Shown here piece by piece: positions 1-59,287 of a DNA stretch of 59,287 nucleotides. This DNA is from a bacterium (lineage in GTDB: Bacteria; Actinomycetota; Thermoleophilia; Solirubrobacterales; 70-9). Every line of letters begins with the position of its first letter. The first letter of the stretch is position 1. The notes beneath the pieces were generated by a model. It ran no database searches, had not been told where the DNA came from, and saw only the letters and a list, made by a program, of their open reading frames with translations. A program made the position numbers and the translations under genes. The stretch spans positions 1 through 59,287 of the forward strand of contig JBDTSW010000001.1 in the NCBI GenBank assembly GCA_039930945.1. Reading direction: 5' to 3'.

Positions 1-1135
1 CCATCAGCACCTCCTTGGCGATCACCAGGCGCTGGATCTGCGAGGTGCCCTCGTACAGCTGCATGATCTTGGCGTCACGCATCAGCTTCTCGACCGGGTA
101 GTCCTTGATGAACCCGTAGCCGCCGTAGACCTGGACGGCATCGACGGTGATCTCCATCGCCGAGTCGGCGGCGAAGCGCTTCGCGTGCGAGCAGGCAAGG
201 GTGTTGCGCTGGCCGGCGTCGAGCTGCGCCGCCGACCGCCAGACCAGCAGGCGGCCCGCCTCGACCTTGGTCGCCATGTCGGCGATCATGAACGAGATCG
301 CCTGGTGCATCGCGATCGGCACGCCGAACTGGACCCGCTCCTTCGAGTAGCCGGCGGCGAACTCGAGCGCGGCCCGGCCGATGCCGACCGCCATCGCGGC
401 GACGCCGGGGCGGGTGCGGTCCAGCGTCATCATCGCCAGCTTGAATCCGTGGTTCTCCTCGCCGAGGAGGTTGCCCGCCGGGATCTCGGTCTCGTTGAAG
501 GTGATCGTGGCGGTATTGGAGGCGCGCTGGCCGAGCTTGTCCTCCTTCTTGTCCACGGTGACCGTGTCGTCCTTGGGGACGACGAAGGCCGAGATGCCGC
601 GGTGGCCGGCGTCCTTGTCGGTCTTGGCATAGACCGTGAACCAGTCGGCGTAACCGCCGTTGGTGATGAAGCACTTGGAGCCGTTGAGGACCCACTTGTC
701 GCCCTTGCGGACGGCGGTCGTCTTCATCCCGGCGACGTCGGAGCCCGCGTCGGGCTCGGTCAGGCAGAAGGAGGCGAGCTTGGGCTCCTCGCAGAGCATC
801 CCGAGGTACTCCTTCTGGACCGCCTCGGAGCCGCCCAGCGAGACCGGGGACGCGGCGAGGCCGTTGGCCATCAGGCTGGTGCCGATGCCCGAGCACCCCC
901 AACCCATCTCCTCCTCGATCAGGCAGCCGGAGAGGAAGTCGAGGCCGGGGCCGCCGTATTCCTCGGGGATGTGGGTGTTCATCAACCCGACCTCCCAGGC
1001 CTTGTCGACGATCTCCTGCGGCCAGGTGCTATCGCGGTCGTACTCCCAAGCGACGGGCCGAATCTCCTTCTCGGCGAAGTTGTGGGTCAGCTCGCGCAGA
1101 TCCTTCTGCTCGTCAGTCAGCGTGAAGTCAACCAC
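1..1135 (-). CDS. acyl-CoA dehydrogenase (C-terminus runs off the left window edge)
   Basis: Not in the ORF track because it is open at the window edge. My translation of the minus strand from GTG at 1135 (AAGGAG 9 nt upstream) reads VVDFTLTDEQKDLREL...FCLTEPDAGSDVAGMKT...VQVYGGYGFIKDYPVEKLMRDAKIMQLYEGTSQIQRLVIAKEVLM, which are typical ACAD motifs. Track ORFs 75-902(-) and 185-1198(+) are off-frame or antisense. Confidence 0.9.
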   Translation of the reverse strand, partial: MVDFTLTDEQKDLRELTHNFAEKEIRPVAWEYDRDSTWPQEIVDKAWEVGLMNTHIPEEYGGPGLDFLSGCLIEEEMGWGCSGIGTSLMANGLAASPVSLGGSEAVQKEYLGMLCEEPKLASFCLTEPDAGSDVAGMKTTAVRKGDKWVLNGSKCFITNGGYADWFTVYAKTDKDAGHRGISAFVVPKDDTVTVDKKEDKLGQRASNTATITFNETEIPAGNLLGEENHGFKLAMMTLDRTRPGVAAMAVGIGRAALEFAAGYSKERVQFGVPIAMHQAISFMIADMATKVEAGRLLVWRSAAQLDAGQRNTLACSHAKRFAADSAMEITVDAVQVYGGYGFIKDYPVEKLMRDAKIMQLYEGTSQIQRLVIAKEVLM

Positions 1136-1194
1136 TGCTCAGCGCTCCTTCTAAGAGTCGGGGCGACGCGAACCGAGGCGGTCGCCAGGGCCGA

Positions 1195-1210
1195 TTGACT
1201 GGTCAGTCAA
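1195..1210. promoter_or_regulatory. candidate operator palindrome TTGACT-GGTC-AGTCAA upstream of the acyl-CoA dehydrogenase
   Basis: 6-bp perfect inverted arms with a 4-nt spacer, in the divergent intergenic region 60 nt upstream of the ACAD start. AT-rich relative to its surroundings. Confidence 0.4.
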
Positions 1211-1264
1211 CCGCTGAAAAGGGTAGCGCAACAGCCGTACCCGGCGCGGGTTTACCCTCTGGCG

Positions 1265-1735
1265 GTGCTTCCGCCGGCGCTCTCGAACGGTGAGGTGATC
1301 CTCGTGGTCGTGCTCGTGACCATCCCGATCGCGGCGATCACTTTCGCGCTGGGCGCCGGCGGCGCCTTCAGGCAGATCGGCAAGGGCCAGTTCTCGGTCC
1401 AATTCGAAGGCGACCTGCCGCAGAAGCTCCACGACTCGGGCGCGGATCGGTCCGCCGCGGTGCGCGACGCGGAGCTGCGTCAGATGCTGGAGGCGAAGGC
1501 CTACCGGCAGCGCGCCCGCGGCGAGGAGCCGATCGACGTCGAGGCCGAGATGTCGAGGTTGCTGGCGGCCGAGCGCGATGCCGCTCCGGCGGGCGACGAC
1601 CTCCAGCTGCAAGCGGAGGTCCGTCAGCTCGTGGTCGCGCGCAACGCGCGCCGCGCCCGCAAGGGCGGGGAGCCGCTCGACGTGGAGGCCGAGGTGGAGC
1701 GCCAGTTGCGCGAGCTCGAGAACCTGGGGCAATGA
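1265..1735 (+). CDS. hypothetical membrane-anchored protein with an internal repeat
   Basis: ORF with high GC3. N-terminal hydrophobic helix (VILVVVLVTIPIAAITFALGAGGAF). Two related segments, GEEPIDVEAEMSRLL and GEPLDVEAEVERQL. Confidence 0.55.
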   Translation: MLPPALSNGEVILVVVLVTIPIAAITFALGAGGAFRQIGKGQFSVQFEGDLPQKLHDSGADRSAAVRDAELRQMLEAKAYRQRARGEEPIDVEAEMSRLLAAERDAAPAGDDLQLQAEVRQLVVARNARRARKGGEPLDVEAEVERQLRELENLGQ

Positions 1736-1749
1736 CGTAGGCTGACGCC

Positions 1750-2094
1750 GTGGCACCCGAGTCCGACAGCGGCAACCGCATCGTCGAGATCGAGGAGGCG
1801 CTGCTGCGCCCCGGCACGTATTTCAACCCGCAGACCGAGGTGGTCGTGGTCGTCGACGACTCCGCCTCGATCGACCAGGAGGTCTTCAACATGGAGCCCT
1901 ACGAGGGCGCCGAGTGGGTGCGGATCTCCGACGACGTGCCGATCGACGAAGAGGCCCGTGACACCGCCCTGCAGGCCTTCCAGACGCACTATCACCCGGG
2001 CTCGCTGGGGTCGATCTCCGAGACTGCGCTCGAGCAGGGCGACGACGAGTACGACGCCGACGAGGAAGGCCAGGATCCCGGCCGCGAGGACTGA
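1750..2094 (+). CDS. hypothetical acidic protein
   Basis: GTG-start ORF of 114 aa with coding-like GC3 and an Asp/Glu-rich C-terminus. No family recognised. Confidence 0.5.
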   Translation: MAPESDSGNRIVEIEEALLRPGTYFNPQTEVVVVVDDSASIDQEVFNMEPYEGAEWVRISDDVPIDEEARDTALQAFQTHYHPGSLGSISETALEQGDDEYDADEEGQDPGRED

Positions 2095-2126
2095 ATCCAG
2101 GCCGCCGCCGGCCGGAGGGGAGAGAG

Positions 2127-2528
2127 ATGAGCGGATACAAGATCACCACCCGTGAACAGGCGCCCGACTTCATGGAGCAGTACCCGGGCTACGGGGAGAT
2201 GCGGTTCTTCGCAACGCCACTCGAGGCCGAACAGATGGCGGTCACCTGGCGGTCGATGCCGGCGGGAACCGGCGGCAAGGGCTCCTACGGCCACCGCCAC
2301 CGCGACCAGGAGGAGATCTACTTCGTGGTCAGCGGCCGACTGCTGTTCAAGCTCGGCGACGAGGTCGTCGAGGCCGGCCCCCACACCGCCGTCCGGGTGG
2401 CGCCCGAGACCTACCGCTCGGTCCACAACGACGGCCCCGACGAGGCCGAGCTGTTGATCTGCTCGGTCAAGTCCGAAGACATCCAGGCCGAGACCGAGAC
2501 GACGCCCGACTTCTGGCCGGCCGACTGA
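2127..2528 (+). CDS. cupin domain protein
   Basis: GKGSYGHRHRDQEEIYFVVSG resembles cupin motif 1 (G-x5-H-x-H-x3-E). Second motif region around HTAVRVAPETYRSVHN. GGAGAG-type SD upstream. Confidence 0.75.
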   Translation: MSGYKITTREQAPDFMEQYPGYGEMRFFATPLEAEQMAVTWRSMPAGTGGKGSYGHRHRDQEEIYFVVSGRLLFKLGDEVVEAGPHTAVRVAPETYRSVHNDGPDEAELLICSVKSEDIQAETETTPDFWPAD

Positions 2529-2537
2529 GGGGCGGCG

Positions 2538-3023
2538 ATGCTCGGCGTGGGCGATCCGGCGCCCGACTTCTCCCTGCCCGATCAGCACGGCGAGACCGTC
2601 AGGCTCGCCGACCTTCGCGGCGAGACGGTCGTCCTCTACTTCTACCCCCGCGCGGACACGCCGGGTTGCACGAGGCAGGCCTGCGGGGTGCGCGACCGCT
2701 CGTCCGAGTACCGCAGCGCCGGAGCCCGGGTGATCGGGGTCTCGCCCGACGAGGTTCCGGCCGTCGAGCGCTTCGCCGGCAAGTGCTCGCTCGATTTCAC
2801 CCTGCTCGCCGACGCCGACCACGCGGTCGCCGACGCCTACGGCATCTGGGTGCAGAAGTCGATGTACGGCAAGCGCTACTGGGGCGTACAGCGTGCGACC
2901 TTCGTGATCTCGGCGGAGGGCATGATCGCGAAGGTGTTCGAGAAGGTCTCGCCGAAGACGCACGACGACGACGTCCTCGGCGCGCTCGCCGAGCTGAACA
3001 ACGCGCTCGGGTCTTACAGCTAG
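2538..3023 (+). CDS. bcp: thioredoxin-dependent thiol peroxidase (BCP / PrxQ peroxiredoxin)
   Basis: GDPAPDFSLPDQHG...VVLYFYPRADTPGCTRQAC carries the peroxidatic and resolving Cys in the CxxxxC arrangement typical of Bcp. Confidence 0.9.
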   Translation: MLGVGDPAPDFSLPDQHGETVRLADLRGETVVLYFYPRADTPGCTRQACGVRDRSSEYRSAGARVIGVSPDEVPAVERFAGKCSLDFTLLADADHAVADAYGIWVQKSMYGKRYWGVQRATFVISAEGMIAKVFEKVSPKTHDDDVLGALAELNNALGSYS

Positions 3024-4012
3024 GTCATCGCCACATAGGCGATGAAGGCGGTGAAGAGGCCCGACCAGACCACGATCGGAAGCACCTCGAAGCGGTTTCT
3101 CAACCGCAGCGTCCAGTAGGCGAGTACACCCCCCGCGAGGCCGAGCGCGCCCGAGACGATGGCGAAACGATCGAGCTCCCACTCGGTCAGCAGCAGGCCG
3201 ATCGCGATCGGGATCGTCGACTGGAAGACCATCGCCCCGGTGATGTTCCCGAGCGCCAGCGAGTCCTTGCCCTCTCGCACCCAGAAGAAGCTGTTGGCCT
3301 TCTCGGGGAGCTCGGTGGCGAGCGGCGCCAGCACCAGCGAGAGCACCAGCGGCTCGATCCCGATCTCGGCCGAGATCGTGATCAGCTCCTCGACGAACAG
3401 ATGCGCGCCGCCGACAATCGTGGCGAGGCCGACGAGCAGCTGCAACACCACCGGCCCGACCGGCGGGTCGTCGCCGGGAGTCCAGTCCATCGGCAGCGGG
3501 CGGATCGTCTCGGCCTCCTGCACCTCTCCGCCCCCGCTCAGCGTCCTGCGGACGTAGACTGCATAGGCCCCGACGAAGACCACCGCGGCCGGGATTTTGA
3601 GGCTGTCCGGAACCCCGAGGCCGAGGCCGATCCCAGCGGCGAAGAAGACCAGGAAGAAGACGAGGTCGCGGTCGAGCGTCTCGGCGTCGGCGACGAGTTC
3701 CGTGCCCTGGTCGCGCCGGTTGCGGTAGATCAGCGCCGAGATTCCGACCACGGCCATGGCGATCGTCGCCAACAGGAACGGCGCCCCGATGATCGCGCCG
3801 ACGGCCACCTCCTCGGCACCCTCGGCACCCCCGACGATGGCGACGATCGGGATCAGCGTCTCCGGCATCGCCGTGCCGACCGCCGCCAGCAGGCTCCCGG
3901 TTGCGCCCTCGCCGAGCCCGAGCTTGTGCCCAGCCCACTCGACCGCGCTGGTGAAAAGCAGCGCGCCGGCGAGGATCACGGCGAAGCTCACCGCGAGCAG
4001 TAGGTAGTTCAT
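3020..4012 (-). CDS. Na+/Ca2+ exchanger family (CaCA, YrbG-like) membrane protein
   Basis: 330-aa polytopic protein with two halves carrying GTAMPE and LATELPEKA alpha-repeat-like motifs. Confidence 0.8.
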   Translation of the reverse strand: MNYLLLAVSFAVILAGALLFTSAVEWAGHKLGLGEGATGSLLAAVGTAMPETLIPIVAIVGGAEGAEEVAVGAIIGAPFLLATIAMAVVGISALIYRNRRDQGTELVADAETLDRDLVFFLVFFAAGIGLGLGVPDSLKIPAAVVFVGAYAVYVRRTLSGGGEVQEAETIRPLPMDWTPGDDPPVGPVVLQLLVGLATIVGGAHLFVEELITISAEIGIEPLVLSLVLAPLATELPEKANSFFWVREGKDSLALGNITGAMVFQSTIPIAIGLLLTEWELDRFAIVSGALGLAGGVLAYWTLRLRNRFEVLPIVVWSGLFTAFIAYVAMT

Positions 4013-4029
4013 CGCCGATCCCTACCCGA

Positions 4030-5163
4030 CTACGCGAAGAAGAAGGCGAGGCCGAGGATCAGGTAGACGGCGAGTAGCTGCACGCCCTCGAACCAGGTCG
4101 ACTCTCCCTCGTGGGTGACCGCGTTGGCGATCAGGATCGCGAGCAGAACGGCGCCGACCTCGAAGCCGTTGAAGACGAGCGGCATCGGTGACGGCCCGAC
4201 GAAGAAGGAGATGATCACCAGCACCGGGGCGACGAACAGGGCCACCTGGGCGCTGGAGCCGATCGCGATGTTCACCGCCAGGTTCATCTTGTTCTTGTAG
4301 GCGACCAGCACGGCAACCCAGTGCTCCGCCGCGTTGCCGACGATCGCGACCACGATCACGCCGATGAAGAACTCGCTCAGGCCGACGGCCTCGGAGGCCT
4401 CGGCGATCGACCCGACCAGGATCTCGGACATGACCCCGACGGCGATGCCGGCGATCGCCAGCATGCCGATCGAACGGCGAACGCTCCATCCGAACTGACC
4501 CTCCTCCCCGGTCTCGTCGACGGGGTTGAAGAGGCCGCGATGGGTGCGCAGCGAGAACACGAGTCCGAGGACGTAGCTGCCGATCAGGACCACGGCGACG
4601 GCGAGCGACAGCTTTTCGACCTCGGAGTCGTAGCTGACGAGCTCGGCCCCGGGGTCGGGAAGCCCCTGGCCGCCGATCAGCTCGAAGATCGCCGGCATCA
4701 CCAGCGCCGCGGCGGCCAGCATCAGCATCAGCGACTGGACGTTGGCGGCGGTGGAGTCGAAGTGCTGGCGGTCACGGCCGATGCCGCCGACCAGCATCGC
4801 CGCGCCCAGTACCAGCAGGATGTTGCCGATGATCGAGCCGATGATCGAGGCCTTGACGACCTCCTGCAGGCCCGCGTTGAGGGCGAACAGGGCGATGATC
4901 AGCTCCGGCGCGTTGCCGAAGGTGACGTTGAGCAGGCCGCCGATGCCGGGGCCCGACTTGGCCGCCAGCTCCTCTGTCGCCAGCCCCATCAGCGCCGCCG
5001 TGGGAATGATCCCGAGCGCGGCGACCGCGAAGATCAGCCCGGCGGACGCGTGCGCCAGCTCCAGCGCCACTGCGAGCGCGATGAACGGGGTGAGGAGGTA
5101 GGGCCAGCCCTGCGCGGAGAACAGGAAACCGCCCCTCCGCCGGTTTTGCTGGACGTCGGGCAC
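4030..5163 (-). CDS. Ca2+/H+ antiporter (CAX/ChaA family)
   Basis: Two CAX signature repeats, GNAPELIIA and GNAAEHWVAV, within an 11-TM-like hydrophobic profile. Confidence 0.85.
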   Translation of the reverse strand: MPDVQQNRRRGGFLFSAQGWPYLLTPFIALAVALELAHASAGLIFAVAALGIIPTAALMGLATEELAAKSGPGIGGLLNVTFGNAPELIIALFALNAGLQEVVKASIIGSIIGNILLVLGAAMLVGGIGRDRQHFDSTAANVQSLMLMLAAAALVMPAIFELIGGQGLPDPGAELVSYDSEVEKLSLAVAVVLIGSYVLGLVFSLRTHRGLFNPVDETGEEGQFGWSVRRSIGMLAIAGIAVGVMSEILVGSIAEASEAVGLSEFFIGVIVVAIVGNAAEHWVAVLVAYKNKMNLAVNIAIGSSAQVALFVAPVLVIISFFVGPSPMPLVFNGFEVGAVLLAILIANAVTHEGESTWFEGVQLLAVYLILGLAFFFA

Positions 5164-5223
5164 CGGCGGCAGCCTATGAGGTCGGCTACCGCGCTGGAGG
5201 GTCTCCCGTTTCGGGGAGGCCCG

Positions 5224-6339
5224 CTAGAGCTTGTCGAGGCAGTCGGCTGCCTTCTGCGCATCGTTACCCGCAGCCGCGATGCAGTCGAGGTAGGCGTCGC
5301 TGGCGCCACCGTCGGTACCGGCCGAGCCTCCGCCTCCACCGAAGCTGTCTCCGCCGCCGAGGGCACCGAGGCCGCCGAGGCCGCCGCCGAGGCCGAATTG
5401 GCCCAGCAGCTCGTCGATCGGCTGGGCGCCGGACGGGCCCTTGATCGTCTGCTCCTCGTTGACGTCGCTGATGCCGACGGAGAGTCCGACGTCGACGCTG
5501 TCGACCGGGACCACCTCCGAGCCCTCGATCGCGGAAGGATCGACGGATACGTTCACGTCAAGCTTGCGGAGGATGTTGTCGTCCTCACCGCTGTAGATGT
5601 CGAAGCTCGCCTCGCTGATCGCCTCGCTGACCTGGTCCACCTGGGCCTGGTCGACCTGACCCCCGGCGCCGGGCACCGACTGCGCGATGCCGACGAGGTC
5701 GTCGAGCATCTGCGAGATGTCGACGTCGCCGCTGACGTGGACGACCGAGGTGCCGTCGAGGTCCTCGGTGCCGTCGTTGGTCAGGTTCGTGAACCAGCCG
5801 CTGGGCTCGAAGTCACACGCCGAGGCGTCGCCCCCCTGGGCCTGGATCGCCTGTTCACAGCCCGCCTGGAAGCTGGCCGCCGCGTCGCCGGAGCCGGAGT
5901 CCTGCGTCTGGCCGGCGGACGTCTCGATCGAGTCCTTGAGTTGCTTGAAGGTGTCGCTGCCCACCTCGTAAGCCTGGCCGCCGTACTCGACGAAGACGTT
6001 GTCGTCGGTGATCGTCAGTCCGCCGTCGGCGTTGACGCTCTGGCCGGCGCCCTCGCCGCTGACCGTCGCGGTCAGGTCGATCTGCGGCAGCGCCGTCGGG
6101 TCGCCCTCGACCCCCTGGAACGGGCCGCTGAGGCTGGCGTCGAAGCTGCCCTGGTCGCCGGCGGAGGCGTCGACGCTGAGGTCGAGCACGCCGCTGGTGA
6201 CGGTCGCGTCGTTGTTGAAGGTGGCGTCGATCACCTCCTGCGGATCCTGGTCGCCCCCGTCACCCCCACATCCAGCGATCGCTGCGGGCAAGGCCAGCGC
6301 CATCAAGGCCGCTGTGAACAGGGAACGGGTGCGTGTCAA
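5224..6339 (-). CDS. hypothetical lipoprotein
   Basis: Signal peptide with lipobox (LALPAAIAGC). Asp/Gly/Ser-rich mature protein with a Gly-rich tract then a Cys pair near the C-terminus. Confidence 0.65.
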   Translation of the reverse strand: MTRTRSLFTAALMALALPAAIAGCGGDGGDQDPQEVIDATFNNDATVTSGVLDLSVDASAGDQGSFDASLSGPFQGVEGDPTALPQIDLTATVSGEGAGQSVNADGGLTITDDNVFVEYGGQAYEVGSDTFKQLKDSIETSAGQTQDSGSGDAAASFQAGCEQAIQAQGGDASACDFEPSGWFTNLTNDGTEDLDGTSVVHVSGDVDISQMLDDLVGIAQSVPGAGGQVDQAQVDQVSEAISEASFDIYSGEDDNILRKLDVNVSVDPSAIEGSEVVPVDSVDVGLSVGISDVNEEQTIKGPSGAQPIDELLGQFGLGGGLGGLGALGGGDSFGGGGGSAGTDGGASDAYLDCIAAAGNDAQKAADCLDKL

Positions 6340-6425
6340 GGCAGACTCCTGAATCTAGATTTCACTCGGCCGAGCAGCGTAGCGGAACCCCACCCAGGCC
6401 GAGCGGCGCTACCCTGCCCGTCCCG

Positions 6426-7598
6426 ATGACGCCGAGAACCATCCTCTACACAGGCAAGGGGGGCGTCGGCAAGACCAGCGTCGCAGCCGCCACGGCCCGC
6501 CTCTGCGCGCGTTCCGGCCTGCGGACGGTGGTCCTGTCGACCGATCCCGCCCACAGCCTCGCCGACTCCCTCGAGGCAGAGCTGGGCCCCGAGCCGACGC
6601 AACTCGGAGAGCTGTTGTGGGGCCAGGAGGTCCAGGCGCAGCGCGAGCTGGAGACCAACTGGGGCGCGGTCCAGGGCTGGCTCGGACAGCTGCTGGCCGA
6701 CCGCGGGGTGATGGACATCGCCGCCGAAGAGCTGACCGTGCCCCCGGGCATGGACGAGCTCTTCAGCCTGCTCGAGATCAAGCGCCACCACGATTCGGGC
6801 CGCTTCGACGTGGTCATCGTCGACTGCGCGCCCACCGGCGAGACGCTGCGGCTGCTGTCCTTCCCCGACATCGCCCGCTGGTGGCTGGACAAGGTCCTGC
6901 CCTGGGAGCGACGGATGGTCGCCGCGGCCCGGCCCCTGGCGCGCACGTTCCTCGACGTCAAGCTCCCCACAGAGGACGTGTTCAGCGAGGTTCAGCGCCT
7001 GGTTCGCAACCTGATCGCGATGAACGAGATCCTCCGCGACCGCTCCCGCGCCTCGATCCGCCTGGTGATGAACCCCGACCGGATGGTGATCAAGGAGGCA
7101 CAGCGGACCTTCACCTACCTCAACCTCTACGGCTACCAGACCGACGCCGTGGTGGTCAACCGCATCTTCCCGTCCGCGCTCGCCGGCGGCTACTTCGGCG
7201 AGTGGCAGGCGCGTCAGAGCGAACGGCTGGCCGAGGTCAACGAGGGCTTTGCGCCGGTGCCGGTGCTGACCGCCCACTACCTGGAGGAGGAGGTGATCGG
7301 CCCGGCGCTGCTCGACCGCCTCGGCGGCGAGCTGTTCGCCGGCCTGGACTCCGCCGCGGTCATGCACACGGGCCTCGCCCGCGAGATCACCTCCGAGAAC
7401 GGCCTGGCGACGCTGCGGATCGCCGTCCCCTTCGCCGAGCGCGACGAGGTCTCGCTGAAGAAGATCGACCAGGAGCTGGTGGTCTCGGCCGGCCGAGAGC
7501 GGCGCACGATCATCCTTCCCCCCGCCCTGGCCCGCCGGACGCCCGCCGGGGCTCGGCTCGAGAACGGGTCGCTGCTGGTCGCCTTCGAGGCCGCATGA
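6426..7598 (+). CDS. ArsA/GET3-family P-loop ATPase
   Basis: MTPRTILYTGKGGVGKTS deviant Walker A, DPAHSL, VIVDCAPTGETLRLL. The ATG at 6426 is preferred over the track start at 6333, which adds a non-homologous leader. Confidence 0.85.
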   Translation: MTPRTILYTGKGGVGKTSVAAATARLCARSGLRTVVLSTDPAHSLADSLEAELGPEPTQLGELLWGQEVQAQRELETNWGAVQGWLGQLLADRGVMDIAAEELTVPPGMDELFSLLEIKRHHDSGRFDVVIVDCAPTGETLRLLSFPDIARWWLDKVLPWERRMVAAARPLARTFLDVKLPTEDVFSEVQRLVRNLIAMNEILRDRSRASIRLVMNPDRMVIKEAQRTFTYLNLYGYQTDAVVVNRIFPSALAGGYFGEWQARQSERLAEVNEGFAPVPVLTAHYLEEEVIGPALLDRLGGELFAGLDSAAVMHTGLAREITSENGLATLRIAVPFAERDEVSLKKIDQELVVSAGRERRTIILPPALARRTPAGARLENGSLLVAFEAA

Positions 7599-7939
7599 GC
7601 GCGCAGCGCGATCCGCACGAGGCTGGGGCGGAGGCCCGCAACGCCCCGGACGACGAGTGGATGCGCCGGGCCGCGGAGGCGTTCGCCGACGGCTCGATCC
7701 TCGAGGCGATCCGCGACCACGCCCAGGATGGCGAGACCCAGTGTCTCGAGTGGTGCCCGATCTGCCGCACCGCCGACCTGCTGCGCGCCAGCGCCACCCC
7801 GGAGATGCGCGAGCAGTGGACCGCCCTCCAGCGCGAGGCGCTGCTGAGCTTCCGCACGCTGCTCGACCACTACCTCAGCCGCCAAGACGCCCGCCCCGGG
7901 GACGCTTCCACCCGGGTCCAAGACATCCCGATCGAATAG
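7595..7939 (+). CDS. small hypothetical protein with a Cx3Cx2C cluster, translationally coupled to the ArsA-like ATPase
   Basis: ATG at 7595 overlaps the ATPase stop (ATGA). 114 aa, contains CLEWCPIC. It is the C-terminal part of track ORF 6617-7939, whose upstream part is off-frame over the ATPase gene. Confidence 0.55.
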   Translation: MSAQRDPHEAGAEARNAPDDEWMRRAAEAFADGSILEAIRDHAQDGETQCLEWCPICRTADLLRASATPEMREQWTALQREALLSFRTLLDHYLSRQDARPGDASTRVQDIPIE

Positions 7940-7958
7940 CCAACCCGCCGCAGGGTGG

Positions 7959-8208
7959 ACGGGAATGACTCCGGCCAGATCCTCCGCTTCGCGTCCGGTC
8001 TGGCCGGGCGCGGGCCCCGGCCTTACCCGGCAGGGTGGCTGTGGTCTACCGCGACTGAGTCGCGAGCCCCAACGACCTCCCTAGGTGGGTTTGCCTGGGC
8101 TAGGGACGAAGTCCCGGGTCACGTGCATGAGCCTGCCGGGTAAGGCCCCGCGCCCTGACCCGTCGGAAGCGGACGCGAAGCGGAGCATTCCGGCGGAGTT
8201 GTTCCCGT
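7959..8208. repeat. 250-bp long imperfect inverted repeat (about 77-bp arms, 96-bp centre); candidate MITE-like element or structured RNA
   Basis: Arm 7959-8035 is complementary to arm 8132-8208. This includes two perfect 16-nt blocks: CTCCGCTTCGCGTCCG 7982-7997 pairs with 8170-8185, and GGCCTTACCCGGCAGG 8019-8034 pairs with 8132-8147. Terminal blocks ACGGGAA/TTCCCGT also pair. Confidence 0.7.
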
Positions 8209-8215
8209 TGCAGGT

Positions 8216-11200
8216 GTGTGGCATCTCACATTCAGCCGCCACGTAAGACGTATCGTTAGCCACGTGGCTGCGGAGGTCGACTGCCCGAGCTGCGGTACCG
8301 CCAACCCGGAGCGAGCCCGGTTCTGCATGTCGTGCGGGGCCGCGCTGGCCCGCGCCTGCTCCAACTGCGCCGCCGAGAACCCACCGGGAGCCAAGTTCTG
8401 CATCGAGTGCGGATCCGGCCTGACCGCTGTGCCCGCCGGCGGGCGGGCCGCGACGGGGCCCACCCCGGCCCCGGGCGCGCGACCCGACCTGGCACCGCCG
8501 GGTGCTCCCGCGACGCCGCCGGAGGAGCGCCGCAAGGCCACGGTGATCTTCGCCGACCTCTCCGGCTACACCGCCTTCGCCGAGCGCACGGACCCGGAGA
8601 CGGTGAAGTCGCTCGTCGACCGGGCGCTGCAGCGCCTCGGCCAAGAGGTCGTCCGCTACGGCGGCCGCGTCGACAAGTACATCGGCGACAACGTGATGGC
8701 GGTCTTCGGGGCGCCCGTCGCGCACGAGGACGATCCCGAGCGAGCCGTGCGGGCCGGCCTGGCGATGCAGGCGGCGATGGGGGACATCAACCTCGAGATC
8801 GCGGACACCGCCGACGTCAGCTTCCTGCTGCGGGTCGGGATCAACTCCGGCGAGGTGCTGGCCGGGCAGGTCGGCAGCGGCGAGTACACCGTCATGGGCG
8901 ATCCCGTCAACGTCGCCGCGCGGCTGCAGGCGGCGGCGCGCCCGGGGAGCGTCACCGTCGGCGAGATCACCCACCGCCTCACCCGCGGCGCGATCGAGTA
9001 CACAGAGCTCGAGCCGCTGGAGCTGAAGGGCAAGGCCGAGCCCGTGCCCGCCTGGGAGGCGGTCCGGGTGCAGGTCGCGACCCCGACGCGGATCTCGCGC
9101 TCGGAGACGCCTCTGATCGGCCGGGCCGACGAGTCCAGCCAGTTGGTCTCGGCCTTCGAGCGCGTGGTCCGCGACGGCCGCCCCCACCTGGTCACCGTGA
9201 TCGGGCAGGCCGGGGTCGGCAAGAGCCGTCTGCTGCGAGAGCTCGCGGCGGAGGTGGCCGTCAATCCGGCGGCCCCGATACTTCGGCTCGGCCACTGCCC
9301 GGCCTACGGCTCCGGCCTCGCCTACTGGGCGCTGGGCGAGGTGATCCGCGGCCAGTTCGAGATCGTCGACTCGGACGACTCCGAGTTGGCCTGGCGCAAG
9401 CTGCGCCGCGGGATCGAGGCGGTCGTCTCGGACGAGATCACCGATGAGCCACCCGAGCGCCTGGCGGCGCTGATCGCGCGACCCCTCGGGATCGAGGTCC
9501 CGGCCGAGGTCGCCGCCGCCCTCGGGTTCGACGCCGAGGACGCGCAGGGGATGCGCGACCGGATCTTCTCCGCCGTGCGCTCGCTGATCGAGGCTGCCAG
9601 CCATCAGAAACCGCTGGTGCTTGCGATCGAGGACATCCACTGGGCGGACGAGGGAATGCTCGACATGATCGAGTACCTCGCCCGCTGGGTCCGCGGACCG
9701 CTGCTGTTGGTCTGCCTGGCGCGAGACGAGCTCCTCGACCGGCGCCCGGGCTGGGGCGGCGGGCGCCGCAACGCGACCACGATCCCGCTCGACCCGCTCG
9801 GCTCCGAGGGAGCGCGCGAGCTGGTCGACGCTCTCTTCCCCGACCACAACGGCAACGCCAACGGCCAGGGAGAGCTGATCCGCCAGGTCGCCGACCGCTC
9901 CGGCGGCAACCCGCTGTTCGCCGAGGAGATGGTCAACCGCATCCTCGAGGAGGGCGCGCCCGACGCGCAGACGCTCCCGGAGACCGTCCATTCGGTGCTC
10001 GCCGCCCGCCTCGACTCGCTGCGAAGTGACGAGCGGCTGCTGCTGCAGCACGCCTCGGTCGCCGGTCAGACCTTCTGGGAAGGCTCGATCCCGGCCTTCT
10101 CCGAGGAGCCCGGCGGACACCTTGGCGAGACCCTCGCCTCGCTTCAGGACAAGGACCTGATCGTGCCCACCGCCGGCAGCCGCCTCGCCGGCGAGCACGA
10201 GTTCGCCTTCAAGCACGTGCTGATCCGCGACGTCGCCTACTCGACCCTGCCGAAGGCGGTCCGGGCCCGGCGCCACGCCGAGGTCGGCGCCTTCATCGAG
10301 GAGCGCACCGCCGATCGCTCCGAGGGGGTGGTGGCGATGGTCGCCGACCATTACGGACGAGCCGCCGCGCTGGGCGCGGACGGCGGTCTGGACGTGCCCG
10401 AGCTGGAGCGGATCGGGGTGAAGGCGGCGGAGGCCCTCGAGGCCGCCGGCGACGGAGAGGCAGGGCTCTACTCCAACCAGGAGGCTCTCGACCACTACGA
10501 AACCGCCGTGGGACTGCAGCGAGGCCTTGACGAGGCCTCGCGGGCGGAGATCGCCGAGAAGCTCGGCGACGTCGCCCTACGCCTCGGGCGGGTGGACCAG
10601 GCCGTCGAGGTCTGGGAGGGCTGCCTCGACCACCATCGCCGCGAGGAGGACCTGCAGCGGGTCGGGGACCTGCATCGCAAGACGGGCGCGGCGCTCTGGC
10701 ACAAGGGCGACCGGGAGGGCTCGATCGAGCACTACCAGCGGGGCATCGACCTGCTCAAGGACGGGCCGCCGTGCATAGAGCTGGTCCGCCTCTACGAGGA
10801 GGCCGCATCGCTGTACATGCACACGGGCGACAACATGCTCGCCATCTACGCCTCGGAGAAGGCGCTGCGGCTGGCCGAACGCCTCGGCGAGGCCGCCGCG
10901 GCCAGCCGGGCGCACGGGATCTTCGGCCGCGTCTTCGGCCGCATCGGCGACTCCGAGCGCGCGAGAGAGAACCTCCAGCGCTCGGTCGAGCTGGCGCGCG
11001 AGTCCGACCCCGCCGAGGCCGTGCGCGCGCTGCTCACCCTCGGCTACCACCTCGAGGTCTCGGAGGCCGACTACGCCGAGGCCAGGTCGGCCTACCAGGA
11101 GGCGCTGGGGCTGGCCGAGCAGACGGGTGACCTGCCCTCTCAGGTCGAGCTCCACGCGGCGCTCGGCCAACTGGCGGTGCACCGCGGCGACTGGGACACG

Positions 11201-11881
11201 GTCGAGCGCGAAACCGAGGCCTCGGCCGGGCTGGCCGAACGTGAGGGCCTGACCGGGAAGCTCTGCTTTCCCTTGGTGATGAGGGGCACGCTGCGCTGGC
11301 GGGAGGGCGACTTCGACGGCGCCACCGAGCTGCTCACGCGCGCCGCCGAGCTGGCTGAGCAGGTCGGCCGCTCGGAGGTCGCCTTCCAGGCGCTGTTCTG
11401 GCTGGGCGCGTCGCTGCGCCAGCAGGGGAGCTATGCCGAGGCAGACACCGCGCTCTCGCGCGCGCTCGACATCTGCGAGCGCGCCGGCCTGGTTGCGCAG
11501 TCGGTGGAGGCGATCTCCGCTCGCGCGATCACGCTGATGCGGGCGGGCCGCGCCGACGCCGCGCGCGAGGCGGCCGAGGAGGCCGAGCGCCTGGCCGAGC
11601 GCCTGCGCTATCCGGTCGGCAAGGCCGCCAGCCTGGAGGCCGCCGGCGCCGTCGCCGACGACCACGCTGCGGGGGCAGAAGCTCTCACGGCCGCCAGGGC
11701 CGCGTGGCTCGAGCTGGACCGCCCGCTCGACGCGGCGCGCTGCGAGTACATCAGGGGGTTGCTGCTGCAAGATCAGGACCCCGCGTCGGCCGCGGAGGCC
11801 CTGGAGCGGGCCGCGGATGAGGCCGAGCGCTACGGCATCGGCTACCTCGCGGGCCTGGCGCGCGGCGCGCTCCACACCTAG
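8216..11881 (+). CDS. double zinc-ribbon / class III adenylate-guanylate cyclase / AAA (STAND-type) ATPase / TPR multidomain protein
   Basis: CPSCG...CMSCG and CSNCA...CIECG zinc ribbons. Cyclase core VIFADLSGYT, YIGDNVMAVFGAP, RVGINSGEV, GDPVNVAARL. Walker A VIGQAGVGKS. C-terminal TPR-like repeats with no HTH at the end. The start may be GTG 8264 rather than 8216. Confidence 0.9.
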   Translation: MWHLTFSRHVRRIVSHVAAEVDCPSCGTANPERARFCMSCGAALARACSNCAAENPPGAKFCIECGSGLTAVPAGGRAATGPTPAPGARPDLAPPGAPATPPEERRKATVIFADLSGYTAFAERTDPETVKSLVDRALQRLGQEVVRYGGRVDKYIGDNVMAVFGAPVAHEDDPERAVRAGLAMQAAMGDINLEIADTADVSFLLRVGINSGEVLAGQVGSGEYTVMGDPVNVAARLQAAARPGSVTVGEITHRLTRGAIEYTELEPLELKGKAEPVPAWEAVRVQVATPTRISRSETPLIGRADESSQLVSAFERVVRDGRPHLVTVIGQAGVGKSRLLRELAAEVAVNPAAPILRLGHCPAYGSGLAYWALGEVIRGQFEIVDSDDSELAWRKLRRGIEAVVSDEITDEPPERLAALIARPLGIEVPAEVAAALGFDAEDAQGMRDRIFSAVRSLIEAASHQKPLVLAIEDIHWADEGMLDMIEYLARWVRGPLLLVCLARDELLDRRPGWGGGRRNATTIPLDPLGSEGARELVDALFPDHNGNANGQGELIRQVADRSGGNPLFAEEMVNRILEEGAPDAQTLPETVHSVLAARLDSLRSDERLLLQHASVAGQTFWEGSIPAFSEEPGGHLGETLASLQDKDLIVPTAGSRLAGEHEFAFKHVLIRDVAYSTLPKAVRARRHAEVGAFIEERTADRSEGVVAMVADHYGRAAALGADGGLDVPELERIGVKAAEALEAAGDGEAGLYSNQEALDHYETAVGLQRGLDEASRAEIAEKLGDVALRLGRVDQAVEVWEGCLDHHRREEDLQRVGDLHRKTGAALWHKGDREGSIEHYQRGIDLLKDGPPCIELVRLYEEAASLYMHTGDNMLAIYASEKALRLAERLGEAAAASRAHGIFGRVFGRIGDSERARENLQRSVELARESDPAEAVRALLTLGYHLEVSEADYAEARSAYQEALGLAEQTGDLPSQVELHAALGQLAVHRGDWDTVERETEASAGLAEREGLTGKLCFPLVMRGTLRWREGDFDGATELLTRAAELAEQVGRSEVAFQALFWLGASLRQQGSYAEADTALSRALDICERAGLVAQSVEAISARAITLMRAGRADAAREAAEEAERLAERLRYPVGKAASLEAAGAVADDHAAGAEALTAARAAWLELDRPLDAARCEYIRGLLLQDQDPASAAEALERAADEAERYGIGYLAGLARGALHT

Positions 11882-11902
11882 GTCTGGGCGACGACCCTGA
11901 GC

Positions 11903-11925
11903 TTCGCTGCCGATATGGCAGCGAA
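11903..11925. terminator. hairpin between convergent genes (TTCGCTGCC-GATAT-GGCAGCGAA)
   Basis: Perfect 9-bp stem and 5-nt loop, located between the cyclase stop (11881) and the ferritin-like stop (11947). Confidence 0.5.
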
Positions 11926-11946
11926 ACCCGGCTTCGCGGCGGGGGT

Positions 11947-12456
11947 CTAGACGAGGCCTCGCTTCTCGTACTCGCGCAGGAAGCCCTCGAACAGGCGCTT
12001 GTGCCCGTGCTCGTCGCGAAGGATCGTGGTCAGCATGTCCTGGGTCACCGGGTCGACCCCGTCGGTCTCCTCGATCACCCGGCTGTAGAACTCGATCGCG
12101 CCCTGCTCGGCCTCGATCACGCCCTTGATCACCGGGACGATGTCGACCTGATCGTCCGGAGGCTGCAGGTAGGTCTGCTCGGCAGCAAAGTCGAGCGAGC
12201 CGGGGACGACCCCGTACAGCTCCTTGATCCGGGCCGCGAACTGCTGTGCGTGCCCAAGCTCCTCCTGGATGTCCTGCTCGAGTGACTCGCGGATCTCCAT
12301 CGCGCGCACTCCGTCGGGGTTGACCGAGTTGGCGATGTAGCTCATCACCGTCTCGATCTCCATCCAGTAGGCCTGCTTCAGCAGCTCGATGATCTCGTCG
12401 CGCTTGTCGCGGTTGGACTCGGCCAGGATGTCGAAGCTGGTTGCGGTCTCAGGCAT
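11947..12456 (-). CDS. ferritin-like di-iron protein (bacterioferritin/DPS-like family)
   Basis: Two ExxH di-iron motifs (QEELGHAQ and RDEHGHKR) in a four-helix-sized 169-aa protein. GAAGGAGGA SD upstream. Confidence 0.8.
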   Translation of the reverse strand: MPETATSFDILAESNRDKRDEIIELLKQAYWMEIETVMSYIANSVNPDGVRAMEIRESLEQDIQEELGHAQQFAARIKELYGVVPGSLDFAAEQTYLQPPDDQVDIVPVIKGVIEAEQGAIEFYSRVIEETDGVDPVTQDMLTTILRDEHGHKRLFEGFLREYEKRGLV

Positions 12457-12561
12457 GTTGGCTCCTCCTTCAGGTTCCCGATCTGGGGCTGCACACTACC
12501 CGCGCCCCGGAGCCCCCACGCTTTCGCCGGGGCCGCGCGACTCCCCCATACAATCGAGCCG

Positions 12562-13380
12562 ATGCCGCGGCTGCAACGCCCAGACGGAGCCGAGATCAAC
12601 TTCGAGCAGCACGGCTCCGGCCCGCTCGTCGTCCTCGCCAGCTACTGGTCCACGCACCCGTCGGTCTTCGAGCCCGTCACCAGCGTCTTGGAGGGCGACC
12701 ATCGGGTGGTCCGCTACGACGATCGTGGGGCGGGCGACTCGACCCGCGCCGGCCCCTATGACCTGGATACGGCGGCGGCAGACCTCGAGGCCCTGATCGA
12801 CCACCTGGGCGAGCCGGTGACGATCGTCTCCACCGCGGATGGCAGCAACCGGGCGGTCCGCGTGGGCGCGCGGCGACCCGAGATCGTCGACGGGATCGTC
12901 GCCGTCGGCGGCGTGCCCCTGGGGCGGGAAGCGCTCGGCGACTCGGACTCGCTGGTCGCCTCCGACGTGGTGGTGCGCACCCTGCTGCAGCAGGTCGATA
13001 CCGACTACCGGGGCGTCCTGCGCAGCCTGCTCACCGCCACCAACCCGCAGATGGACGAGGCCGAGCTACGCGAACGGGTCGCGGCCCAGGTCGCGCACGC
13101 GCCGGCCGAGGCGGCCGCCGCCAGGCTGCACGCCTTCGCCGCCGACGAGCCGGTGTCCTACAGCCTCGCCTGCGGCTCCAGGGTGTGGGTGCTCGTCGCC
13201 GACAGGCTCGGGGGGGACTGGTTCCCGCGCGGCGCCGAGATGGCGCGGGTGGTCGAGCGCTCGCTGCCCGAGGCTCGGGTGGTCGAGGTCGACGACGGGC
13301 TGGCCTCGCGGCCCGACCAGACCGCCGAGGTCGTCCGCCGGATCACCGCGGCGAGGCGCGCGAGCGCCGTCGAAAACTAG
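12562..13380 (+). CDS. alpha/beta-hydrolase fold protein with an atypical nucleophile elbow
   Basis: INFEQHGSGPLVVL...YDDRGAGDS is a typical N-terminal alpha/beta-hydrolase pattern. The expected G-x-S-x-G position reads VSTADGSN. Confidence 0.7.
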   Translation: MPRLQRPDGAEINFEQHGSGPLVVLASYWSTHPSVFEPVTSVLEGDHRVVRYDDRGAGDSTRAGPYDLDTAAADLEALIDHLGEPVTIVSTADGSNRAVRVGARRPEIVDGIVAVGGVPLGREALGDSDSLVASDVVVRTLLQQVDTDYRGVLRSLLTATNPQMDEAELRERVAAQVAHAPAEAAAARLHAFAADEPVSYSLACGSRVWVLVADRLGGDWFPRGAEMARVVERSLPEARVVEVDDGLASRPDQTAEVVRRITAARRASAVEN

Positions 13381-13406
13381 GCGGAAGGCCCACTAGGATC
13401 TCGGCG

Positions 13407-13892
13407 ATGGCCGAGCGGACCCACAAGACCTGGATCCTCACGGGGTCGCCGGAGAACTTCCGGATCAACGTCGAGCGCGGCTTCGACGTGATCGGGCTGA
13501 AGGAGCGCCGGCGGCGCCAGGCCGGGGAGTTCGAGCCGGGCGACGAGGTGATCTTCTACGTCACCGGGATTCAGGCGTTCGGCGGCGTCGCCCGCGTGCG
13601 CTCGGAGATGTTCGAGGATCGCGAGCCGATCTGGCCGCAGGGCCCCAAGGGGCCCGCGGGCCTCGAGAAGCAGCCGGAGCTGTACCCCTGGAGGGTGGAA
13701 GCCGAGGCCGTGCTGGTGCTCGACGAGGACGAGTTCGTGCCGGCCTCCGAACTGGTCGGCGAGCTCGAGCACATCTCCAAGTGGCCGCTCGAGCATTGGC
13801 ACCTGGCCTTCCAGGGACAGCTGCGGACGATCGGCGATGCCGACTCGCGGCTGCTGCGCGAGCGCATGGGCGCAGCCGCAGCCGTGGCTTGA
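13407..13892 (+). CDS. EVE / UPF0310 (PUA-like) domain protein
   Basis: TWILTGSPENFRIN...PGDEVIFYV...FGGVARV...YPWRV resembles UPF0310/EVE proteins. The ATG at 13407 lies within track ORF 13185-13892. Confidence 0.7.
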   Translation: MAERTHKTWILTGSPENFRINVERGFDVIGLKERRRRQAGEFEPGDEVIFYVTGIQAFGGVARVRSEMFEDREPIWPQGPKGPAGLEKQPELYPWRVEAEAVLVLDEDEFVPASELVGELEHISKWPLEHWHLAFQGQLRTIGDADSRLLRERMGAAAAVA

Positions 13893-14269
13893 TCCACGAG
13901 CGGCACTTCACCCGCGAGCAGGCAGACGAGCTGCTGCCAACGCTCGCCCCGCTGCTGGCCGAGCTGCGCCGGGCGAAGGACTCGCTGACCGACTCGGAGG
14001 CCCACCAGGTTCTCGCCGAAGCATCGGCAGGCAACGGCGGCGGGGGCGAGGGCCGGCAGGTCGGCGAGGCCTTCCTGCACGTCCGCGGCCTGCTCGCCGC
14101 CGTCGATGAGGCCGGGGTGATCGTTCGCGACATCGACACCGGGCTGGTCGACTTTCCGGCATTGCTGGACGGGCGCGAGGTCTACCTCTGCTGGCGTGCC
14201 GGCGAGGAGGCCGTCGGCTGCTGGCACGAGCTCGACTCCGGATTCGCCGGGCGCCAGCCGCTCGACTGA
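13889..14269 (+). CDS. DUF2203-family protein
   Basis: FTREQADELLP...GVIVRDIDTGLVDFPALLDGREVYLCWRAGEEAVGCWHELDSGFAGRQPL matches my recollection of DUF2203. The TTG at 13889 overlaps the EVE gene stop (TTGA). Confidence 0.7.
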   Translation: MIHERHFTREQADELLPTLAPLLAELRRAKDSLTDSEAHQVLAEASAGNGGGGEGRQVGEAFLHVRGLLAAVDEAGVIVRDIDTGLVDFPALLDGREVYLCWRAGEEAVGCWHELDSGFAGRQPLD

Positions 14270-14290
14270 GTTCCGCGACAGCATGAAAAC

Positions 14291-14311
14291 GGGGCGCCCG
14301 CCCGGCGCCCC
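14291..14311 (-). terminator. intrinsic terminator oriented for the minus strand
   Basis: GGGGCGCC-5 nt-GGCGCCCC stem. On the minus strand it is followed by GTTTTC. It lies about 140 nt beyond the NUDIX stop and 22 nt beyond the DUF2203 stop. Confidence 0.5.
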
Positions 14312-14450
14312 GCTTCCATGTTCACATGAGAGGTGTGTATCTGTTTGTCTTGTTGCCCGTCGGATGACGGGGATGCGTTCTCTATCGGCCCGGCCCAGGG
14401 ACCCCTTAGCGCCCTGGCCGTTTGTTCGATCCCGCCCCTGGAGACAGGCG

Positions 14451-14879
14451 TCAGCCGGCAAGCAGACCGCCGACCAGCTCGCGGTCGCGGTCATAGCCGA
14501 GCAGCTCGAGAGCCTCGTCGGGCGCAAGCCAGCGCAGCTCGTCGACCTCGTCGTTGGGCTCGAAGCGGCCCTCGACCGGACGCATGCGGTAGAAGCGCAC
14601 GAGCTTGTCGCGGCCCTTGCGATCCCGGTAGCGCGCCGGGGCCAGCTCGGGGCCGAGCTCGCAGCGAAACCCGGTCTCCTCCGCGACCTCGCGCAGAGCG
14701 GCGTCGCCCCAGGACTCGCCCGGGTCGAGCTTGCCCTTCGGCAGCGACCAGTCGTCGTAGCGTGGGCGATGGACCACCGCGACCTCGACCCCCCCGCCTC
14801 CGTCGCCGCCCTCGCGCACTACCAGCCCGCCCGCGGCGCGAACCTCGGGGGCGACCTGCTCGCGCTCGCCCTCGGCCAT
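14451..14879 (-). CDS. NUDIX hydrolase
   Basis: Nudix box GKLDPGESWGDAALREVAEETG. Confidence 0.85.
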   Translation of the reverse strand: MAEGEREQVAPEVRAAGGLVVREGGDGGGGVEVAVVHRPRYDDWSLPKGKLDPGESWGDAALREVAEETGFRCELGPELAPARYRDRKGRDKLVRFYRMRPVEGRFEPNDEVDELRWLAPDEALELLGYDRDRELVGGLLAG

Positions 14880-14885
14880 CGGGCC

Positions 14886-15992
14886 CTAGGCGGGCGCGGG
14901 CTCGGGGCCGTCGCTGCCCCCTCCGACGGGGTCGGAGTCGGTCTCCAGCAACGCTGAGTCGCGACGATAGGCGATGTACTCGCGGACGACGATCTGCAAC
15001 GCGGCGGCCGTCGGAATCGCCAGGATCGCCCCGACGACGCCGAACAGGGTCGCGCCGAAGAGGACGGCGACCAGGGTGATGATGGGCTCGATCTTGGTCG
15101 CCCGCTTCTGGATCTGCGGCTGGATCACGTAGTTCTCGATCTGCTGGAAGACGATCGCGTAGACGATCCAGACGATCAGCCCGACCGGGAAGTTGACGAA
15201 CAGCATCACGATCGCGATCAGCACGGCGGCGATGGTCGCGCCGACCACCGGGATCAGGTCGAAGAAGAGGACGATCAGCGCCAGCGGGGCCGCGAACGGC
15301 GCTCCCAGCACCTTCAGCACGATGAACGCGAAGACCGCCGCGATCGAGGCTTGCAGCAGGGCCCCGCCGATGTAGTTGCCGATCGTGTTGGCGACATGCT
15401 GCAGCGCCCGCTCGATCCGCTCGGCGCGGTCGGGCGACTGGGTCCGCAGGAACGACTGGATCCACCGCGGCCCGCCGCCGACCATGAACACGGAGAGCAC
15501 GAGGATCGTCACCGCGGCGAAAATCGAGTGCACCACGCCTACCCCGATGTCCTTGAGGATGTTGGCGGCGTCGCCGATCCGGCTGGGCAACTCACCGGCC
15601 GCGCTCTCGATCTCGCTGGTGAAGTCGTACTTGTCGTTGAGGCCGTTGAGGGTCCGATTGTCGTTGACGAACTCGGTCACGTCCTTGGCGTACGCGGGAA
15701 CGTTCGTCGCCAGGTTCTCGGCCTGGGCGACCAGGTCGGGGACGAGCAGGACGCCGAGCGCGATCGGGATCGCGATCAGGACCAGGTAGGCGAGGGCGAT
15801 CGCCAGCCCCCGCTTCATGAACCTGTGCAGCAGGTTCACCGGGCCGGTCATGGCGACGGCGATGAACGCCGCGATCATCAGGAACGAGATCGGCTCGCGC
15901 AGCCGGTAGATGATGTACAGCGTCAGCGCGGCGACGACCACGATCACCACGGTGCGGGTGACGACACGCGTGGTTAGGCGCTCGGCATTCAT
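14886..15992 (-). CDS. AI-2E family transporter (PerM/UPF0118)
   Basis: Polytopic protein with the family-typical LIPVVGATIAAV...ENYVIQPQI region. The ATG at 15992 (MNAERL) is preferred over the track start at 16064. Confidence 0.85.
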   Translation of the reverse strand: MNAERLTTRVVTRTVVIVVVAALTLYIIYRLREPISFLMIAAFIAVAMTGPVNLLHRFMKRGLAIALAYLVLIAIPIALGVLLVPDLVAQAENLATNVPAYAKDVTEFVNDNRTLNGLNDKYDFTSEIESAAGELPSRIGDAANILKDIGVGVVHSIFAAVTILVLSVFMVGGGPRWIQSFLRTQSPDRAERIERALQHVANTIGNYIGGALLQASIAAVFAFIVLKVLGAPFAAPLALIVLFFDLIPVVGATIAAVLIAIVMLFVNFPVGLIVWIVYAIVFQQIENYVIQPQIQKRATKIEPIITLVAVLFGATLFGVVGAILAIPTAAALQIVVREYIAYRRDSALLETDSDPVGGGSDGPEPAPA

Positions 15993-16076
15993 CCCACCGT
16001 CCTGATTCGGCGGCTCCCTGCCATTTCCTCGCACCGGGGGGCCACGACCGGCAACGGGCTCCATCTCGGGGCGGGG

Positions 16077-17072
16077 CTACTGCACGTAGCCGGCCTCGCT
16101 CAGGTAGTCGGCAGCGACGGCCTCGGGCTTCTCGCGGCCGAGGCTGAGGCGGGCGTTGAGCTCCTGCATCACCTCGAGCGTGAGGCTCTCCTGGACCTTC
16201 TCCACCGTCTCCAGCATGTCGGGACCGGCTCTGTCGACCGCCTCCTGGCTGGCGACGAAGAGCACGTTGCCCGATGGCAGCAGCCCCTGGCCGTCCTCGA
16301 GCAGCGTGTACTCGTCGGACTCGGCCAGCTGGCCGTCGGTGGTGAACAGGATCGAGAGGTCGGCATCACCCTTGTCGAGCACCTCGTAACGGAGCTCGAT
16401 GTCCACCGGCGTGAACTCGCCGAAGCTGAGCCCGTAGTTGTCCTCGAGACCCTGCAGGCAGTCGATCCGCTGGCGGCACTCGGGCGAGCCGGCCAGCGTC
16501 AGGTCCGCGGAGACTCCCTCGAGGTCCGCGATCGACGCCAGATCCAGCTCCTCCGCCGTCGAGGTCAGCAGGCCGACCGCGTCGGCGCTGCTGAACGACG
16601 TCGGCGCCGCCGGCGCCAGGCCCTTCTTGGCGAACTCGTCGAGCGAGTCCTGGTAGGCCTGCTGGGCGTCGCCGGGGACGTCCTCGGGCGCGAAGCCGAA
16701 GAACGAGGTCAGCGCGGTCGAGGCGTACTCCGGGTAGCCGTCGATCTCGCCCTCCTCCAGGGCCTTGAGCCCGATCCGCGCGGAGCCGAGCCTGGGGTCG
16801 GTGTTGACGGTGTACCCGGCGGCCTCGAGCGCCTGGGCGTAGATCTCACCGAGGATGGACTGCTCGGCGGAGTTCTTCGAACCGACCGTCAGCTCGATCC
16901 CCTTGTCGTCGGGGTTGGCCTCGATCGCGGTCACCGAGGTCTCGCCGCCCCCGTCGCCGCTCGAATCAGCATCGCCGCCGCAGGCGGCGACCCCGAAGGC
17001 GAGCACGAACGCGGCGAGCAGGGCGAAGATCGCGTCAAGTCGCGCGTCGCCACTCACTGGATCCGCGCTCAC
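16077..17072 (-). CDS. glycine betaine/osmoprotectant-type ABC substrate-binding lipoprotein (OpuBC/ProX-like), with no cognate permease or ATPase nearby
   Basis: Lipobox FGVAACGG. VGSKNSAEQSILGEIYAQALEAAGY, DGYPEYAST and LLEDGQGLLPSGNV are typical of this family. The GTG at 17072 overlaps the GNAT stop (GTGA). The track ORF extension to 17312 overlaps the GNAT gene. Confidence 0.8.
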   Translation of the reverse strand: MSADPVSGDARLDAIFALLAAFVLAFGVAACGGDADSSGDGGGETSVTAIEANPDDKGIELTVGSKNSAEQSILGEIYAQALEAAGYTVNTDPRLGSARIGLKALEEGEIDGYPEYASTALTSFFGFAPEDVPGDAQQAYQDSLDEFAKKGLAPAAPTSFSSADAVGLLTSTAEELDLASIADLEGVSADLTLAGSPECRQRIDCLQGLEDNYGLSFGEFTPVDIELRYEVLDKGDADLSILFTTDGQLAESDEYTLLEDGQGLLPSGNVLFVASQEAVDRAGPDMLETVEKVQESLTLEVMQELNARLSLGREKPEAVAADYLSEAGYVQ

Positions 17073-17521
17073 CGGCCCAGCTCGAGCTCGTACTCGAGCC
17101 AGCGCTCGCCCTCGGCACCGACCGAGTCGTAGACCGACTGCGCCCGCTCGTTGTCGATCGCCGTCGTCCACATCAAGCACGGAGCGCCACCAAGCCGGGC
17201 ACGCTCGGCGCAGGCCTCGATCAGGGCTCGCCCGGCACCCGCGCCGCGGGCATCGGGCGCGATGAACAGGTCCTCCATGATCGCCACCCGGGCGGCGCGC
17301 AGGCTCGACCACTTCCAGCCGACAGCCGCGAACCCCACAGGGGTGCCGGCGTCGTCACGGGCGACCAGCAGCATCCCTTCGGCGTCGGGAACGGCGATCA
17401 GCTCCCGCGCCATCTCCATCAACCCCTGGTCAGGTGGGGAGACTCCGTAGAAGTCGCAGTAACCTCGCATCAGGGGCAAGACGGCCGCCAGGTCATCGTC
17501 TCGGGCGGAGTCGATCTGCAT
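17069..17521 (-). CDS. GNAT family N-acetyltransferase
   Basis: 150 aa with acetyl-CoA-binding motif A (RGAGAGRALIEAC). Confidence 0.8.
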   Translation of the reverse strand: MQIDSARDDDLAAVLPLMRGYCDFYGVSPPDQGLMEMARELIAVPDAEGMLLVARDDAGTPVGFAAVGWKWSSLRAARVAIMEDLFIAPDARGAGAGRALIEACAERARLGGAPCLMWTTAIDNERAQSVYDSVGAEGERWLEYELELGR

Positions 17522-17530
17522 GAGGCAATG

Positions 17531-17557
17531 AAACCACGCCCGCCGGGCGGGCGTGGG
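17531..17557 (-). terminator. hairpin plus T-tract after cfa
   Basis: The minus strand reads CCCACGCCC-loop-GGGCGTGG followed by TTTCATT, immediately after the cfa stop at 17559. Confidence 0.5.
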
Positions 17558-17558
17558 T

Positions 17559-18824
17559 CTAGATCCGCTCGGCCGCGGAGGAGCTGAGGCGCTCCGCGTT
17601 CGGGCGCCCCTGCCAGCCGGATTTGGCCGCGACCAGTTGCAGGTCCATGATCCGGGCCTCGTCGAAGCCCGCCTCCGAGAGCGCCAGCCAGAGTGTCCAC
17701 AGCCGGCGGAAGCGCTCGTCGTAGCCGAGCTCGTCGAGCTGGGTCGCGGCCGCGACGAAACGCCGGCGCCAGTGGCGCAGGGTGAGCACGTAGCTGGGGC
17801 TGATGTCCTCGAGCCAGACCGTGCGCATGTCGGTGACCCGGGCGAGGCAGCGCTGGATCACCTCCAGCGAGGGCAGGCAGCCGCCGGGGAAGATCAGCTG
17901 GTTGGCAAGGCTGCGAGCGCTCTTCTCGGCCGCGAAGGCGCCGTCCTCGACCGCGATCGCCTGCAGGAAGAAGAGGCCGTGGGGCTCGAGCAGCGCCGAG
18001 CAGCGCTCGAAGAAGGCGTCGAAGTACTGCCAGCCGACGGCCTCGATCATCTCCAGCGAGACGAGCTTGTCGTAGCGCCCGGAGAGGTCGCGGTAGTCGT
18101 CGCCGAGCACCGTCACCCGGTCGGAGACGCCGGCCTCGCGGACCCGCGCCTCGGCGTAGGCGCGCTGCTCGCGCGAGATCGTCGTCGTCGTCACCCGGCA
18201 CCCGTACCGGGTCGCCGCGTAGGTGGCCATCCCGCCCCAGCCGGTGCCGATCTCGAGCAGGTGGTCGTCTCCCACCAACTCCAGCCGCCGGCAGACCCGC
18301 TCCAGCCTGGCGAGCTGGGCCTGCTCGAGGGTGGCGTCGGGGCGCTCGAACAGCGCCGACGAGTACATCATCGTCTCGCGGTCCAGGAACTGCTCGAACA
18401 GCCGATTGCCGAGGTCGTAGTGGGCGGAGATGTTGCGGCGCGCGCCGGAGCGCGTGTTCAGCAGCGGCAGCTGGCGGATGCGGGAGACGGGGCGAGACAG
18501 CGGGGCGAGGCGTCGCCGCAGCGGGTCGGCCCGCCGGACCTCGCGTGCGGCGATACGGCAGAGGCCGACGAGGTCGTCGGTCTCCCAGAGCCCGTCGGCG
18601 TAAGCGGTGCCGAGCCCGACGCTGCGCCCGCGGGCGAGCTCGACGTAGACCCGGGGCGAACGGACCTCGACCCGGATCGCCGGGCGGGCGGCGGCGCCGA
18701 GGACGACCTCGCCGCCCGACCAGGTCTCGTGCAGCTCGAGCCGACCCGAGCGCAGGCCTCGAAGCGCTTGGTGAACGATCGCCCGGGCGGCACGCTCGGA
18801 CGGCCGCAGACGGTCGGCGACCAT
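17559..18824 (-). CDS. cfa: cyclopropane-fatty-acyl-phospholipid synthase family SAM methyltransferase
   Basis: ISAHYDLGNRLFEQFLD, SAM motif LLEIGTGWGG, and YDKLVSLEMIEAVG are typical of Cfa/mycolic-acid cyclopropane synthases. Confidence 0.85.
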   Translation of the reverse strand: MVADRLRPSERAARAIVHQALRGLRSGRLELHETWSGGEVVLGAAARPAIRVEVRSPRVYVELARGRSVGLGTAYADGLWETDDLVGLCRIAAREVRRADPLRRRLAPLSRPVSRIRQLPLLNTRSGARRNISAHYDLGNRLFEQFLDRETMMYSSALFERPDATLEQAQLARLERVCRRLELVGDDHLLEIGTGWGGMATYAATRYGCRVTTTTISREQRAYAEARVREAGVSDRVTVLGDDYRDLSGRYDKLVSLEMIEAVGWQYFDAFFERCSALLEPHGLFFLQAIAVEDGAFAAEKSARSLANQLIFPGGCLPSLEVIQRCLARVTDMRTVWLEDISPSYVLTLRHWRRRFVAAATQLDELGYDERFRRLWTLWLALSEAGFDEARIMDLQLVAAKSGWQGRPNAERLSSSAAERI

Positions 18825-19291
18825 CAGCTCGCCGCCGGGATCGCCTCCGGCTGGGCCTCTGCCATGCCGAGCTCGCGCTCGAGCCCGGCCTTGGCGTTTT
18901 CGGCGAGGCGCTTGAAGGCGACCCGCATCGGCAGCTCCAAGAGCCGCAGCGGCCCCTTCAGCCGCAGGTCGGCGTCATAGGTGACGTCGGTGCCGGCGGC
19001 GTTCGCGGCGAAGGTGATCGTGTCGAGCGAAACCACCGCCGCGGTCTCGGCGCGCAGCACGACCCGCGCGGGGCGCTCCAGCTCTTCGATCTCGTAGGTG
19101 AAGGGAGTCTCGCGCCCGGCCGTCCTCACGACCACCTTCAAGCGCGAGCCGACGCGCGGCGGCCCCGAATCCAGGGCATGGGCCTCGACCACGCTGGGAT
19201 CCCATTCGGCCACCGAGGCAAAGTCCGCCAGGTAGTCGAAGGCCTCCTCGCGAGGCCTGGGAGTAGAGATGATTCCTAGGTAGCGTGGCAT
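18824..19291 (-). CDS. SRPBCC (START/polyketide cyclase-like) family protein
   Basis: 155 aa. FDYLADFASVAEWDP resembles SRPBCC ligand-binding proteins. Its stop overlaps the cfa start and it abuts the SDR stop. Confidence 0.7.
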   Translation of the reverse strand: MPRYLGIISTPRPREEAFDYLADFASVAEWDPSVVEAHALDSGPPRVGSRLKVVVRTAGRETPFTYEIEELERPARVVLRAETAAVVSLDTITFAANAAGTDVTYDADLRLKGPLRLLELPMRVAFKRLAENAKAGLERELGMAEAQPEAIPAAS

Positions 19292-20275
19292 TCATGCTCC
19301 TCTGCTTCCGGGGGTGTACGCACGCGTTGCATCTTCGAGAAAGCTCCAGAGGCGCTCGCGGTCGGCGCTGGACTCGCACGTGCGCGGCACCCGGTGGGTG
19401 GGCCGTCTGCGGCGATCGTGCCAGAAGCCCCGCTCGGCTGCCTCGGGCGCGGCCAGCAGCCAGACTGCGGTGTCAGCTCCCTGGTCGGCGTCGCGCAGGA
19501 TCGGCGACATCACCCGGTGAAAGCGCGGCAGCGAGTCCTCCACCCCCGGGGTGTCGGCCCACCCGGGGTGCATCGAGTGGAAGCGCACGCCGTCGCCCTC
19601 GCGCTCGTCGAAGAGCTCGGCGAGGATCACCTGGGCGCGCTTGGCGTGCGCGTAGAAGCCCGAACCGTCGAAGTCGCGATGGTCGAGCTCGAGGTCGCCG
19701 GCATCGAGGCGGGCGGTGTACATGCCACCGGAGCTGACCCAGACGACCCGCGACGGCGCCCCGGCGCGCAGCGACTCCAACAGCATGCGGGTCATCAAGA
19801 ACGGCCCGATCACCGCGGTCGCGAGGGTGCGCTCGTGGCCCTGGGGGGTGCGCTCGCGGCGCTTGGTCAGGACCCCCGCGTTGTGGATCAACCCGGCCAG
19901 GCGCGGCACCCGCTCGGCGAAGGCGGCGGCGAAGGCGCGCACCGAGTCGAGATCGGAGACGTCGCAGAGGTGAAGCCGGACGCGCTCGCCGTCGTCGCCG
20001 CCACCCGGCACTGCGGCGAGCAGCCGGGCGCGGGCCGCCTCGCCGCGGTCGGGGTTTCGCGCCAGCAGGTGGACCCTGGCGCCGGCCTCGGCGAGCTGGC
20101 GGGCGGCCGCCTCGCCGATCCCGGAGCTGGCCCCGGTGACGAGGACGTCGCGATCGGCGAGCGCTTCGCTCGCGACCCGCGGGCCCCACGCCCGCCGGCG
20201 CAGGCGGTAGCCGGGCGACCCGTATCCGGGTACCACGGTCCAGTCCAGGGCTCGATCCAGCACACGATTGAGCAT
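19292..20275 (-). CDS. SDR family oxidoreductase
   Basis: VLVTGASSGIG cofactor motif, NAG, and YAHAKRA (YxxxK). The ATG at 20275 (MLNRVLD) is preferred over the track start at 20371. Confidence 0.85.
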   Translation of the reverse strand: MLNRVLDRALDWTVVPGYGSPGYRLRRRAWGPRVASEALADRDVLVTGASSGIGEAAARQLAEAGARVHLLARNPDRGEAARARLLAAVPGGGDDGERVRLHLCDVSDLDSVRAFAAAFAERVPRLAGLIHNAGVLTKRRERTPQGHERTLATAVIGPFLMTRMLLESLRAGAPSRVVWVSSGGMYTARLDAGDLELDHRDFDGSGFYAHAKRAQVILAELFDEREGDGVRFHSMHPGWADTPGVEDSLPRFHRVMSPILRDADQGADTAVWLLAAPEAAERGFWHDRRRRPTHRVPRTCESSADRERLWSFLEDATRAYTPGSRGA

Positions 20276-20313
20276 TGGGGATCGCAGATTGGCATGTATC
20301 GTGTGCCCAAGCC

Positions 20314-21837
20314 ATGCAGGGTCTACGCAGGCAGGAGCCGCGCCCGAGGCGAGCGGTGCGGTACGCACCACTCGCGATCATCGCTGCGCTCGCATGCGCG
20401 GTCGCCCTGCCCTCGCAGGCCTCGGCTGACGTCGAGATCGTCACCGAGAAGTTCAAGCTCGATCCGGTCGGCGGCTTCGACGTCGTGCAGAAGGTCAGGG
20501 GCGGCGCTCCTCGGCCGTCAACCTCCGCCGGCCACATCGTCGAGATCGAGGCCGACATCGTCGACGGCGAGGGCAAGCCGATCCCGATCGACCGGCTGAT
20601 GCTCCACCACATCGTCTTCCTCAACATCGGCCGGGTGGACCAGAGCTGCAACACGATCACGGGCTTCGACGGACTTCAAGCCGCGCCCGGGGTAGAGCGC
20701 TTCTTCGCCGCCGGCGAGGAGCGGGCGAAGGTGAAGCTGCCGGAGGGATACGGCTACGACCTCTCCGACCAGACCCCGGGTGATGGCTTTCCCGACAGCT
20801 GGGCCGTCCTCTACATGGTGATGAACCACAGGTCCGGGCCAGAGACGGACGCCTACATCGAGTACACGATGAAGATCGAGGATGGCGTGGGCTTGGATGA
20901 GCCGATCCAGAGCGTGATCCCCTGGTGGCTCGACGCTGCCAACTGCGGCGCCGACCCGATCTACAACGTCAAAGGAGGCGGCGCCGAGGACTCCGAGAGC
21001 GTCCGCAGCCGCGACTTCTACCTCAACCCGGATCGCCTCGGGGCGACGGGCGGACGGATCGTCGCCGGGGGCGGGCACGTCCACGGGGGCGCCTACCGCC
21101 TCGACATCAGCCGCCCGGCTTGTCCCAATGACGACGGGCCCTTCTTCAGCTCGGTCCCGAAGTGGGGCGGGCCGGATCACGACTTCTACAAGGTGCGCCC
21201 GATCCTGCACGAGCCCGGGCCGGTCAACATGAGCGCCTTCCGCAGCGCCACCGGCTTCCCGGTCCAGGCTGGGCAGAGCCTGCGCCTGGACTCGGTCTAT
21301 GACGACTCCCAGCCCCACACCCGGGTGATGGGGATCTCGGTCGTCTACATCGCCCCCGACAACAACGTCGACGAGCCGTGCCAGGCGCTTCCCCTGGACA
21401 ACGAGGTCGAGACCCTGGGTCCCGATCCCGACGATCCCTCCTACCGCGAGGAGCCGATCCCGTTCACGATTCCCCTCGTCGGAGAGGACCCGACGAGCGA
21501 GACCGGTTACACCGAGATGAAGAACCCGCCCGGCGATCTCAAGCAGGTCAAGGACGGGACCAAGATCAAGGTGACCAACGTCAACAGCCTGCCGAAGCCC
21601 AACCTGAAGATCCACCAGGGCGACTCGCTGAAGTGGAAGTTCCGCAACAGCAGGAGCAATCTGCACAACATCACCCTGGCCAACGGCCCCCAGGCGATCG
21701 GCTCGCCGAACCTCAGCCTCGACCAAGCCGGGAGCCCCCGCGTGTTCGAGAAGAGGTTCCGCAAGCCCGGGCAGTACCGCCTCTTCTGCGCCCTGCATCC
21801 GACGCTGATGCACGAGCGCGTCGTCGTCAAGAAGTAG
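20314..21837 (+). CDS. secreted copper protein: N-terminal region with a PHM/DBM-like (type II Cu monooxygenase) ligand pattern, fused to a C-terminal cupredoxin domain
   Basis: Signal peptide ending ALPSQASA. LHH (20605-20610), MVMNH (H at 20827), GGGHVHGG (21076-21084), TRVMG (M at 21328). C-terminal NLHNITL ... FCALHPTLMH is a type 1 Cu His/Cys/His/Met set. Confidence 0.75.
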   Translation: MQGLRRQEPRPRRAVRYAPLAIIAALACAVALPSQASADVEIVTEKFKLDPVGGFDVVQKVRGGAPRPSTSAGHIVEIEADIVDGEGKPIPIDRLMLHHIVFLNIGRVDQSCNTITGFDGLQAAPGVERFFAAGEERAKVKLPEGYGYDLSDQTPGDGFPDSWAVLYMVMNHRSGPETDAYIEYTMKIEDGVGLDEPIQSVIPWWLDAANCGADPIYNVKGGGAEDSESVRSRDFYLNPDRLGATGGRIVAGGGHVHGGAYRLDISRPACPNDDGPFFSSVPKWGGPDHDFYKVRPILHEPGPVNMSAFRSATGFPVQAGQSLRLDSVYDDSQPHTRVMGISVVYIAPDNNVDEPCQALPLDNEVETLGPDPDDPSYREEPIPFTIPLVGEDPTSETGYTEMKNPPGDLKQVKDGTKIKVTNVNSLPKPNLKIHQGDSLKWKFRNSRSNLHNITLANGPQAIGSPNLSLDQAGSPRVFEKRFRKPGQYRLFCALHPTLMHERVVVKK

Positions 21838-21976
21838 ACCGACGCCCGCTCCGGCCGCAGCCCGCCAGGCCGTCGAGCGACGACTGCAACCGCTGCTGAA
21901 GTCCTCCTACTGGGCCGCCCTGCGACGGGCGCTCGACGCGGGGGTCACCGACAGCGCCGCCGCGCTCACCTACTAC

Positions 21977-22726
21977 GTGCTGCTCTCGATGGTCCCATGC
22001 ATCACCCTGATCGTGGCGATCGTCGGGCTGGTCGGGCGCGACCCGGAGACGACGGACGCGATCGTCGAGGTGATCCAGCAGGGGGGCTCGGGGGAGGCGG
22101 CCGAGATGCTGCGCTCGGGCCTGCAGTCCGCGCTCGAGTCGACGCCTAAGTCGGGGGCCTTCCTCGGGATCGGCCTGATCGCGACGCTGTACGTCGCCTC
22201 GCTGTACGTGTCCGCGTTCGCCCGCGCGGCGAAGGCCCTCGGCGGCGAGGGTCGGCGCAGCGAGCTTCGCCGGCGTCCGCTGCAGGCACTGGCGACCTTC
22301 GGCGGCATCATCATCCTCGCCCTGGCCCTGCTCGCGCTCGCGATCTCGCGGCGGATCGCCGAAGCGCTCGCCGACGTCACCGGGCTCGGGCTGTTCGCCA
22401 ACGACTTCTGGCCGCTGGTCAAATGGGGGTTCGTGCTTGTCTCGTTGGTGGTGATCGTCTCGGGGCTGTACTCGCTCGACCCCACCCGCCCGCGCCGCTG
22501 GCCCCCGCGGCCGACGTGCGGCGGGCTGGTGGCGGTGGGCCTGTTGGTCGTGGCGACGGTCGGCTTTGAGGTCTATCTCGGCACCCTCGCCGGCTACGAC
22601 CAGACCTACGGGGCGCTGGGGGGAATCGTCACCTTCCTCGTCTGGACCTGGCTCTCGAACATGGTCCTGCTCTACGGCGTGGCGCTCGACCAGGAGCGCC
22701 GCCCCGTCCCGGCGCCCGACGGTTAG
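21977..22726 (+). CDS. YihY/BrkB (virulence factor BrkB, ribonuclease BN-like) family membrane protein; true start probably upstream
   Basis: Polytopic protein with a family-like C-terminal LVWTWLSNMVLLYG. The in-frame upstream sequence (LLKSSYWAALRRALDAGVTDSAAALTYY) looks like the family N-terminus but contains no ATG/GTG/TTG. Confidence 0.75.
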   Translation: MLLSMVPCITLIVAIVGLVGRDPETTDAIVEVIQQGGSGEAAEMLRSGLQSALESTPKSGAFLGIGLIATLYVASLYVSAFARAAKALGGEGRRSELRRRPLQALATFGGIIILALALLALAISRRIAEALADVTGLGLFANDFWPLVKWGFVLVSLVVIVSGLYSLDPTRPRRWPPRPTCGGLVAVGLLVVATVGFEVYLGTLAGYDQTYGALGGIVTFLVWTWLSNMVLLYGVALDQERRPVPAPDG

Positions 22727-22740
22727 GGTCCTCCGCACTC

Positions 22741-24219
22741 GTGAATGATCGCAACGGAGATCGCCGCCGCCTCTCGGTCGGCATCGTCGGGGCCGGCTTC
22801 GGGGGGCTGGGGATGGGGGCCCGCCTCGCCCAGGAGGGCTACGACGACTTCACGATCTTCGAGCGCGGCGAGACCGTGGGTGGCGTCTGGCGGGCGAACT
22901 CCTACCCCGGCGCCGCCTGCGACGTGCCCTCACACCTCTACTCGTTCTCGTTTGCCCCCGGCCACGACTGGTCGCGCCGCTACGCGCCCCGGGAGGACAT
23001 CCTTGACTACCTCGAGGCCTGCGCCGACCGTTTCGGGCTGACTCCCCACCTGCGCCTGGGAACCGAGGCGACCTCCGCGAGCTTCGACGCCGACGCCGGC
23101 CAGTGGACGCTGACCACCGACTCCGGCTCCGAGCACCGCTTCGACATCCTCGTCACGGCCTGCGGACAGCTCTCACGGCCGGCGATCCCGCAGATCCCGG
23201 GGCTCGACTCCTTCCAGGGCCCGGCGTTTCACTCCGCCGAATGGGATCACTCCTACGACCTCGCGGCGCAGCGCGTCGCCGTGATCGGCACCGGGGCCAG
23301 CTCGATCCAGTTCGTGCCGGCGATCGCCCCGCTGGCCGAACGGCTGACGATCTACCAGCGCTCGGCGCCGTGGATCCTGCCGAAGGCCGACCGGGCCTAT
23401 CCCGCGTGGGAGCGGCGCCTGTTCAGGCGCTTCCCGCCGTGGGTGGCCGCCAGCCGGCTGGGGATCTTCGCGGCCCTGGAGGGGGCCACGTACGGGTTCA
23501 CGGGCGCGTCCTGGGTGATCCGCCCGGCGCGCGCCGCCGCCGACCGCTACCGGCACAAGGAGCTGCCCGATCCCGAGCTGCGCGCCGCGGCGACCCCCGA
23601 CTACGAGATGGGCTGCAATCGGGTGTTGATCTCGAACGACTGGTACTCGACGCTTCGCCGGCCGGACGTGGACCTGATCAGCGGCCCGGTCGAGCGAATC
23701 ACGGCGACCGGGGTCGTCGGCGCCGACGGCGTCGAGCGCGAGGCGGACGCGATCGTCTTCGGCACCGGCTTTCGAAGTCACGACTTCGTCGCCCCGATGG
23801 AGGTCCGGGGGCTGGGCTCGCGTGAGCTGAACGAGGTCTGGGCCCGGCGCCCGGAGGCGTTCCTGGGGACCACCGTTTCGGGGTTTCCGAACATGTTCGT
23901 CCTCTACGGGCCGAACACCAACCACGGGGCAGGCTCGGTGCCCTTCACGCTCGAGTGCCAGATTCGCTATGCGCTCGACGGCATCAGGCGCCTGCGCGAG
24001 GGCGGCTATCGCTACCTGGACCTGCGACCCGAGGCCCAGGAGCACTGGCGGGAGGAGATGGAAGAGCGCAGCCGCGAGACGGTGTGGATGTCGGGCGGAT
24101 GCTCCAACTGGTACGTCACCGCCGACGGCGTCAACACGAACAACTGGCCCGGCGCCTGGCTGGAGTTTCGCCGGCGCACCCACCGCATCAACCCCGGCGA
24201 CTACCGGGTCGCGGCCTAG
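22741..24219 (+). CDS. flavin-dependent Baeyer-Villiger-type monooxygenase (EthA-like)
   Basis: GAGFGG FAD motif, BVMO fingerprint FQGPAFHSAEWD (FxGxxxHxxxW), and a second Rossmann motif VIGTGASS. Confidence 0.85.
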   Translation: MNDRNGDRRRLSVGIVGAGFGGLGMGARLAQEGYDDFTIFERGETVGGVWRANSYPGAACDVPSHLYSFSFAPGHDWSRRYAPREDILDYLEACADRFGLTPHLRLGTEATSASFDADAGQWTLTTDSGSEHRFDILVTACGQLSRPAIPQIPGLDSFQGPAFHSAEWDHSYDLAAQRVAVIGTGASSIQFVPAIAPLAERLTIYQRSAPWILPKADRAYPAWERRLFRRFPPWVAASRLGIFAALEGATYGFTGASWVIRPARAAADRYRHKELPDPELRAAATPDYEMGCNRVLISNDWYSTLRRPDVDLISGPVERITATGVVGADGVEREADAIVFGTGFRSHDFVAPMEVRGLGSRELNEVWARRPEAFLGTTVSGFPNMFVLYGPNTNHGAGSVPFTLECQIRYALDGIRRLREGGYRYLDLRPEAQEHWREEMEERSRETVWMSGGCSNWYVTADGVNTNNWPGAWLEFRRRTHRINPGDYRVAA

Positions 24220-25490
24220 CCGCCCGGCGCGGCGCCCGCGGGCGCCGCGTTCAGCAAGGCCGCCGCCTCCAGCTCGACGCCCGGCGCCAGCGCCTCGAGG
24301 TCGCCGACCACGCCGGGGTCGGCGCAGAACCCGAAGCACAGCCGCCCTGCGATCGAGACCACCGCCACCCGCAGCGCGTGGCGCTCGCCGATCTCGGCCA
24401 GGCTGTGCACCGACTCCACAGGGGCGCCGCCGATGCTGACCGGCCCCCGCGGGCCGGGGACGTTGGAGACGCTGAGGGCGAAGCGGCGCGGACTCTGCTC
24501 GAGCCGGTCGCAGAAGCGTTGCAGCCGAGGCGAGGCGCGGCCGAGATCGCGCAGCATCTCGTCCATCTCCTCGGCGTCGTGCGCGGCCTTGCGCGCCGCC
24601 GTCGCGGCATGAACCGCGCCCAGGCAGGCCACCGGGTCGGCCTCGCCCAGCGGCAGCGCCAGGGCGAAGAACGAGTCTCGATTGCCGGCGTCGTCCCCCT
24701 CGTGATGGAGGCTGACCGGGACCTTCACGCGGATGGCGCCCAGCGACCCGTGGTGGGCTTCGAGCCAGCGGCGCAGGGCGCCGGCGACGATGCTGAGGAC
24801 GGCGTCGTTGACGGTGGCGCCGAGCGCCTTCGCCGCCGCGTGCAGCTCGTCGAGGGGAACCGAGGCGAACTCCACCCGCCGCTGCCGCCCGATCGCTGCG
24901 TCGAACGGCGAGCGGTGCCGCGAGCCGGCGAACTCCCGCTCGAGAAAGCCGACGAGGTGGCCGCGGCGGCGCTCGTCGTCGGCCCCGGCGTGGACACGGG
25001 CGGCGCCGGTGGGCGCCGGGGGCTCGGCGGCCTCGGCGTCCCAGAGCACGAGGCCGGCGTAGCGCATCGCCGTGGTGCCGTCGGCGACCGCGTGATGCAG
25101 CCGCCAGACCACGGCCAGCCGGCCCCCCTCCAGCGGCAGGGCGTCGATCTGCCAAAGGGGACGCCGCCGATCCAGCCGCTGGGCGAACAGCCGCGAGACC
25201 TCGCGGCGAAGGCCGGCGTCATCCAGCGGCGCCTCGGCTTGCGCCGCGACGACGTGCGCGGTCACCTCGAACGCCTCGTCGGGCACCCAGACGGGCGCGG
25301 CGGCGCTTGAAGACAGCCGCCGGGTCAGCGCCGGCGCGGCCTCGATTCGCGACGCGATCGTGGCTCGCAGCGCCGCCAGGTCGGGGGCGCCCGCGCCGAC
25401 GACGATCACCTTGCAGGTGTGCCCGGCGACGGTGTCGCTCTCGAGCTCGAGGATCGCCCTGTCCTCGGGCGTCAGGGGGATCGTCTCCAC
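24216..25490 (-). CDS. wax ester synthase/diacylglycerol acyltransferase (WS/DGAT)
   Basis: Catalytic HHAVADG (HHxxxDG) motif. PLWQIDAL and NVPGP motifs. Confidence 0.85.
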   Translation of the reverse strand: METIPLTPEDRAILELESDTVAGHTCKVIVVGAGAPDLAALRATIASRIEAAPALTRRLSSSAAAPVWVPDEAFEVTAHVVAAQAEAPLDDAGLRREVSRLFAQRLDRRRPLWQIDALPLEGGRLAVVWRLHHAVADGTTAMRYAGLVLWDAEAAEPPAPTGAARVHAGADDERRRGHLVGFLEREFAGSRHRSPFDAAIGRQRRVEFASVPLDELHAAAKALGATVNDAVLSIVAGALRRWLEAHHGSLGAIRVKVPVSLHHEGDDAGNRDSFFALALPLGEADPVACLGAVHAATAARKAAHDAEEMDEMLRDLGRASPRLQRFCDRLEQSPRRFALSVSNVPGPRGPVSIGGAPVESVHSLAEIGERHALRVAVVSIAGRLCFGFCADPGVVGDLEALAPGVELEAAALLNAAPAGAAPGG

Positions 25491-25543
25491 GATCCGGTGA
25501 CGCTATCCGGGCGTCATTCGCGCGCGTGACGTCGTCGGATCAC

Positions 25544-26782
25544 TCATCCGGGCTGGACGTCGTCGGAGGGGGCGAGGACGGCGGCCTCGTAGCCCGCGTC
25601 GGCCAGCTCGGCCAGCAGCGCCTCGCGGTGGCCGGCACCGCGGACCTCGAGCAGCATCTCGATCCTCGTCTCGTGGAAGCCTCGGGTGCCGATGTCGCGG
25701 ATGTGCTGGACGTCGATCACGTTGCCGCCCGCGGCGGCGATCGTTGACAGCAGCGCCGCCAGCCCACCCGGGCGGTCAGGCACGCGGGTGGCGATCTGGA
25801 CGCTGCGGTCGGCAACCGCCTCGTGCAGGCGGGCGATCGCCGACAGGCGGCTGAGGTCCACGTTGCCGCCCGAGAGCACGGCCACGGTCTCCCCCGTCTC
25901 GGCCGGTGCGATTGCACCGCTGCGAAGCGCTGCCACCGAGACCGCGCCCGCGCCCTCGACCACCAGCTTCGAGCGCTGCAGCAGCTCGACCATGGCCTCG
26001 GCGATCGCGTCCTCGGAGACGGTGCAGACCTCGTCGACATGGCGCTCGCGCAGCGGCGCCGTCAGCGCCCCGGGGCGCTTGATCGCGATCCCGTCCGCGA
26101 GCGCGAACCTGATCTCCTCGATCGAGGCCTCCTCGCCCGCAACCGGGGCGCAGACCTCGGCCTGGACGCCGGCGATCTGGATCTCGGGGCGCAGCTGCTT
26201 GAGCGCGGCAGCCACGCCTCCGGCCAGCCCGCCGCCGCCGATCGGCAGGACCACCTTCGCAAGCTCGGGGACCTGCTCTGAAAGCTCCAGCCCCAGTGTC
26301 GCCTGGCCGAGGATCACGAGGGGATCGTCGAAGGGATGAACGATGGTCGCGCCGTGGTCGGCCGCGTAGGCGCGAGCCTGCTCCATGCACTGCTCGATCC
26401 CCTCGCCGCCGAACTCCAGGCTGGCGCCGTTGGCCTCGATCGCCTGCGCCTTGGAGATCGAGGCGGTCGTCGGGATGAAGACCCGGCACCGAACACCCTG
26501 CGCCGCCGCCGCGTAGGCGAGGGCGTGGCCGTGGTTGCCGGCACTGGCGGCGACGACGCCGGCCTCCGGCCGCTCCAGCCCTTCGGCCAGCTTCACCGAG
26601 ACGCCCCGCAGCTTGAACGAGCCCGTTCGCTGCAGGCTCTCGGCCTTGAGGCTGACCGAGCCGCCCACGGCCTCGCCCAGCCAGGCGGCCTCGAACACCG
26701 GCGTTCGCCAGGCGAGCGCAGAGACCTCGCCCGCGGCCTTGAGGATCGCGTCCGGGCGCAGCTCGAGCGGGGCGGTGGACAT
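25544..26782 (-). CDS. ilvA: threonine ammonia-lyase (threonine dehydratase) with a C-terminal ACT-like domain
   Basis: PLP lysine motif TGSFKLRG, ASAGNHG, PIGGGGL. The ATG at 26782 (MSTAPLEL) lies 2 nt after the ridA stop. The track extension to 27007 is off-frame over ridA. Confidence 0.9.
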   Translation of the reverse strand: MSTAPLELRPDAILKAAGEVSALAWRTPVFEAAWLGEAVGGSVSLKAESLQRTGSFKLRGVSVKLAEGLERPEAGVVAASAGNHGHALAYAAAAQGVRCRVFIPTTASISKAQAIEANGASLEFGGEGIEQCMEQARAYAADHGATIVHPFDDPLVILGQATLGLELSEQVPELAKVVLPIGGGGLAGGVAAALKQLRPEIQIAGVQAEVCAPVAGEEASIEEIRFALADGIAIKRPGALTAPLRERHVDEVCTVSEDAIAEAMVELLQRSKLVVEGAGAVSVAALRSGAIAPAETGETVAVLSGGNVDLSRLSAIARLHEAVADRSVQIATRVPDRPGGLAALLSTIAAAGGNVIDVQHIRDIGTRGFHETRIEMLLEVRGAGHREALLAELADAGYEAAVLAPSDDVQPG

Positions 26783-26784
26783 CG

Positions 26785-27168
26785 CTAGGAGGTGGCGATG
26801 ATCGCGTCCACCTCGACCAGCACGCCCTTGGGCAGCGCGGAGACGCCAACGGCCGCCCGCGCTGGAGGCTCGGCGTCGAACCAGCCGGCGTAGGCCTCGT
26901 TGATCGCGGCGAAGTCGTCGAGGCGGGTGGTGTAGATCGTCAGGCGAAGCGCCCGGGCCAGCGTCGTGCCCGCCGTCTCGGCCACCGCGCTCAGGTTCTT
27001 CAGGCACTGGTCGAGCTGCTCGGCGGGCGTCGAGCCGACCGTGTTTCCGTCAAGGTCGAGCGGAATCGCGCCCGAGCAGTAGAGGGTCCCGTCGCGGCGG
27101 ATCGCCTGGCTGTAAGGGCCGATCGCGGCGGGGGCGGCGTCCGTGGAGATGGGAGTTCGTTCGCTCAC
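26785..27168 (-). CDS. ridA: RidA (YjgF/TdcF) reactive enamine/imine deaminase
   Basis: APAAIGPYSQAI...LYCSGAIPLD...PARAAVGVSALPKGVLVEVDAI is the canonical RidA pattern. Confidence 0.9.
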   Translation of the reverse strand: MSERTPISTDAAPAAIGPYSQAIRRDGTLYCSGAIPLDLDGNTVGSTPAEQLDQCLKNLSAVAETAGTTLARALRLTIYTTRLDDFAAINEAYAGWFDAEPPARAAVGVSALPKGVLVEVDAIIATS

Positions 27169-27209
27169 GGGTCGAACGTTAGACCTCGCGCCCTACCATC
27201 GTCGGCCCC

Positions 27210-29039
27210 ATGGCCACCCGCTCGGACATCCGCAATATCGCCATCATCGCCCATGTTGACCACGGCAAGACGACGCTGGTCGACGCGATGCTGTGGCAGT
27301 CCGGGGCTTTTCGCAAGGGCCAGGACGTCGCCGAGCGCGTGATGGACTCGATGGACCTCGAGCGCGAGAAGGGGATCACGATCCTCGCCAAGAACACCGC
27401 GGTCCATCACGGCCAGGTCAAGCTGAACATCGTCGACACGCCCGGCCACGCGGACTTCGGCGGCGAGGTCGAACGCGGGTTGACGATGGTGGACGGGGTG
27501 CTGTTGTTGGTCGACGCCTCCGAGGGGCCGCTGCCACAGACCCGCTTCGTCTTGCGCAAGGCGCTCGAGGCCGAGTTGCCGGTGATCGTGGTGATCAACA
27601 AGGTGGACCGTCCCGACGCCCGCATCGCCGAGGTCGTCGACGAGGTCTACCAACTCTTCCTCGACCTCGACGCCACCGACGAGCAGGTCGAGTTTCCGCT
27701 CGTCTATACCAACGCCAGGACGGGCTGGGCGTCGCTGCAGGAAGGGGTCGATGGATCCGACCTCTCTCCCCTGCTGGACCTGATGGTGGGGCGGATCCCG
27801 GCGCCGGAGTACGAGCCCGACCACCCCCTGCAGGCGCACGTGACCAACCTCGACGCCTCCCCCTACGTCGGGCGGCTGGCGCTCTGCCGGGTTCGCAACG
27901 GGACGATTCGAGCCGGGGCCCCGATCGCCTGGTGTCGCACCGACGGGACGGTCGAGCGCGCGACCGTTTCCGAGCTGTACGTGACCGAGGCCCTCGACAG
28001 GGTCGAGGCCACCGAGGCCGGGCCGGGCGAGATCATCGCCGTCGCCGGCATGCCGGAGGTGACGATCGGGGAAACCCTCGCCGACCCCGAGGACCCGCGT
28101 CCGCTGCCGGTGATCACCGTCGACGAGCCCTCACTCTCGGTCGTCGTCGGCATCAACACCTCGCCCCTCGCCGGCCGCGAAGGCTCCAAGCTGACCGCCC
28201 GGCAGGTCCGCGACCGCCTCGACCAGGAGCTTGTCGGCAACGTCTCGATCAGGGTCCAGGACACCGAGCGTCCCGACGCCTGGGAGGTGCACGGACGCGG
28301 CGAGCTGCAGCTGGTGGTGCTGCTGGAGATGATGCGCCGCGAGGGGTTCGAGCTGACCGCGGGCCAGCCGACGGTCCTCACCCGGAAGATCGATGGCACC
28401 CTGCACGAGCCGGTCGAGCGGCTGGCGATCGACGCCCCGGAGGACTACGTCGGAGTGATCACCCAGCTGCTGGCGTTGCGCAAGGGCCGGATGGAGCAGA
28501 TGGTCAACCACTCCACCGGCTGGGTGCGCCTCGAGTACCTGGTGCCGGCCCGCGGGTTGATCGGGTTTCGAACCGAGTTCCTCACCGAGACGCGCGGCAC
28601 CGGCATCCTCCATCACGTCTTCGAGGGGTGGGAGCCCTGGGCGGGCGAGCTGCGAACCCGACCGACCGGCGCCCTGGTCTCCGACCGAGGCGGCGAGAGC
28701 GCCAGCTTCGCCCTGTTCGGCCTGCAGGAGCGCGGGACGATGTTCATCGAGCCGGGAGAGCAAGTCTACGAGGGGATGATCGTCGGCGAGAACTCGCGCT
28801 CGGAGGACCTCGACGTGAACCCGGTGAAGCAGAAGCACCAGACCAACGTCCGCGCCGCCAGCGCCGACCTCCTCGTTCGCCTCGTGCCCGCGCGCAACCT
28901 CTCGCTCGACCAGGCGCTCGAGTTCCTGCGCGCGGACGAGGCGGTCGAGATCACGCCCTCCTGCGTTCGCCTGCGCAAGGTCGATCTCGGCAAGACCGAG
29001 CGCCGCAAGGCCGCCCGCCGGGACCGCGCGCCGACCTAG
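27210..29039 (+). CDS. typA: translational GTPase TypA/BipA
   Basis: [33 protein letters not shown] and NKVDR G-motifs across a 609-aa BipA architecture. Confidence 0.95.
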
Positions 29040-29059
29040 TGCCGACATACTGGTAGCCG

Positions 29060-29389
29060 ATGTCCTCTGCCCTGATCGAGTTCCCGGCCGACGACGCCGA
29101 GCGCGCGCGGCGATTCTGGCGCGGCGTGCTCGAGCTCGAGCTCGAGCCGCGTCCCGCGACCGAGGGAGCCGGATGGGAGGCCTCCGCCGAGGGGCTTCGC
29201 CTTGGGGTGCACGAGCGCGGGGCCGGGCCCGGCGACACCGCCTCCCTGCCTTACTTCGACGTCGTCGACATGTCGACGACGCTCGAGCGGGTCCGCGAGC
29301 TTGGAGGCTCGGTCATCCACCCCGGGGACCGGTGGTCCATCTGCCGCGACTCCGAGGGCAGCCCGTTCGCCCTGGCGGCGGCGCGATGA
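29060..29389 (+). CDS. VOC (glyoxalase/bleomycin resistance) family protein
   Basis: 109 aa. AERARRFWRGVL...YFDVVDM...GGSVIHP is a VOC-like beta-alpha-beta pattern. Confidence 0.6.
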   Translation: MSSALIEFPADDAERARRFWRGVLELELEPRPATEGAGWEASAEGLRLGVHERGAGPGDTASLPYFDVVDMSTTLERVRELGGSVIHPGDRWSICRDSEGSPFALAAAR

Positions 29390-29865
29390 ACGCCGCCAAC
29401 CTGGACGGCGAGGCGATCACCGCCGAGGGCCTCGAGGCCCTGCGCGCCGAGATCGCCGACCTCGAGGGCAGGGGGCGAACCGAGATGGCGGCGCGGATCA
29501 AGGCCGCCCGCGAGCTCGGCGACCTGAAGGAGAACGCCGAGTACCACATCGCCAAGGAGGACCAGGCCCACCTCGAGACGCGGATCAAGCGCCTGCGCAA
29601 CAAGCTGCGCACCGCCGCCGTGGTCGAGACCGATGCCGCCGCGGGGTCGTTCGCCTTTGGCCGCACCGCCGAGGTGCTCGACGAGGCGACCGATAAGGTC
29701 CACACCTGGACGCTGGTCGGCTCGACCGAGGCCGACCTCGCTGCGGGACGCATGTCCGCCGAATCCCCCGTCGGCCGGGCGCTGCGCGACACCGCCGTCG
29801 GCGAGAGCGTGAAGATCCACACGCCCCGGGGCTTCAAGACCTACACCGTGCGCAAGCTGGTTTGA
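29386..29865 (+). CDS. greA: transcription elongation factor GreA
   Basis: ITAEGLEALRAEIADLE...ARELGDLKENAEYHIAKEDQ...SPVGRALRD...Y.V is the canonical GreA pattern. The ATG at 29386 overlaps the preceding stop (ATGA). Confidence 0.9.
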   Translation: MNAANLDGEAITAEGLEALRAEIADLEGRGRTEMAARIKAARELGDLKENAEYHIAKEDQAHLETRIKRLRNKLRTAAVVETDAAAGSFAFGRTAEVLDEATDKVHTWTLVGSTEADLAAGRMSAESPVGRALRDTAVGESVKIHTPRGFKTYTVRKLV

Positions 29866-29881
29866 GAGAGGAACACCGACA

Positions 29882-30247
29882 ATGAACGACAGCCATCCAG
29901 GCCCTATCGCCGACGCCCGCGCCCGCGAGCTGCTGGCCCGCGAGCGGGCGCGGATCGAGAGCTCGTTGAAGCGGTTCGAGCGCGCGCATGAGCAGGAGCA
30001 CGAGGGGCTCGACCAGCACCCGGCCGACGACTCCGAGCGCCTGCATGAGGAGGAGCTGGACCTGGGCCTGGAGGACAAGCTCCGAGAGCAGCTGGAGGCG
30101 ATCGAGCGCGCCGAGGCCCGCCTCTCCGAGGGCACCTACGGCCTCTCGGTCGAAAGCGGCAAGCCGATCGCGGCCGGCCGCCTCGAGGCCGTCCCCTGGG
30201 CCGAGCGCACCGAGGCCGAGCAGGAGCGCTACGAGGGCGGTCGCTGA
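29882..30247 (+). CDS. DksA/TraR-family protein lacking all four zinc-finger cysteines
   Basis: Coiled-coil region followed by GTYGLSVESGKPIAAGRLEAVPWAERTEAE. This aligns to GTYGxCxxCGxxIxxxRLxAxPxAxxCxxC with Cys replaced by Ser, Ser, Thr and Glu. GAGAGGAA SD upstream. Confidence 0.65.
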   Translation: MNDSHPGPIADARARELLARERARIESSLKRFERAHEQEHEGLDQHPADDSERLHEEELDLGLEDKLREQLEAIERAEARLSEGTYGLSVESGKPIAAGRLEAVPWAERTEAEQERYEGGR

Positions 30248-30696
30248 GCGGCCGACCGGACCGCGGGCGACGCCAGCGCGGCCAGCGTCAGGCATACGGG
30301 CGAGTAGACCAGCCGATCCCGGCGCCTGAAGCGCTCGGAGGTCGAGCCCGGGGCGAGCACGTCGGTGCGCCCCGCCATCCCCAGCGCCCCGCGCGTGACA
30401 AGCACCGCCACCACGCCGCCGGCCCCGGCGCGGCTCAGGCCCGGCACACGCCGCGGGTAGCCCGCCACGAGCGCCGCGGCCGTGGTCAGCAGCCCGGCGA
30501 CCGCGAGGCAAGCGGCGGCCGACGGCGCCGGGCCGGCGGACTTGCCGGCGACTGCGTCGGCCAGTTCGTCAGCATCCGGCAGCGGCCAGCTCGAGCCGGT
30601 CGCCCAGATCACGTGCAACCCGGCGATCGCCAGCAGGCCCGCCGAGGCCGCCCGGGTCGAGAGGGCCGTGGTTACTTCACTCCCACGAGTTCTCAT
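30229..30696 (-). CDS. DUF3995-like small membrane protein
   Basis: LLAIAGLHVIWATGSSWPL plus further hydrophobic helices. The ATG at 30696 overlaps the dmpA-like stop (ATGA). The track extension to 31116 is off-frame. Confidence 0.55.
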   Translation of the reverse strand: MRTRGSEVTTALSTRAASAGLLAIAGLHVIWATGSSWPLPDADELADAVAGKSAGPAPSAAACLAVAGLLTTAAALVAGYPRRVPGLSRAGAGGVVAVLVTRGALGMAGRTDVLAPGSTSERFRRRDRLVYSPVCLTLAALASPAVRSAAQRPPS

Positions 30697-31667
30697 CCGC
30701 GCATACGAGCCGCGTGGGCCTGGGCGGCGCTGCGAATCGCCTCGATCGGGAACGCCTCCTGCATGGAGCCGTCGAGGCGCTCGGCGGGCCGGGCCGCGAC
30801 CAGGCAGTTGTAGACGGCCTCGTGAGCCGCCTCGAAGGCGGCCGCGAAGTGGGAGTCGAGATCCGAGTTCGCAACGGCGGGCACCTTCGCGGTCGAGAAG
30901 GCGATCCCGATCTCGCCCGAGCCCTCCTGCCCGTAGGAGCCGCTGCGGGCGAGCCCGAGCAGCGGTCGCAGCGCCAGCCGCCGCAGCTGGTGCGGCGCCA
31001 ACGGGGCGTCGGTCGCGCACACCGTTATGCAGGAGCCGTGCGGGGGCGGCCTGCCCGGCGCGGGATCGAGCGGGGGACCCGGCACGTCCAGGTAGCGACG
31101 GTCGCCGAAGTTGCACAGCAGCAGCACCCCGACGTGGTGGTCGCCGACCGAGCGCGATGCGGTGCCGATGCCACCCGGGTAGCCGTAGCAGCTCATCCCG
31201 GTGCCGGCCCCGACGTTGCCCTCGGCAACCTTCCCTCCGAGGTCCTCGCGGGCGGCTTCGACGTCGGCGACGGTGACGGTTCGCGAGTCGGCCATGTCGC
31301 CGTCATCGCACTCGCCGACGACGGGCAGCACGATGTTGTCGGGCCCGCGGCCGGAGGCGAGCACCGCCGCCTGGTGGACGAAGCCGACGGCGTGGGACCC
31401 GCAGAGATAGACCGGCGTCTCCATCAACCCCCGCTCATCGATCTCGATCTTGCCGGTCAGCTCGCCCATGCCGTTGACGACCGCGGTCCCTGCCGAGGCC
31501 GGAAGCGAGGGCGGCGCCACCACCGTGACCCCGGTGCGCTGGCCGCTCGCGGCCTGCGCCTGGCCGACGAGCACGCCTGGGACGTCGGTGATCGCGTTTT
31601 GTCGCCCGGGCTCGAGCTGCCCGACTGCGCCGGCGATCTGGCGCCAGCGCTCCGGCGGACTACCCAT
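30693..31667 (-). CDS. P1/S58 family peptidase (DmpA/BapA-type aminopeptidase)
   Basis: NAITDVPGVLVGQ N-terminus and the autoprocessing/nucleophile site HG-SCITVCATDAPL (Gly-Ser). Confidence 0.85.
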   Translation of the reverse strand: MGSPPERWRQIAGAVGQLEPGRQNAITDVPGVLVGQAQAASGQRTGVTVVAPPSLPASAGTAVVNGMGELTGKIEIDERGLMETPVYLCGSHAVGFVHQAAVLASGRGPDNIVLPVVGECDDGDMADSRTVTVADVEAAREDLGGKVAEGNVGAGTGMSCYGYPGGIGTASRSVGDHHVGVLLLCNFGDRRYLDVPGPPLDPAPGRPPPHGSCITVCATDAPLAPHQLRRLALRPLLGLARSGSYGQEGSGEIGIAFSTAKVPAVANSDLDSHFAAAFEAAHEAVYNCLVAARPAERLDGSMQEAFPIEAIRSAAQAHAARMRG

Positions 31668-32636
31668 CGGCGGGCATCTCGGCCTTGCCCAGCGCCGGAT
31701 CGTGCAGCAGGCAGGCCGCGAGCTGGTCGCGCGGGCCCGCGGGCAGCAGCTGGGGGTCGACCCGGTCGCAGGGATCGAAGCGCCGCGGACAGCGCGGGTG
31801 AAACCGGCACCCGGCCGGAACGTCGGTGGCGTCGGGAAGCTCGCCGCCGAGCGGCTCCCGCTTCCCTCTTCCGGCGGCCGACGGCACCGGCACCGCCTCC
31901 ACCAGGGCCTGGGTGTAGGGGTGGCGCGCCTGCTCGATCACGTCCACCGCCGACCCCTGCTCGACGATCCGCCCCAGGTACATGACCGCGATCCGGTCGC
32001 ACAGCGACCAGGCGAGGCTGAGGTCGTGAGTGATGAAGATCAGCGCCAGGTCGCGGCGTCGCTGCAGCTCTACCAGCACCGCGAGGATCTGCGTCCGCAC
32101 CGAGGCATCGAGCATCGAGACCGGCTCGTCACAGATCAGCCCTTCGGGCTCGAGCACGAGCGCGGCGGCGATCGCCACGCGCTGGCGCTGGCCTCCGGAG
32201 AGCTGATGGGGGTAGCGCTCGAGATACTGGTCGGGATCGAGGCCGACGTCCTCGAGCGCCTGCCGCACACGCCCGTCGTGCTGCTCGCGAGCCACGCCCT
32301 GAACCAGCAGCGGCTCGGTGACGATCGCGGCGACGCGCTGGCGAGGGTTGAGCGTCTGGTATGGGTCCTGGAAGATCATCTGCACGCGCCGGCGCAACTC
32401 CGCGAGGGCCTGTCTCCCCTCCGTGACCTCACCGTCGAGCGCCACCTCGCCCGCGACCACCGGCTGCAGCCCCAGCATTGCCCGGGCAAAGGTCGACTTG
32501 CCGCAACCGGACTCGCCGACCACGCCGAGGATCTCACCGCGCCGCCATTCGAGCGAGACGCCGTCGAGCGCACGCGTGGCCCCACCGCGGGCGCTGAACT
32601 CGACCGCGACGTCGCGGGCCTCCATCAGCGGCTCGG

Positions 32637-32640
<4 letters not shown>
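31660..32640 (-). CDS. peptide ABC transporter ATP-binding protein (DppF/OppF-like)
   Basis: Walker A GESGCGKST, signature LSGGQRQR, Walker B LICDEPVS, and the C-terminal oligopeptide-type Cys motif GCRFHPRCP. Confidence 0.9.
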
Positions 32641-33646
<1,006 letters not shown>

Positions 33647-33647
<1 letters not shown>

Positions 33648-34549
33648 CACCCCTGCTCCCGCAGCCGCGGGTTGATGTGCTCCTCGAACAGGTAGCCGAG
33701 CATCGCCACGGCGAGGACCAGGGTCGTGATGCAGAGGCCCGGCGGGATCACGTACCACCAGGCGCCGGCGCTCGGCGCCCCCGAGCTGAACGCGTTCTCG
33801 AGCATCGTTCCCCAGGAGATCCGGGTCGGGTCGCCGAGTCCGAGGAAGGCGAGCGCCGCCTCGGAGAGGATCGCGACCGCGACGATCAGCACGGTGTTGG
33901 CGAAGATCAGCGGCAGCGTATTGGGGAGGATGTGGGTGCGGATGATGTAGCTGTCCTTCGCCCCCAGCGCCCGCGCCCGCTCGACGAAGGCTCGCTCGCG
34001 CAGCGTGAACACCTGGGCGCGGACGATCCGGCCGGTGCCGGCCCATGAAGTCAGCCCGATGACGAGGATCAACACCGTCAGGGAGGGCTCGAGCAGGCGC
34101 GCCAGGACGATCATCAGCGGCAGGGTCGGGATCACCAGGAACCAGTTCTCGAGCGCATCGAGGGAGCGGTCCGTCCAGCCGCCGAAGTAGCCCCCGACGA
34201 GGCCGACCGTGGAGCCGAGCAGGGCCGAGATGAACGCCGCCGCGAAGCCGACGACGATCGAGACCCGGGCGCCGACCAGCAGCTGCGAGAAGACGTCGGC
34301 ACCCTGCTCGGTCGTGCCGAGCGGGTGCGCGAAGCTGGGCGGCGCAAGCACGTCGAGCGTCGAAGCGTCAGGGTTGTCGGGGGCGAGCAGGCTGCCGAAC
34401 AAGGCCAGGAACAGGAACATGCCGAGAATCCCGATCCCGAAGCGGCCGCGCCAGGTGTTCAGCAGCTTGTAGCGGACGCTGTGCTCGTCGTGGCCCTCGC
34501 CGGCGAGCGCGGCGGTCGCGACCTCGGCGCTGGCGCTGGTCACGCTCAT
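33647..34549 (-). CDS. peptide ABC transporter permease (DppC/OppC-like)
   Basis: Six-TM profile with the EAA-like loop ERARALGAKDSYIIRTHILPN. Confidence 0.9.
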
Positions 34550-35514
34550 CGGGCCTGCACCCGCGGATCGAGGAAGAAGTAGAGGATGTCTGCCGCCAGA
34601 TTGGCGAGGATCACGCCGGCGCTGAAGACCAGGAACGTGCCCTCCAGCACCGGGAAGTCCTTGTCGTTGATCGCGTTGAAGCTGAGCTCACCGAGGCCGG
34701 GCCAGCTGAAGACCGTCTCGATCGTGATCGCGCCGCCGACAATGGCGCCGAACTGGATCGCCGAGAGGGTGACCAGCGGCAGCAGCGCGTTGGGAACCGC
34801 GTGGCGGCGGATCACCCGCTCGTGCGAGAGGCCGATCGCCCGCTTCACCGTGATGAAGTCCTCGGTGAGAACGTCGACCATCGACGAGCGCATGATCAGG
34901 AAGTACTGGCCGAGCAGCATCAGCGTCATCGCGGTCACCGGCAGGATCATGTGCTCCGCGACGCTGAGCGCCTCCGAGATCCAGCTGCTGAACTCCACCC
35001 CCGGCGTCACCTGCTGTCCCGCCGGCAGGATCGCGATCGCGACGGCGAAGACGAGGATCAGGATGATCCCGATCCAGTACTCGGGCGCCGCGTAGGTGAG
35101 CAGGCTGAAGCCGAGCAGGCCATCGTCGGTCTTCTGCCCCCGGCGCGTCGCGGCGACCACCCCCATCCAGGAGCCGATCAGGGTCGCGAGCAGCGTTCCC
35201 GTCCCGACCAGCAGCAGGGTCCACGGAAGCGCGGCCTTGATCTCGCTCCAGACGGTCTCCCGGCTGCGCTGGCTGACCCCGAAGTCGAGCCGCACCGTGT
35301 CGCCGGCATAGTCGAGGAATTGTCCGGCGAGCGGCTTGTCGATCCCGTAGTCGGCGCGCAGCTTGGCGATCTCCTCCGGCGAGCTGTTGGGCAGACGGGC
35401 GAGCTGCGTGGTCGGGTCACCCATCACCCGGAAGAGGAAGAAGTTGAAGATGATCACGAAGATGAGCGTCAGCATCGCCGCGCCGGCCTTGCCTGCCAGC
35501 CACCTGCCGCTCAT
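34546..35514 (-). CDS. peptide ABC transporter permease (DppB/OppB-like)
   Basis: FVIIFNFFLFRVMGDP N-terminus and the EAA-like loop DFITVKRAIGLSHERVIRRHAVPNA. Confidence 0.9.
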   Translation of the reverse strand: MSGRWLAGKAGAAMLTLIFVIIFNFFLFRVMGDPTTQLARLPNSSPEEIAKLRADYGIDKPLAGQFLDYAGDTVRLDFGVSQRSRETVWSEIKAALPWTLLLVGTGTLLATLIGSWMGVVAATRRGQKTDDGLLGFSLLTYAAPEYWIGIILILVFAVAIAILPAGQQVTPGVEFSSWISEALSVAEHMILPVTAMTLMLLGQYFLIMRSSMVDVLTEDFITVKRAIGLSHERVIRRHAVPNALLPLVTLSAIQFGAIVGGAITIETVFSWPGLGELSFNAINDKDFPVLEGTFLVFSAGVILANLAADILYFFLDPRVQAR

Positions 35515-35563
35515 CTCCGTGTCACCTCCGCGCTCTCTGCGTCCTGATCCGGTCCTCTGCTCC

Positions 35564-37420
35564 TTACTCCTCCATCTCCAGCGGCTCGTCCGACTTGCGC
35601 CGGCGGGAGCGCCAGACGAACAGGGCGCCCCCGATCAGGACGACCGCCGCGATCCCGATCAGCACCCCGGCGGAGCCGCCGTCGTCGTCGCTGCTGCTCG
35701 AGCTGCCGCTTGCCGGCTCGATCGCCAGCAGCGGCTGATAGGAGACCTGCTCACAGATCAGATCCCCCTTGCCGGCCGGGCAGGACGGCTCGATGCCGCT
35801 GATCCGGTCGGTCCGATATGCCTGCAGGTTCGGGTCCTCGGTGAGCACCACATAGGCGACGTCGTCCTGGGTCAGCGCCACCATCTCCTTAATCAGATCC
35901 TTGCGCTCGGCGGTGTCGAAGATCCCGGCCTGCTCCGTGTAGAGGGCGTCGTACTCGGGGTTCGAGTAGAAGCCGTCCGAGAGGCTGCCGATCTCGTCCG
36001 TGGTCAGCAGGCTGAGCAGGAAGCTGGGGTCATACGGATCCCCGCCCCAGCCCCAGATGAACGTGTCGAACTCGGGCGCCGGCTTGCCGTCGACCTTGCG
36101 CACCGTCTGCTCGGTGAGCTTGTCGACGCTGACCACCTGAACGTTGAACTCGATCCCGACCTCGCCCGCCATCTCGGCGACGAGCTTCGCGGCCTGGATG
36201 TTGGTCGGGGACTCCGAGCGCACCGCCAGGTCGAAGGACAGTTCCTCGCCGTCCTTGGTCCGCGGATCCTCACCGTTGTCGACCCAGCCGGCATCGTCGA
36301 GGATCTGCTTGGCCAGCTCGGGGTCGAGCGGGTAGTTCTGCTCCGGCACCTCGTAGAAGGCCTCGTAGAACGAGGGCAGGATGCCGGACCCGGGGAACGC
36401 CGTCCCGCGGGCGCTGATCGCGTTGACACGATCGCGGTCCACCGCGTAGGCGATCGCCTGACGGACGGACACATCCTGGACCGCCGGGTTGAACTCCGCG
36501 TCCGGGCATAGTTTCTCCGGACAGAGGTTGAACGCCAGTTGCGTGTAGGAGGGCGACGGGCTGGAGAGCGCCTCGATGTTGGGATCCTCCTGGATTCGCT
36601 CGAATGTCGAGGGGTCGACCTCGACGACCATGTCCACCTCACCGAGCCGCAATGCCCGCTCGACCGCGTCCTGGTTGCCGTACTTGATGTACTGGATCTC
36701 GTCGAAGCCGGGCTCCGGCCCCTGCCACTCGGGGTTGCGCTCCATGCGGACGATCCGGCCGCGATTGAACTCGGTCACCTCGTAGGGCCCACTGCCGACC
36801 AGCGGCAGATCGGGCTGGTAGGAGCCGGTCAACTCGTCGATCGGCACCTCGCCGTAGACGTGCTCCGGGATGATGTAGATGAACAGGCCGCCGACGATCC
36901 GGGCGTCGGGCTTCTTGGTCGTGATCACGACCGTTTGATCGTCGGGCGTCTCGATCTTGGTGATGTTGCTCGTGTACCCGGAGAAGACGTCGCCCTCCCC
37001 GCCAAGCGTCTCGAGCGAGTACTTGACGTCCTTGGAGGTGATCGGCTCGCCGTCGGACCACTTGCGGTTCGGGTCGAGCTTGAAGGTGATCGTCTTGCGG
37101 TCGTCGGAGATCTCCCAGCTCTCGGCGATGCCCGGTGCCGGGGAAAGGTCCTCGGTGCTGAAGTTGACGAGCAGGTCCCAGTTCATCGACCAGACGTTGA
37201 AGTCCTCCTCATCGAGGGCGACGAACGGGTTCAACGTCTGCGGGTCCTGCGCCCAGCCGATCCGCAGCACCGACGTGTCGGTGTCACCGCCGGTCGTCGT
37301 CGCGGTGTCGGTCGACTCTGTCGAGTCCTGCGCAGCCGCCGGCAGCGCCACCAGCGCCGCGGCCAGACCGGCCAAGACGACCGCCACGATCGTTCCCACA
37401 CCCCTGAGCCTCATCCTCAT
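35564..37420 (-). CDS. family 5 peptide ABC substrate-binding protein with a C-terminal transmembrane anchor
   Basis: Signal peptide without a lipobox Cys. SBP_bac_5-like core (LRIGWAQDPQTLNPF..., KWSDGEPITSKDVKYS). C-terminus is SSSSSDDDGGSAGVLIGIAAVVLIGGALFVWRSRRRKSDE. Confidence 0.9.
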   Translation of the reverse strand: MRMRLRGVGTIVAVVLAGLAAALVALPAAAQDSTESTDTATTTGGDTDTSVLRIGWAQDPQTLNPFVALDEEDFNVWSMNWDLLVNFSTEDLSPAPGIAESWEISDDRKTITFKLDPNRKWSDGEPITSKDVKYSLETLGGEGDVFSGYTSNITKIETPDDQTVVITTKKPDARIVGGLFIYIIPEHVYGEVPIDELTGSYQPDLPLVGSGPYEVTEFNRGRIVRMERNPEWQGPEPGFDEIQYIKYGNQDAVERALRLGEVDMVVEVDPSTFERIQEDPNIEALSSPSPSYTQLAFNLCPEKLCPDAEFNPAVQDVSVRQAIAYAVDRDRVNAISARGTAFPGSGILPSFYEAFYEVPEQNYPLDPELAKQILDDAGWVDNGEDPRTKDGEELSFDLAVRSESPTNIQAAKLVAEMAGEVGIEFNVQVVSVDKLTEQTVRKVDGKPAPEFDTFIWGWGGDPYDPSFLLSLLTTDEIGSLSDGFYSNPEYDALYTEQAGIFDTAERKDLIKEMVALTQDDVAYVVLTEDPNLQAYRTDRISGIEPSCPAGKGDLICEQVSYQPLLAIEPASGSSSSSDDDGGSAGVLIGIAAVVLIGGALFVWRSRRRKSDEPLEMEE

Positions 37421-38397
37421 TCTCCTTCTGTCGTTTGATCAGACGGCCGGACGGCCGCCTCCACTACCTCGAGCCGTTTTGCGTCCGCGTCCAAGAGGAC
37501 CCGGACGCCGAGCGGCATCGTCGCCATGTGCTTGCCGTGGCCGACCGGCACGTTGGCAATCGCGGGGATCCCCAACGGAGCGATCAGCTCGTCGAGCATC
37601 TCCTCGACTGAGAGCGTCGACTCCGGCCCCTCGGGAACGGTCTGGTAGGTGAGGTTGACGTTGGTCCCAAAGACGAAGCCGGCGGCGTTGTCGAGCTTGC
37701 CGGCGCGGACCAGGTGGTTGAGCGCGGTGTCAACCAGGTAGGGCTCGGCGTTGAGATCCTCGACCATGACCACGCAGCCGTCCGTCTGCACCTCGAACGG
37801 CGTGCCGATGCTCGCACACAACAGCGTCAGGCAGCCGCCGGCCAGCGGCGCCTCGGCAACGCCGCCGCCGACGGTGAGGACGTAGGGGTCCTCGGGGTCC
37901 TCGAAGACGCGGCCCAGCGGCTCCGGCTCGAAGGCGCGGTGAAACCAGGCCTTGGTCTCCTCGGTCAGCTCCTTGCGGCGGCGGGTGAAGCGCAGGAAGT
38001 TGGGCCCGTAGAAGGTCACCCAGCCGGCGTGGGCGGCGAGCGCCAGGTGCAGCGCGGTGATGTCGCTGAAGCCGCAGACGATCCGCGGCTCACCGAGCGC
38101 GTCCCAGTCGATCAGGTCGTGCAGGCGGGCCACCCCGTAGCCGCCGCAGAGGGTGTGCACCATGTCGATCCCCGGCTCCGACAGCGCCCACTGCAGGTCG
38201 GCCGCGCGCTCGGCGTCGGTGCCCGCCAGGTAGCCGTGCACCTTGCGGTGGTTGGGCCCGAAGACCACCTCGTGGCCGCGCCCCTCGAAGTACTCAGTGG
38301 CCTGCTCGATCTCGGAGCGCGTCTGCGGCGGGCTCGCCGGGGCGACGACCGCGATCGTCGCCTTGGCCGGCAGCGCTGGGGGCTTGACTGGCGCCAT
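37417..38397 (-). CDS. ldcA: LD-carboxypeptidase (peptidase S66, LdcA/MccF family)
   Basis: IAVVAPAS, nucleophile motif CGFSDITAL, VMVEDLNAEPY and PVGHGKHMATMP (Ser-Glu-His triad context). Confidence 0.85.
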   Translation of the reverse strand: MAPVKPPALPAKATIAVVAPASPPQTRSEIEQATEYFEGRGHEVVFGPNHRKVHGYLAGTDAERAADLQWALSEPGIDMVHTLCGGYGVARLHDLIDWDALGEPRIVCGFSDITALHLALAAHAGWVTFYGPNFLRFTRRRKELTEETKAWFHRAFEPEPLGRVFEDPEDPYVLTVGGGVAEAPLAGGCLTLLCASIGTPFEVQTDGCVVMVEDLNAEPYLVDTALNHLVRAGKLDNAAGFVFGTNVNLTYQTVPEGPESTLSVEEMLDELIAPLGIPAIANVPVGHGKHMATMPLGVRVLLDADAKRLEVVEAAVRPSDQTTEGE

Positions 38398-38403
38398 CGT
38401 CGT

Positions 38404-39033
38404 CTAGCCCCGTCCCGCCAGGACCTCTGGGCGCGGGCCCTCGACGGCCTCGGCGACGAGGGCCGGCGAGGCCTGCAGCGAGCCCAGCACCAGCTCGACG
38501 TGGAGGTCGGCCACCTCTTCCAGCGCCAGCGGCCCCTTCGGGTCGAACCACAGCGCGACCCCTGTGCACTGCAACAGGATCGCGTAGGTGGCGACGCGCG
38601 AGTCGGTTACGTGCAGCGAGCCCTCGCCGACCCCCGCGTCGATCATCTGCCTGAAGACTGCCTGGTAGTCGTCGCGCTTGGCGATCAGGGCGCGCCGGGG
38701 GCCCCTGGCGAGGGCGCGGATCTCGCTGTCGGTGACGAACGCCTCGCGCCGGTGCAGGCCGTGGAAGACGACGTGCTCGCGCACCGCCGCGGCCAGCTTC
38801 AGCGCCGGGCCGGGGTGGCGGTCGATCGCCGCCAGCACCTTCTCGGTGAGCTGCTCCATGAAGTCATCCTGGAGCTGGATCAGGATCGCCTCCTTGCTCG
38901 GGTACCAGTGGTAGATCGCCGCGGGCTGGACCCGAGCGGCCGAGGCCATCGCCCGCATCGAGGTGGCGTGGTAGCCGCGCCGGGCGAACAGCTCGACCGC
39001 CGCCCGGTGGATCGCCTCGCGCGTCTCAGCCAA
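38404..39033 (-). CDS. TetR family transcriptional regulator
   Basis: N-terminal HTH AAVELFARRGYHATSMRAMASAARVQPAAIYHWYPSKEAI. The TTG start overlaps the kce end by 8 nt. Confidence 0.85.
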   Translation of the reverse strand: MAETREAIHRAAVELFARRGYHATSMRAMASAARVQPAAIYHWYPSKEAILIQLQDDFMEQLTEKVLAAIDRHPGPALKLAAAVREHVVFHGLHRREAFVTDSEIRALARGPRRALIAKRDDYQAVFRQMIDAGVGEGSLHVTDSRVATYAILLQCTGVALWFDPKGPLALEEVADLHVELVLGSLQASPALVAEAVEGPRPEVLAGRG

Positions 39034-39856
39034 CTTGCAGCAACTCCCGCGTCTGCCCTTGGGTCGCGACCTCGCGCCCGAGCGTCCCCGCGAGCCCGAC
39101 GGCCTTCTCGACCAGCGCCGCGTTCGAGGGGGCGAGCACGCCCTTGCTCAGATAGGCGACATCCTCGAGGCCCGTGCGGATCCCCGGCGCGCCGTGAAGC
39201 AGCGCCAGTCCCAGCATGCGCTGGTGGTGGCGGCCGATGCAGGTCACTGTCCAGAAGGTCCCGCTCGGCAGAGGCCGCAGCATCGCCACCAGCGCCTCGG
39301 GGGTGGCGTCGATCCCGCCGGGGACGCCGAAGACGAGGTTGACCCGCAGCGGCGGCGGCAGGATTCCCTCCTGCAGCCAGCGCACGGCGCTGACCACGTG
39401 GCCGACGTCGAACGTCTCCACCTCGAGCGCGATCCCCGCTTTGGTCGCCCGCTCGATGATGCCGCGGCCGGCCGGCGGCGGGGTGATGAAGGTCTCGTCG
39501 CCGAAGTTCATCGAGCCGGACTCGACCCCGGAGATGTCGGGCTTCGCCTCGAGGCCGGTGGTGCGCTGGGCGATCGTCATCTCGTTCGAGCCGCCGGTCG
39601 AGACCATCGTCAGCACCTCGCTTCCCGCGCGGATGCGGTCGATCGCGTCCACGAACAGCTCCGGGCGCCCGCTGGGCGTGCCGTCGTCCTCGCGCACATG
39701 CAGGTGCGCCACGGTGGCGCCCGCGGCCGCGGCCTCGATCGTCGATTCGGCGATCTCCTCCGTCGTGTACGGGACGTTGGGGTTGTTCTCCCGGAAGACG
39801 TCGGCGCCGGTGATGGCGACGGTGAGAACTACCGGGTCGGCGTTCCAGGCGCTCAT
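39026..39856 (-). CDS. kce: 3-keto-5-aminohexanoate cleavage enzyme family (BKACE/DUF849)
   Basis: VVLTVAITGA...VAHLHVRE...GSMNFG...FGVPGGI is the BKACE pattern. ATG at 39856 with a GGAGGAGG SD. The track extension to 40219 is off-frame over the thioesterase gene. Confidence 0.8.
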   Translation of the reverse strand: MSAWNADPVVLTVAITGADVFRENNPNVPYTTEEIAESTIEAAAAGATVAHLHVREDDGTPSGRPELFVDAIDRIRAGSEVLTMVSTGGSNEMTIAQRTTGLEAKPDISGVESGSMNFGDETFITPPPAGRGIIERATKAGIALEVETFDVGHVVSAVRWLQEGILPPPLRVNLVFGVPGGIDATPEALVAMLRPLPSGTFWTVTCIGRHHQRMLGLALLHGAPGIRTGLEDVAYLSKGVLAPSNAALVEKAVGLAGTLGREVATQGQTRELLQVG

Positions 39857-39858
39857 CC

Positions 39859-40254
39859 TCAAACCTCCTCCGCGCCCGTCAGCGAGGCGCGCTCGGCGTC
39901 GCTGATCGGACGCGAGGCACGGCGATCGGGATCCCACAGGACCAGGCCGAACTCCGCCTCCACCATCACCTCTCCGCCCGGGTCGACGATGCGCTCGCTG
40001 GTGGTGATGCTCGAGCGGCCCAGCTGGCGCAGCGCGCATTGCACTGTCACCACTCCGGGGCCGGGATCGATCTCGCGCCGAAAGCTCACCGTGCAGCGCC
40101 CGACCACGTACTGGTCGCGGCGAACCCCGCGTTCGGCCAGCCACGCGTCGCGGCCCTCCTCGAGGTAGGTGAGGACCACCGGGTGGTTGACGTGGCCGAG
40201 CCCGTCCAGGTCCTGCCATCGCATCTGCACCTGGTGGCCGCCATCGGCGCTCAT
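39859..40254 (-). CDS. hotdog-fold acyl-CoA thioesterase (4HBT/YbgC-like)
   Basis: 131 aa. VQMRWQDLDGLGHVNHPVVLTYLEEGR is typical of 4HBT-type thioesterases. Confidence 0.7.
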   Translation of the reverse strand: MSADGGHQVQMRWQDLDGLGHVNHPVVLTYLEEGRDAWLAERGVRRDQYVVGRCTVSFRREIDPGPGVVTVQCALRQLGRSSITTSERIVDPGGEVMVEAEFGLVLWDPDRRASRPISDAERASLTGAEEV

Positions 40255-41300
40255 GCAGCCTCCACCGCGGTCACCCCGAGCGCCTCGCGCAGCGACCGCG
40301 AGCCCCGCACCAGTTCGAGCGCATGGGCGCCGCGGTCCGGGGCGTAGCCGCTGCCGACCAGCATGCGGGCGCTGGTGCCGATGCCGTCAGCCGCCAGCGC
40401 CGCGCCCGAGAAGCTCGTCGCCATCGAGAAGAACAGCACGGTCCCCTCGTCGGCGGTGAGCAGGATCGCGGTCGCCTCGCAGCCGCTGGAGTTGACCACC
40501 ACCACCGTCAGGTCGGCCGGTGGGGCTCCGGCCGCTCGCACCGCCTCGAGCGCCGCGAGCGGGTCGCGCAGGTCGGCGGTGACGCCGACGTCGCCGAGGC
40601 CCAGCTCGCCGACGCGCTCGACCGCGGCGGCGTCGACGTCCACCGCCACCAGGGTGCCATCGGACATCGCCTCGCGGGCGGCGGCGAGCGCGAGCTTGCC
40701 GGCGTGGCCGGCTCCGAGTACGCAGACCGTGCCCTCCCGGGGTGCCAGGGCCTGGACCTGAGAGGCCGCGGCGCAGACGTCGTAGAGCTCGATCGCACTC
40801 GCCGGCGGCAGGTCGTCGGGCACGGGGGCCCAGGCCGCCCGCTCGAAGACGTAGGCGGTGCCCTCGACCTCGACCTGGGGCGAGCCGGGCTCGAGGTGGG
40901 TGACGGCCTCGAGCCGCAGCGGCGTCACCGTCAGCGAGCCCAGGGTCACGATCCGCTCTCCGAGCGCGGGCGCCGAAGCGTGGCGATCGCCCACGGCGGT
41001 GACGGTGCCACAGAGAACCCCGCCGGACTCGGTCTCGGGGTTGTGCATCTTGCCCCTCGACTCGACGATCTCGGCGATCCGCGCCGCCATCGCCTCGGGA
41101 TCCCCGCCGGCGTGCTCGCGGATGTTGCGAAACGAGGTCGAGTCGAGATAGAGCCACTCCACCGCCAGCTCGAACTCGTGCGGCCGGACAGGGCCCGACG
41201 CATCCAGGCGCTCGGCCGGCTGGGGCAGGACCCCGGACGGATCGAGCACCCTGCCCGCACCCAGTTGCTGCCCGATATCGACGGTGGATTCTGTCTTCAT
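40251..41300 (-). CDS. kdd: L-erythro-3,5-diaminohexanoate dehydrogenase-like
   Basis: GVLPQPA, LDSTSFRNI, RGKMHNPETESGGVL, LGAGHAGK and FFSMATSFSGAALAADG match my recollection of Kdd sequences along the whole length. Confidence 0.8.
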   Translation of the reverse strand: MKTESTVDIGQQLGAGRVLDPSGVLPQPAERLDASGPVRPHEFELAVEWLYLDSTSFRNIREHAGGDPEAMAARIAEIVESRGKMHNPETESGGVLCGTVTAVGDRHASAPALGERIVTLGSLTVTPLRLEAVTHLEPGSPQVEVEGTAYVFERAAWAPVPDDLPPASAIELYDVCAAASQVQALAPREGTVCVLGAGHAGKLALAAAREAMSDGTLVAVDVDAAAVERVGELGLGDVGVTADLRDPLAALEAVRAAGAPPADLTVVVVNSSGCEATAILLTADEGTVLFFSMATSFSGAALAADGIGTSARMLVGSGYAPDRGAHALELVRGSRSLREALGVTAVEAA

Positions 41301-41312
41301 GAACGGTCGTTC
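41301..41312. promoter_or_regulatory. palindrome GAACG-GT-CGTTC abutting the kdd start, in the kdd/HDAC divergent region
   Basis: 5-bp perfect arms in the 75-nt divergent intergenic region. Candidate site for the operon-encoded TetR. Confidence 0.3.
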
Positions 41313-41375
41313 GGTAACCTACAGGCGACGCTCTCCCCCTGTCAAGAGCCTCGACCCGGGAAGGCGAAGCGGAGC

Positions 41376-42452
41376 ATGGGCATCGCGATGCCAGTCGTCT
41401 GGACCGACCGCCACCGGCTGCACGAGCCGGGCGGCGAGATCTGGTTGGGCGTGCGCACCCCGGGCACCGAGCTGCCTGAGCGCGCCGAGCGCATCCGGGC
41501 GGCGCTGTCGGACGCGGGAGCCCGGATCGTCGACGCCCGGGAGCACCCCGACTCCGAGCTGCTGACGGTCCACGACGCGGCGCTCGTCGACTATCTGGCG
41601 AGCGCCCGGGCGGAGTGGGAGGCCGCGGGACTGACGAGCGACCCCGGCCAGGATCGGGTCGTCCCCTATCTTTTTCCCCACCCCGGTCTGCTCGGAGACC
41701 TCGTGCCGCCGATACCAGGGGCGGCGAGCGCCCGCGCCGGCTACTTCGCCTACGACACGATGACGCTGATCGGCCCCGGCACCTGGGAGGCTGCGCGCGC
41801 CGCCGTCGACGTCGCGCTGACCGCGGCCGACCTGGTTGCGGCCGGCGAGCCGGCGGCCTACGCCTGTTGTCGCCCTCCCGGCCACCACGCGACCCGCGGC
41901 GCCTTCGGTGGCTCCTGCTACCTGAACAACTCGGCCGCGGCCGCCGCCCGGCTTCGCGGCACCCTCGAGGCGCCGGTCGCCGTGATCGACGTCGACGCCC
42001 ACCACGCCAATGGCACCCAGGCGATCTTCTACGAGGACCCCGGCGTGCTCACCGGGTCGGTCCACGTCGACCCCGGGGCGGGCTGGTTTCCCCACTTCCT
42101 CGGCTTCGCCTCCGAGCGGGGCGCCGGCGAGGGCGACGGGGCCAACCTGAACCTGCCGCTCGCGCCCGGGTCGGGCGACGGGCCCTGGCTGGAGGCGGTT
42201 GGCTCGCTGGCGGCCTGGGCGGGTGAGCAGGGGGCCCGGGCGCTGGTGGTGGCCCTGGGAGTGGACGCCGCCGCCGGTGACCCGGAGAGCCCTCTGCAGG
42301 TCTCCGCCGACGGCTTCCGCGCCGCCGGGCGAACGCTGGGCGCCCTCGGGCTGCCGACGGTGGTCGTCCAGGAGGGCGGCTACGACCTGGAAGCGATCGG
42401 GGGGCTGGTCGCCGAGACGTTGGCCGGGATCGAAGAGGGGCTGGGGATCTGA
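41376..42452 (+). CDS. histone deacetylase family protein (acetylpolyamine/acetoin-utilisation-type amidohydrolase)
   Basis: CCRPPGHHA, DVDAHHANGTQ and EGGY motifs. ATG at 41376 (GGAG 5 nt upstream). The upstream part of track ORF 40323-42452 is antisense to kdd. Confidence 0.85.
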   Translation: MGIAMPVVWTDRHRLHEPGGEIWLGVRTPGTELPERAERIRAALSDAGARIVDAREHPDSELLTVHDAALVDYLASARAEWEAAGLTSDPGQDRVVPYLFPHPGLLGDLVPPIPGAASARAGYFAYDTMTLIGPGTWEAARAAVDVALTAADLVAAGEPAAYACCRPPGHHATRGAFGGSCYLNNSAAAAARLRGTLEAPVAVIDVDAHHANGTQAIFYEDPGVLTGSVHVDPGAGWFPHFLGFASERGAGEGDGANLNLPLAPGSGDGPWLEAVGSLAAWAGEQGARALVVALGVDAAAGDPESPLQVSADGFRAAGRTLGALGLPTVVVQEGGYDLEAIGGLVAETLAGIEEGLGI

Positions 42453-43681
42453 GCGATCGTGCCTTGGCATAGGACCTGGTAGATCGAGGTGAAGCCGACC
42501 TCGAAGCCGCTGCGGGCCGCCCGCAGGTACAGGCGCCAGACGCGGACGCGCTCCTCGCCGGCGATACGGATCGCGTCGGCGACGTTCTCGTCCAGGCGCC
42601 GCGCCCAGTGACGCAGGGTTTCGGCATAGTCGGCGCCGAACTCCTCGACATGGCGGGCGGGCAACCCGGCCCGCTCGAACGCGAGCAGGGCGCGGGAGAG
42701 GTGGATGGGATCGGCGTCGGGGAAGACGTAGCGCTCGGAGAACGGACCGGCCTTGGGGTCCGTGTGCCGTAGGCGAGTGATGCCGTGGTTCAGCAGCCTT
42801 CCGCCGGGTCGAAGCAGACCCGCGACCTGCTCGGCGTAGAGATCGATGTTCTCGGCGCCGACGTGCTCGACCATGCCGATCGAGGCAATCGCGTCGTAGC
42901 TGCCGGCGAGGTCACGGTAGTCGGCGACCTCGATCCGCACCCGATCGGCGAACCCCGCGGCAAGGACCCGCTGGCGGGCCTCCCGCGCCTGCGCCTCCGA
43001 GAGCGTCACACCCACCACCATCTCCGCTCCGCGCTCGGCAGCCGCGATCACGAAGCTCCCCCAGCCGCAGCCGATGTCCAGCACCCGGTCGCCGCGGCCG
43101 ATGCCCAGCTTGTCGGCGGTCAGCTCGAGCTTCGCCCGCTGGGCGTCCGCGAGCGAGGTGTCGTCGCGGGAGAAGAAGGCGCAGCTATAGGTCATCGACT
43201 CGTCGAGGAAGAGCGCGAAGAACTCGTTCGAGACGTCGTAGTGGTGGCGCACCGCCCGCGCGTCGCGTTCCTTGCTGTGCCGGGAACCCTTCGGGACCAG
43301 CTCCGCCCGGGGCCGCGCCGGCGGCTTGGTCAGCCCCGCCGCCCTGGCGGCGGCCGCGATCAGCCGCAGGCGGGTGGCGGCGGCGAGTGGCGGTGGCTTC
43401 CAACGCTCGAGCAGTGTGATCACCGCGTCGATGTCGTCGACGCTCAGCTCGCCGGATACGTAGGCGCGCCCGAGGCCCAGCTGGCCCGGGGCGCGCAACG
43501 CCTGCGCCACTGCCCGCGGCGAGCGAACCGCGAACGTCGGCCCGCCGGGTTCGGTCGCCGACACCTCGCCGCCGTCCCAGAAGACAATCCTGAAAGGCCG
43601 TTCCGGGAACGTCTGCTCGATCGCGTCGCGAAGCGCTCCGGGGCGGGCGAGGGCCATCGGCCCGAGCTTACTCCTGGGCAT
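42380..43681 (-). CDS. cyclopropane-fatty-acyl-phospholipid synthase family methyltransferase (second paralogue)
   Basis: HHYDVSNEFFALFLD, VLDIGCGWGS, YDAIASIGMVEHVG. The C-terminal roughly 24 codons overlap the convergent HDAC gene by 73 nt. Confidence 0.85.
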   Translation of the reverse strand: MPRSKLGPMALARPGALRDAIEQTFPERPFRIVFWDGGEVSATEPGGPTFAVRSPRAVAQALRAPGQLGLGRAYVSGELSVDDIDAVITLLERWKPPPLAAATRLRLIAAAARAAGLTKPPARPRAELVPKGSRHSKERDARAVRHHYDVSNEFFALFLDESMTYSCAFFSRDDTSLADAQRAKLELTADKLGIGRGDRVLDIGCGWGSFVIAAAERGAEMVVGVTLSEAQAREARQRVLAAGFADRVRIEVADYRDLAGSYDAIASIGMVEHVGAENIDLYAEQVAGLLRPGGRLLNHGITRLRHTDPKAGPFSERYVFPDADPIHLSRALLAFERAGLPARHVEEFGADYAETLRHWARRLDENVADAIRIAGEERVRVWRLYLRAARSGFEVGFTSIYQVLCQGTIAQIPSPSSIPANVSATSPPIASRS

Positions 43682-43825
43682 GCCGCGACCACGATCAAGC
43701 TCTTGAGCGCTGGTGCTCGAGGTGCTGATCGGCGTCGAGGGTCAGCAGCCATGAGCCGCGCCAGCGACGTCCAGACGACCCCAGCAGCGCCGGGGCGGTC
43801 GGCACGCCTCACGCTTCGGCGCGGC

Positions 43826-45598
43826 TCACGCAAGCGCCCAGGTGGTCGCCGTGATCGCCGCGACCACCGCCAGGTTCAATGGGATTCCCGCGCGCAGGAA
43901 GTCACTGAACCGGTAGCCGCCGGGACCGTAGACCATCGTGTTCGTCTGATAGCCCAGCGGGGTCAGGAACGAAGAGGATGCGGTTACCGCGATCGCGATC
44001 GCGATCACGCGCGGGTCGAGGCTCGCAGCGACCGCGACCGATAGCGCGATCGGGAACAGCACCACCGCAGCGGCGTTGTTGGTGATCAACTCGGTCAGCA
44101 AGCTGGTCGCCAGGACAAGCCCGAGAATGATGCCGACCGCGCCCAGCGGCTCGAGAGTGTCGACGAGACCATCGGCGAGCGTCGAAGCGAGACCGGTCGT
44201 CGCTATCGCCGCCCCCACCCCAAACGCGGCGGCGATCAGGATGACCACATCGAGGTCGATCGAATCGCGAGCTTCGGCGAAGGTGAGCACGCGCGCCAGG
44301 ATCAGCGCCGCCGCCGCCAGCAGGGCGAGCCGGAGAATCGGCAGGACCTCGAAGGCCGCGAGCACGATCACCGCCAGAGCGATCGCACCGACGAGCGGCG
44401 CCTTGCGGCTCGCCGACGGCGGGGGCCCGCCGAGGCCCGCGACGAGCAGGAAGTCGTGGCTCGCACGCCAGCGCGTGCCAAAGTCGCCTGCTGCGAGGAT
44501 CAGCAGCGTGTCGCCTGCCTGCAGGGGGATCTGTCCCAGCTTCCCCTGGACGCGTTCGCCGGCACGGTGGATCGCAAGCACGGCGGCCTGGTACCGGCCG
44601 CGGAACCCGGACTCGTTCAAGGTGCGCCCAACCAGGGGCGAGCTGGCGCCGAGGACGGCTTCGAAGAAGGTGTGCTGGGCGCTGTCCACGGCAAGGAGGT
44701 GCTTGTCCTCGGCTGATCTCAGTCCTCGCATTCGGTGCAGATCGACCACCTGATCCACCTGGCCGAGGAAGGTCAGCCGATCGCCGCCCAACAGCTCGGT
44801 CGTCGGTGAGACCGGTGCGATCATCCGCCCGTCGCGCTCGATCTCGACCAGGTAAACGTGCTGGAGGTGCCTGAGCCCGGCGCCTTCGACGGTGACTCGA
44901 TCCACGGGCCCTCCTGGCTCGACCTCCATCTCGACCACGAACTCGCGCATCTCGGTCAGGACCTGCTCCGCGCCGCGGCGGTCCCGCAGCAGTGACGGCA
45001 CCAACCCGATCAGCAAGACCAACCCGACCACCACCGAGAGTCCGCTGATCGGGGCGAGCTCGAACAGGCCCAAGGGAGGCTGGCCTGCCTCCTCGAGCAG
45101 TCCCGAGACCACGAGGTTGGTCGAGGTGCCGATCACGGTGAGGGTGCCGCCGAGAATCGCGGCGTAGGAAATCGGCAGCAGGAAGCGCGATGGCGAGATG
45201 CTGTGCTTGGCGCACCACGCCGTCACCTCGGGGATCAGGATCGCGACCAAGGGGGTGTTGTTGATGAATGCCGAGGTGCCCGCTGTGGGCAGCAGCAGCC
45301 GCGCCAGGGCTATCCGGCCGGTACTGCCCCTGTTACCGAGCAGGCTGCCAATAAGGGGGCCGAGCAGCCCCGTCTTGTCGGCCGCTCGGGCGAGGACGTA
45401 CAGCGCCGCCACGGTGAGCGGCGCTGGGTTGCTGAAACCCGCAAACGCCTCGGCTTCATCGATCACCCCGGCGAGGAGCAAGGTCAGGGTGGCGGCGAGC
45501 ACGATCGCGGCCGGAGGCGCGACCTCGCGAGCCAAGCCGACCAGCATCACGACCACGATCGCCAGGGTCAACCAAGCGTCAAAGCTCATCGCCGGCAC
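43826..45598 (-). CDS. SLC13/DASS-type permease with two central TrkA-C domains
   Basis: Hydrophobic N- and C-terminal halves (FINNTPLVAIL, ELITNNAAAVVLFPIA) flank two RCK_C-like segments. The start is GTG 45598 or ATG 45589. Confidence 0.85.
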   Translation of the reverse strand: MPAMSFDAWLTLAIVVVMLVGLAREVAPPAAIVLAATLTLLLAGVIDEAEAFAGFSNPAPLTVAALYVLARAADKTGLLGPLIGSLLGNRGSTGRIALARLLLPTAGTSAFINNTPLVAILIPEVTAWCAKHSISPSRFLLPISYAAILGGTLTVIGTSTNLVVSGLLEEAGQPPLGLFELAPISGLSVVVGLVLLIGLVPSLLRDRRGAEQVLTEMREFVVEMEVEPGGPVDRVTVEGAGLRHLQHVYLVEIERDGRMIAPVSPTTELLGGDRLTFLGQVDQVVDLHRMRGLRSAEDKHLLAVDSAQHTFFEAVLGASSPLVGRTLNESGFRGRYQAAVLAIHRAGERVQGKLGQIPLQAGDTLLILAAGDFGTRWRASHDFLLVAGLGGPPPSASRKAPLVGAIALAVIVLAAFEVLPILRLALLAAAALILARVLTFAEARDSIDLDVVILIAAAFGVGAAIATTGLASTLADGLVDTLEPLGAVGIILGLVLATSLLTELITNNAAAVVLFPIALSVAVAASLDPRVIAIAIAVTASSSFLTPLGYQTNTMVYGPGGYRFSDFLRAGIPLNLAVVAAITATTWALA

Positions 45599-45703
45599 CT
45601 ATGTTGATAAGACCAGTCAAGTAAGGCCACGCGGAGTCTAACCGGGTGCGCAGCGATCCGGGCGACGCCGCAATTGGCGGGGCTCGAGGAAGGCCTGGGC
45701 CGC

Positions 45704-47017
45704 CTAGACGCCGGGCCGGGACAGTGCCCGGATCGCGTACAGGTTGAACTCGGTCATCTCGACCAGATCCGCGACCGCCAGGCATTCATCGGCGCTGTGC
45801 ATGCCGTCGCTGTAGACGATCGGGTCGGTCGCGAACACGGGCGCGAACCCGTAGGCGACGGTGCCGTGCGCATCGCGGATCCAGTGCGAGTCGGTGAACC
45901 CTGGCGAGACGAGCGGGAGCATCTGTGCCCCGGGCAGCCGCCCGGCGACGTACTCCTCGCAGAGGCGATACAGCGGGGTGTCGATCGGCGACTCGGTCCC
46001 CCCGGCCATCGGCTCGAGCAGCTCGATCTCGTAGCTGAGGCCATCGCCGAGCGCCCGGGCCACGTGGGCGCGGACATCGGCCTCGGTCTCGCCCGGCAGG
46101 GCCCGGCAGTCGCAGACGACGTCGGCGTACGGTGGGATCACGTTGCTGGGCTCGAAGGTCTGCAGCCCCGTCGGCGTCACCGTCATCCGGGTCATCGCCG
46201 GAATCAGACCGGAGAGGATCGGGTGCTGGCCGCACGCCCAGGCGACGACCTCGTCCTCGTTGCCCGACGGGGCGCCGAGGCCCTCCAGAGCGCGGGCGAT
46301 CGCCGGGATCAACCGGGTCGGGGCCTCGCACGCCTGCAGCCGGGTGACCGCGTTGGCGGCGTTCGCAACCGCGTTGTCGGCGCCCTCCGGGACCGAGGCG
46401 TGCCCGGCGCGGCCGTGGACCCGGATCCGCAGCGAGGTCACCTGCTTTTCGCCGATCGAGATGGTCACCACCCGGCGGCCGTCGGCGAGCTCGAGCAGCG
46501 ATCCACCACCCTCGTTGATCGCGAAGTCGCAGCGCAGGTCGGGCCGCTCGCGGGCCAGCCAGGACATGCCGACGTCGGCGGTGCAGCGCTCCTCGTCGGA
46601 CTCGGCGATCAGGACGACGTCGCCCGCCGGGCGCTCGCCGCTGCGCGCGCAGGCGGCCAGCGCCGCCGCCCGGGCCGCCAGCTCGCCCTTCATGTCGGCG
46701 GCCCCGCGGCCGACGACGTGCCCGTCGCGGAGGGCACCGTCAAACGGCCCCACCGACCAGCCCTCGGTGGGAGCCGGAACGACGTCGGTGTGGCCGAGCA
46801 ACAACAAGGATGGACCTTCACCGCCGGCCACGCGAGCGACAAGGTTGAGCCGCTCCGGATCGGGGCCGATCAGCTCGCACTCGGCGCCGGCGTCGCGCAG
46901 GTACGACGCCAGCAGCTCCGCCGCGGGCGTTTCATTACCCGGGGGGTTCGAGGTGTCGAGGCGGATCAGCTCCCGCGCCAGCGAGACGACCTCGTCCTGG
47001 AGTCCGTTCGCGGGCAT
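45704..47017 (-). CDS. M20 family metallopeptidase (ArgE/DapE/CPG2-like)
   Basis: LLLLGHTDVVP, GRGAADMKG, ESDEE metal-ligand motifs. The ATG at 47017 (MPANGL) is preferred over the track start at 47125. Confidence 0.85.
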   Translation of the reverse strand: MPANGLQDEVVSLARELIRLDTSNPPGNETPAAELLASYLRDAGAECELIGPDPERLNLVARVAGGEGPSLLLLGHTDVVPAPTEGWSVGPFDGALRDGHVVGRGAADMKGELAARAAALAACARSGERPAGDVVLIAESDEERCTADVGMSWLARERPDLRCDFAINEGGGSLLELADGRRVVTISIGEKQVTSLRIRVHGRAGHASVPEGADNAVANAANAVTRLQACEAPTRLIPAIARALEGLGAPSGNEDEVVAWACGQHPILSGLIPAMTRMTVTPTGLQTFEPSNVIPPYADVVCDCRALPGETEADVRAHVARALGDGLSYEIELLEPMAGGTESPIDTPLYRLCEEYVAGRLPGAQMLPLVSPGFTDSHWIRDAHGTVAYGFAPVFATDPIVYSDGMHSADECLAVADLVEMTEFNLYAIRALSRPGV

Positions 47018-47030
47018 CCGGGCATTCTGC

Positions 47031-47600
47031 TCACCTCGGCGTGGCTGAGGCCTCCACCCTCCGCTCGAGGACGTCGAGGCGGACGTGGGCGAAGCGCCCA
47101 TAACCGGGCGGCGGATCCCCGGCATCGATGAACCGCTGAACCCAGAATCCGCGCTCGCCGTGCAGCAGCCGGGCGCAGCCGACGGCGTCGAGCGGCTCGA
47201 AGGCGGCGTCGATCAGCTCGGCCGCCGCCGCGTCGACGTGGCCGGCCACCGGGGCCAGCCGCTCGGTGTCCCACTCGGCCCAATCGCCCGACCCGTCGCC
47301 GTACGAAGTGCCGTCGCTATGGGCGACGAAGCCGCAGCCGGCGAGGTCGCGGGCGCGAGCCAGCTCGGCCTCCCGCGCCTGCTTCGAGCCGCGCAGCGAC
47401 CCGATGTCCTCGTAGAGGTCGGGGCGCAGGCGCAGGGCGAAGCGCTTGACCAGCCCCGATGACTTGTACCCCCGCCGGTGCTGGGCGAAGCGGATCCGCG
47501 GATCCCGCGCGCTCGAGCCCACGTACACCCAGGGGATCCTCGGATCCCGACGCCTCCCCGCCCTCCAGTCGAGCTCGATCACGTAGACGCCGTTTGCCAT
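47031..47600 (-). CDS. GIY-YIG-like domain protein with an uncharacterised C-terminal region
   Basis: GVYVIEL...PWVYVGSS...RFAQHRRG...KQAREAELA resembles the GIY-YIG nuclease core. About 90 further residues are unassigned. Confidence 0.55.
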   Translation of the reverse strand: MANGVYVIELDWRAGRRRDPRIPWVYVGSSARDPRIRFAQHRRGYKSSGLVKRFALRLRPDLYEDIGSLRGSKQAREAELARARDLAGCGFVAHSDGTSYGDGSGDWAEWDTERLAPVAGHVDAAAAELIDAAFEPLDAVGCARLLHGERGFWVQRFIDAGDPPPGYGRFAHVRLDVLERRVEASATPR

Positions 47601-47648
47601 CGATGACAGCTTCGACCCGTGACCATAAAAGCCCTCCGCCGCTGCCCC

Positions 47649-48377
47649 TCAGCCTGTCTTCCCAATCGTCTCGAGCGCCTGCCGTCGTGCTCGACAGAAC
47701 TCGAGCGCGGTCTGCAGCGGATCGGCAGCGCCCAGCAGGTCGGCGTAGCCGAGCTCGGCGCCGTTGAAGCCGGTCGCGTTCCAGAGCTCGCCCGCGAGGT
47801 CGTCACGCCACGGTCCGACGTAGACGTAGGGCTCGGGATGGTCCCCGTCGCCGGGCGAGAAGCCGTAGTTCGCGCGGCGCCCCGCGGACTCCGACCCGGA
47901 CTCGATCGCGATATCGAAGTGCTCGGGCCATAGCCGGGGAGCGGTGGCCGCGTGATCCGGGCCCGCCTCCGCGACGAGAAGCTCGAGCACCTCGCCGCCG
48001 AGCCCAAACCAGGCCGCCAGCACGGCCGCGGCCTCGGCGTCGATCTCCAGCGGTGCCGGGTCGAGCGCGGTGTCCGGCCCAAGCAGCTCGCCGACGAGGA
48101 TGCCCGCCTCGGCCAGCGATCCGATCGGTGCCCGGCTCTCGCTCTCGCCCTGCCCGTAGACCAACTCGACGCCCTCAACCCTCACCTGCCGGGTGAGGCC
48201 GCGGTGTTCGAACGTCGGGGTCCCGAATCCGCCGGGAGTGGCTCGTAGCGAGATCTCGTTGTCCGGCTTGCGCGCCGGCGCCACGATCTCCTCCGCAACT
48301 CGCTGTAGATCACGGCGGGTGCGTGCGAACGACTGTGGCAAAGGCGCCAGGCGCGGGCTTAAGGGCTGCGACGGCAC
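47649..48377 (-). CDS. conserved hypothetical protein
   Basis: 242-aa ORF with coding-like GC3 and non-repetitive composition (LWPEHFDIAIE...YGFSPGDGDHPEPYVYVGPW). Family not confidently recognised. Confidence 0.6.
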   Translation of the reverse strand: MPSQPLSPRLAPLPQSFARTRRDLQRVAEEIVAPARKPDNEISLRATPGGFGTPTFEHRGLTRQVRVEGVELVYGQGESESRAPIGSLAEAGILVGELLGPDTALDPAPLEIDAEAAAVLAAWFGLGGEVLELLVAEAGPDHAATAPRLWPEHFDIAIESGSESAGRRANYGFSPGDGDHPEPYVYVGPWRDDLAGELWNATGFNGAELGYADLLGAADPLQTALEFCRARRQALETIGKTG

Positions 48378-48413
48378 GTTCTGTTGTCCCGCGGCTCGTC
48401 GGACCGTTACACC

Positions 48414-50300
48414 TCAGCCGCGCAGGGCGCGGAGCGCATTCAGGATCACCGCGACGTCGATGCCCTCCTGGAGCAGCGCTCCGGCGACGGGCGAGATATA
48501 GCCGAATGCGGCGAATCCCATCGCGACGAAGCTCAGCCCCAGGCCCGCGAGCACGCTTTGCCGGGCGATCCCCAGGGAACGGCGGCCGATGCGAATCGCG
48601 TCAACTACGCGGTCGACCCGATCGGCCGCGATCACGGCGTCTGCGGTCTCCGACGACACGGTCGCTCCGGCCCCTCCCATGGCGATGCCCACGTCGGCGA
48701 GCGCGAGCGCCGGCGCGTCGTTCACCCCGTCGCCGACCATGATCACCGACCGCAGCTCCGGGCGACTGCGAGCGCCGCGAACTACGTCGATCTTGTCCTC
48801 GGGCGAGCGCTCGGCGTATACGCGGTCGACCCCCACCCGCTCTCCGACGGCTTCGGCGACATCACGCCGGTCGCCGGTGACCAGCGCGATCCGCACGATG
48901 CCGATTTCGCGCAGTTCGCTGGTCAGCTCGGCGGCGTCCGCTCGCACCCGATCGGCCATCAGGATCGCTCCGGCAAGGGCGCCGTCGATGCCGACCAGCA
49001 CCCGGGCGAACCCGGGCTCCGAGTCGCCGTCGAGCAGCTGGGCGGCGCCGGCGACGCCCGAGTAGCCGAGGTGCTCGAGCCAGGCCGAGCTCCCGACCGC
49101 GACGCGGTGACCCTCGACACGCCCCTCGATCCCCTGGCCGGGGTCCTCGACCACGTCCTCCGGAAACGCAAGCTCGATGCCGCGGGCCTCGGCGCCGTGC
49201 ACGAGCGCCTCGCCCAGCACGTGGGCGGAGAGCTGGTCGACCGACGCGGCCAGCCTCACAAGCGCGTTTGGCTGCAGGCCGTCAAGGGCCTCCACGCGCT
49301 CGATCTCGGGTCGTCCGTGAGTCAGGGTTCCGGTCTTGTCGAAGAGCACCGTTTGCGCGCGCCCCAGCTTCTCGATCGTCCCCCCGCCCTTGACGATGAC
49401 GCCACGGCGGGCCGCACGCGAAACGCCGGAGATCAGCGCGATCGGCGCCGCAAGGATGAGCGGACACGGAGTGGCGACGACGAGCACGGCCAGGGCCCTG
49501 ACAGGAGAGCCGCTCAGTGCCCAGGCGCCTCCCGCGACGACCAGGGTGACGGGCAGCAGCAAGGCCGCGTAACGGTCCGCGAGCCGGACGAAGGGCGCCC
49601 GTTGGCGCTCAGCCTCGCGGACAAGCCGCACGATCCCGCTGTAGGCGCTGTCGGCGGCGGTCCGGATCGCCCGCAGGTCGAACGCCTCCCCGGTGTTGAT
49701 GGTTCCGCTCGCCACCGTGGTCCCCCGCTGATGCGAGACCGGCAGGGGCTCGCCGGTGAGCATCGATTCGTCGAGCATCGCGTGGTCGCTCTGGACGGCG
49801 CCGTCCACCGGCACGACCTCGCCGGCCCGGACCAGGACGCGGTCGCCGACCAAGAGCTCTTCGACCGGCACCTCCTCGAGCCTGTCCTCCAGGCGGCGAT
49901 GCGCGATTCTCGGCGCCCGCTCCAAGAGCGATGTCAGCTCACGCCGCGCCCGGCGCCCGGCGGCTGCTTCGAGCGCATTGCCTCCGCTGAGCATCAGCGC
50001 GATCACCACCCCGGCCAGATACTCGCCAAGAGCCAGCGCGCCGGCCATCGCCACCAGCGCGATCGCATCGACGCCGACGTCACCGCGGGCGAGGCTTCGT
50101 CCCACCGACCATGTCAGTGGAAGCAGGGTGACGGCGATCGCCATCGCCCAGACAACGTCTCCGGCATTGCCGTCGCCGAAGAGATGGAGTGCGCCCCCTG
50201 CCGCGAGCGCCAGCAAGATCAGGCCGACAAGCACTCGCGGGTCGGTGGCGCCGAGCGCAGTCGCGCGGTACTTCAGGGTGTCGAACCTGGCGCTGGACAC
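48414..50300 (-). CDS. heavy-metal P1B-type ATPase without an N-terminal metal-binding domain, with TPCP transmembrane motif
   Basis: TGEPLPV, VVATPCPLILAAP, DKTGTLT, GDGVNDAPAL, and the last-TM sequence QEGIDV. There is no CxxC/HMA region before the first TM. Confidence 0.9.
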   Translation of the reverse strand: MSSARFDTLKYRATALGATDPRVLVGLILLALAAGGALHLFGDGNAGDVVWAMAIAVTLLPLTWSVGRSLARGDVGVDAIALVAMAGALALGEYLAGVVIALMLSGGNALEAAAGRRARRELTSLLERAPRIAHRRLEDRLEEVPVEELLVGDRVLVRAGEVVPVDGAVQSDHAMLDESMLTGEPLPVSHQRGTTVASGTINTGEAFDLRAIRTAADSAYSGIVRLVREAERQRAPFVRLADRYAALLLPVTLVVAGGAWALSGSPVRALAVLVVATPCPLILAAPIALISGVSRAARRGVIVKGGGTIEKLGRAQTVLFDKTGTLTHGRPEIERVEALDGLQPNALVRLAASVDQLSAHVLGEALVHGAEARGIELAFPEDVVEDPGQGIEGRVEGHRVAVGSSAWLEHLGYSGVAGAAQLLDGDSEPGFARVLVGIDGALAGAILMADRVRADAAELTSELREIGIVRIALVTGDRRDVAEAVGERVGVDRVYAERSPEDKIDVVRGARSRPELRSVIMVGDGVNDAPALALADVGIAMGGAGATVSSETADAVIAADRVDRVVDAIRIGRRSLGIARQSVLAGLGLSFVAMGFAAFGYISPVAGALLQEGIDVAVILNALRALRG

Positions 50301-50357
50301 GCGGCCAAGGATGACGCACCGCCCGGGCCAGCAGGCGGGGGCCGGTGGCGCGACCCC

Positions 50358-52115
50358 TTAGGGTCGCATCTCGTAGGTCCCGGCCAGCCCCCGAGCCTTC
50401 TCCCAGACGCCGGCGAAGCGTCCCTCGTCCACAACCGGCTTGCGGATTTGGTCGACCGCCCAGGCCTGCTGGGAATCCGTGGAGGACGAGCAGCCGTGCA
50501 GAGCCACGGCGTGGCTGGAGAAGTCACGAATGATCACGTCGAAGATCTGATCGATGGTGTCGTCGGCCAGCTCGGTCAGCGCGGCCTGCTCGAGGATCAG
50601 CTGCCCGTAGACGACGAGGGTGAAGAGCTCGCCGAGCCTGAGCATGAAGTCGAGATCCCGGATCTGATCCTGCGAGGGCGGCGCCGTCTCGAGCAGGGAC
50701 CCCAGACCCTCCGCCTGCTCGGCGAACCGCGCCACGTTCGGAACCCGGGCGAACGGTTCGTAGGCGTCGCGCCAGTCGGCGAAGCGGATCTTCCCCAGCC
50801 CTCTCGCCGGGCCCTGGTGAAAGAGGAACTCGTCGTCGGCCTCCTCGTGGCGCTGCGGCACGGGCTCGTAGGGGGCCGGGTTGAACAGGTAGTTGGCCAT
50901 GAACTTGAGGACCAGCGCCATGTTGACGTGCACGGTTCCCTCGAGCTTCGGCAGGGCGCGGATGTCGCGCGCCGCCATCTCGAAATACATGTCCTTCTCG
51001 AAGCCCTTGGCCGCGATCACGTCCCAGAGCAGGTCGATCACGGTCTCGCCCTCGGTCGTGACCTTCATCTTCGTGATCGGGTTGTAGAGCAGATATCGCC
51101 GGTCCTCGGGACCGGCCGATCGCATGTAGTCGATGGCCCGCCTGCCGAACAGCTTCATCGCCACCAGGCGGGCATAGGCGTCCGTCAGGGCTTGGCGCAC
51201 GTGCGGGAAGTCGGTGACCCGCATGCCATAGAGGATGCGCCCGTCCGCGTGCGTGATCGCCTCATGGAAGGCGTGCTCGCAGATGCCGATCGAGGCGAAG
51301 CCGAGGTTGAACTTGCCGATGTTGACCGTGTTCAGCGCCGCGTCGAAGGCCGCGCGGCCGGTGTGAAGCACGTCATCGGGCCGCACCGGGTAGTCCTCGA
51401 GCCGGAACTGGCTGACGTAGGACTGCGAGTTGACGACGTTCTTGATCAGGCGGTACGCGGGGTGGCCGCTGTCGGCGGTGAAGAACACGTACCCGTCCGC
51501 GCCCTCGATGTCGGCCCTGCGGCCGAAGACCGAGACCATCCCGGCGAGGTTGCCGTTGCCGATGTAGTACTTGCCCCCGCTGGCGCTGAAGCCATCCCCG
51601 TCGGGCGTCAGCACCATGTCCGTCGAGTAGACGTCGGCTCCGTGCTCTTGCTCGGACAGCCCGAAGGCGAAGATCGCGCCTTCGTCGAGCAGATCCGCGG
51701 CACGCCGTCGCGCCGACTCGTTCTCGCTCTGCCAGATCGGGCCGAGCCCCAGGATCGAGACCTGCCACGTGTACCAATAGGCGAGCCCGTAGAAGGCGGT
51801 GATCTCGTTGAAGGCGCAGATCCGGTTCGTGTCCCAGCGCTTGTCAGGATCGTCGCCCGCCTCCGCGGACGGCGTCAGCAGGGTGGCAAAGACGCGCTCG
51901 CGCTTGACGAATTCCAGGAAGTCCGCGTACCAGACGTGATCTCGGTCATGCTCCTTCAGCACCTGCTTGCCGCGCGACTCGAAGAACTCGATCGTGGCCA
52001 GCATCAGCCGGCGTGACTCGGGGTCGAGGTCCGCTCCCTCGTACCTTCCCGGGTTGAGCAGGACCGCGCCCGCGGCCGACCTGTCCGTCCTCGCCTGTTG
52101 CTCAACGCTCGCCAT
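50358..52115 (-). CDS. long acyl-CoA dehydrogenase family protein
   Basis: 585 aa. ACAD-like middle and C-terminal segments (FGLSEQEHGADV, KYYIGNG, NIGKFNLG, EGTVHVNMALV). Confidence 0.8.
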   Translation of the reverse strand: MASVEQQARTDRSAAGAVLLNPGRYEGADLDPESRRLMLATIEFFESRGKQVLKEHDRDHVWYADFLEFVKRERVFATLLTPSAEAGDDPDKRWDTNRICAFNEITAFYGLAYWYTWQVSILGLGPIWQSENESARRRAADLLDEGAIFAFGLSEQEHGADVYSTDMVLTPDGDGFSASGGKYYIGNGNLAGMVSVFGRRADIEGADGYVFFTADSGHPAYRLIKNVVNSQSYVSQFRLEDYPVRPDDVLHTGRAAFDAALNTVNIGKFNLGFASIGICEHAFHEAITHADGRILYGMRVTDFPHVRQALTDAYARLVAMKLFGRRAIDYMRSAGPEDRRYLLYNPITKMKVTTEGETVIDLLWDVIAAKGFEKDMYFEMAARDIRALPKLEGTVHVNMALVLKFMANYLFNPAPYEPVPQRHEEADDEFLFHQGPARGLGKIRFADWRDAYEPFARVPNVARFAEQAEGLGSLLETAPPSQDQIRDLDFMLRLGELFTLVVYGQLILEQAALTELADDTIDQIFDVIIRDFSSHAVALHGCSSSTDSQQAWAVDQIRKPVVDEGRFAGVWEKARGLAGTYEMRP

Positions 52116-52132
52116 CTTCTCCGCCGCCGATC

Positions 52133-53329
52133 CTACCCCTGGTCGCCATCAGCCCCTGGCCTTGCGGTATCGGCCACCTTGCCCGCCGTGACCGTGTGGG
52201 CGACCAGCGGGACCCCGGGCCGGTAGACGAGGTGGGCGTGTGAGGGCGCGTCGAGGACGACGGCGTCGCCGCGCGCGCCCGGGCTCAGGCGGCCGAGGTC
52301 GTCGCGGCGCAGGGCGCGAGCGCCCCCCAGCGTCGCGGCCCGAAGCGCCTCGTCCGCGGTCATCCGCAGGTCGCGAACCGCGAGCGCGATGCAGAAGGCC
52401 ATCGAGGTGGTGAAGCTCGATCCCGGGTTGCAGTTGGTCGCGATCGCGACCGTGGCGCCGGCATCGATCACCCGCCGGGCGTCGGGGTAGGGCTGGCGGG
52501 TCGAGAAGTCGGTCGCCGGCAGGAAGGTGGCGACGGTCTCGGACTCGGCGAGCGCGGCGACGTCGCCGTCGTCGAGATAGGTGCAGTGGTCGACCGAGGC
52601 CGCGCCCAGCTCGACCGCCAGCCCCACGCCCGGCCCGGGCCCGAGTTGGTTGCCGTGCACGCGCAGGCCGAGCCCGGCAGCACGGCCTGCCGCCAGCACC
52701 GCGCGCGCCTGCTCGGCGTCGAAGGCGCCGCGCTCACAGAAGACGTCGATCCAGCGGCAATGCGGCGCGCACGCTTCGAGCATCTCGCCGCAGACGAGGG
52801 CGACGTAGTCGTCCGCCCGTCCCTCGTACTCCGGCGGCACCGCGTGCGCGCCGAGGAAGGTGACCTCGTCGGTCAACCGGCCCGCAACCTCGCACAGGCG
52901 GCGCTCGGTCTCGACGTCGAGCCCGTAGCCGGACTTGATCTCGAGTTCGGTGATGCCGGCGCGCAGCGCCTCGGCGCGGCGGGCCCGGGCCAGGCGCTCG
53001 AGCTCGTCGCTCGATGCCATCCGGGTGGCCTCGGTCGTCACCCTGATCCCACCCGCCTCGTACGGTGCGCCCGCCATCCGCGCGACGAACTCCTCGGCGC
53101 GATCGCCGGCGAAGACCAGGTGCGTGTGCGAGTCGACGAAGCCTGGGATCACGCAGCGCCCGCCGGCGTCGAGGCGCTCGTCGCCGGCCGCGCCGGCGGC
53201 CTCGATCGCCGCCACCCGCCCGCCGGCGATCACCAGCGCGCAGTCGCGTCGCAGGCCCAGCGGTCCCTCGCCGAGCTCGGGGTCGTTGCTGACCAGCAGG
53301 CCGATGTTGTCGATCACCAGCGCGCTCAC
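52133..53329 (-). CDS. hutI: imidazolonepropionase
   Basis: [35 protein letters not shown] and ATNCNPGS are canonical HutI motifs. Confidence 0.9.
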
Positions 53330-54663
53330 CGGGCGGTCACCGCCTCGATCGCCGCGCGCAGCTCGGCCGCGACGTCGATCTCTGAGTGCCGGCCGTCTCG
53401 CACGACCACCCGGCCGCCGGCGATCAGCTGGCGCACGTCGGCGGCGGTCGCGGCGAAGGCCAGCGCCTCCAGCGCCTGGTCGTCGGTGGCGCCGGCGAGG
53501 CGGACCCCGTCGAGCGAGACGGTGACCAGGTCGGCGACGGCCCCGGCCTCGATCCGCCCGGCCTCGGCCCAGCCGATGCCGGCATGCCCGTGCTCGCAGG
53601 CGGCGCGCAGGAGCTCCGGCGCGGTGTGATGGCCGCGCTCCCCGGTGGCGAGGCGCTGATCAAGCTCGACCGCACGCATCTCCTCGAAGTGGTCGATCAC
53701 GGCCTGTGAGTCCGAGCCCAGCGTGAGCCGGGCTCCGGCGTCGGCGATCGCTCGCGCCCGCCCGATCCCGTCGGCGAGGTCGCGCTCGGTGGTCGGGCAC
53801 AGACAGCAGTGGGCGCCGGCGCCGCCGAGCAGGTCGACGTCGGAGTCGGAGACGTGGGTGAAGTGGACGGCGGTGAAGCGCTTGCCGAGCGCGCCGGCCT
53901 GGTCGAGAACGCCGGTCGGGGTCAGCCCGTGCGCGGCCAGGCAGGCCTCGTTCTCGGCCGGCTGCTCGGAGACGTGCGCGTGCAGCGGGCAGGAGCGTCC
54001 TTCGGCCCAGGCGGCCACGCTCGCCGCCGAGGAGGGGTCGACCGCGCGGACGCTGTGGATCGCCGCGCCCACTCGCGCCGCCGGGCCGAGCTCGCCCAGC
54101 GCCTCGACCCGCTGGGCCCATTCCTCGACGCCGACGTCGCCGAAGCGAAGCTGGTCACGCTCCAGCTGCAGGCCCGGCCCGGCCTGCAGGTAGCAGGCGT
54201 CGAGCAGGGTGATCCGGATGCCGGCCTCGCCGGCGGCGGCGACCAGCGCCCGGCCGATCTCGTTCGGATCGTCGTAGGGCGCGCCGCCCGGACCGTGGTG
54301 GAGGTAGTGAAACTCGCCCACGGCGGTGATCCCGGCGAGCGCCATCTCGGCGAAGGTCGCACGGGCGAGCGCGTGGCAGCTGTCGGGGTCCAGCGCCGCG
54401 GCGAGCCCGTACATCGTCTCGCGCCAGCTCCAAAAGGATCCCCGGCCGCCCTCGGCGCGGCCGCGCAGCGCGCGATGGAAGGCGTGGGAGTGGGCGTTCG
54501 CAAGCCCCGGGATCGTCAGGCCCTCGAGTCGCGTCGCCCCCGGCGGCGGCGCCGCGGCGCCGGGCTCGACAAGCGTGAAGCGATCGCCCTCGACCTCGAC
54601 CACCACCCCCGGTTCGGCGGCGTCGCCCCCCAGCCAGGCGAGCTCGCACCAGTACGCCGTCAC
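53326..54663 (-). CDS. hutF: formimidoylglutamate deiminase
   Basis: [42 protein letters not shown] and LGSDSQ closely follow my recollection of Pseudomonas HutF. Confidence 0.85.
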
Positions 54664-55234
54664 GAACCGGTTCGCTCGGTCAGGGCGGTGACCCGTTCGA
54701 CGAAGGCGTCGCGGTGAAAGCGCTCGAACTGCTCCCAGGTGGCGAAGGTGGTGGGATCGGTGACCCGATCCAGGAACAGGGTCCCGGCGAGGTGGTCAAC
54801 CTCATGCTGGAAGGTGCCTGCGGTCAGGCCCCGCTTGACCTCGTCGTGTGAGACGCCCTCACGGTCGAGGTATCGCAGGCGGATCGCGACGTGGCGCATC
54901 AGGTTCCCCCGCAGGCCGGGCACCGAGAGGCAGCCCTCGTTGTTGCAGAACTGCTCATCGTCGAGCGGCTCGACCGTCGGGTTGACGACCACGGTCAGCG
55001 GGATCGGCGGCTTGTAGGGGTAGCGCGGGTTGACTCCCTCGATCTCGGCGACCGCGATCCGCACCCCAACCCCGACCTGGTTGGCGGCAAGCCCGGCCCC
55101 GTCGGCGGCACGCCTGGTCTCGATCAGATCGTCGATCAGCGTCTGCATCTCGGCCGAGCGAAGCTCCTGCGGCGAAACCTCGCGCGCGGGCTCGCGCAAC
55201 ACGGGGTCACCGACCGCGACGATCTCGCGAACGC

Positions 55235-55238
<4 letters not shown>
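54660..55238 (-). CDS. def: peptide deformylase homologue embedded in the hut operon
   Basis: All three PDF motifs are present: [31 protein letters not shown] overlaps with hutU upstream and hutF downstream. Confidence 0.85.
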
Positions 55239-56889
<1,651 letters not shown>

Positions 56890-56893
<4 letters not shown>

Positions 56894-58452
56894 TCCAGCG
56901 CTCCGATCGCCGTCTCGACCGCTTCCAGCGCCGCCCCCGATCCGACCAGGCGCTCGATCTCGGCCAGCTCCGGCGCAAGGAAGCGGTCGGGTCCCGGCCC
57001 ATCGGCCACGGCTCGAACCGCCTCCAGCGCCGCCGCGGTGCCCGCGGCCGGCGCCAGCGGGGCGCGCAGGTCGAGGGCGCGCGCCGCGCAGGCCAGCTCG
57101 ACGCTGAGGATCCTGCCCAGGTTGGCGAGGGTCTGCCGGAGCTTGCGCGCCGCCCCCCAAGCCATCGAGACATGGTCCTCCTGCATCGCGCTGGTCGGCA
57201 GCGAGTCGACGCTCGCCGGGGCCGCAAGCCGGCGGTTGTGGGCGACCATCGCCGCCTGGGTGTAGTGGGCGATCATCAGGCCCGAGTCGACGCCGGCATC
57301 GTCGGCCAAGAAGGGCGGCAACCCCTGCGAGCGGCCGGCGTCGAGGAGGCGATCGGTGCGCCGCTCCGCGATCGCCCCGACCTCGGCGGCGCCGATCGCG
57401 AGCAGGTCGCAGGCGAGGCCGAGCGGGGCACCGTGGAAGTTTCCGCAGGACTCGATCCGCCCGTCCGGCAGCACCATCGGATTGTCGATCGCCGATCGCA
57501 ACTCCGCCTCCGCGATCCGCTCGGCGTGATCGAGCGCGTCGCGCGCGGCCCCGATCACCTGGGGAGCGCAGCGCAGCGAGTAGGCGTCCTGAATGCGGCG
57601 ATCGTCGTGGCGATGGCTGGCGACGATCTCCGACCCGGCCAGCAGCCGGCGCAGGTTCGCCGCGCTCGCCGCCTGACCGGGTTGCGGCCGCAGCGCGATC
57701 AGGTCCTCGGCGAAGGCTCGATCGGTGCCCAGCAGAGCCTCGACCGACATCGCCGCGGCGACGTCGGCGAGCCGCAGCAGCCGGCGCAGGTCCGAGATCG
57801 CCAACAGCAGCATCCCGAGGATGCCGTCGGTGCCGTTGATCAGCGCCAGCCCCTCCTTCGCGGTCAGCTCGATCGGATCGATGCCCGCCTCGGCGAGCGC
57901 CTCCGCCGCGGCAAGCCGGCGGCCGTCGGCCGTGACGGCCTCGCCCTCGCCGATCAGCACCAGCGCGCAGTGCGCCAGCGGCGCGAGGTCCCCGCTCGCC
58001 CCCAGCGAGCCGTGCTCGGGCACCACCGGAGTCAGCCCGGCGTTGAGCAAGGAGAGGATCATCTCCGCGATCTCGGGGCGGGCGCCCGAGTAGCCCATCG
58101 CCAGGGTGCGGGCCCGCAACAGCATCATCGCCCGCACCACCTCACCCTCGACCGGCTCCCCCATCCCCGCGGCGTGCGAGCGCAACAGCGAGCGCTGCAG
58201 CTGCCGGCGCCGCTCCGCGGGAATCGAGACCGCCGCCAGCGAGCCGAAGCCGGTCGAGACCCCGTAGGCGGGCTCTGCAGAGCCCGCCATGCGCTCCACG
58301 ATCGCCGCGCTTCGTGCCATCGCCTCGCGAGCTTCGGCCGCCAGTGCGACCGGAGCCGAATCGCGAGCGACCGCGACCACGTCGCCGGGCGCCAGGCCGG
58401 TGCCGGTGAGCTCGATCGCCCCTCCTGCAGACACCACCCCGTTATATGGCAA
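56890..58452 (-). CDS. hutH: histidine ammonia-lyase
   Basis: MIO-forming [28 protein letters not shown]. The start is TTG 58452 or GTG at 58437/58434. Confidence 0.9.
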
Positions 58453-58531
58453 TCGCGCGGGGCTTGGGTGGACCGGGGCCGCCCAGGGACGACCTCTGGG
58501 GCGAGCCCTCCGCAGGGCGTGGGTCTTGCCG

Positions 58532-58807
58532 CTAGCGCTTGATCGTGTTGTGGACCTCGATCAGCTCCGGCTCGCCCGCCTCAATCCCGATCTCGGCCAG
58601 CAACGGCATCAGCCGGGCGCCAAACGCCTGGAACTGTTCTTGGGAGTCCCAGATCTCGCTGACTCGTCTGTTGTCGCCGGAGCCAAAGCAGACGTGGTAT
58701 TCCAGCCCATCCGGGGGCCAGTCGCCGCCCTGTTCGAGTCGGCGGATGCTTTCGTCGTACTGCTCGACGGTCAGGGACGGGGGGGTGAAGCGGACAAGAA
58801 CGCTCAT
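58532..58807 (-). CDS. small conserved hypothetical protein (91 aa)
   Basis: Strong GAGGAGGAG SD 8 nt upstream, high GC3 and balanced composition. No family assigned. Confidence 0.65.
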   Translation of the reverse strand: MSVLVRFTPPSLTVEQYDESIRRLEQGGDWPPDGLEYHVCFGSGDNRRVSEIWDSQEQFQAFGARLMPLLAEIGIEAGEPELIEVHNTIKR

Positions 58808-59045
58808 CGTGAAGCTCCTCCTCGGTCGGGTGCCCGCCGACCCTATCCGACGAGCACATCCGGTTCACGCAGGAACCGCTGGAGCGCGAGCCATTCGTGC
58901 ATGGGGGCCTGGCATCGGCCGCTCACGGGAACGCGACCTCTCCGGTCTGCTACGACCAGAGAGGAACGATCGTGAACAACATCAGAATGAAGATCGCCGC
59001 CGGGGCCACGATCCTCGGATTGGGCGGCCTGGATCGCCGGGCGCT

Positions 59046-59210
59046 CTAGCCGAGGCGCTCGCGCAGAAACGACGCGAGCTTCGGGCCGCTCGCCGGGTCG
59101 AGCATGTTCAGCGCCGGGACCGAGACCAGCTTCTCGACCAGCGCGACGCCGGCCTCGGTGCACGTCGCCCGCCCGGCGATCAGGTCGGGCCGGATCTCGA
59201 ACGCGCTCAT
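59046..59210 (-). CDS. possible small protein (54 aa), below the ORF-track length cut-off
   Basis: My translation reads MSAFEIRPDLIAGRATCTEAGVALVEKLVSVPALNMLDPASGPKLASFLRERLG. Nearly every codon ends in G/C. The ATG shares one nucleotide with the stop of an upstream in-frame reading frame (TGATG). Confidence 0.4.
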   Translation of the reverse strand: MSAFEIRPDLIAGRATCTEAGVALVEKLVSVPALNMLDPASGPKLASFLRERLG

Positions 59211-59287
59211 CACCCCGACCACCCCGTAGGGGGATCTTCGTCGGCCTGGCGGTCGGCCGCATCCTCCCCGGCCTCGCCTTCGCGCTG
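59210..59287 (-). CDS. 3' end of an unidentified gene entering from the right window edge
   Basis: Open minus-strand frame reading ...QREGEAGEDAADRQADEDPPTGWSG-stop. Only 25 codons are visible. Confidence 0.3.
   Translation of the reverse strand, partial: QREGEAGEDAADRQADEDPPTGWSG

Follow-up and report, generated by a model that had tools for sequence, protein, structure and literature searches.

We propose that a protein with the peptide deformylase (PDF) fold, here called PDFh, is an N-formylglutamate deformylase that was co-opted for the final step in the breakdown of histidine. Its gene lies within the histidine utilization (hut) operon of an actinobacterial contig. Judging from sequence and gene context, we put the probability of this reading at roughly 0.7. 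In this pathway, HutH, HutU and HutI convert histidine into N-formimidoyl-L-glutamate, which HutF deiminates to N-formyl-L-glutamate. A preliminary description of the same DNA had suggested that a Def paralogue serves there as a non-orthologous replacement of HutG, and the suggestion gains inferential support from conserved synteny, from fusion of the same type of PDF to HutF, and from differences in the substrate pocket. In the literature, we found no report that links a PDF homologue to N-formylglutamate or to hut genes, and no biochemical data on hydrolysis of N-formyl-L-glutamate by PDFh.

The window, by which we mean the whole stretch of DNA that was analyzed, is an entire contig of 59 kb (59,287 nucleotides). 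Its open reading frames (ORFs) include five consecutive minus-strand genes in the order hutH-hutU-PDFh-hutF-hutI, exactly as described earlier. These genes, and a hydrolase gene considered below, are as follows.

56890-58452, minus strand: hutH, histidine ammonia-lyase (step 1); TIGR01225, 646 bits, and PF00221
55235-56893, minus strand: hutU, urocanate hydratase (step 2); TIGR01228, 941 bits, profile positions 1-545
54660-55238, minus strand: PDFh, PDF-fold gene, 192 amino acids, proposed N-formyl-L-glutamate deformylase (step 5); PF01327, 145.5 bits, profile positions 1-153 of 156
53326-54663, minus strand: hutF, formimidoylglutamate deiminase (step 4); NF006681, 613 bits (cutoff 362), and TIGR02022, 464 bits
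52133-53329, minus strand: hutI, imidazolonepropionase (step 3); TIGR01224, 359 bits (cutoff 298)
45704-47014, minus strand: ArgE/DapE-type M20 hydrolase, about 5 kb beyond hutI

All four junctions in the operon are GTGA overlaps (56893-56890, 55238-55235, 54663-54660 and 53329-53326), again as the preliminary description had it. The start of PDFh overlaps the stop of hutU in one of them, and a second joins PDFh to hutF. Overlaps of 4 bases are frequent in high-GC operons and are unremarkable when taken singly. A scan of positions 49800-59287 for promoters and terminators found none exceeding the shuffled background.

The overlaps by themselves are insufficient to establish that the linkage of PDFh to hut genes is non-random; we consider it non-random because it recurs across genomes. 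Relatives of PDFh occur in at least 592 species-level genomes, and synteny was counted in the best 80 of these genomes (Thermoleophilia, Acidimicrobiia). The placement of a def-like gene inside a hut cluster, noted earlier for this contig, was found in 72 of these 80 genomes and in two actinobacterial classes, despite reordering of the genes. PDFh occurs with HutF in 70 of the 80, and in 69 it is located no more than 200 nucleotides from a hut gene. Thirteen gene arrangements were observed, including U-PDF-F-I, U-F-PDF-I and F-I-PDF, and the flanking genes are unrelated.

Other enzymes that might perform the last step were sought in the window and at related loci. The HutF encoded in the window is bona fide, as its NF006681 score indicates, which agrees with the earlier statement that the pathway proceeds to N-formyl-L-glutamate. 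A Pfam scan of the approximately 45 ORFs in the window confirmed that HutG is absent from it, in both the FGase (PF05013) and the arginase-type (PF00491) forms. Consistent with this result, a phmmer search covering 1.52 Mb, from the window plus 90 related loci, gave no match to FGase-type HutG; the probe was a single Pseudomonas aeruginosa HutG sequence of limited sensitivity, validated by Pfam (PF05013, 257 bits). Neither a formiminoglutamase of the arginase family nor a glutamate formiminotransferase is present in the window. More generally, neither the 59-kb window nor the 10 kb to either side of PDFh at 84 loci revealed an alternative enzyme for step 5. When ORFs from all six frames of the window and these 84 loci were searched with a profile, exactly one PDF per sequence was detected.

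The preliminary description had also called PDFh the only formyl-amide hydrolase in the window. This statement stands insofar as there is no HutG and no second PDF, and it fails insofar as the M20 amide hydrolase at 45704-47014 is also present. We considered this M20 hydrolase as the true HutG and rejected it as a part of the hut module, as it has no counterpart near hut genes in the 84 loci and shares just 24-28% identity with M20 proteins that are linked to HutF. The HutF-linked M20 type is itself absent from the window and from all PDFh loci.

A second line of evidence comes from gene fusions. Counting P0201, no fewer than 15 protein clusters have PDF and HutF domains joined in single ORFs; their members are 640-736 amino acids long and match both PF01327 and the HutF domain. 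The clusters are 55-70% identical to one another. The HutF half, which shares 41% identity with the window HutF, scores 377 against NF006681 (cutoff 362). Sources of these fusions include stramenopile transcriptomes in EukProt (Paraphysomonas, MMETSP1103) and contigs with eukaryote-type neighboring genes. Fusion to HutF in eukaryotic microbes is hard to explain by a housekeeping role for this type of PDF. Some longer apparent fusions (P0128, P0134, P0136, P0150, P0162 and others) were rejected as frameshift read-throughs of high-GC contigs, with junk sequence rich in arginine and alanine; these indicate no more than adjacency to HutU or HutF and were left out of the fusion count.

HutF also has other partners. 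An M20 hydrolase is fused to HutF in oomycetes, and the gene for an ArgE-like M20 protein overlaps the start of HutF in an acidobacterium. Such pairings suggest that the slot beside HutF is filled by alternative hydrolases. An M20 candidate for this step from Streptomyces avermitilis was without deformylase activity (PMC3223725), and a prediction based on gene context has thus failed before for N-formylglutamate deformylation.

The PDFh protein exhibits all of the motifs by which PDFs were recognized (G-x-G-L-A-A-x-Q, E-G-C-L-S and H-E-x-x-H, including the Cys/His/His metal ligands). The three catalytic and metal-binding motifs are intact, as reported earlier, and are invariant in 26 clade members. 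Segments of the protein that are important for the arguments below are encoded at the following positions.

55095-55097, minus strand: Ala48 of motif 1 (GAG), aligned with Escherichia coli Ile44 and AtPDF1B Ile42 in the S1' pocket
55008-55031, minus strand: CD-loop signature NPRYPYKP, residues 70-77, in which Tyr75 and Lys76 are subfamily-specific; invariant in the 26-sequence clade alignment
54924-54938, minus strand: motif 2, EGCLS, with the metal ligand Cys103 (by sequence and clade alignment)
54813-54818, minus strand: Gly141-Thr142, aligned with E. coli Ile128 and Cys129 in the S1' pocket
54792-54806, minus strand: motif 3, HEVDH, with the metal ligands His145 and His149 and the catalytic Glu146; invariant in the clade alignment

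PDFh differs from characterized PDFs in the S1' pocket. Key residues for the hydrophobic nature of this pocket are Ile42 and Ile130, which correspond to Ile44 and Ile128 in E. coli (PMC3101196). PDFh lacks the hydrophobic pocket for methionine that is made up of Ile44, Ile128 and Cys129 in E. coli and of Ile42 and Ile130 in AtPDF1B. In their place, the subfamily has Ala48, Gly141 and Thr142 with few or no exceptions. Ala48, for example, is present throughout the 26-sequence clade alignment, in the HutF fusions, and in all but one of 84 loci, the exception (L055) having glycine. The changes result in a larger and more polar S1' pocket, without an obvious added cation on the helix.

These positions vary together with the CD loop. 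Gly141-Thr142 co-varies with Tyr75-Lys76 (12/14 versus 4/60, Fisher p = 6.7e-9), and we infer from this co-variation that Lys76 may reach the S1' pocket. Characterized PDFs have other residues at the Tyr75-Lys76 positions, namely G-T in Leptospira and D-A in P. aeruginosa 1b. The genome scan was seeded with the CD-loop motif, and the motif is present in the loci so found by construction. The combination of Ala48, Gly141 and Thr142 with Tyr75-Lys76 is common to the bacterial and HutF-fused forms and is rare in other PDFs. Thus, a comparison of pocket residues of the kind suggested in the preliminary description, made by alignment, reveals differences that are family-specific and that co-vary. 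In a crude neighbor-joining tree of 78 PDFs, the bacterial and fused sequences with the YK and GT residues did not form one clade, with a backbone that is unsupported (0 of 50 bootstraps).

If PDFh is an N-formylglutamate deformylase, it would hydrolyze the formamide bond of N-formyl-L-glutamate, with release of formate and L-glutamate (EC 3.5.1.68). Catalysis would proceed as in PDF: a metal ion on Cys103, His145 and His149 would activate water, Glu146 would act as the general acid/base, and the formyl oxygen would be polarized by Gln54 and the amide of Leu104. What would have changed is the pocket for the formyl-bearing residue, where Ala48, Gly141 and Thr142 replace the bulky hydrophobic Ile44, Ile128 and Cys129 of E. 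coli, and where the subfamily-specific Tyr75-Lys76 pair would contribute from an enlarged CD loop. The gamma-carboxylate of the glutamate side chain may be bound by Lys76, Tyr75 and Thr142, and the free alpha-carboxylate may be bound by Arg110 (E. coli Arg97). Coupling of PDFh translation to that of hutU and hutF would ensure that the enzyme is made only along with the pathway.

An explanation that we consider unlikely, but that accounts for several observations, is that PDFh is a catabolic deformylase of broad specificity. Such an enzyme would act on free N-formyl amino acids and short formyl-peptides arising from uptake or protein turnover, with N-formylglutamate as one substrate among these and the linkage to hut genes reflecting its main source in Actinomycetota. 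At eight of the 80 loci, mostly from Myxococcota, no hut gene is located within 10 kb. In two of these eight, both from Myxococcota, PDFh directly follows a gene for an Xaa-Pro amino/dipeptidase (M24B), with an overlap in one (L071). These neighbors hint at a peptide-related role for some PDFh members, and the enlarged S1' pocket without obvious tailoring to a carboxylate would also fit a broad specificity. However, hutF may sit elsewhere in the large myxobacterial genomes, the fusion to HutF and an operon linkage of 90% speak for a single dedicated step, and a defined polar ligand is suggested by Lys76 and Thr142, which are invariant in the family.

A further alternative, raised in the preliminary description, is that PDFh is an ordinary housekeeping peptide deformylase that resides in the hut operon by chance. 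Several features of PDFh agree with this. Its sole Pfam match is PF01327, its NF001159 score is 153.9 (cutoff 125), and it narrowly passes the TIGR00079 equivalog cutoff (106.4 versus 103.95). A predicted AF2 structure (pLDDT 94) was compared with solved structures by using Foldseek, giving TM scores of 0.86-0.97 to 1SV2, and the best match in the PDB is the Leptospira PDF, with 41% identity. The solved structures nearest to PDFh, at 41% identity and with TM scores as high as 0.97, belong to true peptide deformylases. The catalytic motifs are all intact, and a second def was not seen within the 59-kb window. Nevertheless, we regard this explanation as very improbable. An essential constitutive enzyme would not be expected inside an inducible catabolic operon, with translational coupling, in so many species (72 of 80, from two classes), and it is even less expected that the linkage would survive changes in gene order. 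Moreover, HutF fusions of the protein exist in eukaryotic microbes, and the key hydrophobic residues of the S1' pocket for methionine have been replaced. Also, the TIGR00079 score is marginal, exceeding the cutoff by 2.5 bits, and the PDF domain of the P0201 fusion falls below this cutoff (95.2 bits).

Both NCBIfam and Pfam classify PDFh as a PDF. Among plasmids in PLSDB, just ordinary PDFs were found, with at most 44.9% identity. In favor of our proposal, the C-terminal helix carries a net charge of -2 in PDFh versus +6 in E. coli PDF, where this helix is the ribosome-binding element.

A third alternative, in which PDFh acts on another amide or amidine of the pathway, such as a side product or N-formimidoyl-L-glutamate itself (yielding glutamate and formamide, as with a formiminoglutamase), would suit one locus (L037) that has hutH-hutU-PDFh-hutI and no hutF within 10 kb, and metal-activated water could in principle attack the formimidoyl carbon, but we give this idea little credence, given that HutF, which would be redundant if bypassed, is a neighbor in 70 of 80 loci and a fusion partner in protists, and that the residues of the formyl site that bind the oxyanion show no change in the clade alignment.

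The proposed N-formylglutamate deformylase can be compared with known systems. Among PDFs, it is similar in fold to type 1 enzymes with a long CD loop (Leptospira interrogans, 1SV2 and 1Y6H; P. aeruginosa "class I type b," 6JF9), with TM scores of 0.86-0.97 and 41-42% identity. Shared features are the three motifs, the metal ligands, an enlarged CD loop with an R-Y-P core, and Arg110 after EGCLSVPG. In contrast, where PDFh has Ala48, Gly141 and Thr142, these PDFs have Val/Ile, Ile/Arg and Val/Cys, and Tyr75-Lys76 is replaced by Gly-Thr or Asp-Ala. PDFh also differs from them in a conserved C-terminal segment, T-W-x-x-F-x-x-F-H-R, and in its context, as it lies in a hut operon or is fused to HutF, whereas their context is a housekeeping one. 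Pseudomonas HutG (FGase, PF05013, EC 3.5.1.68) performs the reaction, and occupies the position after HutF, that we propose for PDFh, but it is unrelated in sequence and fold. The HutF-linked M20 hydrolase occupies the slot beside HutF as PDFh does, but belongs to another superfamily. Other endings of the Hut pathway, by the arginase-family formiminoglutamase HutG (EC 3.5.3.8) or by glutamate formiminotransferase, use N-formimidoylglutamate without HutF.

As a probable extension of the proposal, this PDF-fold subfamily would constitute a third, non-homologous family of N-formylglutamate deformylases. It would close the HutF branch in Thermoleophilia, Acidimicrobiia and probably some Myxococcota, and would occur as a bifunctional PDF::HutF protein in stramenopile protists. 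As judged from alignments, the subfamily is marked by its CD-loop motif and by A-G-T before QHExDH.

Many Actinomycetota have HutF without a recognizable HutG. To our knowledge, PDFh would be the first PDF-fold enzyme that uses a small molecule rather than a peptide as its substrate. PDF is among the most conserved and most drug-targeted of bacterial enzymes. If our proposal is correct, a few changes in the pocket can redirect the PDF fold from nascent peptides to a metabolite. PDFh would fill the hole in pathways with HutF and no HutG, for which the earlier M20 candidate failed its assay (PMC3223725). The label "peptide deformylase" would then be wrong for the PDFh subfamily in at least 592 species-level genomes, and this misannotation would affect metabolic models, counts of def paralogues and inferences about resistance to PDF inhibitors. 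The PDF::HutF fusions of protists would be natural two-step enzymes, and would provide a clean system in which to test the proposed function.

Curated models identify each of the five minus-strand genes of the window that were previously described as a head-to-tail series.

Genes of the hut operon in the window
56890-58452, minus strand: hutH (TIGR01225, 646 bits)
55235-56893, minus strand: hutU (TIGR01228, 941 bits)
54660-55238, minus strand: PDFh, a peptide deformylase (PDF) homologue of 192 aa (PF01327, 145.5 bits; NF001159, 153.9, cutoff 125; TIGR00079, 106.4, cutoff 103.95)
53326-54663, minus strand: hutF (NF006681, 613 bits, cutoff 362)
52133-53329, minus strand: hutI (TIGR01224, 359 bits)

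At every junction, a GTG start overlaps the preceding TGA stop as GTGA, in agreement with the preliminary description, and the three PDF motifs that it reported as intact are all found in PDFh. The window has a G+C content of 71% and is the entire contig (59,287 bases) on which the PDFh protein is recorded. An acyl-CoA-dehydrogenase-like gene (585 aa; 50358-52115, minus strand) starts 17 nt past the hutI stop and may be co-transcribed with hutI. It is not kept beside hut genes in related loci, where its sole match is weak (23% identity, locus L068). On the other side, a 91-aa ORF without a Pfam match (58532-58807, minus strand) ends 80 nt upstream of hutH and has no counterpart in related loci. 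No regulator gene (HutC/GntR or IclR) was seen adjoining the operon in the window, unlike locus L003, in which a divergent IclR gene is present.

HutF produces N-formyl-L-glutamate, which is usually hydrolyzed by HutG. A Pfam scan of the approximately 45 likely genes of the window bears out the claim that HutG is missing there, as neither FGase (PF05013) nor arginase-type formiminoglutamase was matched. A second PDF was likewise not found in the window. Elsewhere, the window encodes a 1,240-aa protein with a double zinc ribbon, an adenylate/guanylate cyclase domain, an AAA_16 ATPase and TPR repeats (8159-11881, plus strand), two paralogous cyclopropane-fatty-acyl-phospholipid-synthase-like (CMAS) methyltransferases (17559-18974 and 42380-43741, both minus strand), and a WS/DGAT wax-ester synthase (24216-25502).

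PDFh has more than 120 relatives with 70-93% identity; the named ones all bear the label "peptide deformylase" and belong to Solirubrobacterales or further actinobacterial MAGs. Only peptide-deformylase models of NCBIfam (June 2026) match PDFh itself. The hutH-hutU-PDF-hutF-hutI cluster is repeated in two relatives with long contigs, amid unrelated flanking genes and, in one case, with an inserted PhyH dioxygenase. To assess synteny more widely, genomes (one per species) were scanned with the clade alignment, the best 80 of at least 592 genomes with a relative were kept (Thermoleophilia, Acidimicrobiia and a few Myxococcota), and hut neighbors were scored by using tblastn with the Hut proteins of the window. 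Hut genes adjoin PDFh in 72 of these 80 loci (within 200 nt in 69), and HutF is present in 70. Thirteen gene arrangements occur, among them H-U-PDF-F-I, U-F-PDF-I, F-PDF-I-H and H-U-F-I-PDF (letters denote hut genes); the linkage has therefore outlived rearrangement and is no frozen accident. In Acidimicrobiia hut operons, a PhyH-family Fe(II)/2-oxoglutarate dioxygenase without an NCBIfam name repeatedly lies between hutU and PDFh.

PhyH dioxygenase genes in related loci
L003 and L004: 9213-9998
L017: 4697-5338
L028: 8874-10004
L029: 9207-10004
L056: 2415-3236
L060: 8770-9675

The remaining eight of the 80 loci lack hut genes over a distance of 10 kb. Two of them come from Acidimicrobiia MAGs, four from myxobacterial or delta-proteobacterial MAGs, and the others from Sorangium So ce315 and Polyangium fumosum. 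Two loci of this set, both in Myxococcota MAGs, have PDFh directly after an Xaa-Pro amino/dipeptidase (AMP_N and M24 domains); the role of the family may differ or be wider there.

Peptidase and PDFh genes in two Myxococcota loci
L071: Xaa-Pro peptidase, 8615-10004; PDFh, 10001-10576 (overlapping)
L081: Xaa-Pro peptidase, 8583-9950; PDFh, 10001-10573

Because of these peptidase neighbors and the loci without hut genes, PDFh could be a catabolic deformylase that acts broadly on formyl amino acids and formyl peptides, although we consider this rather unlikely.

Exhaustive searching of 1.84 billion representatives with HMMER identified P0201, a clean 659-aa protein in which residues 1-190 are a PDFh-type PDF and the remainder is HutF (41% identity to HutF of the window; NF006681, 377, cutoff 362). 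With P0201 as query, at least 14 more clusters with the same two domains were found (640-736 aa, 55-70% identity to P0201). Several derive from EukProt transcriptomes, including that of Paraphysomonas, a heterotrophic chrysophyte. Two fusions inspected on genomic contigs are single unbroken ORFs, and their neighborhood is eukaryotic (EF-hand, ankyrin, Oscp1 and full-length ABC genes). Fusion of consecutive enzymes is a classic sign of a common pathway, and fusion to HutF fits poorly with a housekeeping function at the ribosome. In a crude NJ tree with an unresolved backbone, the bacterial and HutF-fused PDF domains are not united. Many other apparent fusions of PDFh with HutU or HutF were left out of the count, as they are chimeras that arose by frameshift read-through on high-GC contigs and carry long junk segments rich in Arg and Ala (P0128, P0129, P0134, P0136, P0150, P0162, P0165 and P0196); in a public representative library, such chimeras could pass for true domain fusions.

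Direct action of PDFh on formimidoylglutamate would suit locus L037 (hutH-hutU-PDFh-hutI, 6768-11805), the only complete-looking cluster without the enzyme that makes the proposed substrate (hutF is absent within 10 kb on either side), but is very improbable, since in almost every case HutF is there as a neighbor or as a fusion partner.

The AF2 model of PDFh is confident (pLDDT 94). Its best structural match is the Leptospira interrogans PDF (TM up to 0.97, 41% identity); next come Burkholderia PDFs and the "class I type b" PDF of P. aeruginosa. All of these, like PDFh, have an R-Y-P core in an enlarged CD loop. In the clade alignment, neither the metal ligands nor the catalytic residues vary. 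Compared with housekeeping PDFs, the pocket is altered, and at three positions the PDFh subfamily is unlike all characterized PDFs.

Pocket residues of PDFh and their equivalents
Ala48: Ile44 in E. coli, Ile42 in AtPDF1B
Gly141: Ile128 in E. coli, Ile130 in AtPDF1B
Thr142: Cys129 in E. coli, none given for AtPDF1B

[quoted passage not shown] In the CD loop, Tyr75-Lys76 is invariant in the PDFh clade alignment; the corresponding pair is Gly-Thr in Leptospira and Asp-Ala in P. aeruginosa. In a set of 74 clean representative PDFs, Tyr-Lys is paired with Gly-Thr in 12 of 14, versus 4 of the other 60 (Fisher p = 6.7e-9). The combination of Tyr-Lys and Gly-Thr recurs in the HutF-fused domains. Many PDFs with Asp/Glu at position 75 have Arg at 141, a pairing that suggests contact between the two sites; Lys76 or Tyr75 would then reach the space freed by Gly141 and could bind the gamma-carboxylate. 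The C-terminal helix, a ribosome-binding element in E. coli PDF, has a net charge of -2 in PDFh versus +6 in E. coli. Because of the hut linkage, the HutF fusion and the altered pocket, a housekeeping PDF is a highly unlikely explanation.

These same three observations support the earlier proposal that a Def paralogue replaces HutG. We infer that PDFh uses PDF chemistry to hydrolyze N-formyl-L-glutamate to formate and glutamate; the remodeled S1' pocket would accommodate the side chain of glutamate, with the free alpha-carboxylate near Arg110. We found no prior report linking a PDF homologue to N-formylglutamate or hut.

In oomycetes (Phytophthora, Pythium, Lagenidium and Globisporangium), the fusion-query search found HutF fused to a C-terminal ArgE-like M20 hydrolase (P0291, P0303, P0327, P0340, P0346, P0381, P0385 and P0387). 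On an acidobacterial contig (L089; 8835-10004 and 10001-11314), an ArgE-like M20 gene and the start of HutF share 4 bases. Neither the window nor any PDFh locus contains this HutF-linked type. The window does contain one ArgE/DapE-type M20 hydrolase that the preliminary description overlooked (45704-47014, approximately 5 kb beyond hutI); it has only 24-28% identity to the HutF-linked type, and no gene corresponding to it lies near hut across 84 related loci. An M20 protein of Streptomyces avermitilis showed no activity (PMC3223725), so that annotating the step after HutF is a recognized problem. Fusion to or overlap with HutF revives the "alternative HutG" idea for M20 despite that negative assay. 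The partner slot of HutF is held by the FGase, M20 or PDFh type, depending on lineage. With a probability of about 0.7, PDFh represents a widespread, currently misannotated group in which a known fold has taken on a new function, adding a new isofunctional family to those for an already known reaction.
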